In this document: positions 1-64,000 of the stretch, piece by piece
Numbering within the stretch: position 1 is the stretch's first letter
Layout: every line of letters starts with the position of its first letter
Source of the DNA: Giardia intestinalis
Taxonomy: Eukaryota
Assembly (NCBI GenBank): GCA_000002435.2
Contig: CM018792.1
Strand: one strand, 5' to 3'
DNA: 64,000 nucleotides
The notes under the pieces: generated by a model
What the model was told of the DNA's origin: nothing
The model's database searches: none
The model's input: the letters and a program-made list of their open reading frames with translations, nothing else
Made by a program: the position numbers and the translations under genes

Positions 1-37
1 CGTAACTGATGCGTCTGGTTCTGTGGACTCTCCTACA

Positions 38-1918
38 ATGCACCCTCTTTTTAAGAACGAGATTTCCATATCCCCTCATCACAGACAGTCTGACGATGGC
101 CCTCTGTTGGCAGATCATCACACGAGAAGTCCTGCAGACAGTGGGTTTATGGAGAGGTTCAGTACGGGGGCATCAAAGCGCCTTTCCGATTGCGATGCGA
201 GTGCTGCCGATCATCCTGGTGTTGCTAAGGGTGTAACTGTTGACAGCATATCAACGTCGGTAGCTACCAAGGCTCTTCTAACAAGCAGAAATGTATACGA
301 TGGGGTCCCCAGATACAGCAGTGTCGATCAAAATGATCTGGACTACGCCTCTGCTATCTCAGGATTGTGCTCTCCAGGCAGACATTCTCAGCCTAGGAAG
401 CGTGCCCCTCACAACTTCCGTGATTCTACATCTTCGACCGCTATGCAGGATGAGAGTTTTGCATCTACAGCAATGTCCCCTGTCGCAGGATCTGGGAGCT
501 TTCGTAACAACCGACCCAATCTGCTTCGTCAATCAATCAGTAGTCATAAAGCAGATGCAGACTGGGATATTAATCAGTTCCGCGCAGAGTACCATGCCCT
601 CCTTGCCAAGTATCAACTACTCCAAACGAAACTGGAAGGTACACGGGACGGCTCTGTTGTCGACAACAATCTTGGCGTCTCTGAAGACCTTAGCTCATAC
701 ATTCAGCGCCTTGCAGTGGTGAAGTTCATTAATTACGCGGAAAGCTATGGGGTCTCATCTGTTCACACAGCAAAGCTAAACAATTTGCTACTACAGTTTA
801 AGGGAACTACATCTAATGCACTAATCAGCATTATTAAGGAGTTGCTTAAGCTAGAGGTATTATTATTGATTGCATCAGACAATAAGGTTCAAATGAAGGA
901 TATAATGTCAGCCGCCATCGCCAATACAGCCCACCTAGCCCCAAGCGATCTTCCAGGGCGGCAGATCTCTACCTCCATTCTTTCCACCTGCTCAAACCCT
1001 AACAACCCCCTTCCGGTAGACAGTTTTATTTCTGAGGATCTCTTTGCATGGATCAAGGATATAGACGAGAATTCACTTTTAGACAAGAGCAAGTGTAAGC
1101 TGGCAGACGCCGTTCAATCTAATGTACCCCAGTCATCAACCCTGGTTGGCTCTCAAATAACTGTACGCTCTCATAGCAACACAAATTTGCGCGACCCTTC
1201 GAAGACAGGCAGCCGAGCTGGATCTTCACTGCAGGGGGATGTAGATGCTGCATCTGTGGGCACACAGACGGTACACACAGGTGATGGTTTTGCCGTTTTG
1301 AGTAGCCAGGCTTTAAGTCCTAGATCATCGAACCCGATAACCTTCAGAGACAATGCGCCCAAGACGTCAATACAGCAGTTTGATAAGATGAACTTATACG
1401 AAATAAATAAGATGTGTAACAACCTGTCCTCCGCAAAGACCCAGGCGGATATACCGCACACTATCGTGGAGAGTCTGGCGATTCAGTCCGTACGCCTTTT
1501 TGCAGACATCGTCAATTCGGTGAGCACTTCAACAAATGCCACCAAGGCCAATTTATCCGCGTTTGAAACGGGGACAAACTGCTTGACGAGGAATCTCGAG
1601 TTTTCAAAGCTCATGGACACCAATCTATCATCATTGAATAATGACTTCACTCTTCTCCGTGAAATAATAATAGTTTATGAGCTGTACATTGAGAAGTTGA
1701 TTGAGCTGATGAGTGCGTCTTCTGCGAATGACCAAAGCAATATGGACACTAGTGCATTCAACTCTATATTATCACAACTATCTACCTCTCTCCAACTGTC
1801 GCCTATGACGTGCCTCTCTGCGCTAGGGAGCCAACTCAGCCACTGCAAGACCCCATCCGCCGCCATTCGGGTATTAGCAGACTACTTTATGAACAAAGAA
1901 ACGTCGCATATGGAGTAA
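38..1918 (+). CDS. hypothetical protein (may extend 5' beyond the window edge)
   Basis: Long open frame. The track start at 23 is GTG, the first ATG is at 38, and there is no in-frame stop between position 2 and 38. Predicted coiled-coil stretch (…FRAEYHALLAKYQLLQTKLEG…). No recognisable domain. Confidence 0.4.
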   Translation: MHPLFKNEISISPHHRQSDDGPLLADHHTRSPADSGFMERFSTGASKRLSDCDASAADHPGVAKGVTVDSISTSVATKALLTSRNVYDGVPRYSSVDQNDLDYASAISGLCSPGRHSQPRKRAPHNFRDSTSSTAMQDESFASTAMSPVAGSGSFRNNRPNLLRQSISSHKADADWDINQFRAEYHALLAKYQLLQTKLEGTRDGSVVDNNLGVSEDLSSYIQRLAVVKFINYAESYGVSSVHTAKLNNLLLQFKGTTSNALISIIKELLKLEVLLLIASDNKVQMKDIMSAAIANTAHLAPSDLPGRQISTSILSTCSNPNNPLPVDSFISEDLFAWIKDIDENSLLDKSKCKLADAVQSNVPQSSTLVGSQITVRSHSNTNLRDPSKTGSRAGSSLQGDVDAASVGTQTVHTGDGFAVLSSQALSPRSSNPITFRDNAPKTSIQQFDKMNLYEINKMCNNLSSAKTQADIPHTIVESLAIQSVRLFADIVNSVSTSTNATKANLSAFETGTNCLTRNLEFSKLMDTNLSSLNNDFTLLREIIIVYELYIEKLIELMSASSANDQSNMDTSAFNSILSQLSTSLQLSPMTCLSALGSQLSHCKTPSAAIRVLADYFMNKETSHME

Positions 1919-1961
1919 ACATGTGGTCCACCTTACACAGGGCTCTATAATTTACTGGAAT

Positions 1962-2801
1962 TCAGAAGATGTCGTTATTATCGTTTCCGGCAATGTCATC
2001 CGTCAAGAAGGTGTTGCCTCGAACTTCACGCTGGTTATTTATGATATCCTGTGCAAAATCGTCATCGTTGTAATCATCGTAGTCTTCCTTGTACTCAGCT
2101 TCCTGTGGCTTCGAGACTGGCGGCGGCTGGGGTGCTTCTACCTGTTCCTTAAAGCACTCAGTATCAAAGGTGTCGTCATCATCGGTCGGTGCAGTGTAGT
2201 CATTATTAGAAGTACGATTCAAAAAGTCCTCGGTTCTGTAGGAGTCCTCCTTGGGGGTGTACCTTTGTCGGTGGGCCCTGACAGAAGGCAAAGATGAATT
2301 GCGAGACGACCGGTCATAGTTGTAGCTAGACATCCCGGCGGACGCAGGAGGGTATTCGGACAGATGCTCAAGATCCTTTCTGGAACGAATGTAGTCGGCC
2401 TCGAGCTTCTGAACAGAATGAGTGGGCTTGACGCTAGAGATCTGGCGGTGGATCCTTTGGTTCTCTGCTTCTATTTCGCGCACCCTCTTCTCGCGCATGA
2501 GAATATTGAGGGACTTCGGACCTTGCTGCTTCAGATGGCAGTCGATGCGCGCCGGGTGGCGTAGTTCGTTATGATAGTCAATTCGTCTCAAAAGAATATG
2601 ATTTTCGCGGTTTATCTGTTCAAGACGTTCGTTTGCTTCGTAGAGCTTCTTAGAACGACACTCAAGATGCGGCTGTCTCGGCGGTGTCTTGTTGTCCACA
2701 GCCGCCTTCATGGACGCCTTCTTCTTCTCGTGCGCTTGCTTATCCCTCTCGACCCAGATCTTTTGGAGGTACTTGGATGCAACGGGTATACCTCTATCCA
2801 T
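1962..2801 (-). CDS. hypothetical basic/acidic coiled-coil protein
   Basis: Track ORF 1962..2885 begins with TTG; the first ATG gives MDRGIPVASKYLQKIW…. Lys/Arg-rich coiled coil (…ANERLEQINRENHILLRRI…) followed by an Asp/Tyr-rich acidic tail. I could not place it in a family. Confidence 0.35.
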   Translation of the reverse strand: MDRGIPVASKYLQKIWVERDKQAHEKKKASMKAAVDNKTPPRQPHLECRSKKLYEANERLEQINRENHILLRRIDYHNELRHPARIDCHLKQQGPKSLNILMREKRVREIEAENQRIHRQISSVKPTHSVQKLEADYIRSRKDLEHLSEYPPASAGMSSYNYDRSSRNSSLPSVRAHRQRYTPKEDSYRTEDFLNRTSNNDYTAPTDDDDTFDTECFKEQVEAPQPPPVSKPQEAEYKEDYDDYNDDDFAQDIINNQREVRGNTFLTDDIAGNDNNDIF

Positions 2802-2939
2802 TAATTTTTGGATTTTATTGTAATTTTGAGATCCCAGCAGGTCAGATCTCTGAGTAGAAACATGGAACTGAATAGTACACAACAAGCATACAGCGCTGTC
2901 CTTTATACCTGTGGAATCATCATCGTCAGAAGGCCGTCT

Positions 2940-3863
2940 CTAATCCTCGGCAACTTCACTAATATTTGAGCTACGATTGCTCGTAGTACTGGCAAAGGAT
3001 CTCAGGTGTATGGCAAACTCGGCATGTGAGTCGGACATATTGCTGCACACGGCTGGATCTATTTCTATCTCATCTTGGGTGCCGTGAATGTTCACAAAGG
3101 AAGCTTGCACAGGTGACGCCAAGGACCGAACAGACGGAACTGTTTCAACGCTCTCAAAAGAGCCACGGAACAAGTGAGCAGGGTCTACCTTAAAGCGGGA
3201 CACCAGCAAGGACGGATTGGTCGCATCCTCTTTATAGGTCATTGAACCTGGAACTATGTACCGTGGAGACACCGTTCCCGAAAAATCTGCCGGAACCTCA
3301 GCACTGAAAACGGTACCGGACAGGGAGACGATATTGGATATAGATTCTGCAACCCTCTGCTTTCGATTTTCTTCTCCTGCGACACACATGGCTGCTACGA
3401 AGGGTCCGAGGTCATACTCTGCATTAGAAGACCGGCTTCCGGATGATCTTTTCCCATGCTTGTTGGATCGGTGTCGTGACTTATCCTTCCCGTTGTACTT
3501 GTGCCCCTTCCAGGCGGAGGAAACCAAGTTGGGATTTGTATAGATGAAGGAGTAAACAGGCTTCGAGAGAGCGTCAGATCCCTCTTGTGAGAGGCCGTAG
3601 CTCATGCTCAGCTTGTCTGTGGTTGATGGCTCATCAGCTAATGGCTTCCTTTTCTCTCTGACCGTGCGATCCTTGCGTTTGCTAGTATTTTCTGTAAGCA
3701 TCTGAACCGCCAAGGACAGGGGAGAAAGCGGCCTCGCAGAAGCTATTACACAACTGGAAGCCTTTCTCTTGCTCTGCTTACATCCAGGTGCATGGCTCAG
3801 AGGTTGATACCTGTCGCCACCTGGCTTTCCAGGTGCTGTTTCTGGAACAGTAGAAACTTTCAT
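2940..3863 (-). CDS. hypothetical Ser-rich protein
   Basis: 307-aa ORF with an ATG start at 3861-3863. Low-complexity Ser/Lys/Arg stretches. No motif recognised. Confidence 0.35.
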   Translation of the reverse strand: MKVSTVPETAPGKPGGDRYQPLSHAPGCKQSKRKASSCVIASARPLSPLSLAVQMLTENTSKRKDRTVREKRKPLADEPSTTDKLSMSYGLSQEGSDALSKPVYSFIYTNPNLVSSAWKGHKYNGKDKSRHRSNKHGKRSSGSRSSNAEYDLGPFVAAMCVAGEENRKQRVAESISNIVSLSGTVFSAEVPADFSGTVSPRYIVPGSMTYKEDATNPSLLVSRFKVDPAHLFRGSFESVETVPSVRSLASPVQASFVNIHGTQDEIEIDPAVCSNMSDSHAEFAIHLRSFASTTSNRSSNISEVAED

Positions 3864-4109
3864 GCTGGCTGGCTGGGACCCAGTAGCAGTGATTACAGTA
3901 GCATCGTCTGCCTCCCAGTCGTTGCAGCAGGCACAGAAACCTAATTTCCGCGTCTCAAATTGACCTTAGTGCTGGCAGAATTTGTTTGTAACTCTTGTGG
4001 CACACGAAAATTGCGATATAAGCCATGTTCCGGCAAACTAGTATGTGCTACGGGGCCAGGGCTGACTAAGGTAACGCAGTAATGCAATCAAATCCATGTT
4101 CACACGAGC

Positions 4110-4754
4110 TTATATGGAGGACATGGGTGCGCGTACCGGCGTTCCCAACCGCTGCCCTGGGGGGTCGGTTGTTAGCTCCCTACATTGGGATTTCAAATGA
4201 ACTGTCTGAGAGGAATCTATGTTTTCGTGCTCAGCATAGTTTGAAAATAAGCCGGGATTAGAGCTTACAAGAGAGTGCATGTCTTCAGGAATCATAGCGC
4301 CATCTTGCAAAGACGCCACTAGGTCTGGATTATGAATCAGCACTTGTTCATTTGCACTTATGCGAGTCGATTCTTGTGCCTCCACTATCTCATGTTCAGC
4401 TGGGTCCGCCAGATCGTGGAAATCACTGGGAGGCTCTTCAATAGGAGGCGGGGCTGGTAGATCGGCTGTATAAAGGAGGGACCTTGCGACAGAGAGGTCC
4501 TTTGGCTCGGGAGCAGGCTCCTCGAGGATATTACTGAGCCCACCAGTCATATTGATGTTGGTGTCTGCAATTAATCCATAGCCAGTAACGTTCTCTAAAT
4601 CGGGGGTAGGGAACGCGTCACGCTGGAATGCAGCGCCTGCAGGCCTCGTGTACGCCTCTTCTGTTTCTACCACTACATTGTATCGTTCACAGATGGCCCG
4701 GATCTTATTATACGACTCTGTGAGCATGGAGTACGCCATGGTGGCCGTGTTCAT
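4110..4754 (-). CDS. hypothetical protein
   Basis: 214-aa ORF with an ATG start, containing a Pro/Glu-rich acidic segment (…APEPKDLSV…APPPIEEPPSDF…). No motif recognised. Confidence 0.35.
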   Translation of the reverse strand: MNTATMAYSMLTESYNKIRAICERYNVVVETEEAYTRPAGAAFQRDAFPTPDLENVTGYGLIADTNINMTGGLSNILEEPAPEPKDLSVARSLLYTADLPAPPPIEEPPSDFHDLADPAEHEIVEAQESTRISANEQVLIHNPDLVASLQDGAMIPEDMHSLVSSNPGLFSNYAEHENIDSSQTVHLKSQCRELTTDPPGQRLGTPVRAPMSSI

Positions 4755-5160
4755 TTTGGTTTAAAAGTTTCAAGTCGAGCCCACATTGTATGCCATATGT
4801 CTTTGAGAAGTCTGAGACAGGGATGCTGGTCATTATCTCTCTGACTGCTGTGAGCGGGCTTTGCCAGTTAGCGACACTGCGATTGGCTCCGCTTAGATCG
4901 CTGCTATCATCTATACTGTATCAGGCGGTTTTTGCCACAAATCCTAGTAACTAACTGTATTAGTATCTTAATCTATGTGTTATCGATGTAATGTCATCAG
5001 CTTTTAATTGAGTAACTCACTACTTGCTCACCTCTCAAACCTACGCCTTGCCACCACTTATCTGCCGTGATTTTGGATCTTCTCCGGGTCCCTATTCAGA
5101 TACTGCGTGTCGCTTGAAGATCTATGGCCAGATATCCACCAGCGGATTCATCGATGATGC

Positions 5161-5175
5161 GTTTACTATCTAAGT
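5161..5175 (-). promoter_or_regulatory. VSP-type extended polyadenylation signal (ACTTAGATAGTAAAC) immediately 3' of the stop codon
   Basis: The minus-strand sequence directly after the TAG stop of the truncated VSP reads ACTTAGATAGTAAAC. This matches the described Giardia VSP 3' consensus ACTYAGRTAGTRAAY, which contains the general AGTRAAY poly(A) signal. Confidence 0.55.
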
Positions 5176-6993
5176 CTACGCCTTTCCGCGGCAGATGAAC
5201 CACCAACACAAGAAGCCCACGAGGCCCCCAACGACAACAATCACAGCGACGGAGATCCCCGCGATGGCCCCCGTGGAGAGCCCGCCCCTGTTGGCGCCAG
5301 AGGACACACACCTGCCACCCTCCAGCTTGTAGTCGTCCCCGCACTGGCCGCACTTGTTCTCCTCGCTGCACCTGATACACCCGTCGATATTGCAGGCGAT
5401 GCACTTCGTTCCGTCTGTGTCCGGTCTCTGGTCTTTACTGGTACAGGCCTCGCACTTGCCGCCTGCTCCACAGTGCGAGCATCCGTCAACGGTACATGCG
5501 AAGCACCCGCTCCCAGCCAGGTTGGGCTTGTTGTTGCCGCTACACGCTGTGCACGTGGCGGGGGCCATGCCAGGAGCCTCTAGCGCTGCTGGGGCCGTGC
5601 ATGCTGTGCAGCCATATACCCCCACATATGCCTTAGCGGTGCTGCCAGCCCCTATCACTGTGCCAAGGGGGTTCTCGCAGGCCAGGACAGACTGATCAGT
5701 ACTGGATGCCCCCGGGACCAGGAAGTACCGGCCGTTCTCGCTGGGGGCGGTGCACCTCCCTCCCTCGGCAGTCTTGCACATATAGCTACCAGGAGCCTTC
5801 GACACATCATAGCAGCCGCCCATGTACAGGAAGTACCCGGCAGCACACCGGGTGCAGACGCCGTTCTCGCAGGTGTTGTCACCTTTAGTTCCTGTGCAGA
5901 TCCCATCGATGGGGAACGTGGCGGGGTCTCCGCACAGCGAGCAGTACTGGGAGAACGCCCCGGCGCTGTCAACGACGACCGCCCCGCAGGCCCCAGACGT
6001 CCCCCCGCAGGCCGTGGGGTCCTCGCAGGCCTTTGTGCACTTCACCGGATTGGTTCCCTCCTTGCGATAGTTGGACTTGCAATCGGTGCATGTAGGGGTT
6101 AGGCCGCTGTTACATTGGGAGCACCCCTCGATGCCATTGTCGGCTTTACTGTCGCAGGCGAAGCACTTACCAGCAGAGCCGGGTTGTTTCATGAAGAATC
6201 CAGGCTTGCATTTAGTGCACTGATCATTGCCAGCAGCAGAGCATGTAGCACAGTTGGCACCGCAAGCTGTGCATGTATCAGAACCAAAGTATCCGTCGAG
6301 GCAAGCTGAGCAGGTCGGCTTGGCTCCGTTCTTCTTACACGTTTTACAATTAGCAATCCCCTTGTCGTTTGCTTCTGTTCCTGTTGTTGTATCACTGCAT
6401 AATATGCACTTGGTGCTATCATCACTCAGAAAGTGGGATCCGTCGACGTTATCTGTTGCGCACCCAGCATCATCGACGCAAGTGGTTGTCCCATCCAGCT
6501 CTGTCTTCACCTTCTTATTGTTACAGGCGGTGCACTGGGGCTTGCTGACAGTCGTGTTGTACTCACACGCGGTGCAATCTGCTATACCAGACTCCTTGCA
6601 TGTCCTTGTCACAGGGTCAGCATAAGTGTTTCCTTCACATGTAGGTGAACAGGTATTATCGCTTTTCAGATACTTCCCCTCCTTACAGGATGTGCAATGA
6701 TTCGGACCACTTCCACTGCAAGTCAGACAGGACTGATCACACTGATTGCATTCGTTATTCTCTTTATAGTACCCCTCTTGACAGGCAGTGCACGTGGCTG
6801 CCCCCTTATTATTAGTTGGTGCCGTACATGTGGCACAGCCCTCGACTCCCTTCGTCGCGCCATCTCCCACCGTGTCCCAGCAGAGGATGCACTCATTACC
6901 AGGAGTCACTGTTGCAGCCGGGTTCTTGAACAGGCCGTTAGCTGTGTTACAAGCAGTGCACACTCCACTACTGGCCTTTGTGCATATCTCACT
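5176..6993 (-). pseudogene. 5'-truncated variant-specific surface protein (VSP) copy lacking a start codon and signal peptide
   Basis: The ~600-aa frame is packed with CXXC motifs and a GGCY motif (…AAGYFLYMGGCYDVSK…). It has a C-terminal TM helix plus the invariant CRGKA tail (…GFLCWWFICRGKA). The track M at 6961-6963 is GTG. The frame is closed by an in-frame stop at 6994-6996. The first in-frame ATG is ~260 codons in (…GFFMKQ…). Only 109 bp separate it from the stop of the upstream VSP, so there is no room for a signal peptide. Confidence 0.7.
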
Positions 6994-6996
6994 CCA

Positions 6997-7048
6997 CTAT
7001 CACCCTCTATCATCACCCTCTATCACACACTATCACCTTCTATCACAC
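6997..7048. repeat. imperfect ~10-bp tandem repeat (CTATCACNNN x5) at the VSP-VSP junction
   Basis: Read directly: ctatcaccctc / tatcatcaccctc / tatcacacac / tatcaccttc / tatcacacat. It lies between the poly(A) motif of the upstream VSP and the truncated VSP. Confidence 0.6.
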
Positions 7049-7056
7049 ATTGTACA

Positions 7057-7072
7057 GCATTCACTACCTAAG
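7057..7072 (-). promoter_or_regulatory. VSP-type extended polyadenylation signal (ACTTAGGTAGTGAAT)
   Basis: The minus-strand sequence immediately after the TGA stop (7073-7075) of the full-length VSP reads ACTTAGGTAGTGAATGC, a perfect match to ACTYAGRTAGTRAAY. Confidence 0.55.
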
Positions 7073-9049
7073 TCACGCCTTCCCCCTGCAGAGGAACCAC
7101 CAGCAGAGGAAGCCCACGAGGCCCCCCACGACAGCGACCACAGCGACGGAGATCCCCGCGATGGCCCCCGTGGAGAGCCCGCCCCTGTTGACGCTTCCGC
7201 CGGTGTTGTCGCCAGTGCCGTCGCCCATCTCGAGGCACATGAACGCACCGGTGGATGACACCGTGCACTGCCTGCACCCAGCGAGCCCCTCAGAGCACGG
7301 ATTACACTTTGTCCCAGCACTCTGCGGTTTGTAATATCCAGTGCTGCATGTAGCACAGGCGTTAGCGTCGTTAGCAGCCGTGCATGTCTCGCAGCTAAGA
7401 TGGCACCTTTTATTGGAACAATCGCCATTATCAGCCGTTAGACCACTGGCACATTTTGTACATTTTCCTCCCTGCACTGTAGTACACACCTGCTTGCCAG
7501 GCTGTCTATCTGTCTGATAGCAACCACCATCTTTGAGGAAGTAGTTATTTTCACATTGAGTGCATGCTCCATTACTCACCGTAGTGCAAAATCGTGTTCG
7601 CGTATTGGCCGCACAGTTGCCATCCAGTGGTGCCTGTTGAGTGTTCTTGCACTTTGAGCAGTATGCAGTTCCTCCTATTTGGGCCCCACACTCTGCGCAT
7701 CCATCGTTTGCAGGGCTCACGCTGCACTGGTTCATGCACGTGCCCCCATTGGCAGGAGTATCAGCATCTGTATACTGAAGCATCCTCCCAGCAGGACAAG
7801 CCGTACACTTATCAGCGCCCTCACCCTTGCACTCTATGCACGCATCGTTGCACTTCTTGCACTTTCTGTCAGTGTCATTTCCGTAGTAGCCCTTGAGGGT
7901 CGTGCAGTCAGATACGCATTGACTGGTTGGGGTGAGGTAGTACTCAGACAGACACTTTGTACAGACCTCCTTATCGGCACCTTCACCGGTGCACTCCAAA
8001 CAGTGCTCTGTGTTACAGTTACTGATTGGTTGGCATTCAGTCGATTCAGTATTAGGTTGGAGTCCTTCGTTGCACTCGCACATTTGGCTACCCTGCCCGG
8101 TGGCCTTGGGGGTAGAGTTAGCAGGGCAACTAGCAACGCACGACTTTCTGTTGAGACCAAAGATGGTCTTCTTGCCAGTCGTACATGTCTTGCAAACCAC
8201 TCCGTTGGCGCCTTTCTCACAAGTGGTGCAGTCCACCGTCCCTCCTGAAACGCAGGTGTTGCACTCCTTTGCTTCTTCATCAACGTAGTGGGTTGCCGGA
8301 CAACCAGCTGTATCAACACATTCTCCTGAATTACTAGAAGCATCTGTCACTTTAAGATATTCCTTGTCGTTGCCACCAGCTGATTTCAGCTTGCATCGTG
8401 TGCATTTGCTGTTTCCTGCTCCAACACATGTAGCGCAGTTATCATCGTTGCAGGCAGTGCATGCTGTTCCGCCAGAGGCAACAAAGAATCCTTCAAAGCA
8501 CGTCTTGCATGTGGCGGTTTTCCCCAAACGAAGAGCACCAGCAGGATTCTCTATTGTGCACGTCGCACAGTTCTGAACCCCCTTGTTTTCATCTATAGCT
8601 GTGGTTTGATTGCATGCAATACAGGACTCCTTCGTTTTATCGAGAGATTCTGTCGGATTCTTGAAATATCCCGGGCTGCACGCCTCGCAGACCCCTTGAG
8701 TTTGTGACGCCTGCGTGTCCTCGCAAATGAGATTCCCCGGCTCCGTCCCTATCTTGTAACATCCTCCCCTGTGCAGGAAGAAGCCGGCTTTACAAGATGT
8801 ACATGTGCCATCATTCTTTGTTGTACATGCTCCTTCAGCATCCTCGCCTGTAGTTATGCACTTTCCATTGACAAGATGCTCTGCTGCTGTCGAGCACTGG
8901 GAGCAGAAGTTTGAGCCCCCAATCCAGACGTCGCACTTGTCCTGTTTGCATTTCTTTGATTCCGGGTCGCTGGTAGCCACTGTGCATGTTTCTGCCGCAG
9001 CCCATACCACTTGCAGGATGGCGATTCCGAAGATGATTTTCTCGAACAT
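7073..9049 (-). CDS. vsp: variant-specific surface protein (VSP), full length
   Basis: Track ORF 7073..9070 starts with GTG; the first ATG at 9047-9049 gives MFEKIIFGIAILQVVWAAAETC…, a hydrophobic signal peptide. The ectodomain is Cys-rich with many CXXC motifs and a GGCY motif (AGFFLHRGGCYKIG). The C-terminus has a TM helix and the invariant tail …GGLVGFLCWWFLCRGKA. The VSP poly(A) motif follows. Confidence 0.85.
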   Translation of the reverse strand: MFEKIIFGIAILQVVWAAAETCTVATSDPESKKCKQDKCDVWIGGSNFCSQCSTAAEHLVNGKCITTGEDAEGACTTKNDGTCTSCKAGFFLHRGGCYKIGTEPGNLICEDTQASQTQGVCEACSPGYFKNPTESLDKTKESCIACNQTTAIDENKGVQNCATCTIENPAGALRLGKTATCKTCFEGFFVASGGTACTACNDDNCATCVGAGNSKCTRCKLKSAGGNDKEYLKVTDASSNSGECVDTAGCPATHYVDEEAKECNTCVSGGTVDCTTCEKGANGVVCKTCTTGKKTIFGLNRKSCVASCPANSTPKATGQGSQMCECNEGLQPNTESTECQPISNCNTEHCLECTGEGADKEVCTKCLSEYYLTPTSQCVSDCTTLKGYYGNDTDRKCKKCNDACIECKGEGADKCTACPAGRMLQYTDADTPANGGTCMNQCSVSPANDGCAECGAQIGGTAYCSKCKNTQQAPLDGNCAANTRTRFCTTVSNGACTQCENNYFLKDGGCYQTDRQPGKQVCTTVQGGKCTKCASGLTADNGDCSNKRCHLSCETCTAANDANACATCSTGYYKPQSAGTKCNPCSEGLAGCRQCTVSSTGAFMCLEMGDGTGDNTGGSVNRGGLSTGAIAGISVAVVAVVGGLVGFLCWWFLCRGKA

Positions 9050-9446
9050 TGCCGGCAGCCCATAGAGCACGCAACACCAGGCGACGCTGCCACGTGGTGA
9101 GTGAGGATAATGTGCACCTCACAGGCATGCCCCGGTGTAGCGGATCTCTGGTGTCCTAGCGGCCTCTCCTGTGTGTGGCGTCTCTAGGTACCAAGGAGAG
9201 AATGGGCGTTGTGACATCTCAAGAACGGCCCCTCGCACATCACCGGTACCTGCGACAGTAGCCACCACCCCACGAATGGTCCGCTCAGATAGTGAATACG
9301 TCCACTGCTATGAAACTGGACCGATGCTCTTCACAAGAGCTGCCTGGACGGGAAGAAGCGCTGTGCTGTTGGGATTGCCTGTAAGCGCACCCAGAAATCC
9401 CACGAGTAAGTTTCACTCTTGTGGTCGTGTCCGGAGACAAACGTTA

Positions 9447-9468
9447 GTCCCTGATGATATCATCAGGG
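9447..9468. repeat. perfect 22-bp palindrome TCCCTGATGATATCATCAGGGA
   Basis: Read directly; it is self-complementary around a central GATATC. It lies in the 760-bp divergent intergenic region between the VSP (-) and the HCMP (+). Confidence 0.55.
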
Positions 9469-9811
9469 ATCTCTCTTTATTTGTATACCAGGAGTTGCTT
9501 GTATTCATCGGTCGTTTTGTGTAGTATGTGCTCAGACTGAGTGTGTGTCGACCTGCCTCACTTTTTGATCTTCTTTTATGTTGGGTGAAGTGAATCATCA
9601 TCGTCCAAGTAGTATCCGATTTCTTGAATCAAAAAACAGCGAGAATGCCGCTCTACGTGACAGTTCCCATGCTTGACGTTAACTGTACCGGTTGACTACG
9701 CAAGAATCTATGCGAGTCTTATGTTTCCGAGTATTTCTATAACAAAAGTAGTGTGATAGGATTCTCTATTAAATATGGATGCATTAAAAACTTGCTTTCT
9801 CCAGGAGTCTC

Positions 9812-12313
9812 ATGATCGGTTTCGTCTCGCTTCTCCTATGCGGTATTTTCTCAGAATGCACCCAGGATAGCGAGTGTGGCGGCGCCGGGGGTACTTGTGA
9901 TGTCACGATCGGCGGTAAGAAGTACTGCTCCAAGTGCGACGGAGCGCGGGTCCCCGTCAACGGAGTTTGCAGATTGTTGAATGTATCTCGTAGTATATGC
10001 CAAGTTCCATTGAATAGCGCGGGTACTGGCTCTTGTACAGGCTGCATCCGTGACTTCCTCTTCTACAGGGGCGGGTGCTACCGCACGGCATCCCTGATCA
10101 ACGCCATATGCAAGGAGAAGCACATCGTCGAGGAGGGGATGTACTGCGGGGCGTGCGCCATCGAGGGCGACGTCCCGATCGACGGGGTGTGCGTATCAGC
10201 AAGCACAGATAGCTCTGGAAACACGTGCGACAAGGGCGTGTGCACGACATGCGCAAGCGGATACTTCTTCCACTACGGGTCATGCTACAAATTCGGAGGA
10301 TCTCCAGGCAGCACTGTGTGTCCTAAGCCAACTAGCACTACTGGCTCTGTCTGTGATTCTTGCGGGTCGAAGTTCGTCAAGAACCCCAGTGCGAGCTCGT
10401 CTGCCACCTCCTGCCTCGCGTGCTACGGGCTGGACGGGACCCTCTTCTGCGAGCGCTGCCGGATGAACGTGCTCACGAGCGCAGACGTGAAGCCCACTCT
10501 GTGCACACAGTGCAAAATAGGCTACGTGCCCGTGGATGGTCGTTGTGTGTCAACTTACTCTGCCACCTCGGCTCTTGCAGGGTGCTCTACCTATAGCGGT
10601 AATGAGAATACAAAGGGACTTTGCGAAACGTGCTCCTCCGGCTACATGCTCTTCTACGGGAGCTGCTACTCTGTCAACGGCCCCCTCGCCCAGGCCATCT
10701 GCAAGACCGAGAACCAGATCTACCTTGGGGGAAGGGTCTTCTGCAAGAGGTGCGCCCAGACAGACCACTACCCCATCAACGGCTTATGCATTGCTGATAA
10801 GGGATCACATACGTGCGAGGCGGGCATCTGCACAGCATGCGACACCAGCATGACCTCTGTCGACACCTCCAAGGTTTTCCTGTTCTACAACGGCTGCTAT
10901 GATGCAAACTCTGCAATCGGAAAGCTAATATGCCAGGAGGCGTCTAATGGAGCGTGTTCAACTTGCAATACAAACGAGACATCGAATATAATAGCTAATC
11001 CTAATTCTGCAGATGGCCAACCAAAATGTCTTGGATGTTGGGACGAGGCAGCTACTGGGGTGGCCAACTGCGGAGGGTGTGCGGCCGGCACAGACGGCGA
11101 TTCCAAGATCGTCTGTAGCAAGTGCACCGACTCGACGGAGCCCAAAGACAACACGTGCCCTCAGGCCCTCCCGCCCACAACGCCTGAAGGATGCGCCGTC
11201 CAGGGCTGCCAGGCGTGCTCGAAGGACTCCGCTACGACGTGCGACGCCTGCTTCGAGCCTCTCATCATGAAGGAGGACAAGACGAAGTGCTTCGGGAGTT
11301 GCCTGGCGCTGGGCCCGGGCTACTACAACAACTCTGGGATATGCAGCCCATGCATAGAGAACTGTCTCCTTTGTACAGACGGGGCCACGTGCTCCCAGTG
11401 CGCCGAAGGGTACTATCTCGAAGTGTCTGGTGCCGGCTCAACGACAGGAACCTGTAAGGCGTGTGCTACTGGATGCTCGACGTGCGCCAGTGCCGGTGAT
11501 AACCTTTGCTCTACGTGTGCTGTGGGATATTATGCTGCATTTGCTCCACGGCGCGGGGAAACGGGAAAATGCATTCTATGTAATGCCAGTGGGGATGGAT
11601 ATACTGGCGTCGCAAACTGTGCCGTTTGCTATAGTACTACAGGGGAAAGCGGAAATAAAAACGTTGTATGTAATACATGTGATGATGGATACATTAAACA
11701 GCACACAGGTAATACAGTCGTTTGTAACCTTCCGACTCCAGAATGCAATGCCGCAATGTGCTCGGTTTGTGTTGAAAATAACCCAGATCGTTGTGAGCAC
11801 TGCACGACCGGCGCGTACCTCTGCCCGCGGACGGCGACGTGCACGAAGGACTGCGCCAGCTGCGGCGGCTCGATGTACCCCGACGATGACCTCGGGGAGT
11901 GCCAGCCGTGCGACATCGCGAACTGCCGGGTCTGCGCGACGGGGCTCAAGTGCGAGAGCTGCGCGGAGAGCGCCGTCCCCATCTCCCCGGACGTCTACCA
12001 CACGGCGTGCATGGGCTGCAGCGACACCGGGGGCATGGACGGCTGGGTGGGCCTCGCGGGGTGCACGACCTGCGAGCTGACCGACAAGGGCGGCGGGAGC
12101 GTCAACTGCCTCGACCCCGGCTACTACCGGCGGGGCGGGCTCGGCGGGGGAGCAATCGCCGCCATCGTCATCGTCGTCCTCCTCGTCCTGGCCGTCGCCG
12201 GCTTCCTCGTCTGGTGGTTCGTCTTCAGGAGGGGCGGCCGGCCCAAGCGCGGGGCGAAGTACACATCGCTCATGCGGGGCGAGTCCTACGACTACCGCCA
12301 GTCTCTAATATGA
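9812..12313 (+). CDS. high-cysteine membrane protein (HCMP, VSP-like type I membrane protein with a longer cytoplasmic tail)
   Basis: ATG at 9812. Signal peptide MIGFVSLLLCGIFSEC. The ~780-aa ectodomain has repeated modules with CXXC/CXC and GCY motifs (FLFYRGGCY, YFFHYGSCY, YMLFYGSCY, FLFYNGCY). There is a single TM (AIAAIVIVVLLVLAVAGFLVWWFVF) and a 33-aa cytoplasmic tail ending …SYDYRQSLI, not CRGKA. AGTAAAC follows 7 nt after the stop, at 12320-12326. Confidence 0.8.
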   Translation: MIGFVSLLLCGIFSECTQDSECGGAGGTCDVTIGGKKYCSKCDGARVPVNGVCRLLNVSRSICQVPLNSAGTGSCTGCIRDFLFYRGGCYRTASLINAICKEKHIVEEGMYCGACAIEGDVPIDGVCVSASTDSSGNTCDKGVCTTCASGYFFHYGSCYKFGGSPGSTVCPKPTSTTGSVCDSCGSKFVKNPSASSSATSCLACYGLDGTLFCERCRMNVLTSADVKPTLCTQCKIGYVPVDGRCVSTYSATSALAGCSTYSGNENTKGLCETCSSGYMLFYGSCYSVNGPLAQAICKTENQIYLGGRVFCKRCAQTDHYPINGLCIADKGSHTCEAGICTACDTSMTSVDTSKVFLFYNGCYDANSAIGKLICQEASNGACSTCNTNETSNIIANPNSADGQPKCLGCWDEAATGVANCGGCAAGTDGDSKIVCSKCTDSTEPKDNTCPQALPPTTPEGCAVQGCQACSKDSATTCDACFEPLIMKEDKTKCFGSCLALGPGYYNNSGICSPCIENCLLCTDGATCSQCAEGYYLEVSGAGSTTGTCKACATGCSTCASAGDNLCSTCAVGYYAAFAPRRGETGKCILCNASGDGYTGVANCAVCYSTTGESGNKNVVCNTCDDGYIKQHTGNTVVCNLPTPECNAAMCSVCVENNPDRCEHCTTGAYLCPRTATCTKDCASCGGSMYPDDDLGECQPCDIANCRVCATGLKCESCAESAVPISPDVYHTACMGCSDTGGMDGWVGLAGCTTCELTDKGGGSVNCLDPGYYRRGGLGGGAIAAIVIVVLLVLAVAGFLVWWFVFRRGGRPKRGAKYTSLMRGESYDYRQSLI

Positions 12314-13123
12314 TTCCCCAGTAAACGGAGCTATCGCCTGCCGGTGCCTGTCTCTGAACGCGCATATCCCGGAGATGTCGACGGAGCCGAGGAGCCTCCG
12401 CGCCCGCAAGCGCTCCCCCGGAAAGGGCTCGGTGTCCGCCGTCTTCGAGATCGACACGCTGCACTCTGCGGCATCCGACGCGACGCAGGAGAGGCCGTTG
12501 TGGAGCACCACCCGGGAGATCTCGCTGACGTGGACGGACAGCATGGGCCGCAGGATGCACACTCGATGCCTGGCCCTGCTGGCAAAGTCCCTGACCTCGC
12601 AGTTGTAGTACCCCCGGAGCCCGAAGAAGGAGGCCCCGTGGACCCCGGTGATCGCCAGGGTCTCCAGGTCGTCCAGCAGGTGGTGGCCGAGGGCCAGGGC
12701 GTCGTAGCCGCCGGCGGACACAAAGCTCGCCAGTGTTCCGCGGCGGCAGCGAGAGCAGACGCTGCACGCAGACGCCTTCCTGGCCTCCTGCCCCGATGCA
12801 TCCAGGCGGGCGATCTTGGCCGAGACGTCCATCCCAACCACCTGCTGCTCGAACGTCATGGCTCCCTCTGCGGCGTCGTCGATCGATAGCGCACACGGGC
12901 AGAGGCTCCGTATCGTGTCCAGGATGAAGCCGGGTATCTTTGGGTCGAAGGTCACAGGGGTCACTTCCAGCGCCCCCAGGTCTCCTAGGCCGATGGGGTC
13001 AAACAGCCGCTTGATCATAGTAGCTGGAAGGAAGCCCACGCCTCTTCTGAAAGGACCAAAGTCGTCCGGTCTAGCCATCGGGACCAGTGGGTCAAACCGT
13101 TCAGCGTTAGAAGGAAAAGCCAT
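12305..13123 (-). CDS. TtcA/Ncs6(Ctu1)-family tRNA thiolation-like protein; PP-loop ATP-binding motif not recognisable
   Basis: ATG at 13121-13123. Strong similarity to the remembered E. coli TtcA core: CSVCSRCRRGTLASFVSAGGYDALALGHHLDDLETL versus [37 protein letters not shown]. Also FDPKIPGF versus LDQKQPGF, and RPMLSVHVSEI versus RPLAYCREKDI. No SGGKDS motif is found at the expected position, where the sequence reads …DPIGLGDLGALEV…. The gene is very GC-rich and its 3' end overlaps the HCMP stop by 9 bp. Confidence 0.55.
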   Translation of the reverse strand: MAFPSNAERFDPLVPMARPDDFGPFRRGVGFLPATMIKRLFDPIGLGDLGALEVTPVTFDPKIPGFILDTIRSLCPCALSIDDAAEGAMTFEQQVVGMDVSAKIARLDASGQEARKASACSVCSRCRRGTLASFVSAGGYDALALGHHLLDDLETLAITGVHGASFFGLRGYYNCEVRDFASRARHRVCILRPMLSVHVSEISRVVLHNGLSCVASDAAECSVSISKTADTEPFPGERLRARRLLGSVDISGICAFRDRHRQAIAPFTGESY

Positions 13124-13585
13124 TCTCGGGCGTCGCTAGTCTGCTGCTGTGGATCTCAGTGCGTTCCTACGTGGAACGAACCAATTACATGGCCAACGTG
13201 TAGCCACGTCACGCCTCTGGTACGAATATATCTACTGGGAAGGAATATAACGGAGAGTGATGGAAGAACAAGGCTACAATACGCTTGGTGATAGAGTAGA
13301 GAGGACCAGATTACTGGATCTAAAATTAGAAAGTGTAACTCTACGTGGCATCTCCTACTTAACAACCTACCTGACAAAAGTAATGACAGGACCATTTTAC
13401 TTGTTTAGCTGGTTAGACTCACACATACTCCATTAAAGTAGTGTATAATTGTGGTACAAGCCATAAGCAGCACTTATTGATAGCAATCCGTCATCGAGTA
13501 CAATCCAACCTGTACTCCTTATGTCCTTTGCAGAACTCAGCCTATATACAGTTTACTGAGCCAATCCGCTATAAACCTTTTCTGC

Positions 13586-16500
13586 CTACTTCTTTCTGTT
13601 ATGTCTTCTATTTTTAAGATTTGGCGGGATGTGCCCATGCTTCATCATCGCCCGTTTCTCTGCGTGACTGAGCATCTGCTTCTTTGCAATACGCTCGTCT
13701 CTCGTCCGCTTTTGAGTAACGAGTGTCATGCCTGCCTTTAGACGGGTTCTATCTTGTTTGCTGATATGCTTCCCAGTAAGAAGAGGAAGATAGGCATAAG
13801 GATCTGCTTTATTAGCGGTTTGTACATCACCTCCAGCACGCTTTGAACTGAACTCGTGACCTGTGTGCACAACCTTGAGTCTTCCACTGCTGTACTGCTT
13901 TCTCTGATTAATCTTCTTAATTTCAGATAATGTTCTGTTTAAGATGGCGTCGTTCTCTTTAATCTGGGTAAGCTTTTGTATATGTTCTGGCCTCAGACTA
14001 TCCCTCTCAACGGTCTCGTCAAGAAGCATCGCCATCGCCGAGTTGAGTGATTTGCCAAACTTCTTATTGTTTTTGAAAGGATCGTCAGCATCATTCGAAG
14101 AGTCTGGACACGGCTGCTTTTCCTCTAGGTCTATTACCTCTTCGGTTCCGTCAATTATATGCTTATAAATGTCCGCGAAGTCGGCATCATCGTCGCCATA
14201 AGACCTGATTCGCCCATGCATGTCCTCAGGAATTGATAGAGCAACATCCAGGTAATTCGGCAACGTGAACCTCCCTATCATCTGGTCAGAGGCCTTGTGT
14301 CTCAGCTTGGAAAGAACAGCCGAGACCATGCGCCTAGCAGACACGCATGCCTCAGCGGCAGCATCGCGGATAGCCACTAGTATTTCTGGGTCTAGGTTAT
14401 GGATAGGAGTTTCACTATTAGCAACTATATACTCCATCATGTCCTTGATGATTAAGTTGAAGGCCTCCTCATAGAGGTCCTTGGAATAACTGTATCCCAT
14501 GGCGAGGCCAAGTTGAAAGAGGATGTTTTTGACGACGGACCGATATGGAGAAGTCAGCGAGCCAATGACAAGGCGAAGCAACACCCGCGGGATCTCCTCG
14601 GCTATGGAAAGAAGTTCGGACGGTCCTGCTGCTGATATAAAGGCGGAGAAGAAATTCAGTAATCGTTTGGCAGAGTGAGTGGGAAGAGAAAGAGTATATC
14701 TGTAAGAGAATTCTGTTGTTTCTTCACCAGTCTCCGCGTCTGTTGAGGCAACCTTTCGCTTTTCTAGGAATAGGTTAGTCCTAATGTCTGCCAGTAACTG
14801 AGTGGCGATTGTGATAAAGAGCGGGTGGGTACAGTTGAAGTCAGAGATGTTGACGCCCTTTTCCAGAAGAATGTTTAAGTCTTCAACAAGAAGCTTTTTG
14901 ATAACTTCTGTCATTCCAATCATAATTATCTGGAGGAGATATGCATAGTTTGCCCACACGTCAACAGAAGAGTTCTGCGGTGGCTGCAGGCAATCAGTGA
15001 TCTTCTGAACAGCCTCATAAATATCCAGCTTCAGCGAGCCAAGCGACTCATTGTTGCAGCATTGTCTACAGGCCTTTACTGTCGCTGCCTTAATCATTTC
15101 TGATGCCATGTGCCTGACACGCATGTTATTATCACTCAGACAGAGATATATATCACGTGCAAACTCCGAAAGAATGTGAGACGGCTCCAAATTAAATACC
15201 TCTGAAGAGCGGACTATGTCAGCATAAAGTCCAAAGCGATGGCGCTGCAATGCACCACCCCGGAAGGTTTCTGCGCCAGCTGACTCTATGGACGAGATAA
15301 TCGCCTGTGAAAGCTCGGGGTTGTCTTTAGAGGACGCATTCACAAGAAACCGTAAGATTTTATAGTGCAGTTTCTGCGCAGAAATAGTGTGTATAGTGGA
15401 AAGCTTGGAATCCAGCTCGAGAAACACAGGGACTGTCTGGGGACCGAGAGGAGAGAAGTTTGTAGCCGTAATACATCCAGAGAGAATACCATTGAAGACA
15501 TCAAAAAGGCTGGCCTGTGGTCCTGTGCCATCAATAATTCGCTTGATGACATTAGCACAGGCGGTGGATATTAAGGGCTTCTTTGCTAAAGACACTGCTA
15601 GCGGTAACAAAGTTACATAGGGATTGTTAGGAGGAGAGTCTGCAGCCAGCATGCGGTCCAGAAGAGGAGATAACAGCTTTGGAACCAGGAATCCTCCAAC
15701 AAATGAAAGACTAGCCTCAAAGAGACGCAAGTTTTTAATAACAGCGGCAGAAAGCTGAAAGGGCTCCGGCTTGGCAATGAGCTCCATAAGCAAAGTGCAT
15801 GTATCGCCAGTTGAAGAAAGCTCACTAGTAGGACCAGCTCCTTGAGAGGTGGATGATGTTTTGATAATGGACTCAACAAGCTTCGTGACATTAGCTCGTA
15901 GCGTAGAAAAGAACCGGAGAAGGTTGCCTATAGCAGAGCCACACGCATGAAGAGCGCGCTGCTCTGCTTCAGTTGATCCGAATAGGTTATCGATTAATAT
16001 GCTGCAGAAAATATCAACAGAGGTTTTAGTAGGGGCTTCAGCCAAAGCTATTGAGGTGTCCTGTGAATATCCAAGAAGATCGTCTACTACTGGATTGCGT
16101 GTTACCTCTGAGACTATGGCCCAGACCTGATCAAGAAGAATTGAACGCGTTCCTGCCTGCAGTTTTTTAAACGCTGATTGGTTGAGGATTGCTTCAAACA
16201 GATGTGTATAAATGAAGGAGAGGGAGGCTGACTTGCATTTAGAATAGTAGGAAAGAAGCCACAGATCAGTGGCACTTGAGGGAGTCTGAACTAGGTCCAT
16301 CAGCTTACTGGTGCCGTCGTCACTTACTAGTCCGCAGTTGAATGCTTTAAATGCCAACTGCAGATCCATGTGCTTGATGAATGAGGTAATGATGAGGATG
16401 CAAGTGTGATTCTCCGTATGGCGAGCACCTGCAACTAGCGCCGTAAAGAGTCCTTTGAGACCAGCAATAACCTCCTCACACTCTTGTTGTTCATTTTGCT

Positions 16501-17881
16501 TTACAAGGAAGCATCCATCTGCGATTCCAGTAAATCCTGCACCAACCTTTGCGAAAAATGACTCTGCGTTAACGGGGTCTATCGTACTAGTAATGGCACC
16601 TATTGCCTTCTCAAACGCAGGGAGCAAGCGACCTGTTACAATGGCGTAATGTGTGAAGACGGACATGCAGATCAATGAAAGAGACTTTTGAACAACCTCT
16701 GGGTTGGCTCCCATTTTATAGAACAGTTTTAGCTGTTTCAAGAAGATGACGAAGTAGTCGAACAGTTGCTCGATAACCTGAAATGTGCCAGCGCCTGATG
16801 CTGCCTCTAAGATTCTCCTTGAAAGATGAAATGCAACAGTCTCATATATTAGAAGCATGCGGTTCACGATATCCCTATCTATGGGCAGTTCACGGAACGA
16901 CGATTCAATAAGCGACAAAAGGGATGCATCAATCACCAAATCCGATGATAAGATTCCTCCCAACACGTTTAGCGCACTCGCAGACATATCCGGAGCAAAT
17001 AACAGCTGCAGTAGTCTAATAACCAACATGCACCCTGCTGACATTTCCGTATCTTTATTCGAATGGTACACTGCCGGGCCTCCCGAGGCAGCATAGACAA
17101 GGTTTGCGGGGAGAGAAAGCTGCCCATCAGATAGAGATGAGTCATGTGTACGGAGATTATATAGAACAACCTTGGTCACTGCTGTGGTACCTTCTGTAAG
17201 AAGCATGGAGAGGATGGAAGAAATTATCTGTATGCTGCAGTAGCCTGGTGTTCGCGAATTTGTTGAATTGTCAAGATTTTGTCTTGTGGACTCATCAACA
17301 TCCGTATCAGCATCAGAGTCTAACGTATCGGTAGCTACTTTTATATTCTCCTTGATCAGCTCAACTTCATATCGCACGATGATACTCAAAATATCGTGCA
17401 CCAGAGACGCCACTTTGCGACGCCCATCTCCCAGCATTAGAGCCAGAAAGCCAGGCAGTTTGCTTTGAGGTGGAAAGGTGCCACCATCTGTTAAATTAGA
17501 AGCAAACTGCCTCAGCATCTCCAGGTAGAGAACTGTGATAAAGGTCGGTATGTTAGGAGCGCTAAGAAACTCCAGTGTAAAGGACTCTATGCGTGGAAGG
17601 ATAGCAAGAGACGATGCAACTGAGATGTCAGAGAGCATACTTTTAGCCAGAATAAATGGCGGCACAAGAGTTTCCATGGGAGTGAGATTCTTCCAGTCGG
17701 CGATAAAGGTTAGAATAAATGCGAGTACGTGTTCTCTTTTAGGTTCCGTGTCCTTAGAAATGCGGCTCCGCACAGCTGAAAATGCATTATTGCAAAAGAT
17801 TGTGAGAGGCTCTGCAAAGCTAGGATACGTGAGGAGGAATGGATTGGAGAAGGCTCCCGAAACTGAGATGCCCTCGTTCAT
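13586..17881 (-). CDS. large HEAT/ARM-like repeat protein, tentatively RRP12-like (pre-ribosome export factor)
   Basis: Track ORF 13586..17941 starts with GTG; the first ATG is at 17879-17881. The ~1430-aa protein is predicted all alpha-helical. Its C-terminus (…GDVQTANKADPYAYLPLLTGKHISKQ… followed by a Lys/Arg-rich tail) resembles the conserved C-terminal DPYAY(I/W)PL motif plus basic tail that I recall for RRP12 proteins. This rests on memory and is not verified. Confidence 0.35.
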   Translation of the reverse strand: MNEGISVSGAFSNPFLLTYPSFAEPLTIFCNNAFSAVRSRISKDTEPKREHVLAFILTFIADWKNLTPMETLVPPFILAKSMLSDISVASSLAILPRIESFTLEFLSAPNIPTFITVLYLEMLRQFASNLTDGGTFPPQSKLPGFLALMLGDGRRKVASLVHDILSIIVRYEVELIKENIKVATDTLDSDADTDVDESTRQNLDNSTNSRTPGYCSIQIISSILSMLLTEGTTAVTKVVLYNLRTHDSSLSDGQLSLPANLVYAASGGPAVYHSNKDTEMSAGCMLVIRLLQLLFAPDMSASALNVLGGILSSDLVIDASLLSLIESSFRELPIDRDIVNRMLLIYETVAFHLSRRILEAASGAGTFQVIEQLFDYFVIFLKQLKLFYKMGANPEVVQKSLSLICMSVFTHYAIVTGRLLPAFEKAIGAITSTIDPVNAESFFAKVGAGFTGIADGCFLVKQNEQQECEEVIAGLKGLFTALVAGARHTENHTCILIITSFIKHMDLQLAFKAFNCGLVSDDGTSKLMDLVQTPSSATDLWLLSYYSKCKSASLSFIYTHLFEAILNQSAFKKLQAGTRSILLDQVWAIVSEVTRNPVVDDLLGYSQDTSIALAEAPTKTSVDIFCSILIDNLFGSTEAEQRALHACGSAIGNLLRFFSTLRANVTKLVESIIKTSSTSQGAGPTSELSSTGDTCTLLMELIAKPEPFQLSAAVIKNLRLFEASLSFVGGFLVPKLLSPLLDRMLAADSPPNNPYVTLLPLAVSLAKKPLISTACANVIKRIIDGTGPQASLFDVFNGILSGCITATNFSPLGPQTVPVFLELDSKLSTIHTISAQKLHYKILRFLVNASSKDNPELSQAIISSIESAGAETFRGGALQRHRFGLYADIVRSSEVFNLEPSHILSEFARDIYLCLSDNNMRVRHMASEMIKAATVKACRQCCNNESLGSLKLDIYEAVQKITDCLQPPQNSSVDVWANYAYLLQIIMIGMTEVIKKLLVEDLNILLEKGVNISDFNCTHPLFITIATQLLADIRTNLFLEKRKVASTDAETGEETTEFSYRYTLSLPTHSAKRLLNFFSAFISAAGPSELLSIAEEIPRVLLRLVIGSLTSPYRSVVKNILFQLGLAMGYSYSKDLYEEAFNLIIKDMMEYIVANSETPIHNLDPEILVAIRDAAAEACVSARRMVSAVLSKLRHKASDQMIGRFTLPNYLDVALSIPEDMHGRIRSYGDDDADFADIYKHIIDGTEEVIDLEEKQPCPDSSNDADDPFKNNKKFGKSLNSAMAMLLDETVERDSLRPEHIQKLTQIKENDAILNRTLSEIKKINQRKQYSSGRLKVVHTGHEFSSKRAGGDVQTANKADPYAYLPLLTGKHISKQDRTRLKAGMTLVTQKRTRDERIAKKQMLSHAEKRAMMKHGHIPPNLKNRRHNRKK

Positions 17882-18160
17882 AAAGTTATAATTAATTGCA
17901 AAGCAGAATAAATGATGCCTCAAGCTGGGCCACAGAGCCACCCATTCATCTACACCATAGAAGACGAGTTCTCTGTCGGTCGCCTAATATCTCTGAACTA
18001 ATTAAACATAGGTTTACCTCTAGAGTCTTTCGTCACCTTATTGAAAATCTGTTCTTGTTCTTCCACTCTATCCTTAATGGCCAGGATTTCACGGATGAAT
18101 TAGTTCTTAGTGGCGAGCATTTACTTCAGGAAACAAAAAATTGAGAGGGGTCCGCCGTCA

Positions 18161-20323
18161 ATGTCAACATCGTCCCGTCAAAGGTCTCCACGAGACCAAC
18201 TGCCGCCTCAAATGACCGCTCCTCGAGCTAAATATAATAGAAGGCGGCGTGTAGTACACCAGAATGAAGATACAGGGCTACATATCCAATCAAACAGAAA
18301 TCCTAGCAAAACCTCACGGAAACCAAGTGTACCAGCCAGTGCAAAAGTATACACCCTCGTCCCACCTCTTGTTTCACCCCTAACGCTGATTTCCCCAGAT
18401 TTGACAAGGATCGAGCAAATGGAAGCAAGAAGACTAAGCCCTCGCACACTTTCCAGCTACTCGTTAACAAATCATCACTTTCTATTGCCACATAACAATG
18501 ACATAGCCACCAATATAATAAGGCTGTGGAATTACCTTAGACTCCCCTTTCCGGAACAGCGATATGCCATGCAGTCTTTCATAGCCAATGAATCTCTACT
18601 TTTTCCGTATCTCAAGAGGCTAACTAAGTTTTCCACTCTTCTGCGTGCTTATGATCATTGCAGCAAGGTCCGCATAGGATTGCTAGGCCGCTTCCGTGCA
18701 AACCTATATGGTTCTACTTGTCGAGATAGCATCATAGTAGACCTACTGGAGCTACGGGAGCTCACTCTTTTCATAGTCTCTTTTGATAATGAGGCAAGCA
18801 CGATATTGGGCCGACCAATCTCTTTAGCAAAGGTGCTAGGTAGGGATTGCCCCAGTTCGGAAGCTTTCTTCTTTGATGAATGCTTATTCACAGAAGAAAC
18901 CGTCGCTACCATGATGCTAGCAACCCAGTTTATCAGAACAATGAGCCTTATTCAGCTCCAAACCCTAATCAACATGTTCTTTGACAGGTGCATCAACTGG
19001 TACACTCCTGCGGACTCTCCCAGCGATCAGCTCATTGACTATGAAAAGAAGGCTCGTAAAATTGTCTCTCTCTGCTTTCTGCTGGGTTTAGTAGCAGATG
19101 CACAGTTTGAGGGAAACATCCTCCCAGCTCTTTTCATGACTCACCTGATTTCTATCAAGGGAAGGGATCTAATCGCGTTCAGGAATGAGCTGCTCTCACA
19201 ATGCAGTAGTATGGACCTTGTATCCTTGCCTACAAAGGAAGTCAATCAGCCATATGTTAATATTCCTTTGCAACCTCTCATTGGTTTAAAAAATTGCAAA
19301 ACGAGCCTTTCTGAACCAGAACCCACGCCCCATCACCCTATTGTCAACAACGATGTGGCAGAGACCATTTTGCTTACACCCAGCGAGGCTTTTCACGCAA
19401 TATTAACCGATAGGTTCCTCACAGAGATTGATGATGAGTTTTTGTTATTCTGCAACGACTTAGGGTATAGCCTTCCACTCATTCCTGTGGAGCCTAAAGA
19501 AACCTTGGTTGAAATCTATCGAGTTATCAATCCAAACCAATTTCCAAACACCTCCACAAAGAGCCCAGATGCTACGCTCATCGACATGTCTGTTCCGTCG
19601 CCTTTTGGGGTGGAGAGTATCTGGGTAAACACGCCTAACTATACAGAGTTCTCGATTGGCAATGCCTACGATCGCAGCATAGAAGGCACAACAGGGCTCA
19701 ATCCCATGCAGTTACTTGGAGAGGAGGAGTATGACTTGCTAGGGGTTTTGAACTGGCCCAGGGTACACATCACACCGTTTCTAGTGGAAGGAGCAAGCAA
19801 ACTAATGAAGAGGCTCATCGCTAACAGCATTGAACGCAGATCTAAAAGTTTACCCGCTAGATCTCCAAAAGAAAATAAACCCCAAGCAAAGAAAAAGAAA
19901 GCCCCTCATAGCTGCAAAAAAAATCTGAGTCAGCACAGTGAATCACCTCCGCCACCACCATCAATACACACTACCGCTGTGCTGCCTGGCTCTTCAAAAT
20001 CCGTCCCAACAAGACCGCGTTTTACCAGAAGGGCTGTCGTAGGTAGTACACGACAAGATCCGCCTAGTATGCATACACAAAAAAGTACTAAGTCAATCCT
20101 TACCCTAAAAGATTTGGAAAATGAGTTGACCAATCGGATTGGAGATTTAAAACTTACAAAAGAAGTTGAAAAGCATAACAAAGAACTAAGCACTCACGAA
20201 CAATCCACGGAAGATAACAAGATGATTATTAGTGCAGATCTGACTGCAATCTTCTTGGGACACAGCAGTCCAACAGATGAATCCCCTCTGTCTTCCAAAG
20301 AGCAGCTTAGAGCATCCCCATAA
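18161..20323 (+). CDS. hypothetical protein
   Basis: Track ORF 18110 starts with GTG; the first ATG is at 18161 (MSTSSRQRSP…). ~720 aa, with a basic Ser/Pro-rich C-terminal third. No domain recognised. Divergent from the RRP12-like gene. Confidence 0.4.
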   Translation: MSTSSRQRSPRDQLPPQMTAPRAKYNRRRRVVHQNEDTGLHIQSNRNPSKTSRKPSVPASAKVYTLVPPLVSPLTLISPDLTRIEQMEARRLSPRTLSSYSLTNHHFLLPHNNDIATNIIRLWNYLRLPFPEQRYAMQSFIANESLLFPYLKRLTKFSTLLRAYDHCSKVRIGLLGRFRANLYGSTCRDSIIVDLLELRELTLFIVSFDNEASTILGRPISLAKVLGRDCPSSEAFFFDECLFTEETVATMMLATQFIRTMSLIQLQTLINMFFDRCINWYTPADSPSDQLIDYEKKARKIVSLCFLLGLVADAQFEGNILPALFMTHLISIKGRDLIAFRNELLSQCSSMDLVSLPTKEVNQPYVNIPLQPLIGLKNCKTSLSEPEPTPHHPIVNNDVAETILLTPSEAFHAILTDRFLTEIDDEFLLFCNDLGYSLPLIPVEPKETLVEIYRVINPNQFPNTSTKSPDATLIDMSVPSPFGVESIWVNTPNYTEFSIGNAYDRSIEGTTGLNPMQLLGEEEYDLLGVLNWPRVHITPFLVEGASKLMKRLIANSIERRSKSLPARSPKENKPQAKKKKAPHSCKKNLSQHSESPPPPPSIHTTAVLPGSSKSVPTRPRFTRRAVVGSTRQDPPSMHTQKSTKSILTLKDLENELTNRIGDLKLTKEVEKHNKELSTHEQSTEDNKMIISADLTAIFLGHSSPTDESPLSSKEQLRASP

Positions 20324-20325
20324 AA

Positions 20326-20390
20326 CTGTTGACTGTTGGCAGTTGACAATTGACAATTGACAATTGACAATTAACAAGTAACAATTGACA
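20326..20390. repeat. heptamer tandem array (TTGACAA)n, ~9 units, 4 perfect
   Basis: Read directly: ctgttgactgttggcag ttgacaa ttgacaa ttgacaa ttgacaa ttaacaa gtaacaa ttgaca. It sits between the stop of the upstream gene (20323) and the ATG of the GPI-EtNP transferase gene (20400). Confidence 0.7.
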
Positions 20391-20399
20391 GAAAAAGGC

Positions 20400-22061
20400 A
20401 TGGTGGTGCTGGTCATAGGATTCTTTCTCTCCATATTGATGTGCACGCGCATTGACGTGTTCTTGCTGGATGGCATGCGAGAAGACTTTTTTCTCGACGG
20501 GGAAGTCATCAATAAAACATATTTCCCTCGTCTTACTGTCTCTGCCTTTCCATCTGTAAAGAAAACAGTGCTCACCGAAACACCAACGTACACAACCAAC
20601 TGTCTTCATGCCATGTATACAGGTAGGGTCACTCATCCGCTTTGCGTCCTGCTGGCACTGGCTCCATCAATGTATACCATCACTGGAGGACCAAGAGAAA
20701 AACCTCGCGTTCTCAAGCTTCTGCTGCAGAGGGGGTATAGTTTGAGTGTCAGTGGGGATGACACATTAGCCAAGATGTTCCCTAGCTACTTCAGTCAATC
20801 GCAGACAGCATACTCCTTCAGCATAGGTGACTATGACACAGTAGATAACATAGTACTCCAGAGCCTGCAAGATCTTTGGGCAAGTGGTGCAGCTGTAACC
20901 AATCAGTTCTCGGTATACCACTTTCTCGGAGCAGACCATGTTGCACACAGCGAAGGCCTACTGTCCGCTACACTACGTGAGAGGTATAACAGGTATGATA
21001 ATCTGATAGACACTCACCTGAATTTTCTTCACAATATGTGGACCAAAGGCGATCTTGATAGCTATGTTGTCATCATTCTCTCGGACCACGGGATGACAGA
21101 CAAGGGTACCCACGGCGGCTTCAGTGCAGCAGAGACTCACACTCCCTTTCTGCTATTCACGTCCTCAGAATCGCTTAGAGAAGGCCTTGAAACGCGAGTC
21201 GGTCAACTGATTCCACAGCGACACATCCTACTTCACGTTCTCTCGAAGTTATTTCTCGCAGAGACAGGAGCCGAAATTGAGATAGAAGCGACAGATGGAG
21301 CGCCTTCCAGTGCTGTTTCGTCCATAGACGTCTGTATTATCATCGCTTACACTATCTTATTAGCGATACTTTCGACAATAATTATCGCCCGTAAGCGTCC
21401 TATAAGCTCAGCAATTCTAATGTGTCAGTTTCTGTGCGCTGTAGCTGCACGGTTTGCGCACAACGAAACGGTGCCTTTGGTAATTAGCCTTGCAATGGAA
21501 CTTATTTGGAAGACTAGGTCTGATAGCAATGAAATCAACGTAAGATACGGTGGAAAGAATCCTGCGAGAAGACATAGCATGTATCGGGCTCTCCTAATTG
21601 TATCTTATGGTGCCTGGATAGCGTCTCTTGCATATATTACAAGGAGCGTGTACTCAGTAACACCAGCAGCCTTGATGTTGGTGATCCAAACCTTCAATGC
21701 CCGAGCAGAGCTGCGGCATATATTGCTGCGCCTGCTACTCAACGGTATGGGGCACACAGAACTCTTTTCATATAGACTTCCATCCATATATCTGTCAAAT
21801 AGACCCAAAAACTCGGCCAATCCTTGGAGTTGTGCAGCTTATATTTTCTTAGCCGATGGACTGCCTACAATGATCAGCGGAAGCATATATGACTTCACCA
21901 GTCTTGCTACTCTGATATTCTCCTCTCTGCTATTTCGATGGCACCCCCTCTACAACTCCATCTGCGTTTCGAGGCTAATAATGGGGATCGTGACGGCTAT
22001 TCTGAGTTTAAGCGGTGTGATTATGAGGAGAGTAGGGTCAACCTTGGGGTTCTTGAGATAG
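20400..22061 (+). CDS. GPI ethanolamine-phosphate transferase (PIG-O/PIG-G/Gpi13-Gpi7 type, alkaline-phosphatase-like) with a C-terminal polytopic membrane domain
   Basis: Track start 20385 is TTG; the first ATG is at 20400. N-terminal TM, then the catalytic core: VFLLDGMREDFF matches the lliDalRxDF metal-site motif; YHFLGADHVAH matches HFLGVDHCGH; ILSDHGMTDKGTHGG matches GDHGMTxxGDHGG. Multiple hydrophobic helices follow. Confidence 0.65.
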   Translation: MVVLVIGFFLSILMCTRIDVFLLDGMREDFFLDGEVINKTYFPRLTVSAFPSVKKTVLTETPTYTTNCLHAMYTGRVTHPLCVLLALAPSMYTITGGPREKPRVLKLLLQRGYSLSVSGDDTLAKMFPSYFSQSQTAYSFSIGDYDTVDNIVLQSLQDLWASGAAVTNQFSVYHFLGADHVAHSEGLLSATLRERYNRYDNLIDTHLNFLHNMWTKGDLDSYVVIILSDHGMTDKGTHGGFSAAETHTPFLLFTSSESLREGLETRVGQLIPQRHILLHVLSKLFLAETGAEIEIEATDGAPSSAVSSIDVCIIIAYTILLAILSTIIIARKRPISSAILMCQFLCAVAARFAHNETVPLVISLAMELIWKTRSDSNEINVRYGGKNPARRHSMYRALLIVSYGAWIASLAYITRSVYSVTPAALMLVIQTFNARAELRHILLRLLLNGMGHTELFSYRLPSIYLSNRPKNSANPWSCAAYIFLADGLPTMISGSIYDFTSLATLIFSSLLFRWHPLYNSICVSRLIMGIVTAILSLSGVIMRRVGSTLGFLR

Positions 22062-22062
22062 C

Positions 22063-22602
22063 TCAGCCGCTTAGGGAAGCAACGAGATGTCTTGCGTGTC
22101 TTGCCGCCGTGGCTGATGCATGCACACGGTCCAGACCTGAAAGGCACTCTGTTTCTTTATCAGAGACGGAGCAGTCCTGTACAGTTAGTTGTAAGTTGGC
22201 GATGGAGTAATTAGGTTGCTGAAAATCTGAATATGAACTACTTGATCTGGGCCTCACTCTATGTCTAGTGGCCGAGAAATTGTCAGTGTCATCAAGAGCA
22301 AGATTGCGGAGCACCAATGTCCGCGTGCCCTCCTTCTTCACTGCCTTCCAGCACATGCAATTATTGTATATAATGCTAACCTGATCAGTTGCAGCACTAC
22401 TCTCCTGCGGCCTATAAAGAATGTAAGTTGACCCCTCGTGGCTGGCCTCAGAGGCAGAGGAGTTCTTCAAGCATGTACCTGCTGGGGAAGTAAGTAGTGA
22501 TGACTTAGGGGAACTAGTTAACCGCTTGGGGTGTTTCTTTATTAATTGTAGCCTCTGAGCAACGATATCTGCGTCCTCGCGGAGCCAAGATCGGGCGTTC
22601 AT
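22063..22602 (-). CDS. hypothetical protein
   Basis: 179-aa ORF with an ATG start at 22600-22602. Its ATG lies only 16 nt after the DHHC gene stop. Without it there would be a 557-bp gap between convergent genes, which would be unusual in this very compact locus. No motif recognised. Confidence 0.3.
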   Translation of the reverse strand: MNARSWLREDADIVAQRLQLIKKHPKRLTSSPKSSLLTSPAGTCLKNSSASEASHEGSTYILYRPQESSAATDQVSIIYNNCMCWKAVKKEGTRTLVLRNLALDDTDNFSATRHRVRPRSSSSYSDFQQPNYSIANLQLTVQDCSVSDKETECLSGLDRVHASATAARHARHLVASLSG

Positions 22603-22618
22603 TTTTTAATTTATCTCT

Positions 22619-23560
22619 TCAATTCATCTCTTCACCCGATAAATCTATGGCTCTATTTTTCAGGGCGCTAAATATGACGCTTTCATCTGCTGTCCCGGAA
22701 GCGACTGCATTGTATGCCTCAATTAGTCGAACGTATTTTGGAGACATCTCATAGTCGTAGCCACTTCGTGTGGGCCGTATTCGAGCGGGCAGAAGGAGAG
22801 CTGCTATCATACGCTCCCCAAAAAGCTCGGAGAGATTAGTACGGAGGCCGCTAGAGTAAGGGTACGGAAAGGGGATCCCAAGGCGCTTGCACCTCTCCTT
22901 CACCCAGTGATAATCACACTCTTCAGCCCCAATCTCATTATGCAAGATTGCAGGAAGCTGAGAAACAATAATGACCATGCATGCTAAAATGTTCAAGCAA
23001 TCAATTCCTGTGCCAAGAACAAATATCCCTATGCGTATCCTTTTATCAGTCTCTGGAAGAAAGGAGTTCGTGATGAAGCTTATGATGTTTATAAGGCAGC
23101 TTGTCAGTGAGCCGAGGACACCAAAGAGTAAGAAGCGGAGGAAGTAGCCATGATTACGAAGCCCAACACAGTTTCCAATCCAGGGGCAATGGTGATCATA
23201 CTTTAGCACACATCTACCGCAGATGCTGCAGTGATGAGTCCGCATGGGACGAGCATTGTGGCATTTTCCGCAAGACGTAAATGCCTCGTCTGGTATTGTA
23301 AATCCCGGAGGAGTGAAGATTGCTAGGCAGTAACTGGAAAGGTAGACCACAGATATGTACCCCATCAATGTGTAAACAAACACCTGAGCAACCCAAGATC
23401 TATAGGAGATGGCTGCAATGCACATTGGAACCAAAATGCAAACTGCAGACAAACACAGACAGGTTCCTATGACAAATCCGTGCATGGCACAGACACCAGC
23501 CCGTCGGAGACAGCGAAATCCCAGGCAGTTGAGGCACCTATTGGGGCCCTCCTTGCGCAT
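22619..23560 (-). CDS. DHHC-type protein S-palmitoyltransferase
   Basis: ATG at 23558-23560. Canonical zf-DHHC cysteine-rich domain CGKCHNARPMRTHHCSICGRCVLKYDHHCPWIGNCVGLRNHGYFLRFL, flanked by four TM helices. Confidence 0.85.
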   Translation of the reverse strand: MRKEGPNRCLNCLGFRCLRRAGVCAMHGFVIGTCLCLSAVCILVPMCIAAISYRSWVAQVFVYTLMGYISVVYLSSYCLAIFTPPGFTIPDEAFTSCGKCHNARPMRTHHCSICGRCVLKYDHHCPWIGNCVGLRNHGYFLRFLLFGVLGSLTSCLINIISFITNSFLPETDKRIRIGIFVLGTGIDCLNILACMVIIVSQLPAILHNEIGAEECDYHWVKERCKRLGIPFPYPYSSGLRTNLSELFGERMIAALLLPARIRPTRSGYDYEMSPKYVRLIEAYNAVASGTADESVIFSALKNRAIDLSGEEMN

Positions 23561-23582
23561 GCTCCAATGAAATTAATTTCTT

Positions 23583-24605
23583 ATGGACTTCTCTGCGAAT
23601 CCTTGTGAAAGAGGCTCTACTGAGGCTGCGAACGAATGGAATCATGTCTACACACAGCACAAGGGATCGTTGTATCGAGATAGACACTGGCTATGGGCTG
23701 TTTTCCCGGAGCTTTTCCCTCTCCCTCCACACTACAAGGGAGACTTGGACACTGAAACATTTGCATGCCACTGTGGAAAGGCGACAGCCATTAGCAGTGC
23801 ATTGGTTAACGAAGTGAATATGCATGGCCTAGCTTTGAGAGCCTGTTGCTGTCCAGTCTGCGAATATAGAGTTGTGTACCAATCAACATACGTATACGCT
23901 CCCGGAAGACCTACACGTGGAGAAGAAGTTCCGTTCCCTCCTCGAACAGGACACGTCTGGGTCCTCGACATAGGGTGTGGAACCGGGAGTCTAGCGTTTC
24001 CACTCCTCGAAAAGAACTCACAGGTTCGTCTACTCTCACTAGATTACTCAGAAGAGGCCATTAAAGTCCTCAAACTGAGAGAGCGTTACAACGAAGAGGT
24101 GATCGTTGGAGAGATCTGTGACATCACAAGTCTTCAGAACTTGTCCGCCGCATGTGCACAATTGGCTACGCGATTCACTCCTTCCCCGGTCTTCTACTAT
24201 GCAACGATGGTCTTTGTTTTGAGTGCGCTGAAGGACAGCAACACCGTCAAAACAGCCATCTCTAACGTCTTATCGGTGTTAACGGACAACGGCGTGTTGC
24301 TAATCTATGATTATGCGGAAGGAGACTACCGTGAGGGAAAGTTCTCTGCAAGAGAGCAGAGCTCCCTTGACCGCTCTCCTATGGACCGAAAGAACCACTA
24401 CCTAGGAACTACATATCTGCGCGGCGAAGGCACACGGGCAACTTTCTTTTATTTGGAAGCACTCAAGGAACTTTGCTCAGAGCTTGGGGTGGTTCATGAA
24501 GCCTTGGTTCGAACGAAGGAAGAGTACAACAGAAAAACACAGGAACGATGGGTAAAGAAATATCTGTTAATTAAGGTTCGCAAATCCTCGCATGAACAGA
24601 AATAG
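23583..24605 (+). CDS. METTL2/6/8-family SAM-dependent methyltransferase (tRNA N3-methylcytidine methyltransferase type)
   Basis: WNHVYTQHKGSLYRDRHWLWAVFPEL matches the family N-terminal motif W..FY…FKDRHW…EFxEL. SAM motif I VLDIGCGTGSLAFPLLEK. FVLSAL, LLIYDY and TRATFF align to METTL6 FVLSAV, VLFRDY and TRSYFF. Confidence 0.75.
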   Translation: MDFSANPCERGSTEAANEWNHVYTQHKGSLYRDRHWLWAVFPELFPLPPHYKGDLDTETFACHCGKATAISSALVNEVNMHGLALRACCCPVCEYRVVYQSTYVYAPGRPTRGEEVPFPPRTGHVWVLDIGCGTGSLAFPLLEKNSQVRLLSLDYSEEAIKVLKLRERYNEEVIVGEICDITSLQNLSAACAQLATRFTPSPVFYYATMVFVLSALKDSNTVKTAISNVLSVLTDNGVLLIYDYAEGDYREGKFSAREQSSLDRSPMDRKNHYLGTTYLRGEGTRATFFYLEALKELCSELGVVHEALVRTKEEYNRKTQERWVKKYLLIKVRKSSHEQK

Positions 24606-24681
24606 ATAAATAAAAAGCTCCTGGATAGCACGTTCAAGCTTTACAACTAAATTTCAAAATTTTAAGTTAAGCATTTAGGAT

Positions 24682-27600
24682 ATGGCGGTGAGTGACACGT
24701 TTGAGGTTCCCAGCGGCTACGATGACCTCATCCATGTATATGGCGACAACTACTGTAATCTGTACGACGCCCTAGACACAGCCTCCAGCAAGCGAAAGCG
24801 GAAGTTTTTGCTTGAGATATTTCTATCACGAGTTGATCCGGAGATCAAGCAGAGCATCAGTCCCACCGCTACGGCTTTGATGCGTATCAATAATCAGCAT
24901 ATCCTGCGTCTCTATGACGTTTATACGGAAATCCCCAACAAGATATTTGTGACACACGAATACGCTCGAAACGGCCGGCTAATCGACTACTTGGATCATT
25001 GTTACGATATGCACAAGCATCCTGAGGAGGACACCGTCTGGAAGGTCGCTGCTGTGGTGGCCAACGCCCTTACGTCATCAAATCTCAAGAAGAAGAATGA
25101 TACAAGCGAATTTATTCATGGGCATCTGTGTCCAGCGGCTTTATTTATTACACACGAGGGCCAGGTGAAACTGGGTCACCTGGAGTACTTTAGACTCATT
25201 GGAAAAGCATCCTGCACGTTACCTATAGAGAATACTTCCCTTTACGCTGCACCAGAGACAGTTCTCCGCAAAGAATTTACCTCAAAAAGCGACGCGTGGA
25301 GCCTTGGCTGTATTCTCTATGAGCTCTGCTGTCTTGATCCAGCAATCAACCTATCTGTAGATGACGATGCAGCCAAATATTTTGCCACAGATCCCAAGGT
25401 AACGCTAGACACATCGCGGTATTCAGATGAGCTTGTGACAGTTATTCGCAAGCTGCTTGTTGTTTGTCCAGAAAAACGTATAAGTATTTCAGAGCTTGTC
25501 CTTCACCCACGGATATCAGCTGCCTTTAAATGCCTGCAGGATAACAACTTCGTTGTTTTGCCTGGATATAAGTACGTACCGCGAAGTACGCCTACGAAAC
25601 TAAGTGCAACCAATTCTCCCATAGCAGGGGTTCCCACAAAAGTTTCCATCTCCCCCAAAACGGCGCAGAAGCCACAGACTACTGTAGTTCCTACGACAAG
25701 CGCTGCCTTCCCCGTCGTTGGAAATTTATCTACTCCAACGATACCTGGGCCCGTCAAACCTGCTCCGGCTGCTGCCAAAGTGACACCGTCAGTTATTCCA
25801 CCGCCCCCACCTGCTGTGTTTCTCCCACATGCATCTACCGCACCTCCTGCTCCGGCCTCAATTTCGGCTCCTACTTCCGCCCAAGTGCCATCTATACCAT
25901 CTGTCCCGTCTGTCCCCCAAACAAAATCAAGCTATTTGGCCAGTTCTTCATCTACTTTTAAGACCACAACTAATCCCCAGGTTGAGTCCCCTCCGGCAGT
26001 CCCTGCACCGGTGCCGGCCCCGGCTCCGCCGGTTCAGTCGACCCAGCCCAAACTTCCTCGAGAGCCAACATACACCAATCTCATGCAGTGCGTAATTAAC
26101 AACAACATGACAGAGGCAGCTAAGTACTTAGATCAACGTGGCCAGACGACCGAAGAAGGAATAACGGCTCTTATGTTGGCTGCGGAACGAGGATTGACTG
26201 ATTTCATGAAGATATTGAGTAGCGAGATTCGGCAACGAGCGATTCCTAAGCAGGGTTGGGACATTAAGGATAGGTGGTACGCTGGCGCTTCTGCACTGCA
26301 CTTTGCCGCACATGGAAATCAGAAGGCGGTGATAGGAATGCTAATTGACGTAGAAGCAGATATGTGCACAGATCACGGGTATAACGCATTAATGGTGGCC
26401 GCTATGGCCAACAGCCTCGATTGCGTTCCACTCCTCGTAGAAAAACTCTCCGGGAAGACCATCAGTTTCGGTAGAGAAAAAGGGAAAACAGCGCTTATGA
26501 TAGCAGCAGAGAGTGGTCATGCCCAGGTCTGTCAACTCCTTCTCAAATTGGAGGGGTCCATGGCCTTGGACTACGATAATAAAACGGCCCTCATGTACGC
26601 AGCAGAGAACGGTCATGTGGCAGCAGTGAAGATCCTCAAGCGCAGAGAGGTCCGTCTTACTCTCAATGACAATGGAATCCTTCCAGGGGGAAGCGCGATG
26701 ATGCTTGCTGTGCTAACACGAAACGACGATGTTGTCTCCATACTGGTTGAGAATGAAGGAGGAATATTCACGAGTTCTGCGTTACCAGAGCTTAGTCCAT
26801 ACTTTGAGAAGGATATTCAGTGTCTTGTTAGACCGTTTACCGGAAAGAGCAGTTCAACAGAGGTTTCTGTCTTCAGCGACAAGGAGGCATATCGGTATAA
26901 GTTGCTTAAGAACATCTACACTATCCGGGCGGTATCTGCTATGATGCTTGCAGCACAATTAAACCTCCGAGATCTAGTCATTAAGCTGCACCGTCGGGAA
27001 GCTGGTCTGAGGCGGCCTGTGGATAAGTTAACCGCCTATGATATCATTTCGAAAGTGTACATTAATCAAAGTGTGTATGAATTAATCGATCCAAGGGTCT
27101 TTAATGCAGCGCGCCCAGACCTCACAGTGAAGGACTACCATCCTACTATGCAATTCCTTAAGTTGGAGCTCAGTGTTACGCGAGATGAGTCTCTTAACAC
27201 GGAACTTATTTTAGCAGCAGAAGCAAATGACATCGAGGCCATGAAGGCCAACCTGGTCCAGGCAGGGCTTCAGAACAACCGCGGTAAAACAGCCTTAATG
27301 GCAGCAGCAGAAAAGGGACACCTTTCCTGCGCCTCGCTGGTCATCAACAAAGAGGCAAAGATGCAGAACTCCTCTGGCTGGACAGCACTCATGATAGCAA
27401 GTATGTTTGGTAAGGTGGAGGTAGCCAAGCATCTTGTCAGCCTCGAGATAGGCATGGTCACGGTTGATGGCTGGACAGCGCTAATGGGTGCCGCTTACTC
27501 CAACAGCCCTGAGCTTGTCCAGCTTCTTCTCAAAGAGGAGGCTGGCAAGGCCACCAATGCCATGTATTATGATGGAGCAGGATGGACTGCTCTTCTTCTG

Positions 27601-27774
27601 GCTGCGAAGAGAAACAATCTTGAGTGCGTCAAGTTTCTGATTCAGCACGAGATGACCATGCGGCTGCCACCGAGTGACGGTCACCCGAAAGGTCGTACGG
27701 TTCTGGACGTATCTGGAGCCAAGATTAAGGATTGGGTTATAGCCTATGTCCGTGAGCACGTATCCAAGAGGTAA
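24682..27774 (+). CDS. NEK-like pseudokinase fused to a C-terminal ankyrin-repeat array
   Basis: The N-terminal ~290 aa has a kinase-like fold signature (…SDAWSLGCILYELC…, APE-like AAPE). It lacks a GxGxxG loop, and HGHLCPAALF replaces the HRDLKPxN catalytic loop. A Pro/Ala/Val-rich low-complexity linker spans ~25600-26050. Then come ≥10 ankyrin repeats (TALMLAAERG…, NALMVAAMANSLDCVPLL, TALMIAAESGHAQVCQLLL, TALMYAAENGHVAAVKIL…). Confidence 0.7.
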   Translation: MAVSDTFEVPSGYDDLIHVYGDNYCNLYDALDTASSKRKRKFLLEIFLSRVDPEIKQSISPTATALMRINNQHILRLYDVYTEIPNKIFVTHEYARNGRLIDYLDHCYDMHKHPEEDTVWKVAAVVANALTSSNLKKKNDTSEFIHGHLCPAALFITHEGQVKLGHLEYFRLIGKASCTLPIENTSLYAAPETVLRKEFTSKSDAWSLGCILYELCCLDPAINLSVDDDAAKYFATDPKVTLDTSRYSDELVTVIRKLLVVCPEKRISISELVLHPRISAAFKCLQDNNFVVLPGYKYVPRSTPTKLSATNSPIAGVPTKVSISPKTAQKPQTTVVPTTSAAFPVVGNLSTPTIPGPVKPAPAAAKVTPSVIPPPPPAVFLPHASTAPPAPASISAPTSAQVPSIPSVPSVPQTKSSYLASSSSTFKTTTNPQVESPPAVPAPVPAPAPPVQSTQPKLPREPTYTNLMQCVINNNMTEAAKYLDQRGQTTEEGITALMLAAERGLTDFMKILSSEIRQRAIPKQGWDIKDRWYAGASALHFAAHGNQKAVIGMLIDVEADMCTDHGYNALMVAAMANSLDCVPLLVEKLSGKTISFGREKGKTALMIAAESGHAQVCQLLLKLEGSMALDYDNKTALMYAAENGHVAAVKILKRREVRLTLNDNGILPGGSAMMLAVLTRNDDVVSILVENEGGIFTSSALPELSPYFEKDIQCLVRPFTGKSSSTEVSVFSDKEAYRYKLLKNIYTIRAVSAMMLAAQLNLRDLVIKLHRREAGLRRPVDKLTAYDIISKVYINQSVYELIDPRVFNAARPDLTVKDYHPTMQFLKLELSVTRDESLNTELILAAEANDIEAMKANLVQAGLQNNRGKTALMAAAEKGHLSCASLVINKEAKMQNSSGWTALMIASMFGKVEVAKHLVSLEIGMVTVDGWTALMGAAYSNSPELVQLLLKEEAGKATNAMYYDGAGWTALLLAAKRNNLECVKFLIQHEMTMRLPPSDGHPKGRTVLDVSGAKIKDWVIAYVREHVSKR

Positions 27775-27832
27775 ATTAGCATCTACGTGCTCATTCTTTA
27801 TTCTCCATCCTTGGTGTCCAGAAAAAGAAAAG

Positions 27833-28171
27833 ATGGATCTCGGCGGGGACGCAGAAAAAGCAATTAATCATGCTTTGGAGAGAGCAGGGTATATGGAGTA
27901 TCAGCTGCTGGAGGCCCGCGTCCTCCGGAAGTTACAGGAAGAAATGGAGGAGCTTCTCTCGTCTCGGGACAGTGCGTTATCAGAAATACGTGCTCACCGC
28001 CAAAGCATCCAGCAGATGGTGGAAGAACTAGCATGCCTTGATAAAAAGCTCAGCAAAGAAGCCGACTCCATCTGTACACACTTCGATACATGCGTTGCAG
28101 AGCTTCGACTAAAGTATACAAACCATTTACGACGAGAGAAGGCACGCCTAAAATCCGTTAGTTATAACTAG
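27833..28171 (+). CDS. hypothetical small coiled-coil protein
   Basis: Track ORF 27746..28171 overlaps the preceding gene. The first ATG at 27833 is preceded by an A-rich stretch (ccagaaaaagaaaagATG). The 112-aa protein is predicted coiled coil (…LEARVLRKLQEEMEELLSSRDSALSEIRAHRQSIQQMVEELACLDKKL…). Confidence 0.3.
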   Translation: MDLGGDAEKAINHALERAGYMEYQLLEARVLRKLQEEMEELLSSRDSALSEIRAHRQSIQQMVEELACLDKKLSKEADSICTHFDTCVAELRLKYTNHLRREKARLKSVSYN

Positions 28172-28208
28172 CGCTTGCCAAGGTACAAAGCAAATCGTCC
28201 AGCTGCAT

Positions 28209-29804
28209 TTACTGCTCGCCATGTTTCTTATTCTCCTTGTACATTGCCAATTCTTTTTGCCGTTCCCTCAACCGATGCTCAAGTGTGCCGTCAAATGGTC
28301 TGTTTGTGATTCGGCGATACTTTTCTAGCTTAAACAGCGATAACCCGCCCTCTATATAAACTTCGCATAGGTCTGTGATCTTATGTGTCATTGTTATGCC
28401 AACGAGGGGGTGGTCACACGCACGAGGTGGCCCGCCACTGGACACCGATTGACATGTTCTGGCTTCTGAGAGCAAGCTTAATGCAACACCATATACTCTG
28501 GCCCTGGCTAGGGCCTTGGATTGCAGAAATCTAATATTTTTAGTAAGAAACCGATAGGAAGGGCCTGACAGGTAAAACTTGGGCAATCGTGTTGAGGTAT
28601 ACTCTGCCCTCTCAAAAAGCAACAATTCCCCTGGTGCTATTGGGTAGTCTGGCTTTCCAGGAAACTGCTCAACATTCAGAAGGTCAGAGATGAGGGATGG
28701 GGGTTCTAATTCAGCGCCTATATGCAGGAGCAAGCTAGCAATACATCGAATCTGGTGGTATAAGAAAGCAGATCCGCACACCACCAGAGATAGAGTGCTA
28801 TTTTCTTTCATAGCCATCCTATCATTCTCACAGTCGTAGGGTTGGCCATCAATCTCTAAGAAACAAGAAAAAATCACTCGCTCAAATGTCTTTATGCTAT
28901 CCAGCGACGGTTTGCAGATATTTCTAAAGTCATGAAAGCCCACCAACTTTGTGCACGCCTCTGCCATTCGTCGAATGTTGAGTGATCCTACTTCCCCGAA
29001 CATGTAAACGTAACGTCGCGAAGACGTAGAATGCCGGGCTGAAAAATTCTCATCAACTGGTGCCCAGCCAAGGACCCGTATTGTTTCTGGAAGACGCATG
29101 TTAATGGCTGAGACGTAGTCTATCTCCTGCTCTTGAGGAACTTGCTTAAGCTCAGGCTCCTTCTCAGCATTCACAAGATCTCCATCTGCCCCTCTGTCGT
29201 CAGTCGCGCTATCACTGGGCTTTGCGGGTGGTGTCAGTCCATCGCGCCGGTCGCGATAAAAGCGGGGATCGGGTGCCGGTATTGGCTGCGGCCCCATACC
29301 CTTGTTGTTTGTCCTTACATAGAAGCTGAACACCTGCCCTGCTGCGCTCACACCCCTATCTGTTCGGCCGGATCTTTCAAAGTGGACGTCACTGGCTTCT
29401 GCGTGTTGCGGTATCAGTGCTGCGCCACGCAACGCATTTAAAAGCAGTTCCTCGATGGTGTATTCCCTATTAGGTTGCTGAGCAAGTCCTGCGTACTCTG
29501 TTCCATCATAGCATACTTGAATGGCTATGTGACGCAGCGGAATGGTTGACCAGTCCATCAGAGAGCGAGAGCTGGGCTTACCGAGCTTCTTGGTCTCCTT
29601 TGCAAAACACGTCTCTATTTGTTCGTCTGTCAGCACAGCTAGCATCTGCTGAATGTGCCGCAGCAGCTCGGCCCGTGGGAGATTGTAGAAATACGCTATG
29701 TCCACTCTTCCCATTTTAAAACAACATTCCAAACGTTCAGGAAAACAATCCACTAATTTATGTAAGAAGCACATGCGCAGGTGCAGCAGACTAAGAGTAA
29801 TCAT
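28209..29804 (-). CDS. tRNA pseudouridine synthase, TruA/Pus3 (Deg1) family
   Basis: ATG at 29802-29804. Family motifs IAIQVCYDGTEYAGLAQQ (YDGTxYxG) and the catalytic-Asp motif RTDRGVSAAGQVFSF (RTDxGVHA). C-terminal …FLYHQIRCIASLL… fits the TruA fold. Confidence 0.8.
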   Translation of the reverse strand: MITLSLLHLRMCFLHKLVDCFPERLECCFKMGRVDIAYFYNLPRAELLRHIQQMLAVLTDEQIETCFAKETKKLGKPSSRSLMDWSTIPLRHIAIQVCYDGTEYAGLAQQPNREYTIEELLLNALRGAALIPQHAEASDVHFERSGRTDRGVSAAGQVFSFYVRTNNKGMGPQPIPAPDPRFYRDRRDGLTPPAKPSDSATDDRGADGDLVNAEKEPELKQVPQEQEIDYVSAINMRLPETIRVLGWAPVDENFSARHSTSSRRYVYMFGEVGSLNIRRMAEACTKLVGFHDFRNICKPSLDSIKTFERVIFSCFLEIDGQPYDCENDRMAMKENSTLSLVVCGSAFLYHQIRCIASLLLHIGAELEPPSLISDLLNVEQFPGKPDYPIAPGELLLFERAEYTSTRLPKFYLSGPSYRFLTKNIRFLQSKALARARVYGVALSLLSEARTCQSVSSGGPPRACDHPLVGITMTHKITDLCEVYIEGGLSLFKLEKYRRITNRPFDGTLEHRLRERQKELAMYKENKKHGEQ

Positions 29805-29853
29805 CTATGAGTCTATAATCCAACCTGCTCTGCTTTCCTTTTAGCTCTGTATG

Positions 29854-32800
29854 CTATTTCCGGCTGGTGACATGTTCAATATTATCCATATGTGCCTTGA
29901 CAACATTTATTATTTCCTGCGACTTGGTGCTTTTAGCTATGTCTATAACATCCTTTTCTTTAAATGTTTTAATGTTACTTTCGTACGGAAGCAGTACCTT
30001 CACACAGTCAATTGCCTTGGCCTCTATGGCATACATAAGAGCACTGTGTCCGGTATCATCCACCAACTGCTTCTCGTACGGTAATAGGATCTCTACTATT
30101 CTGACATTGTTGGCTGTGGCAGCATACATTAGCGCTGTGGCCTGCGTCGCTGACCGAGTCCCTGCTTGATTGATGTACTTATGTACGGCATCTACATCAT
30201 TGATAAATGCTCCCCACATGAGATCTGTTATCTGAGATATATCCTTTTCGTATTTATATAGCATAGTTGCAGCCTCAAGACAGTTCTCTTGCATACTTAG
30301 TGCGAGAGCACTATACCCTTTATGCGAGATCATCATCTTCTCCTCCTCTAGCAGAAGTCTGACACAGTCGATACTCTTGTTGCCAGCCGCACACATAAGT
30401 GCGCTGCTACCGTCATTAGAGACGAGGCCAGATTCGTAGGGCAGGAGAAGCTTAACGCAGTCCTGATGGCCCTCAATGGCTGCATACATGAGCGCTGTGT
30501 CTCCGTTGCTGGCCACTTTTCCTGCCTCATAGGGGATCAGAAGCTTCACTAGTTCTACAAAGCCCAGTGAGGCAGCAACCATCAGGCACGTCCTTTCGTT
30601 ATACCTCACACAGTTTATTTCTGGAAGCAGTAACTGCGCAGCCTCGATGTTGTTTTCAGTTATTGCATACAAAAGAGCAGTGTACCCCATTGTATTAACG
30701 TATCCGAGCTCGCACAACAGCAGCTTTACAGCTTCTTGGTTGCGCACGTAGACAGCTTTTTGAAGGGGGCTCCAGAGGTCTGTGCAGTGATTGGCTTGAT
30801 AGAGGTATTTTCTTACACCGTCGTTATCAAAATCCTCAACAGCTTCCAATAAGGGACTGGAGCACTGCGAGTAATTAGATATTTGTCGTCGCTTCACAAA
30901 GATAGGCAGTTTCTTAAGAGACAAATACTCCACAATTCGAAGAATCGCCTCGGAGCTTCCATGCTCTATGGCGACGTCGAGAATGCTTAGGTCATTAGAA
31001 AAGGTCATGATAGCCTCATAGTCCAAGAGCTGCTCCATTAACCCTAGGTTGTTGGTCTTGATGGCATGTGCTATTGCAAAGAGGCCCCCGACACAATTTA
31101 GTCCTGCCTCCAGCCTGATTAGGTCCTTATAAATTAGAGGATCGTCTGCATGGCCTGCTATAGCGGCATACATCAGTGCAGTTAGTCCGTGGATATCCCT
31201 TTTCCGAGCATCTCCTATGTGCTGCACCAATCCTGGTGCGTCCCCCGTAGCAGCCGCAATCATGAGCGGAGTGATACCATCACGTATCCTATTAGATCTA
31301 CGCACTACATCTAATATGTACGTGTTACCAGATATTGCTGCAAAGAATAGGGGAGACGGCCTGGGCCATGACCCTATAACAAATCTCTTGCAAATAAACT
31401 CGACAACTTCTTGCTTATACGCTTTGATAGCTGATATGAGGATAAGGTCAGCATATGCAGTGAATCTTTTCGGGTAAGCTGTTGCGAAGTATTTTACACA
31501 CTCAAGATGGCCGTGCTCTGCCGCTGCAATGATGATGTTTGCTGAAATGTTTTTAGTACGCCCACAGATGGACAAGAGTATCCTCAAAAAATCCAGGTGC
31601 CCTGCCTTCGCTGCCTCGATCAGAGCCATTCTGATCCTGTCCATAGAGATAACAGAAGTGATCGGCTTAGGAACTATCTCGAGAAAGAGGTTCAGATGCT
31701 GCAGAAAATTGTACCTAGCTGCTATCACAAGAGGATCTGCCCACGTAGGGTAATCGGGCATATCTATAAATTCATTGGCTATGAGCTCTGCTGCCTTGAG
31801 ATGCCCGAACATGGTAGCCAGCGACAGTGCAGTGAACCTATTTGCGTCGCGGGCATTGATGTAGTCCATAGAACGCAGCATTCCTGGAATATCATCCTTA
31901 ATGGCAGAGGCCATTAAGTGAGTCACACCAGCCATTCCTATCTCCTTGTCGATGAGTAGGAGGATAGTGCTCCGCTGATGATTGCTAATTGCTAGGGTCA
32001 GAGCGGTGTTGGCAGCGACCTTGAAGTACGAATACTCGCAAGCTTGTCGATAAGACTTTGGCGTCGTCAGCATCTCATCATCCGTCAGTAATCGCCGCAA
32101 ACAATGACTGTATGCGGAGGACCAAGGAGAGAGCAAAAGGGACCGGTCCTCGTTAGATGAGATATAAAATGTAGTGTCAATCTTGGTAGCGTCCTTCTTC
32201 AGGACTATGGTTGAGTTCATAGATGATATTGTACGAGAACTAACGGATGTACTTGAGGAGGAGCTTGGCGCAGAGGAGTATGAAGATACAATACTGTTTG
32301 ATGATGCGGAATACTCCATGCTACTCCGTGGTGAAGCAGGATCTGTGTGGGTTGTGCTAGTGTTGTGTGTTGGTCTTGCCTCATAGATGTCAAATGATGC
32401 TGATAGCGCTCGTGAGGGCGTGTCCATCGACTCAGTAACATGATAAAGAGCAGAGTCACCGGTGCCGATGTCGTCAGTGGACTCACTCAGTTCAGTATTA
32501 CTTGCAATGATATTGGGTCGAGAATTAGCAGGGTTCAATCGGTTCATAAAATCATTTATATTATCAGTAAATTCCCCGCGAGAGTCATAGAAGGAAAAGT
32601 TGTCGAAACTTGACGCGTTGGGGTGCAAATAATCTGTGGTCTCTCCTGATTCGGAGCTCCAAGAAAAGTTGGTGTCGTCACGATAAATTATTGGCAGATT
32701 ATATTTGCTGGTGGGAATGGTGGTAGAACCGGCTTCAAGCATGCAGAGCTGCGCTATTTCGAGATGGCCACGCATGGCTGCCTCCATAAGTGCGGTGCGA

Positions 32801-33042
32801 CCATCGGTTGAACACAAGCCAAGATAACCCAATTTCTTAACCACGGTATCCATGTCTCCAACCCGCGCTGCTTCTCTGAGGACAGTGTCATCATTTTCAC
32901 GCAAGATTGGGGTATAGAAGTGACATGGTATAGGTGTTACATCGTATGCTTCAATCAATAAATTTGCTAAGGATGTCTGTCGGAAGATAAGTGGGAGTGT
33001 CGTAGCCAGGCGCTTTCGGGTCGGTTCCGAATTAACGCTCAT
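29854..33042 (-). CDS. ankyrin-repeat protein (Giardia Protein 21.1 type)
   Basis: 1062 aa with ATG at 33040-33042. ≥15 ankyrin repeats along most of the length (TALMEAAMRGHLEIAQL…, TALMYAAIAGHADD…, TALLYAITENNIEAAQLLL, TALMYAAIEGHQDCVKLLL, ATALMYAATANNVRIVEILL). Ser-rich low-complexity region near the N-terminal third. Confidence 0.75.
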   Translation of the reverse strand: MSVNSEPTRKRLATTLPLIFRQTSLANLLIEAYDVTPIPCHFYTPILRENDDTVLREAARVGDMDTVVKKLGYLGLCSTDGRTALMEAAMRGHLEIAQLCMLEAGSTTIPTSKYNLPIIYRDDTNFSWSSESGETTDYLHPNASSFDNFSFYDSRGEFTDNINDFMNRLNPANSRPNIIASNTELSESTDDIGTGDSALYHVTESMDTPSRALSASFDIYEARPTHNTSTTHTDPASPRSSMEYSASSNSIVSSYSSAPSSSSSTSVSSRTISSMNSTIVLKKDATKIDTTFYISSNEDRSLLLSPWSSAYSHCLRRLLTDDEMLTTPKSYRQACEYSYFKVAANTALTLAISNHQRSTILLLIDKEIGMAGVTHLMASAIKDDIPGMLRSMDYINARDANRFTALSLATMFGHLKAAELIANEFIDMPDYPTWADPLVIAARYNFLQHLNLFLEIVPKPITSVISMDRIRMALIEAAKAGHLDFLRILLSICGRTKNISANIIIAAAEHGHLECVKYFATAYPKRFTAYADLILISAIKAYKQEVVEFICKRFVIGSWPRPSPLFFAAISGNTYILDVVRRSNRIRDGITPLMIAAATGDAPGLVQHIGDARKRDIHGLTALMYAAIAGHADDPLIYKDLIRLEAGLNCVGGLFAIAHAIKTNNLGLMEQLLDYEAIMTFSNDLSILDVAIEHGSSEAILRIVEYLSLKKLPIFVKRRQISNYSQCSSPLLEAVEDFDNDGVRKYLYQANHCTDLWSPLQKAVYVRNQEAVKLLLCELGYVNTMGYTALLYAITENNIEAAQLLLPEINCVRYNERTCLMVAASLGFVELVKLLIPYEAGKVASNGDTALMYAAIEGHQDCVKLLLPYESGLVSNDGSSALMCAAGNKSIDCVRLLLEEEKMMISHKGYSALALSMQENCLEAATMLYKYEKDISQITDLMWGAFINDVDAVHKYINQAGTRSATQATALMYAATANNVRIVEILLPYEKQLVDDTGHSALMYAIEAKAIDCVKVLLPYESNIKTFKEKDVIDIAKSTKSQEIINVVKAHMDNIEHVTSRK

Positions 33043-33165
33043 CGGGGCTCAGCTTGTTTTATTTCACCTAATAATGGAAAAATAAATTGAAAGATTAGAA
33101 AAAATGCAATATAACATTGAACTGTTATTTCGGGCCTCTCAGAATATCCTTGACTGTCCTTTGCA

Positions 33166-34815
33166 ATGCTTGTTGAGTGCATCGACGTTGATGGGGTCTA
33201 TGTTGAGGCAGGGACCCGCTACGCAGCATATAATACGGCGTCCACCTCTGTTTCACGACGAGAGGGCGTTACACGTGTCGCCGCAAAGAATGAATCGTTC
33301 GTCTTCAAAACAAATATCTTGCCTCAGCGTGTCGGAGTTATGCTTGTCGGGCTCGGCGGTAGCAACGGGTCCACCCTTGTGGCCGGGCTGGTTGCCAACA
33401 AGCACAAACTTGCATGGCGTGAAAAGACAGGCTTAAAGACGGCCAACCTGCTCGGATCCGTTGTGGCCAACGCCTGCACGGCTGTCGGCGCTGTAGGTAT
33501 GTCTGCGATCGATACAGTTTACGTCCCGTTCAGGTCTTTGGCCCCATTTCCGGATCCAACAGAGATTTACTTGTCCGGGTGGGATATTTCCTCAAAAAAC
33601 CTGTACGAGGCACAAGTGGAGGCCTGTGTACTCCAGCCAGAGCTTCTTGATCAGCTGAAGCCGGACCTTGAAACACGCAAGCCCTATCCCGCAGTCTCCT
33701 ACGGCTCCTGGCTAGCGTCCACGCAGGAGGAGCGCGCAGACAACCTTGTACCGGTTGATAAGGAGACAACTTACCGCAATATAGTCGATACTCTCCGAAG
33801 CCACATTAGGGAGTTCAAGCGTATCAACGGTCTAACCAGCTCAGATGGACCCGCGCAAACCCTCGTTTTATGGACAGCTAGCACAGAGAGGTGCTGCGAC
33901 GAGGAACTCATTGTGAAGCATCTTCCCACCAAGGACAAGCTTCTGAAGGAGCTGAGTAGTGTAGTCAATCCTGACTCGTCTGAGTACTTGGCTCCATCCT
34001 TACTCTACGCAGTCGCTGCTGTGGAAGAGGGGTGCACTTATCTAAATGGGGCGCCCCAGAACACATTGGTACCCGGTCTTCAAGAGTACGCCCGCTCCCT
34101 GGGCTGCTTGCTGGCCGGTGATGACTTTAAAACGGGTCAAACGAAGTTCAAGTCCTTCCTTACCGACATGCTTGTCGGCTCTGGTCTTCGCGTGCGTGCT
34201 ATAACGTCGTATAATCATCTAGGAAACAATGACGGCCGTAATCTAAGCCAGGAAAAGCAATTCAGATCCAAGGAAATTTCAAAAACGGCTGTCATTGACG
34301 ATATCATCGACAAGGCACCGCTTCTATATTCTAGAGATCGGCAGGGACAGGTAGACCCCTCGATAGATCATACGGTGGTGATTAAGTATGTTCCGCACGT
34401 GGGTGACAGCAAGCGAGCTCTCGATGAGTACGTGAGCGACATCTTCATGAATGGCTCCAGCACTATTTCCATTTATAACACATGCGAGGACACGCTCTTA
34501 GCTGTTCCAATAATGGTTGACATGATATGCTTTGCAGCACTTTTGGCAAATGTGGAGGTTGCGCATATTGCCGAGTCGCAAGCCCCCGTTAAGTGCGTAA
34601 CTAAAGAACTAGTTTCCAAGCTAAACTTTAAGCCAGTCAACAATCTAATGCCGGTCATGTCCCTATTCTTCAAGGCACCACTTCCTCGAACAGCAGACAG
34701 GAGTGACATCGTAAATGCATTTGCGGCCCAGCGTGCCGCCATAGAGGACTTTGTGAGAGCAATAGCAGGACTCCAGCATCTCCCGCAACTTAACGTGGGT
34801 GCACTAACTATGTAG
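33166..34815 (+). CDS. INO1: myo-inositol-1-phosphate synthase (inositol-3-phosphate synthase)
   Basis: ATG at 33166. Diagnostic MIPS motifs: NAD-binding MLVGLGGSNGSTLVAGLVANK; LWTASTER; NGAPQNTLVPG; and SYNHLGNNDGRNLSQEKQFRSKEISKTAVIDDI, which is near-identical to the universally conserved SYNHLGNNDG…QFRSKEISKS block. Confidence 0.9.
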   Translation: MLVECIDVDGVYVEAGTRYAAYNTASTSVSRREGVTRVAAKNESFVFKTNILPQRVGVMLVGLGGSNGSTLVAGLVANKHKLAWREKTGLKTANLLGSVVANACTAVGAVGMSAIDTVYVPFRSLAPFPDPTEIYLSGWDISSKNLYEAQVEACVLQPELLDQLKPDLETRKPYPAVSYGSWLASTQEERADNLVPVDKETTYRNIVDTLRSHIREFKRINGLTSSDGPAQTLVLWTASTERCCDEELIVKHLPTKDKLLKELSSVVNPDSSEYLAPSLLYAVAAVEEGCTYLNGAPQNTLVPGLQEYARSLGCLLAGDDFKTGQTKFKSFLTDMLVGSGLRVRAITSYNHLGNNDGRNLSQEKQFRSKEISKTAVIDDIIDKAPLLYSRDRQGQVDPSIDHTVVIKYVPHVGDSKRALDEYVSDIFMNGSSTISIYNTCEDTLLAVPIMVDMICFAALLANVEVAHIAESQAPVKCVTKELVSKLNFKPVNNLMPVMSLFFKAPLPRTADRSDIVNAFAAQRAAIEDFVRAIAGLQHLPQLNVGALTM

Positions 34816-34873
34816 TCAGCAGATTTAGCAAGTGGTATTCCAGCCCTAATTGCTGACATTTCTGGAGTTTCTG

Positions 34874-36349
34874 TCACTGAGGGCAAAATCCTTGATACTG
34901 TATACCACTAACGGAGGTAAACGGCATATAAGTAAGTGTGTTTGATGCAGCTGGGGCCGAGTGCATGCAACCTGAGGACGGGGGCTGCATCAGGTTTAGT
35001 TGCCCGAGGTTGTTCATGAGAGCGTCAAGCTCCCTGTCTCTCGTCTCATCGTCGTACATCTCTTCCAGTAGTGCGTTTATATCGTCGTCTGGAGCATTTA
35101 CGATGGCCACGCCTTCTTCCGTTTCATATCGAGCTAGCTTGTGCTTAGAGTGTTGCTTAGTGCCCTTCCACTTGCCCGCAATGACCACTCTGAGATTTAA
35201 ATATATGTCCGAAGGAGTGATTCCGTAGGCTTGAAAGTCAAGGTTGTCCAAGCTATACACAGCCACAGAGCGCCCGGGCTTGCAAAGGGAGGAGAGATAC
35301 GTCTTGGTATGCACGGTCACCCCCTCGTACATGTCGTTTTCACGCTGGAGCTCGACATATGCAATCGGAGATCCTTGGCCCCGCTTTCCACTACTGTTTT
35401 CTTCTTCAGATACAAGCACTATTCCTTCAACTTTGTGCCGTCGATCACGAAACGCTGTGAATGGCTTTTCAAAATATTGCGCTGCCGTTAGTGACCCTGT
35501 GTTTCCCGTGAGAGGGTCAACGAAATGAATTCGAGAGTTGACCTTGCTGACGATACAAAGAGGGCCCAGACCGCCAAGCTGGTTATAGAAGCGTCGCGGC
35601 AGATACACGAGATCGTCCTTGCATAGCTGGGCAATCTCAAACATAACAGAATACTCTATGGTCGCCGTATTAGACTTTAAATCTGCAGAAATAAGCTTTT
35701 GGCTTTCAGAATGTCTTCCGGGAACAGAGTTGTGAAGAAGATCAACAAATCTACCTGCATCTGATCGTGACGTGAAGTAAAAGTCTAATCCATGGGGATA
35801 TTCCTTAATGTTACTAATGTTTAGCTTAGCTCTGTTGTGAAGGATAATCTGTTCCAGGTAAAGAAACGTGCGCTTGTGGTTAACCGTTTGTCGCACCTGA
35901 ACCCGAGTACTCCATGTGTGCTCCGTGTGAGTGTATTGACACGGTACACACAGAGTAGACACAACCGTGAAGGTACAGATGTGCTCTTGCTGTAAAACTG
36001 CGCCCTGCTGCACCTCCGCCTGAATGAGCAAGCGCACCTTGATGCGCTTTGAGTGCTCCTCCGTCCAAATGAAGCCAGCATCGACAACCCGCACATGCTG
36101 TAATCCACGTATCTTCTTGAGGCAGATTCCAAGCAGCTGTGGAGATTCTAGCTCTGCAGCAACATACTTTTCGTTCCCCACGTTGTATCTATTGCACTGG
36201 TGGCAGTGGATTAGGGTCTGCTCTGTGTCAATCCCTTTTGTTATATTTACCCGCGCACGCAGGCAGGGAAGGCACATAGAGGTGGGGTTAGGCTCAATGG
36301 GGACCCCGCAGGAGCAGCAAAGAATCCCATATGTCTGATCTGGCTCCAT
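34874..36349 (-). CDS. NMD3: 60S ribosomal subunit export adaptor NMD3
   Basis: ATG at 36347-36349. N-terminal Cys clusters ILCCSCGVPIEPNPTSMCLPCL … HCHQCNRYN … CVPCQ. Long colinear similarity to the remembered yeast Nmd3: FIWTEEHSKRIKVRL, HKRTFLYLEQIILHN, GLDFYF, CKDDLVYLP. Confidence 0.85.
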   Translation of the reverse strand: MEPDQTYGILCCSCGVPIEPNPTSMCLPCLRARVNITKGIDTEQTLIHCHQCNRYNVGNEKYVAAELESPQLLGICLKKIRGLQHVRVVDAGFIWTEEHSKRIKVRLLIQAEVQQGAVLQQEHICTFTVVSTLCVPCQYTHTEHTWSTRVQVRQTVNHKRTFLYLEQIILHNRAKLNISNIKEYPHGLDFYFTSRSDAGRFVDLLHNSVPGRHSESQKLISADLKSNTATIEYSVMFEIAQLCKDDLVYLPRRFYNQLGGLGPLCIVSKVNSRIHFVDPLTGNTGSLTAAQYFEKPFTAFRDRRHKVEGIVLVSEEENSSGKRGQGSPIAYVELQRENDMYEGVTVHTKTYLSSLCKPGRSVAVYSLDNLDFQAYGITPSDIYLNLRVVIAGKWKGTKQHSKHKLARYETEEGVAIVNAPDDDINALLEEMYDDETRDRELDALMNNLGQLNLMQPPSSGCMHSAPAASNTLTYMPFTSVSGIQYQGFCPQ

Positions 36350-36426
36350 TAAATTTACATTTATTTGATACTCGAATTTGGCATTGACTCAGGGAATCAC
36401 GCAGGCAAGATGCTCCAAATTTAAAA

Positions 36427-36984
36427 TTACTTGCCCTTGGCGCTAAAGAGAATCTGCTTTAGATCGCGCACAAGTTCCCGGCGTATTTCCTTCAGGAAGC
36501 CCACTGTGATATCAGACTTTCGAGAACGGCTGAATTTGCGATTTGTCAGAATGCGAAGAAATCTAGCCATTCCATTATCCCGTGTTCCAGAAAGGTTCTC
36601 AAAGTAACGCAAATCTAACTTCTTCCAGCCAGGAATCTCTACTTGCTGTCTTTGGATTGCGGTGGCATTAGGCTCCAAAGAAGAATATTCAAAATTGGGC
36701 AATAGGAGTTTGGAGAATGCGTCCACAGAAGGCTCTGGGACGTGCATTGTTTCAATATGCTGCGACACAATGGCTCCGAGGGCGTCCATGTCTGGATCGT
36801 CGTGCAGATAGTGCATTATTTCGGTGGCTTGTTCATCCGAAATCCGTAAGGCGCGTGCTACAGGAGCCACTAGTGACATTTTAGTTAAAAAGTCGTTATG
36901 GTCTAGCTTGAAGGCCCGCATCATAAGGTAAAAGGCTGCGACTTCTGTATCTCGGAATGATCGCATGACCTCCTCAGGCTTCAT
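36427..36984 (-). CDS. hypothetical protein
   Basis: Track ORF 36427..37035 starts with TTG; the first ATG at 36982-36984 gives MKPEEVMRSF…, 186 aa. No motif recognised. Confidence 0.3.
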   Translation of the reverse strand: MKPEEVMRSFRDTEVAAFYLMMRAFKLDHNDFLTKMSLVAPVARALRISDEQATEIMHYLHDDPDMDALGAIVSQHIETMHVPEPSVDAFSKLLLPNFEYSSLEPNATAIQRQQVEIPGWKKLDLRYFENLSGTRDNGMARFLRILTNRKFSRSRKSDITVGFLKEIRRELVRDLKQILFSAKGK

Positions 36985-37047
36985 TTTAAATTTGATTCTA
37001 CTGCGTGGGGATTCCTTTAATATTTGTGATTTCAAGCAGCAAAGAAC

Positions 37048-37814
37048 CGATTCCTGAAATGCCGAGGCAGCACACTCTACCCATTTTCTGTACCTCAGGG
37101 CAATCTCTCATAAAAATTAAAATGCAAGGCTTGAAGGGGGCCTATGTCCAAGAGAACAAAACCGATCGTAGTAACATAACCACTATCGTTCTTTCAGGGG
37201 TACGGCCACAATACACCATCACTATTGATCGTCGTCACGTTATCGATATACCCAACACGTACAGCGTGTGCTACTATTCCATCACGGTCTTGCCGGAGGT
37301 CAGTGATATCGGTTTGTTCAAAACTGTCTCTCTCCAAGGATCAACAATATGCAAGCTTGTCCCCGCCCTTATGGTCCCGGGATCTCTGGAGTGCGCTGTG
37401 CCCTACATCCAGAAGCTTGTAGACTTTTTCTACATATACGCTGAATATTTGACGGGCAAATCCAACCAAGACATTTTGATTGAGGCCAATCGGGTTTGCC
37501 GGGAATTTAATTTCTCGAGTTTGAAAGTGATAAACACTGTGGCTAGCCTTGCCAGGGGAATTCGTCTGATTGTACGTCCGTATCTCGCTCTGAAGAACAA
37601 TACCTATACTAGGGAAGAGGCTGGGGAGGCGTCTAACTCTTACTTGGCAAAGTACAAGAATGGGTTAGATGATGTCGTCAAAGCAGCCTCTAAAACAGGT
37701 GCAATCTTCACTCGTGGCTTTATGAGAGAGTACGTTAAGCAATACACTCACTTTCTCATCCTTTCAGTCTCGTGTGAAAAGTTTCTAAAGACTACCTCCA
37801 CCACTGCGCACTAA
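37048..37814 (+). CDS. hypothetical protein
   Basis: Track start 37005 is GTG; the first ATG is at 37048 (MPRQHTLPIF…), 255 aa. Divergent from the previous gene with a 63-bp spacer. Confidence 0.3.
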
Positions 37815-37924
37815 ACGCGTCGAAGGACAAGTAAACAATATGTTGCAAAAAGTATTCACTAATTACGAACAAGCATGAGTGACTACTGTGCTTTATGTGC
37901 CCTTCGAGAAAGACTCCACTCAGC

Positions 37925-38326
37925 TTAATCTGGAAGCATCCACGACGATTTAGAGAAATCTGATATGGATGTCAAGGCAAGAGGGATTTCGTTTTCTATG
38001 TCACTTCCAACGTCATCTTCTTTATTCACGAAGCGTCTGTCCCCATGCTCTAGATACCTCTTCTGCGAAGAAGTGTAGGTCATCTGCCCTCGCTTAAAGG
38101 TTCTCCCGGACGGCTCAATTAATAATGGAATGCCGGAGGAGCCTCTCTTAGCGTGACTGTCTGTATTCATGCAATGACAGAACGCCATTGCAGCTCTCCT
38201 GGCACGCCGCCGCTTCACCTCCTTTAGAATTGCCTCGTTGTTTTCGTCGGTAAAATCTAACGAGTCGGAACATACTATCACCGCCTCCTGCTGCTTCTGG
38301 CCCTGCCTGCTTGGGTTAGTACTCAT
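37925..38326 (-). CDS. hypothetical small basic protein
   Basis: Track start 38353 is TTG; the first ATG at 38324-38326 gives MSTNPSRQGQKQ…, 133 aa. Weak support; it could be non-coding. Confidence 0.2.
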   Translation of the reverse strand: MSTNPSRQGQKQQEAVIVCSDSLDFTDENNEAILKEVKRRRARRAAMAFCHCMNTDSHAKRGSSGIPLLIEPSGRTFKRGQMTYTSSQKRYLEHGDRRFVNKEDDVGSDIENEIPLALTSISDFSKSSWMLPD

Positions 38327-38388
38327 TCCACAGGTTTGACGAACAGAACACAACTGGTTTTTATTAACACCCAGCCTTGTATTACACC

Positions 38389-41300
38389 TTAATTTACGCC
38401 AGCCCTTGCTGCAGCAAGAAAGTCCTTAAGCAGGCTGCCCAGTGCAATGCAAAAGGAATAGAATGAGGTCTGGACAGTCACTTTCTTTAAGACAATTGGG
38501 TGCATGGCACTAGTCTCGGCATCTGTCTGCGGCATGAAGCCTTTGAAAGTGAGTATCACTTTGTCATCCCTTGAGGTATGGCCATGAGCGTCATCTATAA
38601 TGTCCAATTGGCACAGCACATATGCTGGATAAGTGCTGTGACTGAGTTCGTCCTCAGAAGCACACTGAAGCAGGTCCATGTTCAGCGATGCAGCTGCTGA
38701 AGAGACTGCGCGCAATATCCTCGCAGGTTTAGTAAATAGTGTCACTAAAGGTAACCTATTTAGAAGCACAAATCCAAACTTTGTGGACACGATGGACGGT
38801 TGCATGTCGGGATACCCGCGGGATACCTCGCTCTTTGACGTCTCTTCACTCACTGGGTCTAGAAGATTTGGATACATGCGTCCCAGTCCCACTATCCCTT
38901 CATGATTTAAATCCGCGGTGAGACGAGGGGCCTCTGTCGTTTTCTGCTGGTATAGCTTTTTTTCCGCACAGTGTGGCGGAGTGTATATTACCCCTTGCTC
39001 ACCGTACATGCTCGATGCACAGGAGTCCGTATCTGGTAACACGAGTTCGGAGAGACCAGGATCTCCTGCCCGCTTCATGTGCACGCGCAGATGGATACGG
39101 GAATCATCAATAGAAAAGGAGCACTGCTCAAACAGCAGAGCCTTCAACGCTAGTATGTGTGAAAGTATCTTAGTTGCGTCTAGAAGATACATTGACTCGA
39201 CGGACCAGTCATTGTGACTATAGACACCAGATCGTGGTGTACCAGGATTAGGAATAAAGTTAAAAGTGGCACCAGCTGCTGGACAACTGCAAGCACGCCG
39301 AACAATGGGGGCTGTGCCCCCGTGCCGTCTCGATAGGTATGACCCCAGTGCCTTTTGCAGATAAATATATGGCATATCAGAGCATAAGGCCGCCCAACAG
39401 TTACAAATAGCTACTGCGAAGACGTCATACAGTTGGGGTGGAATCTTCTCGATGACAAAGTCCACCGTTAGGTAATTTGTCGCTAAGCTCGTCAGGGTTG
39501 CCCCAGCAAAGACAGGATTGCCCTTCCTACTCCTACTCCTGCTCCTGCTACACTGTTTTAAGTAAGAGCTATCGGATGCGTATTGATATCGCGCAATGAG
39601 GTCAGAAGACCCGTAGACAACGTCATTACTTATCCCAGAGTCCACTCTCTCGGCTAACCCATCAGATATATGCACATCCACCTCGTGTGCGTATAGGTAT
39701 CGGTGGAGTGATGAGATTATGAGAAAGGCGAGCTTGAAGTTGTAAGTCATTTGCACATTAGTGTAAAGAACGTAATTAACGAGTTCCATAGTGGATTGCC
39801 CACCAGTGGCGGCCCTCTCATCGGAGTAGTGAACATTGTGCGGGGAGAGAAGCGAGTACGCTTGGATAGAGCACGTCCTTGGGCTGCGCCAGCGACGATT
39901 CGACAAGGCAATCGTGTATATGGGCTGAAGATCGGCAACGAGCGCAAGGTTCTGCTCAATAAGAACTCTATCGAGAATATCAAATAGATTCCAAGACGAC
40001 CCCTTGCTGGCCAACGTGATGCTTATGTCGTGTGAAGAAAGAAGACAGTTTTGTATGCGCTTGGTGAAACCATCGAGATTGATTGTTTTGAACCTTATAA
40101 TTGAGAGGATCACCTCCAAGTTATACACGTTCAGCTCTGCAAAGCGGTGAAGACTAACCAGCAGCCTGCGCTGCTCCTTCGAGAAGACCTGCGATTGTGC
40201 CATTACACGGCTTGATATGGAATGGAAAACCACGGCACAGTTTAAGCAGTGTGTTATGTACGCTAGATACTGCGATTTCTCCCTCTTCTTTCTTGTGTAC
40301 ATCATGCTTGCTAGTTTGTGCATCTTATAGTGATTCTGGAGGCGTTCTAAGGTAATTGTGAACACCTGCATTGTTTTACAGAGGAGTAGTAGCTTTTGCG
40401 GATCCAGAATTGCTACACTTGCTATGGAAGAAAAGATGATGGAATCTGAGATCTGTGACGTATTTGTGGACGTACAGCTGGGCGAAGGACAGATATCTAA
40501 TGACACGTCACACTGTATGACGTGCACGAGGGGGCTCTGGCCCTTCCGGCACCGAGCCACTAACAATGTTACCCCAAGAGAAGACGACAGCAGGGACAGA
40601 AAAAGCTTTGGAATCACCCGGATGGTCGAGTTTGCCATTCGCGCGTATTGAAGCATGAACTGTGCCTTCGATGCTCTTTCAATAACATCAGAATAGATAG
40701 CCTCTTGGTAGCCAGCACTAATGGTGAAGCCAAAAACGAAGACCCAGTCAAAGAAGGTAGTCGAGAGAGCCTTCTCTAAATCCTCTAGGAGGGCAAAGTA
40801 GAGGCTCCGATCTTTTAACGGATCCATCAATGCAGCATTATCATCGACAGCTAAGTAGTTTAGAATCTCAAGCTCTTTAAGTCTGTACTTACGACTTGCT
40901 CCGGGGTACGGCAGCGTATTCAGTGTATTGTGAGGTAGGGGCTTGACATTTGAAAAGAAGAATGCCGGAGTGCTGATGGGGGTGCTACACGAAGAAGTTG
41001 GCGTGCTATTGAAGCTGCACTGCTGGGAGAACGGGATGGGGAATGTCACAGCCGTCTTTTGAACGTTAATGGAGACAGCAAGCTCACTGCTGGAATTCTT
41101 CTTTCTGGTCCTGTCACCAAACGGCGAAAGCGACTCGCCAGTAGAAGTGGGATACGATAAGTCATGAAGGGCTCTCTCAAGCTGTTGGTACTCTAAAAGC
41201 TTCTGGCCTGTCACAGAAAGAGAGCTGCTCTCTTCCATGGTCTGCTGGCCGATCGATGCGTGAGAGTCATCAAACGGGTCTAGAAAGTCAATGTTCATTA

Positions 41301-43671
41301 GTGGGGTCTGGAGAGAGGCCAGTTCAGAACTTTGGGAATACACATCGGTGAATTTGTGGATCAGTCGAGGTGTGACTTGAAAGGGGTGGGTCTTGATATA
41401 ATCTAAGGACCGGAGAATAGATCTTTTGCTCCGGTTCAAAGTCGCTGGAGTTACTTTCGCTGAATCTATTATTTGGTCTGTGGGGTATGGATCTGACAAG
41501 GAGCAGTCTTTGATGGCGTGAGCCAGTGACGAATTCGCGGGGCGCTTATCACGGTTACCACATTGGTGAGAAAGGCTACTATGTGAGATCCCTGACTCTT
41601 TGGTAGAAGCATCCTTCTTACAGAGAGAACTCCCATTTGCCCCCGTACTATTATAGAGATGAACGCCGTTGTGGGTGTCACCTGCACTGGAGGACGATGT
41701 GATGGCGGAAATGAGAGACCTATAGTTGATAACATGGTGAGCGGAGGTAGCACCCTGTGCAGTGGACTTACTTCTGTCTGATAGAATAACTTTACCTAGA
41801 AGAGCTCTGACGGTATTGTTGAAGAATATGGCAACCGTCTCTAACGTAGATTTTACCAAGAACAGTGAGTCCGCACACGTTAAGCAAGACTCCTGATACT
41901 CAAGAATGTGTTTGTATAGCTGTATCATGCTGCTGTCGTTAACCTCTGCTTGATAGACTCTTATAAACCGCTCTGCCTCGATAACGAAGAGGGGTATGTT
42001 GTTAGCTAAAAACGTGTGCGATGGATCTAAGATGTCTAAGTAAGTATCTGAGGTCTGTGATGAAAATATACACTGAGATTGCTGTCGCAAGCTATAGCCC
42101 CAGTTTCTGAAAAAATTAGAATAGAGCAGACACCAGAATGCTTTAAATAGTGACGCATATTTTTCTATAGTATTAGAAGCAGCGTTGGAAATGTGAGCCA
42201 TTACACCCGCTGTCTCCAGTGTTCTTAGAGCACGTGGAAGATGGGCTGTTTTAAAATCCAACTGACTAAATCCACTGAGACCATAGATAGCTCTGTGCTT
42301 TACCAGACGCTTGTGCGTATTCGTGAGAATATTGATAAAGATATGGTCTGACATCATTTTGTACTGAATGGTGATAACTATAAATCGTGAGAACGTGATA
42401 GAGCATAGCTGCATTCTAATGAAAACTGAAAGGACCGAGCGGGCACTTAGGGAGTGACGGTGATCTAAATAAAGAGAGATAACTCTTGTGATTTTCAACA
42501 CTTCAAGGATTCTGAACCAAAATCCCAAACGAACGAGGACCAACAGAGAAGATCCAGAGTAGATGGTTGCAAATAGTGAATAGAGGAACTGAACCAGTGC
42601 ATAGTCCAGTCCAAACGAGAGAAGAAACGCTACAATAACCTCCAAGTTCATACTTTGAAAAAGCACACACAGCTGCTGTGGTAATGAACAACTCTGCAGG
42701 TGAGGAGGAGCAGCCGAAGAGGCAAGTGACAGTAGGTTGGGAACAAAGAACAAAACAGCCCCTGCTAATCCTATGCTGAACAACTGTATGATAAATGTGA
42801 TAATATCATGTTGTTGTTGGTGCATCTTATGCAACAGAGACGTTAGTATGTAGATAATACGAGAACACGTCCCCCCGGTGGTACAATTGGCGGCATACCT
42901 CACGAGCCTACGCAGCACAGTTGACAGGTCAGCATAGCTAAGCCTTAACATGTGCGAAAAAGAAAAGTCAGATTGCTGGTACAGTGAGTACCCTAGATGC
43001 TGAACAAGGAGAGTGGAAATATTAAGCTCGCGCGGAAGAACGCGTCCAGACTGGCTACAAGTCAGTGCCATTGTTGCATCGAAATTCACCAGGCCACGCG
43101 TGACGCCATAATATGAGATGAGACCCATAAATGCGAAAATGCTAATTACTAACTCATCAACAGCGACAACATCTGTGCTGTGAACAGTCTGCGGAACATT
43201 GAAGAATGAAGCTAGATAGAGAGAAAGGAGACAAATAAGTGGGACGGTTTTGGTACAAAGAAGTAAAAACTGACGTAAAAAGTACGAAAAGCTAGTTGAG
43301 TGCATCTTTCTATGCATGGCATTGACGAACATTCCGATAACAGAACAAAGACAGAAGTAGGGTAGTAGCAGTACTAGAGTCAATATTAAAGAGACGATGG
43401 GATCCTGAGAGACAAAGGGTAAGATGGGCTTATTGTAACGACGAACCTTATGAAACAAGATTGCAGTGGACAATAAATCTAGATATACAAGTATTGGATT
43501 AAAAAGCTGAAAGACCATAGCGTCCACAAAGAAGAAGAAAGATAGACAGAGCACGCCGCAGCCTCGAAGCGTTAAAAAGTGACGAAGAATCAGCAAGAAA
43601 AAAAACTGCACATGCAACGAGTTGAAGTAGAAGGAAGCAATGTCACTCTTATTAAGCCGCGAGGATCTCAT
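38389..43671 (-). CDS. very large (1760 aa) polytopic membrane protein, orphan
   Basis: ATG at 43669-43671. The N-terminal ~650 aa contains ≥10 strongly hydrophobic helices (FFFLLILRHFLTL…, ILVYLDLLSTAILF…, IVSLILTLVLLLPYFCLC…, LICLLSLYLASFF…, ISIFAFMGLISYY…, FSIGLAGAVLFFV…, VIVAFLLSFGLDYALVQFLY…). Then a ~1100-aa soluble region with no recognised motif. Confidence 0.5.
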   Translation of the reverse strand: MRSSRLNKSDIASFYFNSLHVQFFFLLILRHFLTLRGCGVLCLSFFFFVDAMVFQLFNPILVYLDLLSTAILFHKVRRYNKPILPFVSQDPIVSLILTLVLLLPYFCLCSVIGMFVNAMHRKMHSTSFSYFLRQFLLLCTKTVPLICLLSLYLASFFNVPQTVHSTDVVAVDELVISIFAFMGLISYYGVTRGLVNFDATMALTCSQSGRVLPRELNISTLLVQHLGYSLYQQSDFSFSHMLRLSYADLSTVLRRLVRYAANCTTGGTCSRIIYILTSLLHKMHQQQHDIITFIIQLFSIGLAGAVLFFVPNLLSLASSAAPPHLQSCSLPQQLCVLFQSMNLEVIVAFLLSFGLDYALVQFLYSLFATIYSGSSLLVLVRLGFWFRILEVLKITRVISLYLDHRHSLSARSVLSVFIRMQLCSITFSRFIVITIQYKMMSDHIFINILTNTHKRLVKHRAIYGLSGFSQLDFKTAHLPRALRTLETAGVMAHISNAASNTIEKYASLFKAFWCLLYSNFFRNWGYSLRQQSQCIFSSQTSDTYLDILDPSHTFLANNIPLFVIEAERFIRVYQAEVNDSSMIQLYKHILEYQESCLTCADSLFLVKSTLETVAIFFNNTVRALLGKVILSDRSKSTAQGATSAHHVINYRSLISAITSSSSAGDTHNGVHLYNSTGANGSSLCKKDASTKESGISHSSLSHQCGNRDKRPANSSLAHAIKDCSLSDPYPTDQIIDSAKVTPATLNRSKRSILRSLDYIKTHPFQVTPRLIHKFTDVYSQSSELASLQTPLMNIDFLDPFDDSHASIGQQTMEESSSLSVTGQKLLEYQQLERALHDLSYPTSTGESLSPFGDRTRKKNSSSELAVSINVQKTAVTFPIPFSQQCSFNSTPTSSCSTPISTPAFFFSNVKPLPHNTLNTLPYPGASRKYRLKELEILNYLAVDDNAALMDPLKDRSLYFALLEDLEKALSTTFFDWVFVFGFTISAGYQEAIYSDVIERASKAQFMLQYARMANSTIRVIPKLFLSLLSSSLGVTLLVARCRKGQSPLVHVIQCDVSLDICPSPSCTSTNTSQISDSIIFSSIASVAILDPQKLLLLCKTMQVFTITLERLQNHYKMHKLASMMYTRKKREKSQYLAYITHCLNCAVVFHSISSRVMAQSQVFSKEQRRLLVSLHRFAELNVYNLEVILSIIRFKTINLDGFTKRIQNCLLSSHDISITLASKGSSWNLFDILDRVLIEQNLALVADLQPIYTIALSNRRWRSPRTCSIQAYSLLSPHNVHYSDERAATGGQSTMELVNYVLYTNVQMTYNFKLAFLIISSLHRYLYAHEVDVHISDGLAERVDSGISNDVVYGSSDLIARYQYASDSSYLKQCSRSRSRSRKGNPVFAGATLTSLATNYLTVDFVIEKIPPQLYDVFAVAICNCWAALCSDMPYIYLQKALGSYLSRRHGGTAPIVRRACSCPAAGATFNFIPNPGTPRSGVYSHNDWSVESMYLLDATKILSHILALKALLFEQCSFSIDDSRIHLRVHMKRAGDPGLSELVLPDTDSCASSMYGEQGVIYTPPHCAEKKLYQQKTTEAPRLTADLNHEGIVGLGRMYPNLLDPVSEETSKSEVSRGYPDMQPSIVSTKFGFVLLNRLPLVTLFTKPARILRAVSSAAASLNMDLLQCASEDELSHSTYPAYVLCQLDIIDDAHGHTSRDDKVILTFKGFMPQTDAETSAMHPIVLKKVTVQTSFYSFCIALGSLLKDFLAAARAGVN

Positions 43672-43688
43672 ATCCTCTATTCTAAATT

Positions 43689-44363
43689 CTAACTATTAGC
43701 ATCTACAGCTGAAGACACAACAACTGTAGAAAGAGAGGTTTGGGCAAGCGCTTCAACTTTCTCGAAAAGTGCTTCTAGGTGTATGCGTGCATCTGCACAA
43801 GTTGCTTCAAACCGAGAGATGTGCTGTAGAAGTGGACTCTGCCTCGTAGCGTTGACAAAGGCTTCTCGAGAAGAATGAAGGCTGATGAGCTCCTGTTTTA
43901 GTGCAGAAAGCCGCTTATTTATGCGGTACAGTAGCCCTTTTCCGTTTGAACCTCCCGTGATGACGCCCATGGTTCGCACAATCTCACGGTAAGCATAGCA
44001 TTTGGCATTTAGGCGTGCTTCAAGTTGATCATTTATGTCCCTCTGGGTCCAGAGGTGCCTTATCAGGTGCTGAGTAACCAAATCGTACCTCCTACAGAGA
44101 GACTCAATCAGAGTGTCAACGGAAGGAAGGGAGCGAGTCGTGGCATCTTCCGATGCCTTGATCATGTGCTGAAGCTCCGATGACTGCAAATAGCCATTGC
44201 GTAAAACTATATCCAAAAAAATATCAATCCTGTCAAAAAAAGTAATTTTAAGTTCTTCAGCGTCACGGTTCTGTTGAACCCGTTGGCGGACAGAATCTGG
44301 CAGGGAGTGCAGGAGTGAAGACCAAGTGAGGAGAGAGGGCTCATGCCCATGTGAGAGAGGCAT
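43689..44363 (-). CDS. hypothetical protein
   Basis: Track start 44387 is TTG; the first ATG is at 44361-44363 (MPLSHGHEPS…), 224 aa. No motif recognised. Confidence 0.3.
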   Translation of the reverse strand: MPLSHGHEPSLLTWSSLLHSLPDSVRQRVQQNRDAEELKITFFDRIDIFLDIVLRNGYLQSSELQHMIKASEDATTRSLPSVDTLIESLCRRYDLVTQHLIRHLWTQRDINDQLEARLNAKCYAYREIVRTMGVITGGSNGKGLLYRINKRLSALKQELISLHSSREAFVNATRQSPLLQHISRFEATCADARIHLEALFEKVEALAQTSLSTVVVSSAVDANS

Positions 44364-44499
44364 ATCAAGCCTGTCCTCAGATGACAAATTTTTTTAACGT
44401 TAGAAAAAACTGCAACTGAAAATACGAACTACGAACTGGCCAGAAATAAAATCGCCCCATAAGATTATCTGCAGTAACAAGCATCAAAAAGAAGTAATA

Positions 44500-44784
44500 T
44501 TAACTCTGTATGTGGCTTAGCTTGACATCGAGTTCTGAGATGAGGGCTTGCTGCTTTTTAATCACTATCACGATGAGGTCTACTTGCCCTCGTATACCTT
44601 GCATACGATAAAGGTGCCGCTTAGCCCCTTCTCTGTCGTGTTTTCTGAGACAATCCTTAGCCTTTTGCTTAAGATTAGAAAGCTCGTCAACTAATTCCTT
44701 TAGTCTTTCTTTGCTATCTTTATAATTGGACTCTAGTTGATTGCGTACCTGAAGAAATTCGGTGACTCGATTCTGAGAACTCAT
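44500..44784 (-). CDS. small coiled-coil protein; possible Snf7/ESCRT-III-like N-terminal module
   Basis: 94 aa with an ATG start. Weak resemblance to the CHMP6/Vps20 N-terminus: RVTEFLQVRNQLESNYKDSKERLKEL versus RVTEQDKAILQLKQQRDKLRQYQKRI, and DREGAKRHLYRMQGIRGQ versus RKERAKLLLKKKRYQEQ. Too short for a full Snf7 domain. Confidence 0.3.
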   Translation of the reverse strand: MSSQNRVTEFLQVRNQLESNYKDSKERLKELVDELSNLKQKAKDCLRKHDREGAKRHLYRMQGIRGQVDLIVIVIKKQQALISELDVKLSHIQS

Positions 44785-44809
44785 CGACGGGTTTTAATTT
44801 TGCAAATAA

Positions 44810-45388
44810 ATGCTCAAGGTCGACACAATCAGGGAGGCTGAGGAAACTCTCGAAAGATTTGTGCTGCAGATGATTCAGTCCAACAAGCGCGTGGTCACGC
44901 TTTGGCTACGCGGCGTGACGTTTCATGACAAGGGCATGTATCTTGTTTCAGTGCTTCTTACAGTGCTGGTCTTGTACAGTTACACTTTCGTCCCCAATTC
45001 GCTGGGTGCGATGGCACTCACGGGAATATACTACGTTGTTCTGAGGACAAACTGGTCAAGAAGTGAGCAAATCATGAGGCTTTTTGGGGTCAATGATGGG
45101 TGCGAGATAACTGACGACGATATTAAGCGTCATCATATGCTGGCTGCAAGCGTTGGTAGGCGCTTTGGGAAAGCTTTCAAACGCGTTGTTGATGCGTACA
45201 GGGCATACTCTAAGTTTGGTCTTAATGCTGACATCGGGAAGACATATCCTATTTTTATCTTGTTAGGAAGCAGTCTGTTCACGTTTTACTTTACTTCGGT
45301 TTACCATATGGTTCTCTTTTTATCTGTTTGTACTTATCTCTGGGGTCCCATTAGCTTTTTACTTAAGGCCAGGCGCAAAACTAATTGA
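44810..45388 (+). CDS. small double-hairpin membrane protein (reticulon/PRA1-like topology), orphan
   Basis: 192 aa with ATG at 44810. Two long hydrophobic segments, each long enough for a hairpin (YLVSVLLTVLVLYSYTFVPNSLGAMALTGIYYVVL and TYPIFILLGSSLFTFYFTSVYHMVLFLSVCTYLWGPISFLL), separated by a ~90-aa hydrophilic loop. Family assignment is inference only. Confidence 0.35.
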   Translation: MLKVDTIREAEETLERFVLQMIQSNKRVVTLWLRGVTFHDKGMYLVSVLLTVLVLYSYTFVPNSLGAMALTGIYYVVLRTNWSRSEQIMRLFGVNDGCEITDDDIKRHHMLAASVGRRFGKAFKRVVDAYRAYSKFGLNADIGKTYPIFILLGSSLFTFYFTSVYHMVLFLSVCTYLWGPISFLLKARRKTN

Positions 45389-45883
45389 TCTGTGGGATGT
45401 GGAGTAGTTGTGGAAGCATTTTCACTCCTTACTTGTATGTTCGTCCAACACCATAATGGTGGGTTTCTCTTAGCATAGGACGACCTACCCTTCAAAAGAT
45501 GTATAAACACGCACATTTATATGTCACCTAGGGTGTTGCTGCCTAGTCCTATCTAAAAGAAGCTCAGTGGACGCTGTCATTCAAGTGTGTATTCCGCCAT
45601 CTTCTAAATCCAATGATTCGGACATCGCTCAACTCTAAAAAAGAGCTTCTTTGCTTTGTGCACTTGCTACTTGCTCTCTGGGTCCTAGACCTTCAGAAGT
45701 TGTTAGGTTCATGTGTCCACCTTTACTTGCGAGCCCTTTCTATGCTAATTTCAAGACTCAAGAAAATATTTCTCAAGTATCCTCTTTGGGTTTAAGTGGT
45801 TTAGAGCTCTTGTTAAGCCTTGATGTCATTGCATATTTGTCATTAGACTGGGATGGGTTTGAAAGGCTGTGTGATCTTACTGA

Positions 45884-46996
45884 TTAAAAGCTCTCTAGTG
45901 GGCGCAAGTATTCGCATATCGCCTTATGGTTCTTAGATGCTGCATAATCGTATGCACTTTTGCCGTTTTTGCACTTTATTTTTGCCTCTTTGGCTGAGAG
46001 AAACTCGACAACTTCAAGGTGACCTGCAAAGGCCGCTACCATCATCGCAGTCATGCCATTTGTGTCCACGACAAGGGCTTCCCGGTCTGCCAAAATCTTA
46101 ACTATATCCACATGACCTGCGTATGCTGCATGCATGAGCGCTGTCCGCCCACGGGAGTCCTGGTACATGTCTTCAACATCGCAGAGTAGCAAAACAATCT
46201 CCAGGAAGTTTGATTGGGCTGCAATCATTAGTGCTGTCATGCCGTTGTTCGATTGTAGCCCATTTTCCACGGCTGCAAGAAGCTTTGCTGCATCTATATT
46301 GTTATCTTGGACAGCCTGCATCAACGCAGTCCACCCCAGCTTATTGCGGTTGCCAGCTTCGTGCCTGGACAGATCCTCAATAACATCGAAGTTGCCAGCC
46401 TGAACGGCGATCATGAGGGCTGTCTTGCCGTTCTCCTCTGAGATGTTGGCTTCCTCTGCACACAACAATCTCAATGCATCAAGTGCGTTACTCTTCGCTG
46501 CATACATGAGCGCAGTCCATCCCGTCTTGTCCTGGATCTTATTCTCAACCGGAAGAAGTATAGGGATTACAGAGTGAATGTTCTTCTTTGCTGCTAGCAT
46601 GAGGGCGGTGGCTCCGTCAAGGCGCTGAAGCCCCCCTTCCAGATTGACAAGTATCTTCACTGCCTCCACATTGCTGCTCATTGTGGCAATCATCAAAGCT
46701 GTACATCCATCCTTCAATCTACAACAAGGTTCTAGTTCTGCAAGTAACCGGACGATCTCTGCTGACTGAGATGCCGCGGCGATCATGAGTGCTGTTTCCA
46801 TTTTAATATTTGTGTCACCAGATTCATGAGGAGCGAGTATCTCCGCTAGCTCTCTGTTGCCCATGCGTGCTGCCTTCATCAAGGCTGTCTCTCCCAGCTC
46901 ATCCTGAGTGTGCGCATACTTGTCAATATTCATTTCTATGACCTTGGTATAGCCTTTGGCAACTGCTTGAAACCATTTAGCCGTCAGATCGGCCAT
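45884..46996 (-). CDS. ankyrin-repeat protein (Protein 21.1 type)
   Basis: Track start 47065 is TTG; the first ATG is at 46994-46996 (MADLTAKWFQ…). Eleven tandem ~33-aa ankyrin repeats (TALMKAARMGNRELAEIL, TALMIAAASQSAEIVRLL, TALMIATMSSNVEAVKIL, TALMYAAKSNALDALRLL, TALMQAVQDNNIDAAKLL …). Confidence 0.75.
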   Translation of the reverse strand: MADLTAKWFQAVAKGYTKVIEMNIDKYAHTQDELGETALMKAARMGNRELAEILAPHESGDTNIKMETALMIAAASQSAEIVRLLAELEPCCRLKDGCTALMIATMSSNVEAVKILVNLEGGLQRLDGATALMLAAKKNIHSVIPILLPVENKIQDKTGWTALMYAAKSNALDALRLLCAEEANISEENGKTALMIAVQAGNFDVIEDLSRHEAGNRNKLGWTALMQAVQDNNIDAAKLLAAVENGLQSNNGMTALMIAAQSNFLEIVLLLCDVEDMYQDSRGRTALMHAAYAGHVDIVKILADREALVVDTNGMTAMMVAAFAGHLEVVEFLSAKEAKIKCKNGKSAYDYAASKNHKAICEYLRPLESF

Positions 46997-47038
46997 CAAA
47001 ATTAAAAATTTATACAGAGCCCGAAATTCCTTATCGAA

Positions 47039-50000
47039 ATGAGCAAAGAGAAACAAGACAAACAAGGTTCTGATATTAAATCGACGGCAACTCTCCAGCT
47101 GTCGATCTCTTTTAATCTTGAGGCCTCGTTTCTTCCCTTCTCAAGTACTCTGCCAGTCCTGCAGCTCATAGTCCCAGGGGTCTCACCTATTTCCCTACCC
47201 TACTATACCATCAACGGAGAATTTCCTCCTGAGCCAGTTGCCAAAAAAGAGCCCAGTAAGAAAGAGCCTGTGCCCGTCGATCAGGGTGCTGACATCAAGT
47301 TGGTAGAGGCCATTTTCAAAGAAATAGACATACCTAATCCACTTGGGCTTGTTCAGCAGTTTTTAACTAACCCCATAAAGCTTATGCTCAGCAGTCCCCT
47401 CGCTTCAGATAAAGAAAAAGACCAAGATAAAACGTCATCGTCTCTCTTGCTTCCAGCATCTATACTTCTCGTTGATCTACCACTAAAGACTTCCTTTTGC
47501 CTCCTATCATCTACTTTACCAGATCTGCGTCTGGATGGCTTCCTCCGGCTTTCAATCTTACGAGCATCTCATGTTTCCAAGGATTCTACACAAAGATTCA
47601 TATCCTTTCTTCCCCGTGCCATTACAGAGACAACGCTAAACGTATTCGTGATTCGTATCCTCTCTTTTAAAGGTATACCCCTGGTGGGAGATCTGAACTA
47701 TCGCACAGCATTCTTTGAACCAATAAAGCTCTCTCTTACTATCTTCGGCACGACATACTACTCTGATTCAATATCACATGAGCTTTTAGGAGGAACACAG
47801 AACCAGCTAACTACGAATACAAGTCAGGGGATAAGCATGCAGTACCTGCAATCGGATGAAACAGCCGTAAACCTGTGCGTTGCAAAGGCATTTACCACCA
47901 CGGATGAAATTGCACAACTATATGCCGAACTTGCCACTACTCCGGCAACTGTTGAGCTTTTTTACAAAGCCAAACCTAAACGAGAAACCCCAGTCAACCA
48001 ACAACCCAACTCTGGAAAGGAGGCCAAAGCCACTCCTGCCACTACCACCAAGAAACTACCGTCCAAGCCCAAAGAGGACGATGAAGACACTCGAGAAGAT
48101 GATTTCTTTTCGTTCTCAGTGATAGCTGAGATCAATCTGGTTCCTCTAACCGAGGATGATAGAGTTCTTGACACAGTTGTTAGCCTCAAGCCCGTATTTA
48201 AGTATAAAATAACACAGGTTCCCGATTTGTCTAAAGTAGCTCTCCGCCACATGGAGTGCTCCTCCACCATAAATCAGGCATGTCCCATACCTCAAACTCT
48301 GGCTTTGGGATCATGGAACGATGCCAGCATTAAGGTGCAAGCCGCCACTGCTAGCCTTTTAAAGAAGAACCCTGTCATTAAAACTTCAGAACCAAGACTA
48401 GCCGAGCAGCAAAGCACTTCTATGCAACACTTTGAACGGGCATACTTCTATCTCAAACCGAATGACCTGTACATAGCGAGCATTGTTCTTTCGTATGTAG
48501 CTCAAAAGAACATTAATGCAATTAGGCTCTTCAATCCGAAACTAGCAGAACAATTTGAGCACCCGGATACTCGAGTGGGGCAGAGCGCGAAACACACGAG
48601 CGCAGAGAAAGCGATAGCAGTTACAGATAGCACATCTGTAGAAGAAATCGCTGCATCATCCGTTCTGTCCAGAGAAGATACACAGGAGTGGCTCTCCCAG
48701 TGTGCATCCTCGTTAAAAGTCTTAGCAATTAAAGACGTACGGGAAAAAATAGGCTCAACAAACACCTGCGATAGCATTAAAGCGCCCTTTATTACGGGCT
48801 GGCACTTCTCAGATCCAAGCTTTCAGCTTATATGTTTAGAAGCCCCCGCATGCTACGGTTTGATAATGCCTCTTGCGCAGAAGGTTGACAGCTTGACCAA
48901 GTTACAAGTTGATATGCCAACGGACAGCCTTATCTCTCCATGCACTAAGTGCGGTCCAAACGTCAAGTTCGATAGTAGACTTATGCCAACGTCATCTCTG
49001 CTTTTAGAGAGGTTTTGCTTTGTTAACGAGATACAGGCCCTCGCTGAGAAATCATCCTCTTGGACAGCAACCACAGCGACCGCGCAAAACAGACGCGCGC
49101 TGGCCACTATGCTGTCTCTATTCACTTCATTGAAGATTGAAGGGGAGCCTATGCATGACCTCCTGGGAAAAGTTGTAAAACGATGTTTCAGAATAGAGTA
49201 TACTCCTGTCCCAATGAATATGAGACAGATTGCTGCGCTAAAGGCATTTTTGAATGACCGTGACATTCAGAGCTTGAAGACGTGGATTGGAGGAGTTCTC
49301 CCACAGCATATGAGAACCATCAGCCTTCTTTCTTATAAAGATGGTCCTGTTGTTCCCTTGGTTAATGCACCAGATGACATGATGGCCAAAAGCGGTTCAT
49401 GGGGCGTTGGTACCAGATCTGTGTCTCAAAGGATCAGGCCTCACGGCATGTGTGATACTGTATCAATAAATATGTCAATAATGGGAACAGGCTTGGATGA
49501 GATTGCCAATTACAGTGCAACACTTGCAGCCACCGCCCACGAGGCCTCAGATCTCCTTCGTCAGAAAGATGCCCATGGAATGAAGGAACATAGGCGTGCC
49601 GCATCATCTACAGATGCTAATTTGGCGTCAAGCACTCTATTGAGCCTCACCAAACGCATGAAGTATGAACTGAATGGGGACGACGAATCTGGCCTGCATG
49701 GCAATGTACAACCTCTTAACACTAATGAGGAGCAGATTGTTAATCAAATAATGAACAACAGTCTTCTCCCAGAGCGCTCGCGGACAGCAGTTTCAGATGC
49801 TGTGGCTGGGAGGGTGAAGTTTTCGTATTCTAATCAAACACTGGGGATCAAGAACCTTCAGAGCAAGGCTAGGGACCTTATAGTAGCATCTGGCAAAGGT
49901 AAGGGTCACAAGATTCCTCTATGGGAAGGGTACCGTGACCCCAAGTTGCCGCACTTGTCTCGGTATTCAACAAGGGGCTCAAAAGAGTATGAGCTTGAAA

Positions 50001-50941
50001 AGGGCTACGTACTCACGCCCAATTTAAAGTGCAAACCCTTTGAGCACAGCGGTCAAAGTTGGCGCTCAGACATGAAGACAGCAATAGATGACTACAAGAA
50101 GGACGACCTGGCCGTGCCCTGGGACGAGGACACTGTGCAGAGGATGCTTCTAACACAGCATGTAGCCGCAGACATGAAGCCACCGGAAGGAAAGCCTGTC
50201 TTTTATACCCATTCAAAACCAATCAAATATTTTGACCAGGACAAGGAGCGCATGGGCTCAGTGATTCGCGACGATGCTGACTATAGAGAATATTTAAAGA
50301 AAAAGGAGCGGCAAGAGTGGAAGGAAAAGATAGTGGTTGATCACACGCACATTAATTTGCCTAAGGTTAACAGAACAGATACCCAGGGGCGTCTAAGGTC
50401 GAGTATCTCGCATCCAATACTACAAGATGAGCCCAGGAAATACTCACTGAAGATTGTTAATGGTTCAGGAAGCCTCAGCAAAATACCTGCTACGCTCACT
50501 CAAGAGCCATGGACAGACCCCGCCAAAGGAGACTATGCCGCGTTACTGGAAAAGTCTCGGCCAATCGGCTTGAAGAAGGCCAGTGACATTCACCCTTCGC
50601 TAGTCGAGGAGGTGGCGGCAATTGCACGAAGCAGCCGCTTGGTGTTCAAGTCTCGAGAGGAAGCAGATACCATGTCAGAGGAAGAAAAGAAGCGGCGTCG
50701 CGCAGAATTGAGGCGAGAGGCCACTGCTCAGCTGATGTTGAGGATGCGGTCACTAACACAAAAAGAATCTGAAGGGATTGACACTAATGAGCTCATCAAA
50801 ATGGCCAAGCAAATCATCAGTAAAAATGGAGAAGTGCAATATGACCTCAACCTAACACAGTTCAGTAGATATTCCGGCTTGCATGCAATAGATCTTATCG
50901 ACCGAACACCAAAAGTTATGGCTAAGCCAGTCAATTATTAA
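47039..50941 (+). CDS. hypothetical large protein (1300 aa), orphan
   Basis: ATG at 47039, 42 bp from the divergent ankyrin gene. No recognised motifs. Lys/Glu-rich C-terminus (…EEEKKRRRAELRREATAQL…). Confidence 0.5.
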   Translation: MSKEKQDKQGSDIKSTATLQLSISFNLEASFLPFSSTLPVLQLIVPGVSPISLPYYTINGEFPPEPVAKKEPSKKEPVPVDQGADIKLVEAIFKEIDIPNPLGLVQQFLTNPIKLMLSSPLASDKEKDQDKTSSSLLLPASILLVDLPLKTSFCLLSSTLPDLRLDGFLRLSILRASHVSKDSTQRFISFLPRAITETTLNVFVIRILSFKGIPLVGDLNYRTAFFEPIKLSLTIFGTTYYSDSISHELLGGTQNQLTTNTSQGISMQYLQSDETAVNLCVAKAFTTTDEIAQLYAELATTPATVELFYKAKPKRETPVNQQPNSGKEAKATPATTTKKLPSKPKEDDEDTREDDFFSFSVIAEINLVPLTEDDRVLDTVVSLKPVFKYKITQVPDLSKVALRHMECSSTINQACPIPQTLALGSWNDASIKVQAATASLLKKNPVIKTSEPRLAEQQSTSMQHFERAYFYLKPNDLYIASIVLSYVAQKNINAIRLFNPKLAEQFEHPDTRVGQSAKHTSAEKAIAVTDSTSVEEIAASSVLSREDTQEWLSQCASSLKVLAIKDVREKIGSTNTCDSIKAPFITGWHFSDPSFQLICLEAPACYGLIMPLAQKVDSLTKLQVDMPTDSLISPCTKCGPNVKFDSRLMPTSSLLLERFCFVNEIQALAEKSSSWTATTATAQNRRALATMLSLFTSLKIEGEPMHDLLGKVVKRCFRIEYTPVPMNMRQIAALKAFLNDRDIQSLKTWIGGVLPQHMRTISLLSYKDGPVVPLVNAPDDMMAKSGSWGVGTRSVSQRIRPHGMCDTVSINMSIMGTGLDEIANYSATLAATAHEASDLLRQKDAHGMKEHRRAASSTDANLASSTLLSLTKRMKYELNGDDESGLHGNVQPLNTNEEQIVNQIMNNSLLPERSRTAVSDAVAGRVKFSYSNQTLGIKNLQSKARDLIVASGKGKGHKIPLWEGYRDPKLPHLSRYSTRGSKEYELEKGYVLTPNLKCKPFEHSGQSWRSDMKTAIDDYKKDDLAVPWDEDTVQRMLLTQHVAADMKPPEGKPVFYTHSKPIKYFDQDKERMGSVIRDDADYREYLKKKERQEWKEKIVVDHTHINLPKVNRTDTQGRLRSSISHPILQDEPRKYSLKIVNGSGSLSKIPATLTQEPWTDPAKGDYAALLEKSRPIGLKKASDIHPSLVEEVAAIARSSRLVFKSREEADTMSEEEKKRRRAELRREATAQLMLRMRSLTQKESEGIDTNELIKMAKQIISKNGEVQYDLNLTQFSRYSGLHAIDLIDRTPKVMAKPVNY

Positions 50942-53900
50942 AGGAATAACCGAAAACTCCGAAAAGAATAACATCGTTAGTGCTCTTTTTTATGGTCATA
51001 GTTTGGGCAACAATAGGCTCTGAAAGTTGGTCCAGCTGGACAACAAGTGGCTTTTTGCTGGTAATCCGTATTTCACGCTGAAGGCAATCATTTGCGGCTT
51101 TTAAAGCGCCTGGAAGCACGCACTTCTTAACAAGTTCGCTGGGAATGTATTTCAATGTTTCCTCAAAGTCTCCATCAACCCTGGCAGATGGAAGACGAAT
51201 ATATGGCTGGAGAGAGACTTCTGGTCTTAGTATTATGTCGCTCGTCTTGGCCTTTATTCCGATAAAGGTATGAAGATACTGCTCCTGAACGTACTCGTCT
51301 GAAACAGGTATCTGGCACGGTTGCTCGGGATTATGTGCAGGGACAAGGCTTGTGTTACTATTTGTTTTTGAGTGTCCGCTGAAAGTGGTAGAATTAGCTC
51401 TTTGCCTGGTCTCGCGGGTTATCTTAGCGTTGCTCCTTCTTATTGATAGTTGGATGTTCAATCGCTTGGACTTAGGTGTTTTTGTAGGGCTAGTAGCCCC
51501 CTGTGCAGAGTTAAGAGAAGGCTTGTTTTCTAAGGTTGTCCTAGCACTCTCGAGGTGTTGCAGGAGTGTCGCTTCGGGCACGGCACTTGTTCCTGTACAA
51601 GTAGCCATGTTATGAACGTCGGTGGTCGACGTGCTTATACTAGTGCATGACTGGACCTCTGATTGCGTTTTTTCCTCGGGAAACGTGCTTCTCCAACCCT
51701 TGACATTTTGGGACTCAGAGTCCTTATGCGATATCTCACAATCTTCCATCGTAGACGATTCGGCTAGTACAACAGTTGTAGGCTTTATCTGTCTAGTACC
51801 TAGGTCTATTTTTAGCTCACATGGCCTATTTTTCTTGGTAATAGAACTTTGGTTTGCAGTAGTAGAGATTGATGCCTGCTCAGTGAGTCTAGAGGAGTGT
51901 TTTGTAGATGTACTACGGCGGTGTGAAAGCTTTTCGTTTCGATCTGTCGTGGGATTCTCTTGAGCTAGCGAGGGATTTGTGTACCATTTATAGTCATCTC
52001 CAGAAGGGGATGCACAGTACTCTATTTTTGGCATTGGGATATTGCCCTGCTTGTAAAAGTGATAATACATGTAGTTGTATACGCATTTGCAGGCCTTTAA
52101 TGCACACAGAAAAGGGTTTGTAGAAGCTATCTCTATAGTACGCCAAGTGTTCAGTATGTGCAAGTTTCTGAGGGTCAATGTTTTGCCTTTTTTACTGTCC
52201 TTAATTGGAATTCCGCCAACAACTATTTGCAGTTGTACGTCTAAGAGGTTGCTAGCCTCCACATATGAATCTGATATGTATTGTCCAATAGATATAGATC
52301 CCCAGCATGTAGCTGTTCTATGCTTCTTGTCTGTGTCAATCTTGAGATTCTTATTCTTTCTATTCGCCTTCTTGGGAGTCTTTGGCTCTGTATTATGCTC
52401 TGTCAGGATGTGGCGTGACAAGAGTAAGTCCTTTGTTGCGTGATTCTCCTGAGATAGAATAGATCTGTTGCTGGCGTGCTTAATTGAGAATAAGTTCCTC
52501 CTTTCATCTACCTTTAGGGCATCTATAGATGGAGTAATTGAGGGTGTCTCTGATAGCAGCATCCGAGATATTTCTTGAAGTCTGCTTCTGTCCTCACTTG
52601 AAGGGTAGATGAGATAAAGTGGTGCGCGCAATATCCTCTCAGATGGTAGTACTTCTGTATGGACCACCATGGCAGCCAATGGAATAACGGATTGCGCTCT
52701 AAGATATGTCTTAATGGCTTGATTTATCACTAACTCGAACGTCTTTATGGATCGCAAGGTGACGCTAGAGGTTAAATCTGTCTGTGAGGGGCTGTCTATA
52801 GTAGTTGCAGCACCTGAATTCAATGTAAGTGTGAGATGTTCTTGGACTGGTGTTGACACGGTTAGTGGGCCAAATGCAAGTGAGACTGCAGTGTTCCCAT
52901 GTACAGGAGTGCCTTGGAGTCTTTTGCTATTCAATACAGTGGTGGTATGGGCACTCTGTTGAGTGGACATAGAGCCTGTAAAAAGACATAACCATGATAG
53001 CATACCGCTACAATAGCACTGGGTGATAGCTAGCCATGCTGGTGTACCGAATAGCTTTTCGTACAACGCATCCTTAGTCGATAGAATGTCATCTATAGAC
53101 CCCTTTGCGATACAGGTTACAATCTGGGCAACAAGACCCAGAGACGTAGCCCGCGCTCCGTCCTTACAGACCTCATCAAAAACTTCTGCGTGTGCAGCAG
53201 AAGGTACCGGCACGGGGTAAAGTACCATGGGGTGCAAAGTTGTCAGAGTAATATCCGCAAGGGTGGCGCATGCCCGCAATAGCTTGACACCCTTTGAAAG
53301 AACTGCTCCTAAGGGTGTTTTTTCACTGATAAACACGGACAGCTCCTCAGTGTTACTGCACGGGAAGACGTTTTGATTGTAGGAAGAGAATATCTTGTAT
53401 ATGCTTGAACTGTGAGCATCGTCAGGACTCGTTAGCAATAAAACATGAATACCCTTCTGCATAACAGATGCAATGGCCGGAATCTTATATGCATTGAGGT
53501 CCCCCGACTCAGAAATATAGATGTTCCCACCTTCCTCGATCGACGCCGGGTCAGGACCATATCCTAACTCGTCTAGAACGTTCTGTAAGGAAAGAGAATT
53601 AGCTGCACGTGTGACGCTGTGAACGTTTTGGTATCTATTGTGGTTTGACAGTTCTTCTTGAAAGACATGCCCTTCGATGTTCTTAAGGTTAAAAAGAACA
53701 GACGTCAACGATACCTTTTGGTTTTTAACTCCTTCTATGAGCAATTCTGTATTGTTATCGGTAGATGCCTGCAGCAGCTGATTCCCCTCACCAAAAGGGT
53801 TTTTGAGGCCAATATCTTCTTCAAATACAGAGGTGGTGCCCTTCCTTCCATCGCAAAATGCTGCGAACTGTTCAAAACCGCCGTCTTCAGTCTTGCAGTT

Positions 53901-55916
53901 GGAGAATAGATTGGTTAGGTGCAATGCTTTATATAAAAAGGCTAAATAAAGACCCATAAAGCGTAGTGTGTTTTCTATCTCAATGTGTGACTGTTCATTG
54001 TTGTTATAAGGCAGAGGAAAATAAAGAATGCTGTCATCACTTTGCAAACCGGACGCTATTAATGAGGGGTACTCGAGTTCGCTATTAAACAACGCGAATA
54101 CAACAGTTCTTTGAAAGAACACATTATTACGAATATCAAGGAGCTCGCAGAGCAGCTTAAAAGCCTCCGGCGACATGGTATAGGACCCCGAAGTTGGATC
54201 CCCCATAGAGCCATAAATATTAGAGCTGTAACTGAATAAACCTACATCATGTGGAGATCCCCCTTTCCCTTTTACAGGAATAAGGAGATCTGACAGCCTA
54301 TCTAAGAACGTGCCCAGAATATAGTCTAGAACTTCAGTTAGTGTCATGGCTGGATTGTTCTCTGTGCTCACGCTGGACCTATTTGATTCGCTACTGTCGT
54401 TATCTTTATCTTGATCTAGTGTCTTTTGCCTCGGTCTTTCTGTAACAAGCTCCGAGCGCTCAACGATAGTAAGATTCCCCAATGACGGGAACAAGCGCAG
54501 CGGATTCATGTCGGCCATAATCATAGTGCTCGGGAATGTTTGCATCAGGAGGTGTAGTATAGTATTGCAGTGTTGGTCTGTCTGCGTAAGGACCATGCGG
54601 ACACTCTGCTGCATTAGCATTGGCGCATCGCTCATGGACGCACACAAGGGGGCTGAGTAGGAAACACTGTTAATATCCAGAGGGAAGTTAATATACTGAG
54701 AGATCGTGTGAGAGGAAATATTATCTCGAGGAACAAAAGTCGGAGCAAAGCCGAAAATAAACAGCAGCCTCTCTATGTTTTTTGTTTTAAATGCTGACAC
54801 TATTGATAAATAGATTGTAGTCTCGCGGGCAAGATACTCTTGTTCCAGTAGTTGTGTAAGACTGGCAGGATCTATTTTTGGTATCAAAGGTGGAGCTTGA
54901 GCGCGCTGAAGAACGCTAGAAGGTAAGCTAGACTGCCGTAATGTAGTGCCTTGCAGTGCAGCCAAGGGATTAGCTCCAATATTTGTGTATGAAAGAGGGG
55001 TCGAAGAGTATGGTAGGCTAGGTGGTAAAGACAGAGCAGCTTCTGGGACATTAAGGTATGGAGATGCAGGGGCAAGTTCTGAGCCATGTGGCTTTGTATA
55101 TGCAGATAGTGTGGGCAGAATAGCCGAATGTGCACCGGAGTCGACTTGTCCTCTAAGGTGTGTACTATGCAGCGTTTCCATACCAACGTTTGGCTCAGGT
55201 TTTTCTGTAATTGCACGTTTCTCTGGCCTGCTGAATAGATCTTGCTTGGATACAGGTGAGAAGTCGATTAGCTTATCGAGTCTGACCATCAAATCCTTCG
55301 GAAACCGACTGAGAGTCTCTTGTGTAGGGTAAACAGATCTAATGGACAAAGCTAAAGTCGCTGCATGGGACTGTGCTATAGACGGGGCTCTACCTATATC
55401 TGTGATAAGGGATAGAGGAGCATAAACAGCTTGCGATGTGTCAGCTCTGATGGGTGACAACACAGCTAGATAACTCTGCCCAGGTCCCAGTAAGTAGTCG
55501 AGGTCTAGAAGAGCTTCATAAACCTTGTGCATCTTTTGCTTTCTATCGACCACTGCTAGGAATATTTTGCACTCAGAAACATTCCGGTAACAAGAGTGGG
55601 GGTACAGTAAGGAAAATAGACTCCTCATCGTGATCTGTACCTTCCTACCTTGGTCCTGTTCAATTAAACTTTCTGTTAGCGTTTCCTCTTGGACTAGCTC
55701 GGGAGAGATGACGTCTGAATAAAGTGTGGCTGTCTTCCGGGGTATCTTTACCCCGATGGATAACCCCAGCCCAGAAAAACTCCTGAGTGTCTTCGGTGAA
55801 AAGTAAATGGAGTGGACGAGAACCTGGAGAAGGCGAGGGGTGCTATCTCGCCAACTTCCCGACTTTATCTCGCGTTGAGATGAGGTGTACTCGCGGGCAT
55901 AGTTGTGCCACTGCAT
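50931..55916 (-). CDS. hypothetical large protein (1661 aa), orphan
   Basis: ATG at 55914-55916. Its 3' end overlaps the convergent 1300-aa gene by 11 bp. Ser/Thr-rich N-terminal third. No recognised motif. Confidence 0.5.
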   Translation of the reverse strand: MQWHNYAREYTSSQREIKSGSWRDSTPRLLQVLVHSIYFSPKTLRSFSGLGLSIGVKIPRKTATLYSDVISPELVQEETLTESLIEQDQGRKVQITMRSLFSLLYPHSCYRNVSECKIFLAVVDRKQKMHKVYEALLDLDYLLGPGQSYLAVLSPIRADTSQAVYAPLSLITDIGRAPSIAQSHAATLALSIRSVYPTQETLSRFPKDLMVRLDKLIDFSPVSKQDLFSRPEKRAITEKPEPNVGMETLHSTHLRGQVDSGAHSAILPTLSAYTKPHGSELAPASPYLNVPEAALSLPPSLPYSSTPLSYTNIGANPLAALQGTTLRQSSLPSSVLQRAQAPPLIPKIDPASLTQLLEQEYLARETTIYLSIVSAFKTKNIERLLFIFGFAPTFVPRDNISSHTISQYINFPLDINSVSYSAPLCASMSDAPMLMQQSVRMVLTQTDQHCNTILHLLMQTFPSTMIMADMNPLRLFPSLGNLTIVERSELVTERPRQKTLDQDKDNDSSESNRSSVSTENNPAMTLTEVLDYILGTFLDRLSDLLIPVKGKGGSPHDVGLFSYSSNIYGSMGDPTSGSYTMSPEAFKLLCELLDIRNNVFFQRTVVFALFNSELEYPSLIASGLQSDDSILYFPLPYNNNEQSHIEIENTLRFMGLYLAFLYKALHLTNLFSNCKTEDGGFEQFAAFCDGRKGTTSVFEEDIGLKNPFGEGNQLLQASTDNNTELLIEGVKNQKVSLTSVLFNLKNIEGHVFQEELSNHNRYQNVHSVTRAANSLSLQNVLDELGYGPDPASIEEGGNIYISESGDLNAYKIPAIASVMQKGIHVLLLTSPDDAHSSSIYKIFSSYNQNVFPCSNTEELSVFISEKTPLGAVLSKGVKLLRACATLADITLTTLHPMVLYPVPVPSAAHAEVFDEVCKDGARATSLGLVAQIVTCIAKGSIDDILSTKDALYEKLFGTPAWLAITQCYCSGMLSWLCLFTGSMSTQQSAHTTTVLNSKRLQGTPVHGNTAVSLAFGPLTVSTPVQEHLTLTLNSGAATTIDSPSQTDLTSSVTLRSIKTFELVINQAIKTYLRAQSVIPLAAMVVHTEVLPSERILRAPLYLIYPSSEDRSRLQEISRMLLSETPSITPSIDALKVDERRNLFSIKHASNRSILSQENHATKDLLLSRHILTEHNTEPKTPKKANRKNKNLKIDTDKKHRTATCWGSISIGQYISDSYVEASNLLDVQLQIVVGGIPIKDSKKGKTLTLRNLHILNTWRTIEIASTNPFLCALKACKCVYNYMYYHFYKQGNIPMPKIEYCASPSGDDYKWYTNPSLAQENPTTDRNEKLSHRRSTSTKHSSRLTEQASISTTANQSSITKKNRPCELKIDLGTRQIKPTTVVLAESSTMEDCEISHKDSESQNVKGWRSTFPEEKTQSEVQSCTSISTSTTDVHNMATCTGTSAVPEATLLQHLESARTTLENKPSLNSAQGATSPTKTPKSKRLNIQLSIRRSNAKITRETRQRANSTTFSGHSKTNSNTSLVPAHNPEQPCQIPVSDEYVQEQYLHTFIGIKAKTSDIILRPEVSLQPYIRLPSARVDGDFEETLKYIPSELVKKCVLPGALKAANDCLQREIRITSKKPLVVQLDQLSEPIVAQTMTIKKSTNDVILFGVFGYSFNN

Positions 55917-56249
55917 AGTTTTTTCATAAAACTAATTTGGTCCTGAGCATGCAAAACACGTCCATCACGCCTCTATTCAAACAGATGGTCTCTGGGTTTG
56001 CACAGGATAATAGTAGCTCACTTGCTCCAATTCCTGACTCTGTGCCTGAGCCAACCACCCCGCAATTAGCATCTAGCTTTGTGGAAGTGTGCAAAAAGAC
56101 AAACATTTCTACAAGCCCGGTTCTTCCCTCAGTGGTATATCTAGATCTTTCGGACGTTCCTCAGACACCGCCTGCTTCTGATTAAGTAATTTGGAGTGAA
56201 TGTTAAATTGGCCGTCTGTCGTCCCGTCTTTAGAATTTGACTTTTTGGA

Positions 56250-58730
56250 ATGTCCGAGGAAGGCGCTTTGATGGAGCGGTTTCGAAACTCCTTGGCTAGT
56301 GGAAATTCTAAGGAGTTAACTCAGATATGCGAGGAGGCAGCGAAATCCAAGGTCTGTCTTAAGGCTCCCGAACGCATAGTCACTGAGAACGCAACGTCCA
56401 AGCCTTCTCCAGAGGAACTGAGGATCTTGTTTACTAATATTGCAGCGGGAAATTATGAGGCATGCAAGCAACAGAGCGGTGCGCTTATCTGCTCCTGGCA
56501 AGGAAGGACTCCGCTCATGTGTGCAGCGGAACATGGACATGTGGATCTAACCAAGCTATTTCTGTCTCAGCTAGGCTGTGTCTCAGGAGATATGGCAAGA
56601 CGCACTGCTCTTCAGTTGGCTTTGATAAACGGGCATTCAGCGCTCTTTGTATATTTACTCCCGGAACGCGGGATTCGTGGAATATATGGCCGCACAATGC
56701 TTCATCTAACTGCATCTATGGGGGTTTCTACGTGGCTAAACAATTTCACAGCCTATCTCGGCGAAACAGACGACGATGAAAACACAGCCTTGATGCTAGC
56801 AGCAACGAACGGTCACGCGGCATGTGTGGAGCAGCTACTTACAGAGCTAGGAGAGGTAAATACAAATGGTGACACTGCGTTGTTGCTTGCAATGAGAGCA
56901 AGAGAGCGTAGCTGTGTCAAACTGCTAGAAGGAGAAATAGGGATCGCGGGCGTAACTTCTCTAATGTATACTGCTTCCTTAGGAGATGCGTCCACGCTAT
57001 CCCAGTTTCTCAAGGAGCGAAAAGCCATCGCTCTAATGGGTCGCCAGGATAACCAAGGACGCACAGCTCTAACCTATGCTATGGAGGCAGGCATACCCAT
57101 TGATACATGTGTTCCCTTATTAGCGAAAGAAGAGAACATCCCGACGGCGGATGGCTCACTTCCCGTTCACATTGCTGTGAGACGCGGCCTCTCGGACTAT
57201 TTGAAACGTCTACGCCATCAGCTCGTGATTCCTGATAACACAGGAGACTACCCTTTATCTGTAGCTGCACGCTATTGCTGGTGTGACTCTCTTGTAGAAC
57301 TGCTTGACCTCAAAGAGAACGATGATACGGAGTCTTCACCTATTCATCTGGATCCCGTCATCTTGAGTACTGCTATAGACGCCGCTATCAAACACATATG
57401 TCGTCTCGCGCTCCCTATTCTTACTGCACATGTTATCAAGTACAACTTGCTAGGACGCGTGTCTGTGCAGAGACGCACTGGGGTCCATGTTCTATCACCA
57501 ACAGATCTAATGAAGAGTGCTGCTAAGGGTAACACGCATGGTGTTCTGGCTAATCTGCACAAGATGAACTGTATTTACGAAGATAAAACCGCTCTGATGA
57601 TAGCAGCAGCCGGCGGGCATCACGAATGCGTCAAGCTCCTACTATGCGAGTTAGGAATAGTAGGCAGCAATGAATTAACAGCTCTTGACTATGCGTGTGA
57701 ACATGGATACCTAGGATGCATAGAGCAGCTGTCTCCAGAGTATTCATTGATGTTAGGGAAACCCTTGTATCATGCGGCCATTGGAGACTATGACTGGATC
57801 AAGAGGCATATTAAATCCGTATATAGATCCACTGTCCTATTCAGAACTCCTCTTATGTGCGCCGCAGCATGTGGACAAGACAAAGTTGTGGCAGAGCTTA
57901 CTGAACAGATTGGGATGACAGATTCACTGGGCTATACTGCGCTAGGCATAGCAGCCCAACGAGATCAGATGTCAGTCATCCCTATTCTTACTGACGAGCT
58001 TTCTTTATCGCAAGCAAATGGTATGTCTGCTCTTATGGTCGCGTGTAAGTATGGGTGCTATAGCTCCGCCGAGGCGCTCTTTTCTCTTTACTATCCTAAT
58101 AATAAAGCTGATGCATTGATTGGTAACGGTACTGTACAAGCCCTTGGACATGTAAGACGTGACTCCGATGGTAAGACCGCTTTGATGTACGCCACCATAT
58201 CAAGAAAGCGCCTCCTTGTCCGCATGCTACTTGGAGTAGAGGGTGGCTTGCAAGATAATGTTGGAATGACGGCGCTTATGTATGCAGTTCGCTACGGCTG
58301 CAAGGAATGCTACGAACTTCTTATAACATGCCAGGCTGAAGTCAAGCACCGGAACAACAAAAAGGAAACAGCTCTTATATTAGCAATTAAGCATAAGCGT
58401 GATCTTGCTGTAACGTTACTTGGACCAATAGAAGGGACCGAGCGAGACAGCGCTTCAAGAACAGCACTTATTTTTGCTACCGAGAGAAATAGAAAAAGAT
58501 ATATAAGAGAGCTATGTCCGCATGGTGAAGGCTCAGTGGATGAGCACGGAAACAGTGCCCTATCTATTGCCATCAAAAACGGACTTGTCACTATAACTCG
58601 ATGTTTGGTTCACTCCTCTTTAGAGTGTGCAGTTGCAAAGAAGATCATTGCAGCTTTAGAAAATAACCCACAAAACAGCAAAATAACGGCAGACTGCTTA
58701 AGAATACTAAATGAGCACACTGATCCTTAA
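56250..58730 (+). CDS. ankyrin-repeat protein (Protein 21.1 type)
   Basis: 826 aa with ATG at 56250. Repeats span nearly the whole length (TPLMCAAEHGHVDLTKLFL, TALMLAATNGHAACVEQLL, TALTYAMEAGIPID, TALMIAAAGGHHECVKLLL, TALMYATISRKRLLVRMLL, TALMYAVRYGCKECYELL …). Confidence 0.75.
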   Translation: MSEEGALMERFRNSLASGNSKELTQICEEAAKSKVCLKAPERIVTENATSKPSPEELRILFTNIAAGNYEACKQQSGALICSWQGRTPLMCAAEHGHVDLTKLFLSQLGCVSGDMARRTALQLALINGHSALFVYLLPERGIRGIYGRTMLHLTASMGVSTWLNNFTAYLGETDDDENTALMLAATNGHAACVEQLLTELGEVNTNGDTALLLAMRARERSCVKLLEGEIGIAGVTSLMYTASLGDASTLSQFLKERKAIALMGRQDNQGRTALTYAMEAGIPIDTCVPLLAKEENIPTADGSLPVHIAVRRGLSDYLKRLRHQLVIPDNTGDYPLSVAARYCWCDSLVELLDLKENDDTESSPIHLDPVILSTAIDAAIKHICRLALPILTAHVIKYNLLGRVSVQRRTGVHVLSPTDLMKSAAKGNTHGVLANLHKMNCIYEDKTALMIAAAGGHHECVKLLLCELGIVGSNELTALDYACEHGYLGCIEQLSPEYSLMLGKPLYHAAIGDYDWIKRHIKSVYRSTVLFRTPLMCAAACGQDKVVAELTEQIGMTDSLGYTALGIAAQRDQMSVIPILTDELSLSQANGMSALMVACKYGCYSSAEALFSLYYPNNKADALIGNGTVQALGHVRRDSDGKTALMYATISRKRLLVRMLLGVEGGLQDNVGMTALMYAVRYGCKECYELLITCQAEVKHRNNKKETALILAIKHKRDLAVTLLGPIEGTERDSASRTALIFATERNRKRYIRELCPHGEGSVDEHGNSALSIAIKNGLVTITRCLVHSSLECAVAKKIIAALENNPQNSKITADCLRILNEHTDP

Positions 58731-58734
58731 GCAC

Positions 58735-59757
58735 CTACTGAAAGTGGTGACCGTGTCGATATAGTATTTGGGTAACAGCTTCCTTCACGTCTGAAAAGAC
58801 CATCATTGGCATATTTTCTGCACCCTTTTTGATATCCTTCAGGTCTCCTTCGTGTGCTTGCCCAGTGAGGACAAGAACAGACACCCACCCATCCATTTTC
58901 CTCCTGTTTGCTCCGGTAACATCTGACGTAAGGCTGTCTCCAATCATATAAATGGTTCCTGAGTTGAGCCGCTTGTGAGCTTCATTAAAGATTGGGCTAT
59001 GCGGTTTGCCCAAATAGTGAATTTCTAGATCATTCACGTTCCTGATCTGCTTGTAGACCTCGCAAGTCGAAACCAGAAGGCTTCCAAGAGTAAGTCGTGG
59101 AATAACGTAGCTTCCTCCGTATGTTATGTCTGGGTTGCCCACATAAATGGGAGGCAGCAGAGAGCCATTGGAGACATCACCCGAAACAGACCCATTTCGA
59201 AGAAGCGCTTCCAACACCACTTGCATGTCGAGATACCAAGTATTGCTATCGTTACAGAAGAAAACCTCATCCACGTGAGTGGGGAAGTCATCAGCAAAGG
59301 TGCTCACAGGGAAGTCTGCGTCGGTCACTTGGCTCTCCTTGAGCCACTGGGCATATTGACCTTCGATGTCACAGTACCCCTGAATAATCCCAGTGTTAAA
59401 GCGCCTAACAACTTGCATTGTAAAAACACAGTTCCTATGCCCGGACTTCTTTATAATTGGGAGGGACAGTTTGGCGGCTCCGACGATCAGGACAACGGTG
59501 TCCTCGGAGCGACTAGAGAGGTAGTCCAGTGCCATGCTTGCAGTATTCACGACCTGCGATGGCGCAACCTTGTACCCGAGGATATCTTCCACTTCGCGGA
59601 CAAGCAGTTCTGGAAGAACGCCGCCATTGGAAAGAAGGACGTATGGGATGCCATTCTTATCCAGTGTGTCCAGTGCCTCTCTCGCGCCGGGTATGGGATG
59701 CCTGTCTCGACGTAGAACACCGTCCATGTCTAACGCAAATGCGACGTCTGTGGGCAT
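58735..59757 (-). CDS. HAD-superfamily hydrolase, subfamily IIA-like
   Basis: Track start 59772 is TTG; the first ATG is at 59755-59757 (MPTDVAFALDMDGVL…). HAD motif I with the nucleophile Asp (DMDGVL). The YVLLSNGG block matches the IIA/CECR5-type motif II. C-terminal …YMIGDSLTSDV… is motif IV-like (GDxxxxD). Confidence 0.6.
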   Translation of the reverse strand: MPTDVAFALDMDGVLRRDRHPIPGAREALDTLDKNGIPYVLLSNGGVLPELLVREVEDILGYKVAPSQVVNTASMALDYLSSRSEDTVVLIVGAAKLSLPIIKKSGHRNCVFTMQVVRRFNTGIIQGYCDIEGQYAQWLKESQVTDADFPVSTFADDFPTHVDEVFFCNDSNTWYLDMQVVLEALLRNGSVSGDVSNGSLLPPIYVGNPDITYGGSYVIPRLTLGSLLVSTCEVYKQIRNVNDLEIHYLGKPHSPIFNEAHKRLNSGTIYMIGDSLTSDVTGANRRKMDGWVSVLVLTGQAHEGDLKDIKKGAENMPMMVFSDVKEAVTQILYRHGHHFQ

Positions 59758-59772
59758 CACAAGCAGAGCCAA

Positions 59773-61836
59773 CTTAAAATAAATGCCCTTTGGAGAAATC
59801 CTGACGTTTCCAAGGACGTCCGAACCGTTCTAGAAGAGCGATTTACTCCACCCGCTGGTTACTTCCAGTGCTCTTCCGGGCTGTGCTGCCGGCGGAACCC
59901 AGCAGCCCAGAGTAAACCCCTCATTTTCCTCACACGCTCCGGGACACCAGACTGCTCCATAGGCCGCCGGCCACGCTGGAGTGCCCCGAGGCGGCCCAGG
60001 AGAGTGCGTGTGCTGATAGCTTGTCCGCCAGACCCTCCTAGCAGCAGAGCGCCGTCGCGGCAGGAGAGCATGCCCCTTGCATCGGTCGGTCGGTTGCTGA
60101 GACCCCTGGTGCTCTGTCTGGAGCGGAGACTGCCCTGAGGGCCCTGTACGCTGCTCCCCTGCACCGACTGGCACAGCAGGGGGGCTGGATGCCGAGGGGC
60201 ACCTCCAGAGTCTCGGGTCTCTACAGGACAGGACACACGGCAGGGACATCTGCATGCGGGCCAGGAGTCCTGCTCGGCCCGTCCCTCGGCTGACGCCTTG
60301 GCCCCTCGGGAGCCCTGTCAGCACCACCGAAGGCAAGGACTCTCCAGGAGCGTTGGACTGGGCCCGCATGGAGTGGATGGCCCCACAGCCACTGCACGGG
60401 CCTCTCGGGCAGGGGGTCTCTCTGCCACTGCAATCTGTAGCAGCGTAAGGGTCGCCCCGTGTGCTGCCCTCTTGCCGTGGCGGGGCTTCAGGCATGCCAT
60501 CGGGACTGTCCGACGGTCACCGGTTGGGCCCTGTGTGACAGCAACAGACGAGAAGACTGTCCCACAACGACATGCCCTCGCTGGAGGACTGTCAGCAGGG
60601 CGGGGGAAGCTGTGGCCCACTGGGGGAGTGAACGATCTCAGTGGGTCCAGGCGCACTGCACTGCGGGCCCCGTCGGGCCGGTCTCTGACGGGCGCCGCGA
60701 TCACTCTGCCCGGTCTGGCAGATCACGAGGGGTCTGAGGCCGGTCTGTTGGGAGGAGAACCAGGGCCCTCGCTGATGGTCGAGCAGAGTCACCACAGGGG
60801 GGCATGAGCTCGAGTGAATGAGGGCCCTCTTAGCAGCGCGCATGTCAACCGAGCGAGGAGAACGACATGGCAGACACCAAAGGAGCCATGACCTCCTGAG
60901 CCCTCTGAGGTTTGTACTAGGCTCGCTGGGCTTATCAATCTCAGGCTCTGGTTCGCTCGAGTGAGCACTGCAAGGGTGAGAAGGGAACCTAAATGGAGAT
61001 AAGCCTCCACAAGTGGCGGACAGAGTATCTGTGATCGACACTTGCCACTGATGCTGTCTGGCAACTTGGCTTTGCAGAGGCCCATTGAGTAGGCACTCCA
61101 GGCAGTAACAACGCAATCAGCTAGCCACTGTCTTAGACTGCTCTTGGAGACCTGCAGCGAGGAAAGGCGAAGTCCCTAGAGCTTGTTGATGCAGTGCCAG
61201 AGCTTATGCTCTTCTTCGATGATCTGCTGAGGCTATCTCAAAGGTTCCAAGACTGTGGAGAGGGAAGCTTGATAGTAGGAATTCATAATCACTGCTGCTC
61301 AGGACCCCGTAGGCCCTCCTCTCCAGTCATGGCGAGCTGCTGGGCCCTGAGAACGTCGGAGGGCCTTGCCGATGTGCATGGGCGGTGGGCAAGAGGATCC
61401 CCAACGTATACAGTTCACAGGAGCTGTTTTACTACAGGCTGTCAGGCTTCTTCCCCGACATCACGAGATTTTTGAAGCAGAGGCCCGGCAGGAAGAGGGT
61501 GGTGATAAGATAGCCAGGTTTCCAGCAGTGCAACAGAGAAGACCCTTGCTCTATCAGCGACGACTCGCTTCTGTTTCCGGACACAATCGAGCATTGACTG
61601 AAGTTACTCACGGGATCCTTGGGGTGTGCTCGTAGGCAAGGGTCCTAGCAGCACAACGCTGAAGGTGACTGGTAGATGGAGTGAAGAAGTCCGAAGCCCT
61701 AGTGCCCACCCTGCACTGGTGCCCAGCCGGCTACAACCCCACAATTGAAGTCATCTCTCGTTGGGCACTTGCCACACAAGGCAAGAAGGGCAGAGGGAAC
61801 CCAGGGCGTACAATCTGTGTTTGGTGCGCTATCTGG
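59773..61836. other. ~2.1-kb GC-rich segment without a convincing protein-coding frame
   Basis: Between the HAD gene start and the next ankyrin gene. Only short overlapping ORFs (≤221 aa) on both strands. Their translations are Pro/Gly/Arg/Ser-rich and low-complexity (e.g. MPEAPPRQEGSTRGDPYAATDCSGRETPCPRG…), as expected for non-coding high-GC DNA. Every other intergenic spacer in the window is <800 bp. Confidence 0.4.
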
Positions 61837-61908
61837 ATGATCTGTAAACAATACCGTGAATCGCAAGTTTACCAGTACACGCGTTTCCTTTGTGACCATG
61901 GAATAAAA

Positions 61909-62580
61909 ATGTCGTCTACAGATGATTCGGATCACTGCTCTCAGGAGTGCGACCGTACCTTGCCTCCTACGCCCGAGAATGACACAGACGATGAGTATAT
62001 GAGTGAAGACATTCCCACCGAGTCTTCAGAGATGGATGGTGAAGATGGCATGGACGAGGACGGCGTCACTGAGCTCATGAAGGCGGCCAGACGAAACGAC
62101 GTAGATGCAGTGAAGCGCTATATTCCTCAGCAGGCGGGAATGGTGGCGAAGTTTTTCAAGGCGGGAGGCGTAAATATATATGAAGGGACAGCCCTGATGG
62201 TCGCCGCGGTGCTTGGACACGCCGAGGTGGTGAAGCTGCTGATGAAGCACGAGAGTGGAATGATGAGCAGCGATAAGCACACCGCCCTTATGTGGGCGGC
62301 AGTCAACGGTCATACTGAGGTTGTGAGGCTACTCGTGGAGGTTGAGGGCGGCATGAAGAGGAGCGAGGGCTGGACTGCTCTCGTCGGTGCAGCATCCTTT
62401 GGCCATTTGGAGTGTGTTAAATTACTGCTAGAGAAGGAGAAGGACGTAGGCGGCGAGGTTGCCCTCTACATGGCTAGTACATGGGGTAACTCCGAGGTGG
62501 TGTCTTTTCTCAAAAGTAAGGGTATTGTAGATCCATACTTACAAATGTTGTCCAGAAAGGCCGTGAGTGAACGCGCTTAA
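61909..62580 (+). CDS. small ankyrin-repeat protein
   Basis: Track ORF 61681 starts with GTG. In-frame ATGs occur at 61837 and 61909; the latter has an A-rich context (gaataaaaATG). The acidic N-terminus is followed by 4-5 ankyrin repeats (TELMKAARRNDVDAVKRYI, TALMVAAVLGHAEVVKLLM, TALMWAAVNGHTEVVRLLV, TALVGAASFGHLECVKLLL). Confidence 0.6.
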   Translation: MSSTDDSDHCSQECDRTLPPTPENDTDDEYMSEDIPTESSEMDGEDGMDEDGVTELMKAARRNDVDAVKRYIPQQAGMVAKFFKAGGVNIYEGTALMVAAVLGHAEVVKLLMKHESGMMSSDKHTALMWAAVNGHTEVVRLLVEVEGGMKRSEGWTALVGAASFGHLECVKLLLEKEKDVGGEVALYMASTWGNSEVVSFLKSKGIVDPYLQMLSRKAVSERA

Positions 62581-62885
62581 CTGTTGATCGAGTTTGATGA
62601 TAGATCGGATTCCCCTCCAGCTGTGCAGCAAACAGACACCTCAATGAAGTGGTGGCTGTCAGTGGGGCACACAGCCACCCATTTCCTCAGAGGCCAGGGG
62701 AGCAGGCCTTCTCACCCTCGGTCAGCACTGCAATACTAGGGGTGGGTGAAACGGTCGCACAGGTGGTCTTCTCATCTCTTATGCAGAAGCCCTTCGTAAG
62801 CATTGGACCACTACAGATCTGTAGACACAAACCTCTGTGGAAACGGATCGTTTCCAAAACGGTAGATTACCAAAATAATACCAGG

Positions 62886-64000
62886 ATGGACACTTCCTCG
62901 TCTGAGCCTGCAACTGTGGCTCTCAGGGTCCCACTGTTCACCCCTAGGGAGCTTCATGAGCGGTTAGGTGATGGGCTTAATGAAAACACCATGGGGACAG
63001 TCTACTCTCTCAAGGGCTATCCAAACCTCGCTGTGCAGGAGATCCTCCTCGATGGCCTGGACAAGGGGGATCTGGACACCATCAGACTAGAGCTGGCCAC
63101 CCTTCTCGACCTCTCCCATCCGAGGGTCCTCAAGCACCACCAAGTAGTCGAGGACGAGGGCCTCATCTACGTCGTCACGGACCGGCACGACAGGACCCTC
63201 GAGCGCCTCCTCACCGAGCACAAACGAAGGAAGATCCCCGTGTCTGCCGGCGTGATCCTCTCCGTCATGAAACAGCTCGCCGCCGCCCTCGCCTATCTTC
63301 ATGGTCTCAGCGGGGTAGGTGCTAATGGGCTTGTCCACTGCGACCTCAGGCCTGCCAACGTCCTCATCAGCGCAGACGGGGAGCGCTTCGTCATCGCCGA
63401 CTTCGGCCTCTGCAGAAACACATTGTGGAGTGAGAGCACCATTGCAGGCATGGCAGTATACATGGCCCCCGAGATGCTCCTCCACAACGAGCCCAGCCCC
63501 GCCTCCGATGTGTGGAGCCTCGGGGTCATCCTCTACGAGATGGCCACTCTGAGGAGACCGGACTTCCTGAAAGGTAAAGACCCAAAAGACGTCTTCGTCG
63601 ACAGGTGGAGGCCGGACCTGAGCAGTGTCACCGATGGCTTCATAAAGAGTGTTCTGGAGAGGATATTCGTGCTGGAGCCAGAGGAAAGACTGACAGCCAG
63701 GGAGCTGCACGAGACGCTCACTGCGGCTGACATCCCAGTTGGTGAGCTGGGGGCTCAGTACGCGATGCTGAAGTACGAATGCGGATCCCTGAAGGCCGCT
63801 CTGAACAGTGCTAACGCTAGGATTGCTACTCTTGAGGCAGCCCTCGACGCCAGGTCTACTGAGATGGTGTCTCAGTCAACCGAGACTGCCTCTCTCAAGG
63901 ACGCACTTGAAGATCAGTGCAAGGAGCATCTGGCCATGATTAAGGCACTAGAGAATAGATTCACAGAATTTAGTGGTGGGATGAACACGAGTAGCTCCCA
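62886..64000 (+). CDS. NEK-family protein kinase-like protein (3' partial, runs off the window)
   Basis: Open frame from ATG 62886 to the window end; the track does not list it because it has no stop. Kinase subdomains: HCDLRPANVL (HRD-like catalytic loop), ADFGL (DFG), YMAPE (APE), SDVWSLGVILYEM. Coiled-coil tail. The glycine loop is not canonical and the usual VAIK lysine position reads AVQEI. The antisense ORF 63087..63710 is an artefact of the high GC3. Confidence 0.65.
   Translation, partial: MDTSSSEPATVALRVPLFTPRELHERLGDGLNENTMGTVYSLKGYPNLAVQEILLDGLDKGDLDTIRLELATLLDLSHPRVLKHHQVVEDEGLIYVVTDRHDRTLERLLTEHKRRKIPVSAGVILSVMKQLAAALAYLHGLSGVGANGLVHCDLRPANVLISADGERFVIADFGLCRNTLWSESTIAGMAVYMAPEMLLHNEPSPASDVWSLGVILYEMATLRRPDFLKGKDPKDVFVDRWRPDLSSVTDGFIKSVLERIFVLEPEERLTARELHETLTAADIPVGELGAQYAMLKYECGSLKAALNSANARIATLEAALDARSTEMVSQSTETASLKDALEDQCKEHLAMIKALENRFTEFSGGMNTSSS

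Follow-up and report, generated by a model that had tools for sequence, protein, structure and literature searches.

A start-less, mosaic VSP pseudogene behind an intact VSP gene on Giardia intestinalis chromosome 4

Results

The window analysed here is a stretch of 64,000 nucleotides from Giardia intestinalis WB chromosome 4 (NC_051859.1). Two VSP genes lie head-to-tail on its minus strand, with the following features:

9045–9051, minus strand: VSP initiator element (Inr) CAATGTT, which includes the start ATG of the upstream VSP; the sole YAATGTT on the minus strand of 5000–9200
7073–9049, minus strand: intact VSP GL50803_0032933 (XP_001709621.2 / KAE8303702.1), 658 aa plus TGA, from an exact protein match
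7055–7074, minus strand: extended VSP poly(A) motif GACTTAGGTAGTGAATGCTG of GL50803_0032933, hexamer AGTGAA at 7065–7060, from sequence and the S6 table
6997–7049, minus strand: microsatellite of the array junction, GTGATAGRGG repeated about 4.7 times (TRF, period 10)
5176–6996, minus strand: psiVSP GL50803_0032890 (pVSP), 606 open codons from WSEIC to CRGKA plus TAG, from translation and its annotation as a 1821-nt pseudogene
5179–5297, minus strand: family-wide conserved 3' block (NRGGLSTGAIAG; TM domain 5194–5268, CRGKA 5179–5193), from sequence comparison
5157–5176, minus strand: the pseudogene's extended poly(A) motif, GACTTAGATAGTAAACGCAT, with hexamer AGTAAA at 5167–5162, from sequence and its S6 table entry

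GL50803_0032933, which takes its identifier and chromosome from the S1 table of a bioRxiv preprint, is complete, as a preliminary description of the locus had stated. It runs from an ATG at 9049 to a TGA at 7073–7075 and encodes a signal-peptide-like N-terminus (MFEKIIFGIAILQVVWA), an ectodomain with 25 CXXC and two GGCY motifs, a TM domain and CRGKA. The protein scores 269.7 bits against the Pfam VSP family PF03302, and preprint table S13 lists a unique peptide for it. The Inr was defined as PyAatgTT by Adam et al. 2010 (BMC Genomics 11:424, PMC2996952). In the S6 table the 20-mer GACTTAGGTAGTGAATGCTG is common to GL50803_0032933 and many array pVSPs. GL50803_0032933 heads a linear array of two members and is its expression-competent gene.

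The downstream copy GL50803_0032890 has sense codons at 5179–6996 and its stop codon at 5176–5178, with no stop or frameshift within its 606 codons. Table S7 gives it as a pVSP of 1821 nt on NC_051859.1 with the same tggagtgagatatgcac start, equal in length to 5176–6996 and matching it over the part of the sequence given there, and the preprint flags it N for ORF and N for inner stops. Its ectodomain contains 28 CXXC motifs, 12.4% Cys and a single GGCY at residue 393, and ends in a TM domain followed by CRGKA (AIAGISVAVIVVVGGLVGFLCWWFI-CRGKA). It scores 120.6 bits against PF03302 (cut-off 31.4) and carries an extended poly(A) motif. It lacks three things that a VSP needs, namely an Inr or promoter, a start codon and a signal peptide. 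Judged by sequence, there is no ATG before codon 269, no Inr and no signal peptide where the frame opens, and the Met at codon 269 (6192–6190) stands in the non-hydrophobic context MKQPGSAGKCF, unlike a signal peptide and without an Inr. The VSP-like body without ATG or signal peptide had been recognised in the preliminary description, which put the first in-frame ATG at about 260 codons and a stop at 6994–6996 before the frame; the frame in fact opens behind a double stop, TGA TAG, at 7002–6997. Head-to-tail order, short spacer, conserved 3' end, absence of Inr, start and signal peptide, and existing annotation all place the copy among the psiVSPs of linear arrays.

A hidden N-terminal exon was rejected. 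A tblastn search with seven VSP N-termini recovered only the N-terminus of the upstream gene itself, a neighbouring HCMP and internal GGCY repeats, leaving no unaccounted VSP N-terminus in the 64 kb window, and the Giardia intron motifs GTATGT and CTRAC...CAG are absent from the minus strand of 5000–10000. The earlier proviso of an unrecognised intron or hidden start thus falls away. Rfam and tRNA scans of the 64 kb window returned no matches.

The two neighbours are not duplicates of one another. In their ectodomains GL50803_0032890 and GL50803_0032933 are 42% identical at the amino-acid level, with no similarity detectable in the DNA, which confirms the divergence previously described and argues, together with the unbroken frame, against a decaying duplicate. 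Their sole DNA-level match is 7194–7057 against 5297–5159, at 88.5% over 139 nt, including a 117-nt conserved coding block at 89.7%. The same block is 77–94% identical to unrelated VSPs of other loci and genomes. A shared 3' end does exist as claimed, but "near-identical" overstates it, and it is a feature of the whole VSP family rather than one peculiar to this pair.

The two genes lie on the same strand, and 76 nt separate the stop of the upstream one from the first open codon of the other; the 109 bp quoted before reaches as far as the first GTG, at 6963. This junction holds CAATGTG at 7050, which departs from PyAatgTT and is followed by an ORF of 5 codons, and four in-frame stops separate its ATG from the pseudogene body. 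In the pseudogene frame the microsatellite reads TGA TAG twice, the last pair (7002–6997) abutting the first open codon, and a 15-mer of the repeat gives 4 matches against 0.17 expected. The junction, with the upstream poly(A) motif and the stop-bearing GTGATAGRGG repeat, recurs in an independent ENA contig (L018) and in pVSPs starting atgctgtacagtgatagtg. No match was found in JGI metagenomes, a collection from which Giardia arrays are perhaps missing.

GL50803_0032890 opens as TAG followed directly by TGG AGT GAG ATA TGC, and the start TGGAGTG[A/T]GATATG (WS[E/V]IC) is common to at least 130 annotated WB pseudogenes; 136 table entries begin tggagtg, 69 continuing to WSVIC and 61 to WSEIC. 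Truncation at this point is stereotyped across at least 130 pseudogenes and is neither a one-off deletion nor an accident of this locus. Two further candidates were set aside. P0059 (P15) is a full-length VSP with one in-frame TAG and not an array unit. QWSEIC, present in 2 of 137 proteins, occurs in the complete VSP P0018/P0020 and was considered as the 5' boundary of a captured cassette; its Ser codon differs (TCT against AGT) and similarity upstream of it is at chance level, so that as a footprint of capture it is weak.

In the body of the pseudogene four patches stand out by their partners:

6818–6940, minus strand: nearly identical in DNA to the chromosome 4 pseudogenes GL50803_0050192 and GL50803_0050202, with exact runs of 43, 77 and 72 nt
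6175–6783, minus strand: codons 72–274, a 203-residue identical run to the chromosome 4 pseudogene GL50803_00114065 (P0019, XP_001706653.1), from protein, with DNA exact over 6783–6706
5902–6276, minus strand: codons 241–365, a 125-residue identical run to P0021, from protein comparison
5317–6081, minus strand: codons 306–560, shared in the recent past with P0018, a complete VSP of WB, and with P0020, its orthologue in DH, from dS and DNA and protein identity

These paralogue comparisons used proteins, the DH paralogue L015 and 400-nt stubs from the preprint supplement, so that DNA of the WB partner loci was compared over the first 400 nt and identity beyond is at the protein level. Around the 6818–6940 patch identity to GL50803_0050192 and GL50803_0050202 falls to ~80%. 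GL50803_00114065, which the new assembly confirms to be a locus in its own right, is exact over the whole 78 nt of comparable DNA (6783–6706), and P0021 is annotated as an HCMP of Group 1 on a 4.02 Mb contig inferred to be chromosome 5. Against DH L015, dS is 0.07 in the 5317–6081 patch and 1.13, saturated and 1.27 in its flanks; DNA identity over 6081–5125 is 91%, and the patch is 95–100% identical to P0018/P0020 in amino acids. P0018 residues 103–708 align to 6996–5179 by tblastn, and in the database no near-identical protein to GL50803_0032890 was found, the best being 73%.

Long tracts with different partners (203 and 125 residues) and exact DNA runs with sharp ends are what segmental exchange would leave. 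The body of GL50803_0032890 is a patchwork of tracts with identical or nearly identical counterparts in four or more further VSP, psiVSP or HCMP loci, located both on chromosome 4 and on another large contig, inferred as chromosome 5. This mosaic make-up supports recombination or gene conversion as having shaped the copy, and VSPs are enriched among the gene-conversion genes of assemblage AI (PMC12669663).

In the AII isolate DH a different VSP occupies the syntenic place, synteny beginning inside the 5179–5297 block, and the neighbouring HCMP has its DH relative at a place that is not syntenic. Both the contig from DH and one from ENA begin inside a VSP with a differing ectodomain, and every short-read (Logan) contig of the AI isolates breaks off within the conserved TM block. 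With their ends inside the gene, these contigs show no intact N-terminus for the copy in another isolate, nor do they speak against one. The locus has, as far as these contigs portray it, turned over between AI and AII.

Discussion

GL50803_0032890 is one of about 200 promoter-less, start-less VSP copies that lie behind intact genes. It was already annotated, and both its architecture and the idea of a recombination reservoir were already published. Adam et al. 2010 (PMC2996952) describe linear arrays with a mean spacing of 60 bp, ranging from overlap to 241 bp, whose downstream members lack an Inr, and name two hypotheses for them, a cassette reservoir or "remains of discarded vsp genes". The 2020 WB reference (Xu et al., Sci Data 7:38) likewise has psiVSPs without start codon or signal peptide and raises the same alternatives; the WB psiVSPs were later reclassified (Rodriguez-Walker et al., bioRxiv 2022). 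Pseudogenes go unmentioned in the 2024 Be-2/WB comparison, and a literature search by gene ID gave no match for this locus. Set beside the WB linear arrays of these sources, the pair has the same head-to-tail order, short spacer, Inr on the first gene only and preserved 3' end, CRGKA and poly(A) motif; nothing essential differs, except that here there are two members only, among single-copy genes. New here, set against the passages of the array descriptions consulted, are the shared WS[E/V]IC start, the microsatellite at the junction and this copy's map of tracts.

The best explanation, which we consider likely, is that GL50803_0032890, the annotated pseudogene and downstream member of a two-gene array, is maintained by conversion as part of a recombining VSP pool. 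The copy would not be expressed as protein, and its silence is suggested by its anatomy and by the G. muris data, where arrays of psiVSPs are untranscribed and carry signs of gene conversion (Xu et al. 2020, Microb Genom 6:mgen000402, PMC7641422). Its open frame would then persist because tracts are overwritten again and again by ectopic conversion or recombination among family members, not because of translation, though it could also reflect selection on an unrecognised product. Any role would lie in belonging to the recombining pool of sequence through which the VSP repertoire diversifies on an evolutionary timescale. The term "silent partial VSP cassette" used earlier agrees with the annotation and literature, and its recombination component is borne out by the mosaic tracts.

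A programmed switch cassette it would not be, because Giardia switches VSPs without DNA rearrangement, sequence and location remaining unchanged according to Adam et al. 2010 (PMC2996952). The G. muris arrays are likewise tandem, signal-peptide-less VSP copies; they differ in holding 5–23 genes, almost all adjacent to telomeres, and in a cytoplasmic tail of CRGK instead of CRGKA, whereas here one copy follows an intact gene with single-copy flanks within the window. The VSG pseudogene arrays of Trypanosoma brucei, with their mosaic VSGs, also contain promoter-less, 5'-incomplete copies, and their mosaicism indicates segmental gene conversion. Borrelia vls and Neisseria pilS are silent-cassette systems of antigenic variation. 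Systems of this type switch by conversion into a dedicated expression site, whereas each intact Giardia VSP has its own Inr, and transfer from a psiVSP to an expressed gene is not known. Given switching without DNA change, no claim to this class is made for GL50803_0032890.

The strongest competitor, though we consider it unlikely, is an inert relic: a functionless by-product of unequal crossing-over or array propagation that only receives tracts and never feeds an expressed VSP. The missing promoter, start codon and signal peptide fit such a relic, as do the untranscribed psiVSPs of G. muris (PMC7641422) and the "discarded" genes that Adam et al. 2010 (PMC2996952) envisage. The low-dS patch, shared with a complete VSP that is itself conserved in both WB and DH, is consistent with the pseudogene as recipient, and because content differs between AI and AII the locus appears dispensable. 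However, most patches are common to other pseudogenes and not to intact genes, therefore exchange has not simply run from functional gene to pseudogene, and about 200 units with a conserved junction and often open frames are kept in a very compact genome. Neither point is decisive against the relic.

Beyond the preferred reading of a conversion-maintained member of the pool, the junction itself (poly(A) motif, (GTGATAGRGG)n and TAG before TGG AGT G[A/T]G ATA TGC) might act as a recombination or propagation module that installs start-less cassettes downstream of intact VSPs and marks tract ends. Repeat slippage would toggle read-in from an ATG embedded in the poly(A) motif (the MLYSDSDS... class), and cassettes, GL50803_0032890 among them, would actively donate patches to Inr-bearing VSPs. 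We regard this as doubtful.

Transcription of the copy, with a function as RNA or protein, is very improbable, whether by read-through from GL50803_0032933, as antisense for RNAi-type VSP silencing or by translation from Met269 without a signal peptide. The copy does lie only 76 nt from an expressed-type VSP, antisense VSP transcripts are abundant in WB, and the long identical tracts would let its RNA cross-target family members. A strong extended poly(A) motif nevertheless stands between the genes, the ATG at 7050 is cut off by four in-frame stops, Met269 offers neither signal peptide nor Inr, and there is dispute over earlier reports that "VSPs" without a signal peptide are located at the surface. 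An assembly or annotation artefact, in the form of a collapsed gap at 6964–7072 as previously entertained or a mis-join hiding the true 5' end, is scarcely credible: VSP arrays are notoriously hard to assemble, and AI and AII short-read contigs all break inside the conserved 3' block, but 5000–9200 has zero Ns, identical canonical junctions occur in an ENA contig and many annotated pVSPs of the long-read assembly, and no N-terminal VSP segment is unaccounted for in the window.

As a discovery the copy is minor: it already carries an annotation, descriptions of such architecture date back to 2010, and the reservoir idea has been published for both G. intestinalis and G. muris. It is useful as a clean example of a two-member array inside a chromosome, with unique flanks. 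Were the junction to be a module, Giardia would have a slow, DNA-level diversification of antigens on top of epigenetic switching. The tract map, with the locus-specific segments 6784–6817 and 6941–6996 and known partner loci, is usable as a marker set for whether psiVSP sequence enters an expressed VSP in long culture or infection, which bears on the antigenic diversity of Giardia.

Anatomy of the tandem VSP pair

The downstream member of the tandem minus-strand VSP pair is a start-less pseudogene (pVSP) whose frame is nevertheless open for 606 codons. The features concerned are as follows.

2940-3863, GL50803_002170, exact match to a Giardia intestinalis WB clone C6 protein
5176-6996, minus strand, VSP pseudogene GL50803_0032890
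7073-9049, minus strand, intact upstream VSP GL50803_0032933 (XP_001709621.2 / KAE8303702.1), exact match to a WB clone C6 protein

Three proteins of the window, those of GL50803_002170 and GL50803_0032933 among them, match WB clone C6 proteins of a 2.76 Mb contig exactly. The upstream VSP, 658 aa long, runs on the minus strand from an ATG at 9049 to a TGA at 7073-7075; its N-terminus is MFEKIIFGIAILQVVWA, and it has 25 CXXC and 2 GGCY motifs, a TM domain and CRGKA (Pfam PF03302, 269.7 bits). Its VSP initiator (Inr), CAATGTT at 9051-9045, is the sole such match within 5000-9200. Rodriguez-Walker et al. (bioRxiv 10.1101/2022.03.07.483299) place both this gene and the neighbouring HCMP gene GL50803_00113987 on NC_051859.1, chromosome 4. 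The latter, of HCMP Group 3, is divergent to GL50803_0032933 with about 760 bp between start codons, and this intergenic region (9050-9811), long for Giardia, presumably holds the promoters of both.

The pseudogene frame (6996-5179, minus strand) begins WSEICTKASSGVCTAC, carries 28 CXXC and 1 GGCY (PF03302, 120.6 bits) and ends in a TM domain and CRGKA, with a stop at 5178-5176 followed by the extended poly(A) motif GACTTAGATAGTAAACGCAT. It has no Inr, start codon or signal peptide, and is preceded by a strong poly(A) motif and in-frame stops. This confirms the anatomy proposed in the preliminary description, with adjustments of detail. The stop that opens the frame, previously placed at 6994-6996, was off by three, as TGA TAG (7002-6997) directly precedes the first open codon. 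The upstream stop is separated from that codon by 76 nt; the 109 bp given earlier is measured to the first GTG instead. An in-frame ATG does first occur far inside the frame, at codon 269 (6192-6190) rather than about 260, and the sequence it opens, MKQPGSAGKCF, does not resemble a signal peptide.

The locus is already annotated. Table S7 of the same preprint (bioRxiv 10.1101/2022.03.07.483299) lists GL50803_0032890 as a pVSP on NC_051859.1 of 1821 nt with the start tggagtgagatatgcac, flagged as lacking an ORF, free of inner stops and with CRGKA in frame 1, an entry that corresponds to 5176-6996. Among 5.8 billion database proteins, identity to the 606-codon frame nowhere exceeds 73%, which means that the frame carries no coding-sequence annotation. 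Two database entries from G. duodenalis, aligning over 85-95% of the VSP frame, bear the names 'NAD synthase' (P0074) and 'Dynein light chain, partial' (P0105), probably through mis-annotation or gene-model fusion.

A conserved 3' block shared across the family

As described previously, the two ectodomains diverge, with 42% protein identity and no possible alignment as DNA. When the two genes are aligned at the DNA level, similarity is confined to 7194-7057 versus 5297-5159. These 3' ends are indeed alike (88.5% over 139 nt), although 'near-identical' overstates the case and the likeness is not specific to the pair: over a 117-nt conserved block the two are 89.7% identical, inside the 77-94% range found between VSPs of unrelated loci and genomes. 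The 3' block of the upstream VSP has a counterpart, at 99.1% identity, in an array unit of an unrelated ENA contig (L018). That unit (L018:1935-2147) is a 70-aa 'mini' VSP comprising the last CXXC, TM and CRGKA, and array units therefore fall into several truncation classes.

A stereotyped boundary and array junction

At least 136 pseudogene sequences in Table S7 start with tggagtg, a lower bound to be set against 217 Cys-rich pseudogenes in total; 69 continue tgatatg (WSVIC) and 61 agatatg (WSEIC). Typical VSPs have PGSEIC at the equivalent position, and homology thus begins inside the Gly codon. The closest complete paralogue, the WB VSP P0018, aligns from its residue 103 exactly at 6996. 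At this point (P0018 residue 103 / L015:4298) P0018 and its DH orthologue P0020 read ...GGCYKTSQWSEIC, with the uncommon Trp found at the start of at least 130 pseudogenes; the shared Trp may be a coincidence, because the codons differ (TGG TCT versus TGG AGT).

The upstream stop is followed by a 20-mer, GACTTAGGTAGTGAATGCTG, in a form common to many pVSPs, and then by about 4.7 copies of GTGATAGRGG. The order of elements (6997-7072, minus strand; L018:1-110 and L018:2150-2215) is the extended poly(A) motif, ATGCTGTACAATGTG and a GTGATAGRGG microsatellite of variable length. In the independent contig L018 the junction recurs at each end, in one case matching 7074-7005 almost base for base, and judging by these sequences the array junction is a conserved module. 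Two scans of JGI metagenomes for the junction gave no hits, but Giardia arrays may simply be missing from that collection. The repeat reads TGA TAG in one phase and Ser-Asp repeats in another, so that its length and phase decide whether an ATG embedded in the poly(A) motif enters the next cassette. In a second WB pVSP class, which begins atgctgtacagtgatagtgatagtg (MLYSDSDS...), the embedded ATG reads the open phase into ...LLFMGGCYK. The spacer studied here contains three ATGs, of which the in-frame one (7048-7050, in the Inr-like context CAATGTG) opens a 5-codon ORF (MCDRR*), with four stops before the pseudogene body. The stereotyped boundary and canonical spacer indicate that the unit was propagated as a start-less module, and rule out a deletion at this site as the origin of the truncation.

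Mosaic composition of the pseudogene

Compared in sliding fashion with 137 family proteins, the pseudogene has different closest relatives in different parts of its frame. Residues 72-274 share 203 unbroken identities with pVSP GL50803_00114065 (P0019), a separate chromosome 4 locus in the long-read assembly, while residues 241-365 share 125 straight identities with P0021, an annotated HCMP Group 1 protein whose 4.02 Mb contig is taken to be chromosome 5. Residues ~270-560 are 95-100% identical to P0018, on the same large contig, and to P0020. At the DNA level, where comparison with the WB partner loci covers 400-nt stubs and identity beyond them is that of protein, 6940-6818 matches pVSPs GL50803_0050192 and GL50803_0050202 almost exactly, and the match to GL50803_00114065 is exact from 6783 on. 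Identity outside these patches is ~80%, with sharp boundaries where DNA was compared. When L015, the DH paralogue, is the reference, codons 306-560 have a dS of 0.07, versus 1.13 for codons 1-70, saturation for codons 71-300 and 1.27 for the conserved tail. The pair are not duplicates of each other, and the alternative of a decaying duplicate, taken as a copy of the neighbour, does not hold.

At the syntenic position in DH (AII) and in a second AII-like ENA assembly, the downstream flank, past the stop, is orthologous (~96%), and the VSP is a different gene with 35% aa identity in the ectodomain. Homology switches inside the conserved TM/CRGKA 3' block (5176-5297 versus L012:624-745 and L011:681-800). 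Both comparison contigs begin inside the syntenic VSP, downstream of its 5' end, and in other isolates the short-read assemblies are interrupted within the conserved 3' block. In G. intestinalis P15 (ACVC01000194.1; L017:6723-8791), a 'VSP' annotated from an internal Met (P0059, MGGCY...) proves to be a VSP of full length, with an Inr (CAATGTT), a signal peptide and a single in-frame TAG (...SSEICT*CRAGG), representing either another way of becoming a VSP pseudogene or an error of sequencing.

Discussion

The tract map provides direct evidence, at the level of sequence, that the locus participates in segmental recombination or gene conversion, as donor or recipient. It is in line with published tests (Adam et al. 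2010, PMC2996952) and with the finding that AI gene-conversion genes are enriched in VSPs (PMC12669663). The pair also matches the 'linear array' of Adam et al.: vsp genes head to tail, spaced 60 bp apart on average (range: overlapping to 241 bp apart), with an Inr often in the first gene and never in downstream members (PMC2996952). In G. muris, a study by the same group as Xu et al. showed that psiVSP arrays are untranscribed; phylogeny led its authors to argue that the arrays recombine with intact VSPs or undergo segmental gene conversion with them (PMC7641422).

GL50803_0032890 is built of tracts common to several loci and likely makes no protein. What would keep its 606-codon frame open is that sequence from the family overwrites it again and again, not selection at the level of translation. 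A purely inert relic, which departs from this explanation only by denying any donor role, is unlikely. An RNA-level or cryptic-protein role is highly improbable. An assembly artefact can effectively be dismissed, given that 5000-9200 contains no Ns and that no stray signal-peptide or N-terminal segment turned up: N-terminal stretches (40-112 residues) of seven family members, used as tblastn queries, had no matches beyond the N-terminus of the upstream gene, the HCMP gene and internal GGCY repeats. Giardia-type intron signals were not found on the minus strand at the locus.

The anatomy of the pseudogene resembles that of VSG, vls and pilS donor cassettes. It should not be classed with them, because VSP expression in Giardia, according to Adam et al., switches without change of DNA sequence or location (PMC2996952). 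The feature is an ordinary one; the preliminary observation was correct and careful, and both it and its two alternative readings are already in print. What the analysis adds is minor: the stereotyped start point, the microsatellite of the junction and the map of tracts. Any role of GL50803_0032890 would be as part of a recombining pool that diversifies the VSP repertoire over evolutionary time.

Follow-up and report, generated by a model that had tools for sequence, protein, structure and literature searches.

How does an open reading frame with the central and C-terminal blocks of a TtcA-like tRNA thiolase come to be without the ATP-binding PP-loop of its family? The question is posed by a 272-residue ORF on the minus strand (positions 12305–13123) of a 64,000-nucleotide stretch of the Giardia intestinalis genome, referred to here as the window. 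The ORF is annotated as a 'PP-loop family protein' and is a 100% match to XP_001709625.1 of Giardia duodenalis WB. A first-pass annotation offered three explanations: a regulatory or scaffold paralogue of the real Ctu1/Ncs6, a laterally acquired bacterial TtcA in decay, or a frameshift or assembly error. The cause is partial gene duplication, which lies outside these three options.

The TtcA/Ctu1-like blocks that had been picked out are present: FDPKIPGF (residues 59–66), CSVCSRCRRG (120–129), RPMLSV (192–197) and a block given as ALGHHLDD that actually reads ALGHHLLDD. Alignment identifies C120, C123, C221, R125, R127, R128, H147, H148, D151, E154, R192 and P193 as retained residues. Among them are the putative [4Fe-4S] ligands, with C120 and C123 invariant and C221 nearly invariant across a 13-sequence alignment. 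Among NCBIfam models TtcA (NF007972) ranks first, with 39.3 bits (cut-off 272); NcsA (NF047749, cut-off 500 bits) gives the ORF 18.9 bits and its full-length paralogue 17.8, less than the TtcA and TilS models. Profile search places NcsA (6scy, E = 2.5e-20), TilS and TtuA nearest among solved structures, and the AlphaFold2 model of the ORF (mean pLDDT 48.3, pTM 0.42) is not good enough to support a fold search. Judged by these sequence comparisons, the ORF belongs to the TtcA/TtuA/Ncs6-type group of PP-loop thiolases, minus the PP-loop itself.

That absence, as first reported, holds up. All six frames of positions 12800–13700 are free of SGGxDS-like motifs, and the PF01171 (Pfam, PP-loop family) match covers only profile positions 60–162 of 182, at 26.1 bits (gathering score 27). 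In the 13-sequence alignment SGGKDS occupies a single column in 10 of 10 full-length relatives; the residues of the truncated copies at that column are unrelated. The SGGxDS loop follows strand β1 and serves ATP-dependent adenylation of the target base (PMC6225789). With the PP-loop gone, the protein as written is predicted to be unable to bind ATP or to adenylate a nucleoside, and the catalytic death that had been proposed for it would follow. The position and size of the lesion, however, had been misjudged. The site just before FDPKIPGF, where the PP-loop had been expected, is occupied by DPIGLGDLGALEV (residues 42–54), a Giardia-specific loop that sits between helix α1 and strand β2 of the full-length paralogue, 19 residues downstream of an intact SGGKDS. 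Rather than the 15–20 residues thought to be missing, all 321 N-terminal residues of that paralogue, comprising β1, the PP-loop and α1, are absent and replaced by 41 unrelated codons. The ORF is chimeric, joining 41 codons of local leader to the final 231 codons of a TtcA-like gene.

Breakpoint within a full-length parent gene

The parent of these 231 codons is a 552-residue paralogue elsewhere in the genome (P0003, XP_001708332.1). It contains AFSGGKDS, with SGGKDS at residues 297–302, and reads ...RRVAVAFSGGKDSLCLLLHLSLLSLMARRGLLDPIGLGDLGALEV..., after which its sequence matches that of the window ORF. Giardia assemblages A, B and E all have the gene, as does a fourth lineage, and its dN/dS of 0.11–0.23 reflects purifying selection. 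Parent sequences pass the PF01171 gathering score (P0003, 37.2 bits; P0016, 38.0; P0018, 40.3) and score 52.7–55.4 bits with the TtcA model, whose cut-off of 272 is also above the bacterial TtcA-like matches P0022, P0023 and P0025 (190–209 bits). By sequence, the parent is a vertically inherited homologue of TtcA-like PP-loop/Fe-S tRNA sulfurtransferases; the genome's intact paralogue is TtcA-like and is not the 'real Ctu1/Ncs6' that had been envisaged as a partner. The parent may itself have entered metamonads by an ancient transfer, which would have no bearing on how the PP-loop was lost.

The duplicated 3' segment (12305–13000, minus strand) corresponds to parent codons 322–552 plus the stop codon; it keeps the CxxC and third cysteine, the GHH..D..E block and the RP motif, and lacks β1, the PP-loop and α1. 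A tblastn search of the window with the parent protein returned 99.6% identity over 231 residues (E = 1e-152), and parent residues 1–321 had no match anywhere in the 64 kb. At the DNA level, loci L002 and L003 are 99.6% identical to the window over 727 nt, beginning exactly at 13000. Measured in 100-nt steps, identity to the parent rises at this position from 0.28–0.38 (a forced alignment of the leader) to 0.98–1.00, and the DNA upstream of it is orthologous to the syntenic spacer of P15 (assemblage E), not to the parent. Homology that starts abruptly inside a coding sequence, with unrelated DNA upstream, marks the window ORF as a partial duplicate.

The leader itself (13001–13123, minus strand) is local sequence unrelated to the parent. 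In P15 the codon aligned with its ATG (13123) is GCA, with in-frame stops upstream, and the first methionine common to both is at 13078. The leader's dN/dS of 0.88–1.13, computed from only 26–41 codons, points to neutral evolution, and its residues have AlphaFold2 pLDDT values of 32–41. None of the three candidate ATGs has the AT-rich initiator context that most genes of the window show. The leader is probably not genuine coding sequence. Between it and an upstream gene for a 1451-residue protein lies a non-coding spacer of 462 nt (13124–13585) that marks a syntenic insertion site: the spacer is 70% identical and the leader 77% identical between assemblages A and E. In P15 the truncated copy occupies this site too: it adjoins the 1451-aa gene's orthologue, breaks at the same point and has a homologous leader. 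Two truncated copies are present in WB and one in P15, with the arrangement found also in DH, and the same structure recurs in the independent WB, DH and P15 assemblies and in several Logan/ENA assemblies.

On its 3' side the fragment is convergent with a gene for an 833-residue high-cysteine membrane protein (HCMP) of the VSP family (9812–12313, plus strand; PF03302, 143.9 bits). The first-pass annotation was accurate here: the ORF overlaps the HCMP stop, by 9 nt, and a candidate HCMP poly(A) signal, AGTAAAC (12320–12326, plus strand), lies 7 nt past that stop, in the last codons of the fragment. In WB the block common with the parent locus runs on through the HCMP gene. Locus L004 (6958–10181) is 78.9% identical to window positions 13006–9786, and its 833-aa VSP gene likewise overlaps the parent by 9 nt. 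The full-length parent of P15 is flanked by the same gene pair, and in assemblage B and the fourth lineage (L008) the parent is followed downstream by a conserved HCMP-type tail. Within the common block, a tract of about 1.25 kb (11750–13000), which takes in the thiolase fragment plus the final ~565 nt of the HCMP gene, is 99–100% identical to the parent locus; we interpret it as the current gene-conversion tract. Because the P15 fragment is abutted by a retroelement (a reverse-transcriptase element) where WB has the HCMP gene, membership of the latter in the original duplication is uncertain; we infer that it was included, the alternative being its addition in the A lineage.

Concerted evolution and the fate of the fragment

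Truncated and full-length copies are 99.6% identical at the DNA level within assemblage A and 99.3% identical within assemblage E, whereas cross-assemblage identity is about 89%. Identity within a genome is therefore far above that between orthologues, which indicates that truncated and parent copies evolve in concert. A one-codon deletion (TGSY for TGESY) is carried by both the truncated and the full-length copies of DH and by neither in WB.

We consider it likely, with a probability of about 0.8, that the window ORF is a partial copy, lacking the 5' end, of an intact Giardia thiolase-like gene, subject to GC-biased conversion by that parent, and probably a relic. A segmental duplication, older than the split of assemblages A and E, would have copied the HCMP gene together with the last 231 thiolase codons, leaving out the 5' part, and the copy would have been inserted at the edge of a VSP/HCMP cluster, beside the 1451-aa gene. 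With the breakpoint at parent codon 322, past helix α1, the segment encoding β1, the PP-loop and α1 would never have been copied, and 41 fortuitous upstream codons would complete the ORF. Ectopic gene conversion with the parent since then would keep the fragment 99.3–99.6% identical to it within each genome, and the open frame would be maintained passively, by conversion from a gene under selection.

The strongest challenge to this account is that the truncated copies might be functional PP-loop-less paralogues, serving as an Fe-S- or tRNA-binding subunit or as a scaffold, regulator or dominant-negative partner. The observations behind the earlier proposal of a regulatory or scaffold paralogue stand, in that the ORF is open in WB (both copies), DH and P15 and the putative Fe-S cysteines C120, C123 and C221 are retained along with the GHH and RP motifs; eukaryotic Ncs6, moreover, has a partner with a role beyond catalysis (PMC6225789). 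Integrity of the frame, however, is explained by conversion from a selected parent without selection on the copy, and such conversion masks any selection, or lack of it, on the common part. The apparently neutral leader, the unconserved start codon and the missing AT-rich initiator context disfavour the proposal, as do the substitutions in the P15 copy, which changes CRRG to CRRR and GHH to CHH at invariant or near-invariant residues and differs from its parent by five nonsynonymous and no synonymous changes. Loss of β1 and α1 from the Rossmann-like core sheet would probably destabilize the fold, and the structure model is poor (pLDDT 48). We regard a functional paralogue as unlikely and the fragment as probably non-functional. 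A more specific version, in which the truncated copies are expressed as partners of the full-length TtcA-like enzyme and still bind an Fe-S cluster or tRNA, is somewhat less likely again. Were it true, the fragment would represent a non-catalytic subunit of recent birth, comparable to Ncs2/Ctu2 but no older than the A/E lineage, and gene conversion would preserve the fit of its interface to the catalytic paralogue.

Far less probable is that assemblages A and E each acquired a recent duplication of their own, in place of one old duplication followed by gene conversion. The P15 copy does end with the stop codon, without any HCMP part, such that the duplicated blocks differ in extent, but the reverse-transcriptase element found at that copy can explain the loss. 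Two separate events would also have had to share a breakpoint (window positions 13000 and 13006; parent codon 322) and a genomic site, next to the orthologous 1451/1431-aa gene, and the homology of leader and spacer between A and E argues against them.

Origin of the GC-rich tract

The ORF had been described as unusually GC-rich, and its GC content of 0.64 (GC3 of 0.85 for codons 42–272) is indeed well above that of the window (about 0.47). On a fine-scale profile, the tract at 11750–13000 coincides with a GC-rich island (GC 0.66–0.75). The parent gene is divided in the same way: GC3 steps from 0.486 in its 5' part to 0.861 in its 3' part in assemblage A (p = 8e-21) and from 0.445 to 0.780 in E (p = 1.7e-15), with no such step in assemblage B (0.431/0.526) or the fourth lineage (0.343/0.382). 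The maximum-likelihood change-point falls at codon 320 in A (interval 319–330) and codon 322 in E (315–339). When third-position changes are polarized, those from A/T to G/C (weak-to-strong) outnumber the reverse 44:5 in A and 41:9 in E within the tract, compared with 40:18 and 30:18 in the 5' part. The duplicate is probably absent from assemblage B, judging from membership of the protein cluster (11 members, all full-length or partial full-length), and probably also from the fourth lineage.

Since the GC3 step is confined to A and E and lies at the breakpoint, we favour GC-biased gene conversion over a bacterial origin. Conversion would have raised the GC3 of the common tract, in parent and copy alike, from about 0.45 to about 0.8–0.86, and this mechanism probably underlies the island. 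Gene-conversion tracts of Giardia are enriched in GC and in VSP genes (PMC12669663). Part of the signal could spill over from conversion between HCMP genes, because the HCMP family is generally GC-rich.

The same data weigh on the suggestion that a bacterial-type TtcA was acquired laterally and is decaying, its GC-richness being that of the donor genome. Bacterial TtcA is the best family model and the ORF far exceeds its surroundings in GC, but in A and E only the duplicated tract has this composition, and the corresponding codons of B and the fourth lineage lack it. The 5' half of the parent has an ordinary GC3 (0.45–0.49), with the step coinciding with the duplication breakpoint. Long-form members with a common N-terminal extension occur in Spironucleus and Barthelona, and the closest bacterial sequences are only about 22–27% identical in the family alignment (32–39% over local matches). 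Lateral acquisition and decay are refuted for the ORF, which copies a vertically inherited gene under purifying selection; we leave this origin only a trace of probability. A frameshift, mis-assembly or mis-called start hiding a real PP-loop is likewise refuted and the least credible of all: although high GC gives long ORFs in six frames here and repeats are prone to mis-assembly, no frame of 12800–13700 holds the motif, the window has no tblastn similarity to the parent's 5' part, the junction is repeated in independent assemblies, and the DNA upstream of 13000 is orthologous to the P15 spacer.

Comparison with known systems

Relative to the TtcA family, fragment and parent share the best-scoring curated model (NF007972) and, with bacterial TtcA-like proteins, the CSxCSRxRRG block with its CxxC, a third cysteine, GHH..D..E, RP and an FDPxxPGF-like strand; the parent also carries SGGKDS. 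They differ in scoring far under the equivalog cut-off (39 and 53 bits compared with 272). The parent further has an N-terminal extension of ~290 residues, found only in metamonad homologues, and a Giardia-specific loop (DPIGLGDLGALE), and the window ORF lacks the PP-loop, β1 and α1. The Ncs2/Ctu2 protein, a non-catalytic PP-loop-family partner of Ncs6/Ctu1, offers a precedent for a role beyond catalysis (PMC6225789); it is, however, ancient, full-length and independently evolving, whereas the window ORF is a fragment of recent origin whose sequence has not evolved independently.

The locus resembles duplicated pseudogenes and gene relics left by segmental duplication: homology starts abruptly, an essential N-terminal part is missing and an upstream ATG present by chance gives rise to an annotated ORF; the fragment would also have hitch-hiked with a neighbour, here of the expanding HCMP/VSP family. 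It departs from them in having stayed open and more than 99% identical to its parent since before the A/E split, an unusual preservation that we attribute to continuing gene conversion. Concerted evolution with GC-biased gene conversion has been described for rDNA and multigene families, and PMC10123126 cites it for rDNA. As in those cases, paralogues within a genome are closer than orthologues between genomes and the weak-to-strong excess at synonymous sites is confined to the common tract, which a VSP-family gene adjoins. What distinguishes the present case is that a housekeeping-type gene contains the boundary of the tract: at a known breakpoint, the GC3 of a single coding sequence steps up from about 0.45 to about 0.85, and outgroup lineages have no step.

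Identity of the window ORF and its intact parent

The window, which derives from Giardia duodenalis WB (assemblage A), contains an ORF (12305–13123, minus strand) that encodes 272 amino acids and is 100% identical to XP_001709625.1, annotated as a 'PP-loop family protein'. Its motif blocks are CSVCSRCRRG, ALGHHLLDD, RPMLSV, FDPKIPGF and DPIGLGDLGALEV; all those listed in the first-pass annotation are present, and that annotation rightly describes a TtcA-like protein that lacks a PP-loop. The Pfam profile PF01171 aligns only over profile positions 60–162 of 182, with 26.1 bits and thus slightly below the gathering score of 27, and a six-frame search of window 12800–13700 for SGGxDS-like motifs found none. 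The top NCBIfam model is TtcA (39.3 bits; cut-off 272), followed by TilS-N, NcsA and TtuA. The nearest solved structures by profile search are the [4Fe-4S]-dependent U34 thiolase NcsA (6scy, E = 2.5e-20), TilS and TtuA; a structure of the ORF predicted from a 13-sequence alignment had a mean pLDDT of 48.3, too low to use. An ATP-dependent adenylation step is the defining feature of this enzyme group (PMC6225789). Without a PP-loop this step is impossible, and the window ORF ought not to be classed among functional family members.

The 90%-identity cluster of the window ORF includes a 552-amino-acid paralogue in strain WB (P0003, XP_001708332.1), which contains RRVAVAFSGGKDSLCLLLHLSLLSLMARRGLLDPIGLGDLGALEVTPVTFDPKIPGF and, from DPIGLG to its end, equals the window ORF save for one residue. 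DNA homology between the window and the loci of this parent gene (L002 and L003) starts exactly at window 13000, which is codon 42 of the ORF and codon 322 of the parent. From this breakpoint to the stop codon and further the identity is 99.6%, compared with 28–38% in a forced alignment upstream of it, and a tblastn search with parent residues 1–321 gave no match across the 64-kb window (best E = 5.4). Copy and parent are told apart by three SNPs, at window 12893, 12887 and 12402. In the 13-sequence alignment, which covers Giardia assemblages A, E and B, a fourth Giardia-like lineage, Spironucleus salmonicida, Barthelona and bacterial TtcA-like proteins, SGGKDS falls in a single column in all ten full-length sequences, whereas the truncated copies have unrelated residues there. 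Strand β1, the PP-loop and helix α1 are therefore missing from the copy because it is truncated, and not through decay of the motif. The first-pass annotation had taken DPIGLGDLGALEV as the PP-loop site; we rejected a reading of DPIGLGDLG as a degenerate PP-loop because the intact parent has SGGKDS as well as this loop, which is specific to Giardia and lies between helix α1 and strand β2. The original observation thus stands, but its interpretation holds only in part, the cause being a truncated duplicate.

The intact parent, an uncharacterised long-form TtcA-like protein of 552–554 amino acids in Giardia, is found across the Giardia lineages and relatives (L003 822–2480, L004 6001–7662, L006 6001–7659, L008 5001–6665 and L007 3001–4230). 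TtcA is its best curated model also, with a score far under the cut-off, and the protein fits best into the Ncs6/TtuA group, as a divergent TtcA-like member of long form. Its N-terminal extension of about 290 amino acids can be aligned among Giardia, S. salmonicida (409 amino acids; annotated 'tRNA 2-thiocytidine biosynthesis protein') and Barthelona (564 amino acids). In four Giardia lineages a protein kinase gene always precedes the parent gene by 8–11 nt, and dN/dS is 0.11–0.23 in every comparison; purifying selection acts on the parent. One further protein match (P0019, 1,813 amino acids, E = 3e-25) was rejected as spurious, being a HECT ubiquitin ligase that carries a tandem repeat of low complexity.

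Extent, age and concerted evolution of the duplication

The 3′ end of the window ORF overlaps the stop codon of a convergent 833-amino-acid high-cysteine membrane protein (HCMP) gene of the VSP family (9812–12313, plus strand). Both the 9-nt overlap and the AGTAAAC at 12320–12326 reported in the first-pass annotation are real. The full-length gene of P15 (assemblage E) is likewise followed by a convergent 833-amino-acid VSP-family gene with a 9-nt overlap, exactly the window arrangement, and P15 locus L004 6958–10181 aligns with window 13006–9786. This shared arrangement and alignment identify window 9786–13000 as the copied block, comprising HCMP and the 3′-terminal 696 nt of the thiolase gene. 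In its original form the block may have differed in extent, since the truncated copy in P15 (locus L001) is followed by a reverse-transcriptase element and not by HCMP: homology with the window ends 4 nt past the stop codon, and a retroelement remnant (L001 5545–6835, minus strand; RVT_1, 46.7 bits) lies directly after the copy. In assemblage B and the fourth lineage, too, the parent is followed by a conserved HCMP-type tail. Within the window, HCMP and two further VSP-family genes, at 5176–6963 (minus strand; PF03302, 120.7 bits) and 7073–9070 (minus strand; PF03302, 269.6 bits), form a three-gene VSP/HCMP cluster of cysteine-rich surface proteins (5176–12313) with the fragment at its edge.

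Upstream of the fragment lies a 462-nt spacer (13124–13585); most intergenic gaps in the window are much shorter, often under 100 nt. The spacer holds AGTAAAC, the poly(A) signal of the neighbouring 1,451-amino-acid gene (13586–17941, minus strand), near that gene's stop codon. This neighbour is conserved in P15 at 86.7% DNA identity and contains no Pfam domain; its C-terminal third (504 residues) had no match in a word-index protein search. An Rfam scan of the whole window returned nothing at gathering thresholds.

The truncated copy in P15 adjoins the orthologue of the 1,451-amino-acid gene and has the identical breakpoint, with a leader and spacer that are 77% and 70% identical to those of the window. 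With the same neighbour, the same breakpoint and homologous flanking sequence, the duplication must predate the split of assemblages A and E. P15 and DH (assemblage AII) each have one truncated and one full-length copy. WB has a second truncated copy (P0004, XP_001707151.1) on another chromosome-scale contig of 1.54 Mb; its leader consists of the same 41 residues with one substitution, and the shared part differs from the window copy at four more amino acids (S to L, R to M, R to K and A to V, the last V also being found in the parent). This pattern implies that the locus was duplicated again after its truncation. Judged by protein-cluster membership, assemblage B probably has no truncated copy.

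Truncated copies are 99.3–99.6% identical to the parent in their own genome, compared with about 89% to the other assemblage. Both the truncated and the full-length copies of DH share a one-codon deletion (TGSY, not TGESY) that neither WB copy has. Truncated copies and parents thus evolve in concert, through ectopic gene conversion. The near-identical tract in WB extends from 13000 down to about 11750. Beyond it, inside the HCMP gene (11750–11400), comes a divergent patch of about 350 nt with 55–65% identity to HCMP at the parent locus. The patch has 97–100% identity on either side (97–99% past its far end) and coincides with a local GC trough (0.39–0.50). Such a pattern resembles a conversion-tract mosaic of the kind typical among surface-protein genes.

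A GC3 step at the duplication breakpoint

The GC island of the window (11801–13000) coincides with the near-identical tract. Third-position GC (GC3) of the parent rises from 0.486 in codons 1–321 to 0.861 in codons 322–552 in assemblage A (Fisher p = 8e-21) and from 0.445 to 0.780 in assemblage E (p = 1.7e-15); the corresponding values are 0.431 and 0.526 in assemblage B and 0.343 and 0.382 in the fourth lineage. Maximum-likelihood change-points (2-lnL intervals) fall at codon 320 (319–330) in A and codon 322 (315–339) in E, and the same analysis found no comparable step in B or the fourth lineage. We polarised third-position changes, with the state shared by B and the fourth lineage taken as ancestral. 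Weak-to-strong (A/T to G/C) changes outnumber strong-to-weak changes by 44:5 in A and 41:9 in E within the tract, compared with 40:18 and 30:18 in the 5′ part. The tract thus bears what appears to be the signature of GC-biased gene conversion. Between A and E, parental dS drops from 0.49 in the 5′ part to 0.29 in the converted 3′ part, as would be expected if both lineages had been pushed in parallel towards G/C third positions. The suggestion that GC-richness marks a bacterial lateral acquisition was not borne out: outgroup GC3 is ordinary and the step lies at the breakpoint, and donor-genome composition was rejected as its source on these same grounds. A second GC-rich island, at 59800–61100 (GC 0.65 at 60001–61000), contains short overlapping ORFs only, without Pfam or Rfam matches; its 221-amino-acid ORF is of low complexity and rich in Pro, Gly and Arg.

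Fate of the fragment and wider significance

We consider the ORF to be a relic whose open frame is passively maintained by conversion, with a probability of roughly 80%. The leader shows neutral evolution (dN/dS 0.88 over M16–F41 and 1.13 over codons 1–41), although counts are small. The ATG at 13123 is GCA in the P15 alignment, with in-frame stops upstream in P15, which leaves 13078 as the first Met that both share. Most window genes are preceded by an AT-rich initiator context, but all three candidate ATGs lack one (AT 0.35–0.45 and longest A/T run 2–3 in the last 20 nt; the window medians are 0.55 and 6). That the fragment retains three putative Fe-S cysteines and is open in all isolates would suit a role as a non-catalytic partner, but this seems unlikely given the neutral leader, the start codon not kept in P15 and the missing initiator context. 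Moreover, all five differences between the P15 truncated copy and its own parent are nonsynonymous, and two of them are changes in the truncated copy at invariant or near-invariant residues (CRRG to CRRR and GHH to CHH).

Literature searches combining Giardia with PP-loop, TtcA, Ncs6/Ctu1 or 2-thiocytidine, or using the protein accessions, found no paper on these genes. The truncated duplicate is already in databases under a misleading name: two of the three WB genes named 'PP-loop family protein' are fragments without a PP-loop and should be flagged as partial duplicates, and it would be mistaken to infer from them a 'dead' or regulatory Giardia thiolase. The intact parent, shared among metamonads, raises the question of which tRNA thiolation such a protein performs in a eukaryote.

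A 5′-truncated partial duplicate that moved with a surface-antigen gene is an ordinary kind of object. What this one adds is a clean case of concerted evolution and GC-biased conversion whose boundary falls within a coding sequence. The locus amounts to a compact natural experiment on one coding sequence whose duplication breakpoint is known: the two duplicate-carrying lineages step up in GC3, from about 0.45 to about 0.85, within two codons of the breakpoint, and the two where no duplicate was detected do not. The step offers direct, gene-scale evidence for a GC bias of ectopic gene conversion in Giardia, and suggests that VSP/HCMP duplications drag adjacent housekeeping sequence into a GC-biased conversion regime. 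GC-biased gene conversion has been invoked for Giardia rDNA (PMC10123126), and Giardia gene-conversion tracts are reported to be enriched in GC and in VSP genes (PMC12669663); the locus bears on the debate over recombination, conversion and asexuality in this organism (PMC12669663).

Follow-up and report, generated by a model that had tools for sequence, protein, structure and literature searches.

A long non-coding gap in Giardia intestinalis with a GC-rich repeat of apparent vsp-upstream origin

Architecture of the interval between the HAD and ankyrin genes

The window, a 64,000-nucleotide stretch of the Giardia intestinalis genome (contig CM018792.1 of assembly GCA_000002435.2), contains one intergenic gap of unusual length. 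This gap (59773-61908) covers ~2.14 kb, from the ATG of a HAD-family hydrolase gene at 59757 on the minus strand to the ATG of a small ankyrin-repeat gene at 61909 on the plus strand. With maximal ORFs of at least 150 aa taken as genes, the gaps between other neighbouring genes of the window measure -31 to 741 bp, and the HAD-ankyrin gap is 2.9 times the next largest. The first-pass annotation, made from the sequence alone, had described an unusually long gap of ~2.1 kb with a GC-rich, ORF-poor first part and a right half of normal composition that holds no convincing frame. The description is borne out: the next longest gap is 741 bp, the segment 59784-60971 has a GC content of 64.8% versus 48.6% window-wide and yields overlapping Pro/Gly/Arg/Ser-rich ORFs on both strands, and the right half likewise fits the description in its composition and its lack of a convincing frame. 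The remaining stretches of the window above 62% GC are coding, the clearest being 11.85-12.9 kb.

At the left border, the HAD-family hydrolase gene (58735-59757, minus strand; Pfam Hydrolase_6 / Hydrolase_like) is 99.4% identical to DH, and short-read contigs in 96 collection blocks carry its protein without change. The unique 5' flank and promoter region of this gene (59758-59889, minus strand) carries 0 substitutions in 132 bp among the window, DH and contigs L005 and L008. An AT-rich initiator-like ATTTATTTTAAG lies within it, ~20 nt upstream of the HAD ATG, and the flank is not common to the PRP8-locus copy of the repeat described below. At the right border, the ankyrin-repeat gene (61909-62580, plus strand; 223 aa) is 98.7% identical to DH, where the orthologue is annotated as a 223-aa protein with Ank_2. 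Two possible starts, 61837 and 61909, had been proposed for it. The start at 61909 stands, with an initiator-like AATAAAAATG at that position; the start at 61837 does not, the upstream ORF extension in DH containing a stop codon and being further disrupted by one inserted base at 61908.

The window is from assemblage A of Giardia duodenalis. One HAD-bearing short-read contig is 100% identical to the window across 11.2 kb, and the orthologous DH contig is 98.7% identical across the left 10.9 kb. Exact 24-33-mers of the region are absent from JGI metagenome contigs and GTDB genome contigs, which argues against bacterial contamination, and plasmid and phage collections give no match to the region.

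A GC-rich repeat present at several loci

The left part of the gap holds a truncated copy (59890-60899, plus strand; ~1.0 of ~1.4 kb) of a GC-rich non-coding repeat, 91.5% identical to positions 17018-17958 of DH contig L020. The plus strand is assigned because a vsp gene comes after the complete paralogue when the repeat is read this way. The repeat has a GC content of ~68% and is present at three or more loci with differing flanks in assemblage-A Giardia, namely those of HAD, PRP8 and GL50803_95432; the copy-number test suggested in the first-pass annotation was thus run and finds a repeated block. Window positions 59890-60716 match contig L007 at 92%, in a part next to PRP8 and HSP70 that holds protein match P0004. 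The third copy, the WB ORF GL50803_95432, was recovered by an exhaustive HMMER search and matches window positions 60120-59902 at 92%; it continues beyond the match into a flank found in none of the compared loci. Within the 64 kb window, blastn detects no further copies of the block, and the region holds no tandem or internal repeats of note.

The left ends of the three copies lie within ~12 bp of each other, while their right extent varies, from ~1.0 kb in the window to ~1.4 kb or more at PRP8. A left end shared this closely would be expected of an element with a fixed terminus, for example a retroelement 3' end, more than of duplications with independent breakpoints, and in this respect it runs against the explanation preferred below. 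Inside the repeat, an indel of ~63 bp with three CCGGTCT-containing sub-repeats (60691-60755) is present in the window and absent from both DH copies, L008 and L005; the end of the PRP8-side contig L007 carries the first ~26 nt of this segment. On contig L005, the HAD locus seemed to gain 400 bp of other GC-rich sequence; this was rejected, the contig being a MEGAHIT chimera that switches to the PRP8 copy.

The repeat also leaves its mark on short-read assemblies. All Logan contigs with the HAD gene end at window position 59919, 59924 or 59975. Those of the PRP8 locus, from at least nine sequencing runs, end after the same 30 nt, CGGCGGAACCCAGCAGCCCAGAGTAAACCC, which are the first 30 nt of the shared sequence, beginning at window position 59890. 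Logan contigs are built with all 31-mers distinct, at k = 31 (PMC12424806), and contigs ending 30 nt into shared sequence therefore correspond to a branch in the k = 31 graph. The repeat thus explains why short-read assemblies from many isolates break at exactly 30 nt inside it.

The complete copy lies upstream of a vsp array

In DH contig L020, from accession AHGT01000012.1, the PRP8 stop at 16930 is followed by 87 bp of unique sequence, the GC-rich block (17018-18414) and a vsp gene (18415-19329). The block has a GC content of 0.63-0.74 and runs up to CTAATGTT, the vsp start at 18415, so that the complete ~1.4 kb copy fills the whole interval between PRP8 and the vsp gene except for the 87 bp after PRP8. 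The vsp carries a signal peptide MFQLIPLFVASTIAVTC, CXXC motifs, a CRGKA tail and a PyAatgTT start, and matches Pfam VSP at E=1e-25. A second vsp follows 46 bp after the first, forming a two-gene array. According to Adam et al. 2010 (PMC2996952), the first vsp in an array typically has an extended non-coding stretch upstream, and since the complete copy spans the interval before the first vsp of the array, it corresponds to that gene's 'extended upstream non-coding region'. The same study (PMC2996952), citing Yang & Adam 1995, describes vsps whose non-coding upstream sequences are nearly identical.

The homology of the window to the L020 copy breaks off abruptly at 60899/60900. As window positions 59890-60899 correspond to L020 17018-17958, the window holds the distal 1.0 kb of the ~1.4 kb vsp-upstream block. 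The GC-rich block thus appears, from this alignment, to be a truncated copy of a vsp upstream region, a link that lies beyond the four candidate origins listed in the first-pass annotation. The window's own vsp array has an upstream region (9071-9811) with neither a raised GC content nor the repeat block. The block is thus not common to vsp genes in general, a point against the explanation preferred below.

At the HAD locus of DH (L006 4064-4558), a vsp 3' half with a CRGKA tail lies ~4.95 kb to the right of the repeat end. Its DNA is 83-93% identical to the 3' half of the PRP8-locus vsp, versus ~69% for the window's own vsps, and it is collinear with the repeat, its order and orientation matching those of the PRP8-locus unit. 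This vsp 3' half is seen in DH only, the equivalent position here (~65.8-66.3 kb) falling beyond the window end. The DH interval between the repeat and the vsp half holds the spacer and three genes, which encode the 223-aa ankyrin protein, a NEK-type kinase and an Ank/zinc-finger protein.

The unique spacer

To the right of the repeat lies a unique non-coding spacer (60900-61908), which forms the left end of the ~5 kb block separating the repeat from the related vsp 3' half in DH. The spacer has no similarity to vsp genes or to the missing part of the repeat block, and Pfam gives no match to its ORFs. It contains a 150-nt block (61534-61686, plus strand) with distant similarity to window positions 9329-9477 on the minus strand, detected by nhmmer at 20.2 bits and E=3e-6, where the best decoy reaches -2.7 bits. 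This second segment belongs to the upstream region of the window's own vsp array, at a distance of 259-407 bp.

The gap DNA is non-coding

Across the GC-rich block, GC differs between the three phases by only 0.02-0.14, that is, there is no 3-base periodicity; in the GC-rich coding control (11.85-12.9 kb), GC reaches 0.82-1.00 at one codon position. Long ORFs of the region measure 221, 169 and 174 aa. A Pfam search at E<=10 gives no meaningful match for 10 window ORFs and 8 ORFs of the full PRP8-side copy, and the protein matches of the 221-aa ORF are limited to a few Giardia ORFs with shifted frames. Against DHA2_151946, this ORF shows 58% protein identity over 63% of the query, while the DNA is ~92% identical, a combination which indicates that the reading frame is not kept.

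Substitutions between the window and DH are spread evenly over the codon phases, at 30/26/28 for the 84 in the repeat and 25/20/19 for the 64 in the spacer. The interval 59890-60900 also contains 12 indels relative to DH, 11 of them of 1-2 bp. In the short ORFs of the spacer, 65-78% of nucleotide differences alter an amino acid, which is the neutral proportion, and some of these ORFs are stopped in DH. The gap DNA is non-coding. Short low-complexity ORFs had already been read as a sign of non-coding DNA, and the missing periodicity together with the frame-shifting indels bears this reading out.

Relation to neighbouring gene families was examined with tblastn of 150 ORFs, which gives no match in the region; a pseudogene of such a family was rejected on this ground. 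CXXC motifs are not enriched in the block, with 0 in the plus-strand frames versus 7 in a real vsp. A decayed vsp was likewise rejected as the source of the block or the spacer, there being no CXXC signal and no tblastn or nhmmer match.

RNA, telomere and mobile-element signals

Rfam models give no match at the gathering score in the whole 64 kb window, and at E<=10 only three chance-level matches (E 2.4-7.2) fall in 59500-62200. An ARAGORN search finds no tRNA or tmRNA. Folding was compared with dinucleotide shuffles for four 1-kb pieces, representing both halves on both strands, and no excess stability is seen (z = -0.74, -0.95, +0.54 and +0.25). In the 150-nt block at 61534-61686, covariation terms are ~0 and give no support for RNA structure. 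The rRNA models (SSU, LSU and 5.8S) match neither the window copy nor the extended copy, and telomere-repeat and telomerase template-like motifs are absent from the region.

In assemblage E (P15), the PRP8 cluster lies between two GC-rich gene-free blocks, which are copies of one dead element and 65-71% identical. This element has C2H2 zinc fingers, inverted terminal repeats of 189 bp and a stretch that resembles RT when inspected by eye. These blocks establish that GC-rich gaps in Giardia can be dead retroelements. Beyond PRP8, assemblages A and E do not have the same gene order.

Divergence and base composition

Between the window and DH, 0.6-0.8% of sites differ in the genes for HAD and the 826-aa ankyrin protein, and third codon positions differ by 1.5-1.8%. 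Divergence jumps at 59890, from 0% in the 132-bp HAD flank to 8.3% in the repeat; it is 6.4% in the spacer (60901-61908) and 1.3% in the 223-aa ankyrin gene. The region is thus a rare sample of apparently unconstrained Giardia DNA, and its divergence of 6-8% between sub-assemblages may help to calibrate neutral rates.

In a five-copy alignment of the repeat, 46 singleton changes are GC to AT and 21 are AT to GC. At 68% GC, these counts correspond to equal per-site rates, hence to an equilibrium of ~50% GC, near the window mean. The GC richness of the repeat is therefore inherited and not maintained, and the repeat is relaxing towards ~50% GC. The equal rates in the two directions also led to rejection of biased gene conversion as a process keeping up the GC content.

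All pairwise identities among six repeat copies fall at 91-95%. Orthologous copies (window versus DH, 91.1%) are no closer than paralogous ones, which a simple duplication history does not predict, and the splits common to several copies are mutually incompatible. These patterns fit occasional exchange between copies, fast private change, or both.

Discussion

The gap is probably a non-coding leftover, composed of a truncated vsp-upstream repeat and a unique spacer, the two of them in decay, and located at the edge of a variable gene cluster. A duplicated unit of upstream block and vsp would once have stood at the HAD locus. It may then have been split by the insertion or rearrangement of a ~5 kb block, with the loss of ~0.85 kb from the middle of the unit; at the left end of this block stands the spacer, followed by the ankyrin, NEK and Ank/zinc-finger genes. 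Judged from the sequence, neither half appears to do anything today other than keep two divergent promoters apart. Signs of coding, structured RNA and constraint are all absent, and the finding is a real but ordinary relic.

Among the other explanations, the block could be the 5'-truncated, non-coding 3' part of a minus-strand non-LTR retroelement, GilD/GilM/GilT-like or uncatalogued, with a secondary association to vsp genes. The left end shared by three copies (within ~12 bp), beside a variable other end, keeps a retroelement origin as a minority view. Such an origin also draws on the two GC-rich gene-free blocks of the assemblage E PRP8 cluster, which are dead zinc-finger retroelement copies, and on the report of Xu et al. 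2020 (PMC7000408) that, of 7 head-to-head vsp pairs, 4 have RT remnants between them. It is nevertheless unlikely: no frame of the window copy or of the complete 1.4 kb copy gives an RT, endonuclease or zinc-finger signal, blastn, tblastn and nhmmer find nothing similar between the block and the assemblage-E element, neither poly(A) nor a target-site duplication is present at 59889/59890 or 60899/60900, and the full copy stops exactly at the vsp start codon. The GilD-type LINE remnant proposed in the first-pass annotation is accordingly not confirmed, given the missing RT, endonuclease and zinc-finger signals and the lack of similarity to the dead retroelement of assemblage E. A distinctly doubtful reading is that the block is a discrete, uncatalogued element with a defined terminus, which travels with vsp genes and promotes their duplication, rearrangement or silencing; turnover at 4-6 times the third-position level would then reflect locus-specific mutation or ectopic conversion and not simple neutrality. 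It is quite improbable that the block or the spacer acts as a functional lncRNA or as a cis-regulatory or insulator element, for instance in vsp silencing or in the separation of divergent promoters. The complete copy does form the entire upstream region of a vsp, where control elements are expected, the spacer has accumulated 64 substitutions but no indel relative to DH, and the 150-nt block is common to the spacer and another vsp upstream region. These points are set against a divergence of 6.4-8.3% versus 1.5-1.8% at third codon positions, a base composition relaxing to the genome mean, the lack of excess folding, covariation or an Rfam family, and a counterpart in assemblage E that is not detected. 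The non-coding RNA locus suggested earlier is likewise unsupported, with no Rfam match, no tRNA and fold z values from -0.95 to +0.54.

High GC and multiple copies would also suit a relic of an rDNA spacer or of subtelomeric GC-rich DNA, a very improbable source given that no rRNA model matches the window copy or the extended copy, that telomere-repeat and template-like motifs are absent, and that all neighbours seen are ordinary internal genes. The earlier suggestion of a GC-rich, rDNA-like or subtelomeric relic survives as far as it describes a GC-rich sequence repeated at three or more loci; its rDNA-like part is unsupported by the rRNA models. Hardly credible is a highly diverged or frameshifted gene or pseudogene, such as a decayed vsp, which had also been among the candidates. 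The long ORFs (221, 169 and 174 aa) and the hypothetical proteins called in DH and in old WB annotations (DHA2_151946, GL50803_95432) are what speaks for it. Periodicity is missing, however, the 148 substitutions have no codon-phase bias, the indels between orthologues shift the frame (11 of 1-2 bp), and no Pfam match or protein homologue is found beyond spurious Giardia ORFs; for a decayed vsp in particular, the CXXC count is 0 in plus-strand frames versus 7 in a real vsp, and the neighbouring families give no tblastn match.

A leftover of vsp-associated non-coding DNA, as preferred here, makes the locus a clean negative: this conspicuous GC-rich gap in a very compact genome proves to be neither a hidden RNA gene, nor a retroelement with recognisable parts, nor a broken gene. 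It also provides a worked example of how such DNA is copied, fragmented and then stranded at the margins of variable gene clusters.

Arkhipova and Morrison reportedly described, in 2001, dead non-LTR retrotransposons of Giardia (GilD / 'Genie 2'). The window repeat resembles these in being GC-rich, gene-free, multi-copy and degenerate, with one shared end and one variable end; it differs in having no RT, endonuclease or zinc-finger remnant, no inverted terminal repeats, no poly(A) and no target-site duplication, and it shows no similarity to the dead element of assemblage E. The relation to vsp pseudogenes is more indirect. In DH, the vsp 3' half with its CRGKA tail would be part of one disrupted unit together with the repeat, but 59773-61908 itself has no CXXC motifs, no Pfam VSP match and no tblastn match.

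Short segmental duplications and gene-poor variable regions around vsp genes have been described in the WB genome (Xu et al. 2020, PMC7000408). Like the duplications, the repeat is low-copy duplicated DNA adjoining genes of the vsp, NEK and ankyrin families, and like the variable regions, its locus is gene-poor, has raised sequence variation and lies at a break in conserved gene order (PMC7000408). It departs from the duplications in that only the non-coding part of the unit survives here and in that the copies are 91-95% alike, not near-identical.

The extended upstream regions of vsp genes, as treated in the part of Adam et al. 2010 considered here (PMC2996952), offer the corresponding comparison. 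As in those regions, the complete repeat copy makes up the whole non-coding interval that precedes a two-gene vsp array, its end coincides with a PyAatgTT start, and the loci share sequence up to an abrupt divergence. The window copy differs in that no vsp follows it: it is truncated to ~1.0 kb and succeeded by an unrelated spacer and an ankyrin gene. Its ~68% GC and fast decay are not among the features described in that part of the study (PMC2996952).

Divergence and base composition of the repeat and the spacer

Between the HAD hydrolase and ankyrin genes, the apparently unconstrained DNA at 59890-61908, made up of a GC-rich repeat (59890-60899) and a unique spacer (60900-61908), is 6.4-8.3% different from its counterpart in the assemblage A isolate DH (L006, 8427-10384), and the three genes that flank it differ by only 1.5-1.8% at third codon positions in the same comparison. 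The repeat carries 84 substitutions and 12 indels, the spacer 64 substitutions and no indels. Observed/expected CpG stands at 0.62 for the repeat and 0.50 for the spacer; coding stretches rich in GC give 0.95-1.10, and the window as a whole gives 0.76. The window's second GC-rich stretch (11694-13059; GC 65.7%) is coding on both sides: a cysteine-rich membrane protein gene (9812-12313, + strand) contributes its 3' end, and the other gene, of 272 aa, is at 12305-13123 (- strand). One codon position there reaches a GC of 0.82-1.00, and long spurious ORFs overlap the stretch on both strands.

Variation within the repeat and its effect on annotations

A 63-bp indel at 60691-60755 consists of three sub-repeats, each with CCGGTCT. 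The segment is present in the window and missing from both DH copies and from L008 and L005, two further sequences that include the HAD flank. Its first ~26 nt are found at the end of L007, a PRP8-side contig. This distribution suggests slippage or exchange between copies. L005 (ena:ERZ27317378:k141_104587, 1-470) is a chimeric metagenome contig: its start belongs to the repeat copy at the PRP8 locus, and it then runs on into the HAD locus. Two hypothetical proteins in publicly available annotations, XP_001705187.1 (GL50803_95432, isolate WB) and DHA2_151946 (DH, L006 10001-10444), are spurious ORFs within copies of this non-coding repeat.

The spacer and the downstream kinase gene

Within the spacer, 61534-61686 (+) shows distant similarity to 9329-9477 (-), with about 62% of positions identical over about 150 nt (score 20.2 bits; the highest-scoring decoy reaches -2.7 bits). 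The partner stretch lies 259-407 bp upstream of the vsp (surface-antigen) array in the window itself, and both are oriented identically towards their downstream gene. A TGTGCT...AGCACA hairpin is conserved in the block, with no covariation support. Further downstream, a NEK-type kinase gene (62660-64000, running past the window end) is 9.9% different from its DH counterpart, against 0.6-1.3% for neighbouring genes, with a weak codon-phase bias (34/56/43) and three indels. Rapid evolution of the gene, its decay to a pseudogene or exchange with a paralogue may account for this.

The PRP8 locus in assemblages A and E

In assemblage E (P15, L019, ACVC01000200.1), a GC-rich element with C2H2 zinc fingers lies in degenerate, frameshifted form on either side of the TPH-HSP70-PRP8 cluster (1927-3721 and 19900-24250). 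One of these two copies bears inverted terminal repeats of 189 bp (at 19936-20123 and 24221-24048). A short related piece stands at the start of the assemblage A contig L009 (2-162). Beyond the PRP8 stop, only about 70 bp can be aligned between the DH contig L020 and L019, and the downstream gene order differs between the assemblages (L020 16931-22027 vs L019 16925-26500): in assemblage A, PRP8 is followed by the repeat, two vsp genes and a primase gene, whereas in assemblage E a GC-rich block comes first, then an ankyrin gene, then a dead retroelement, with other genes beyond.
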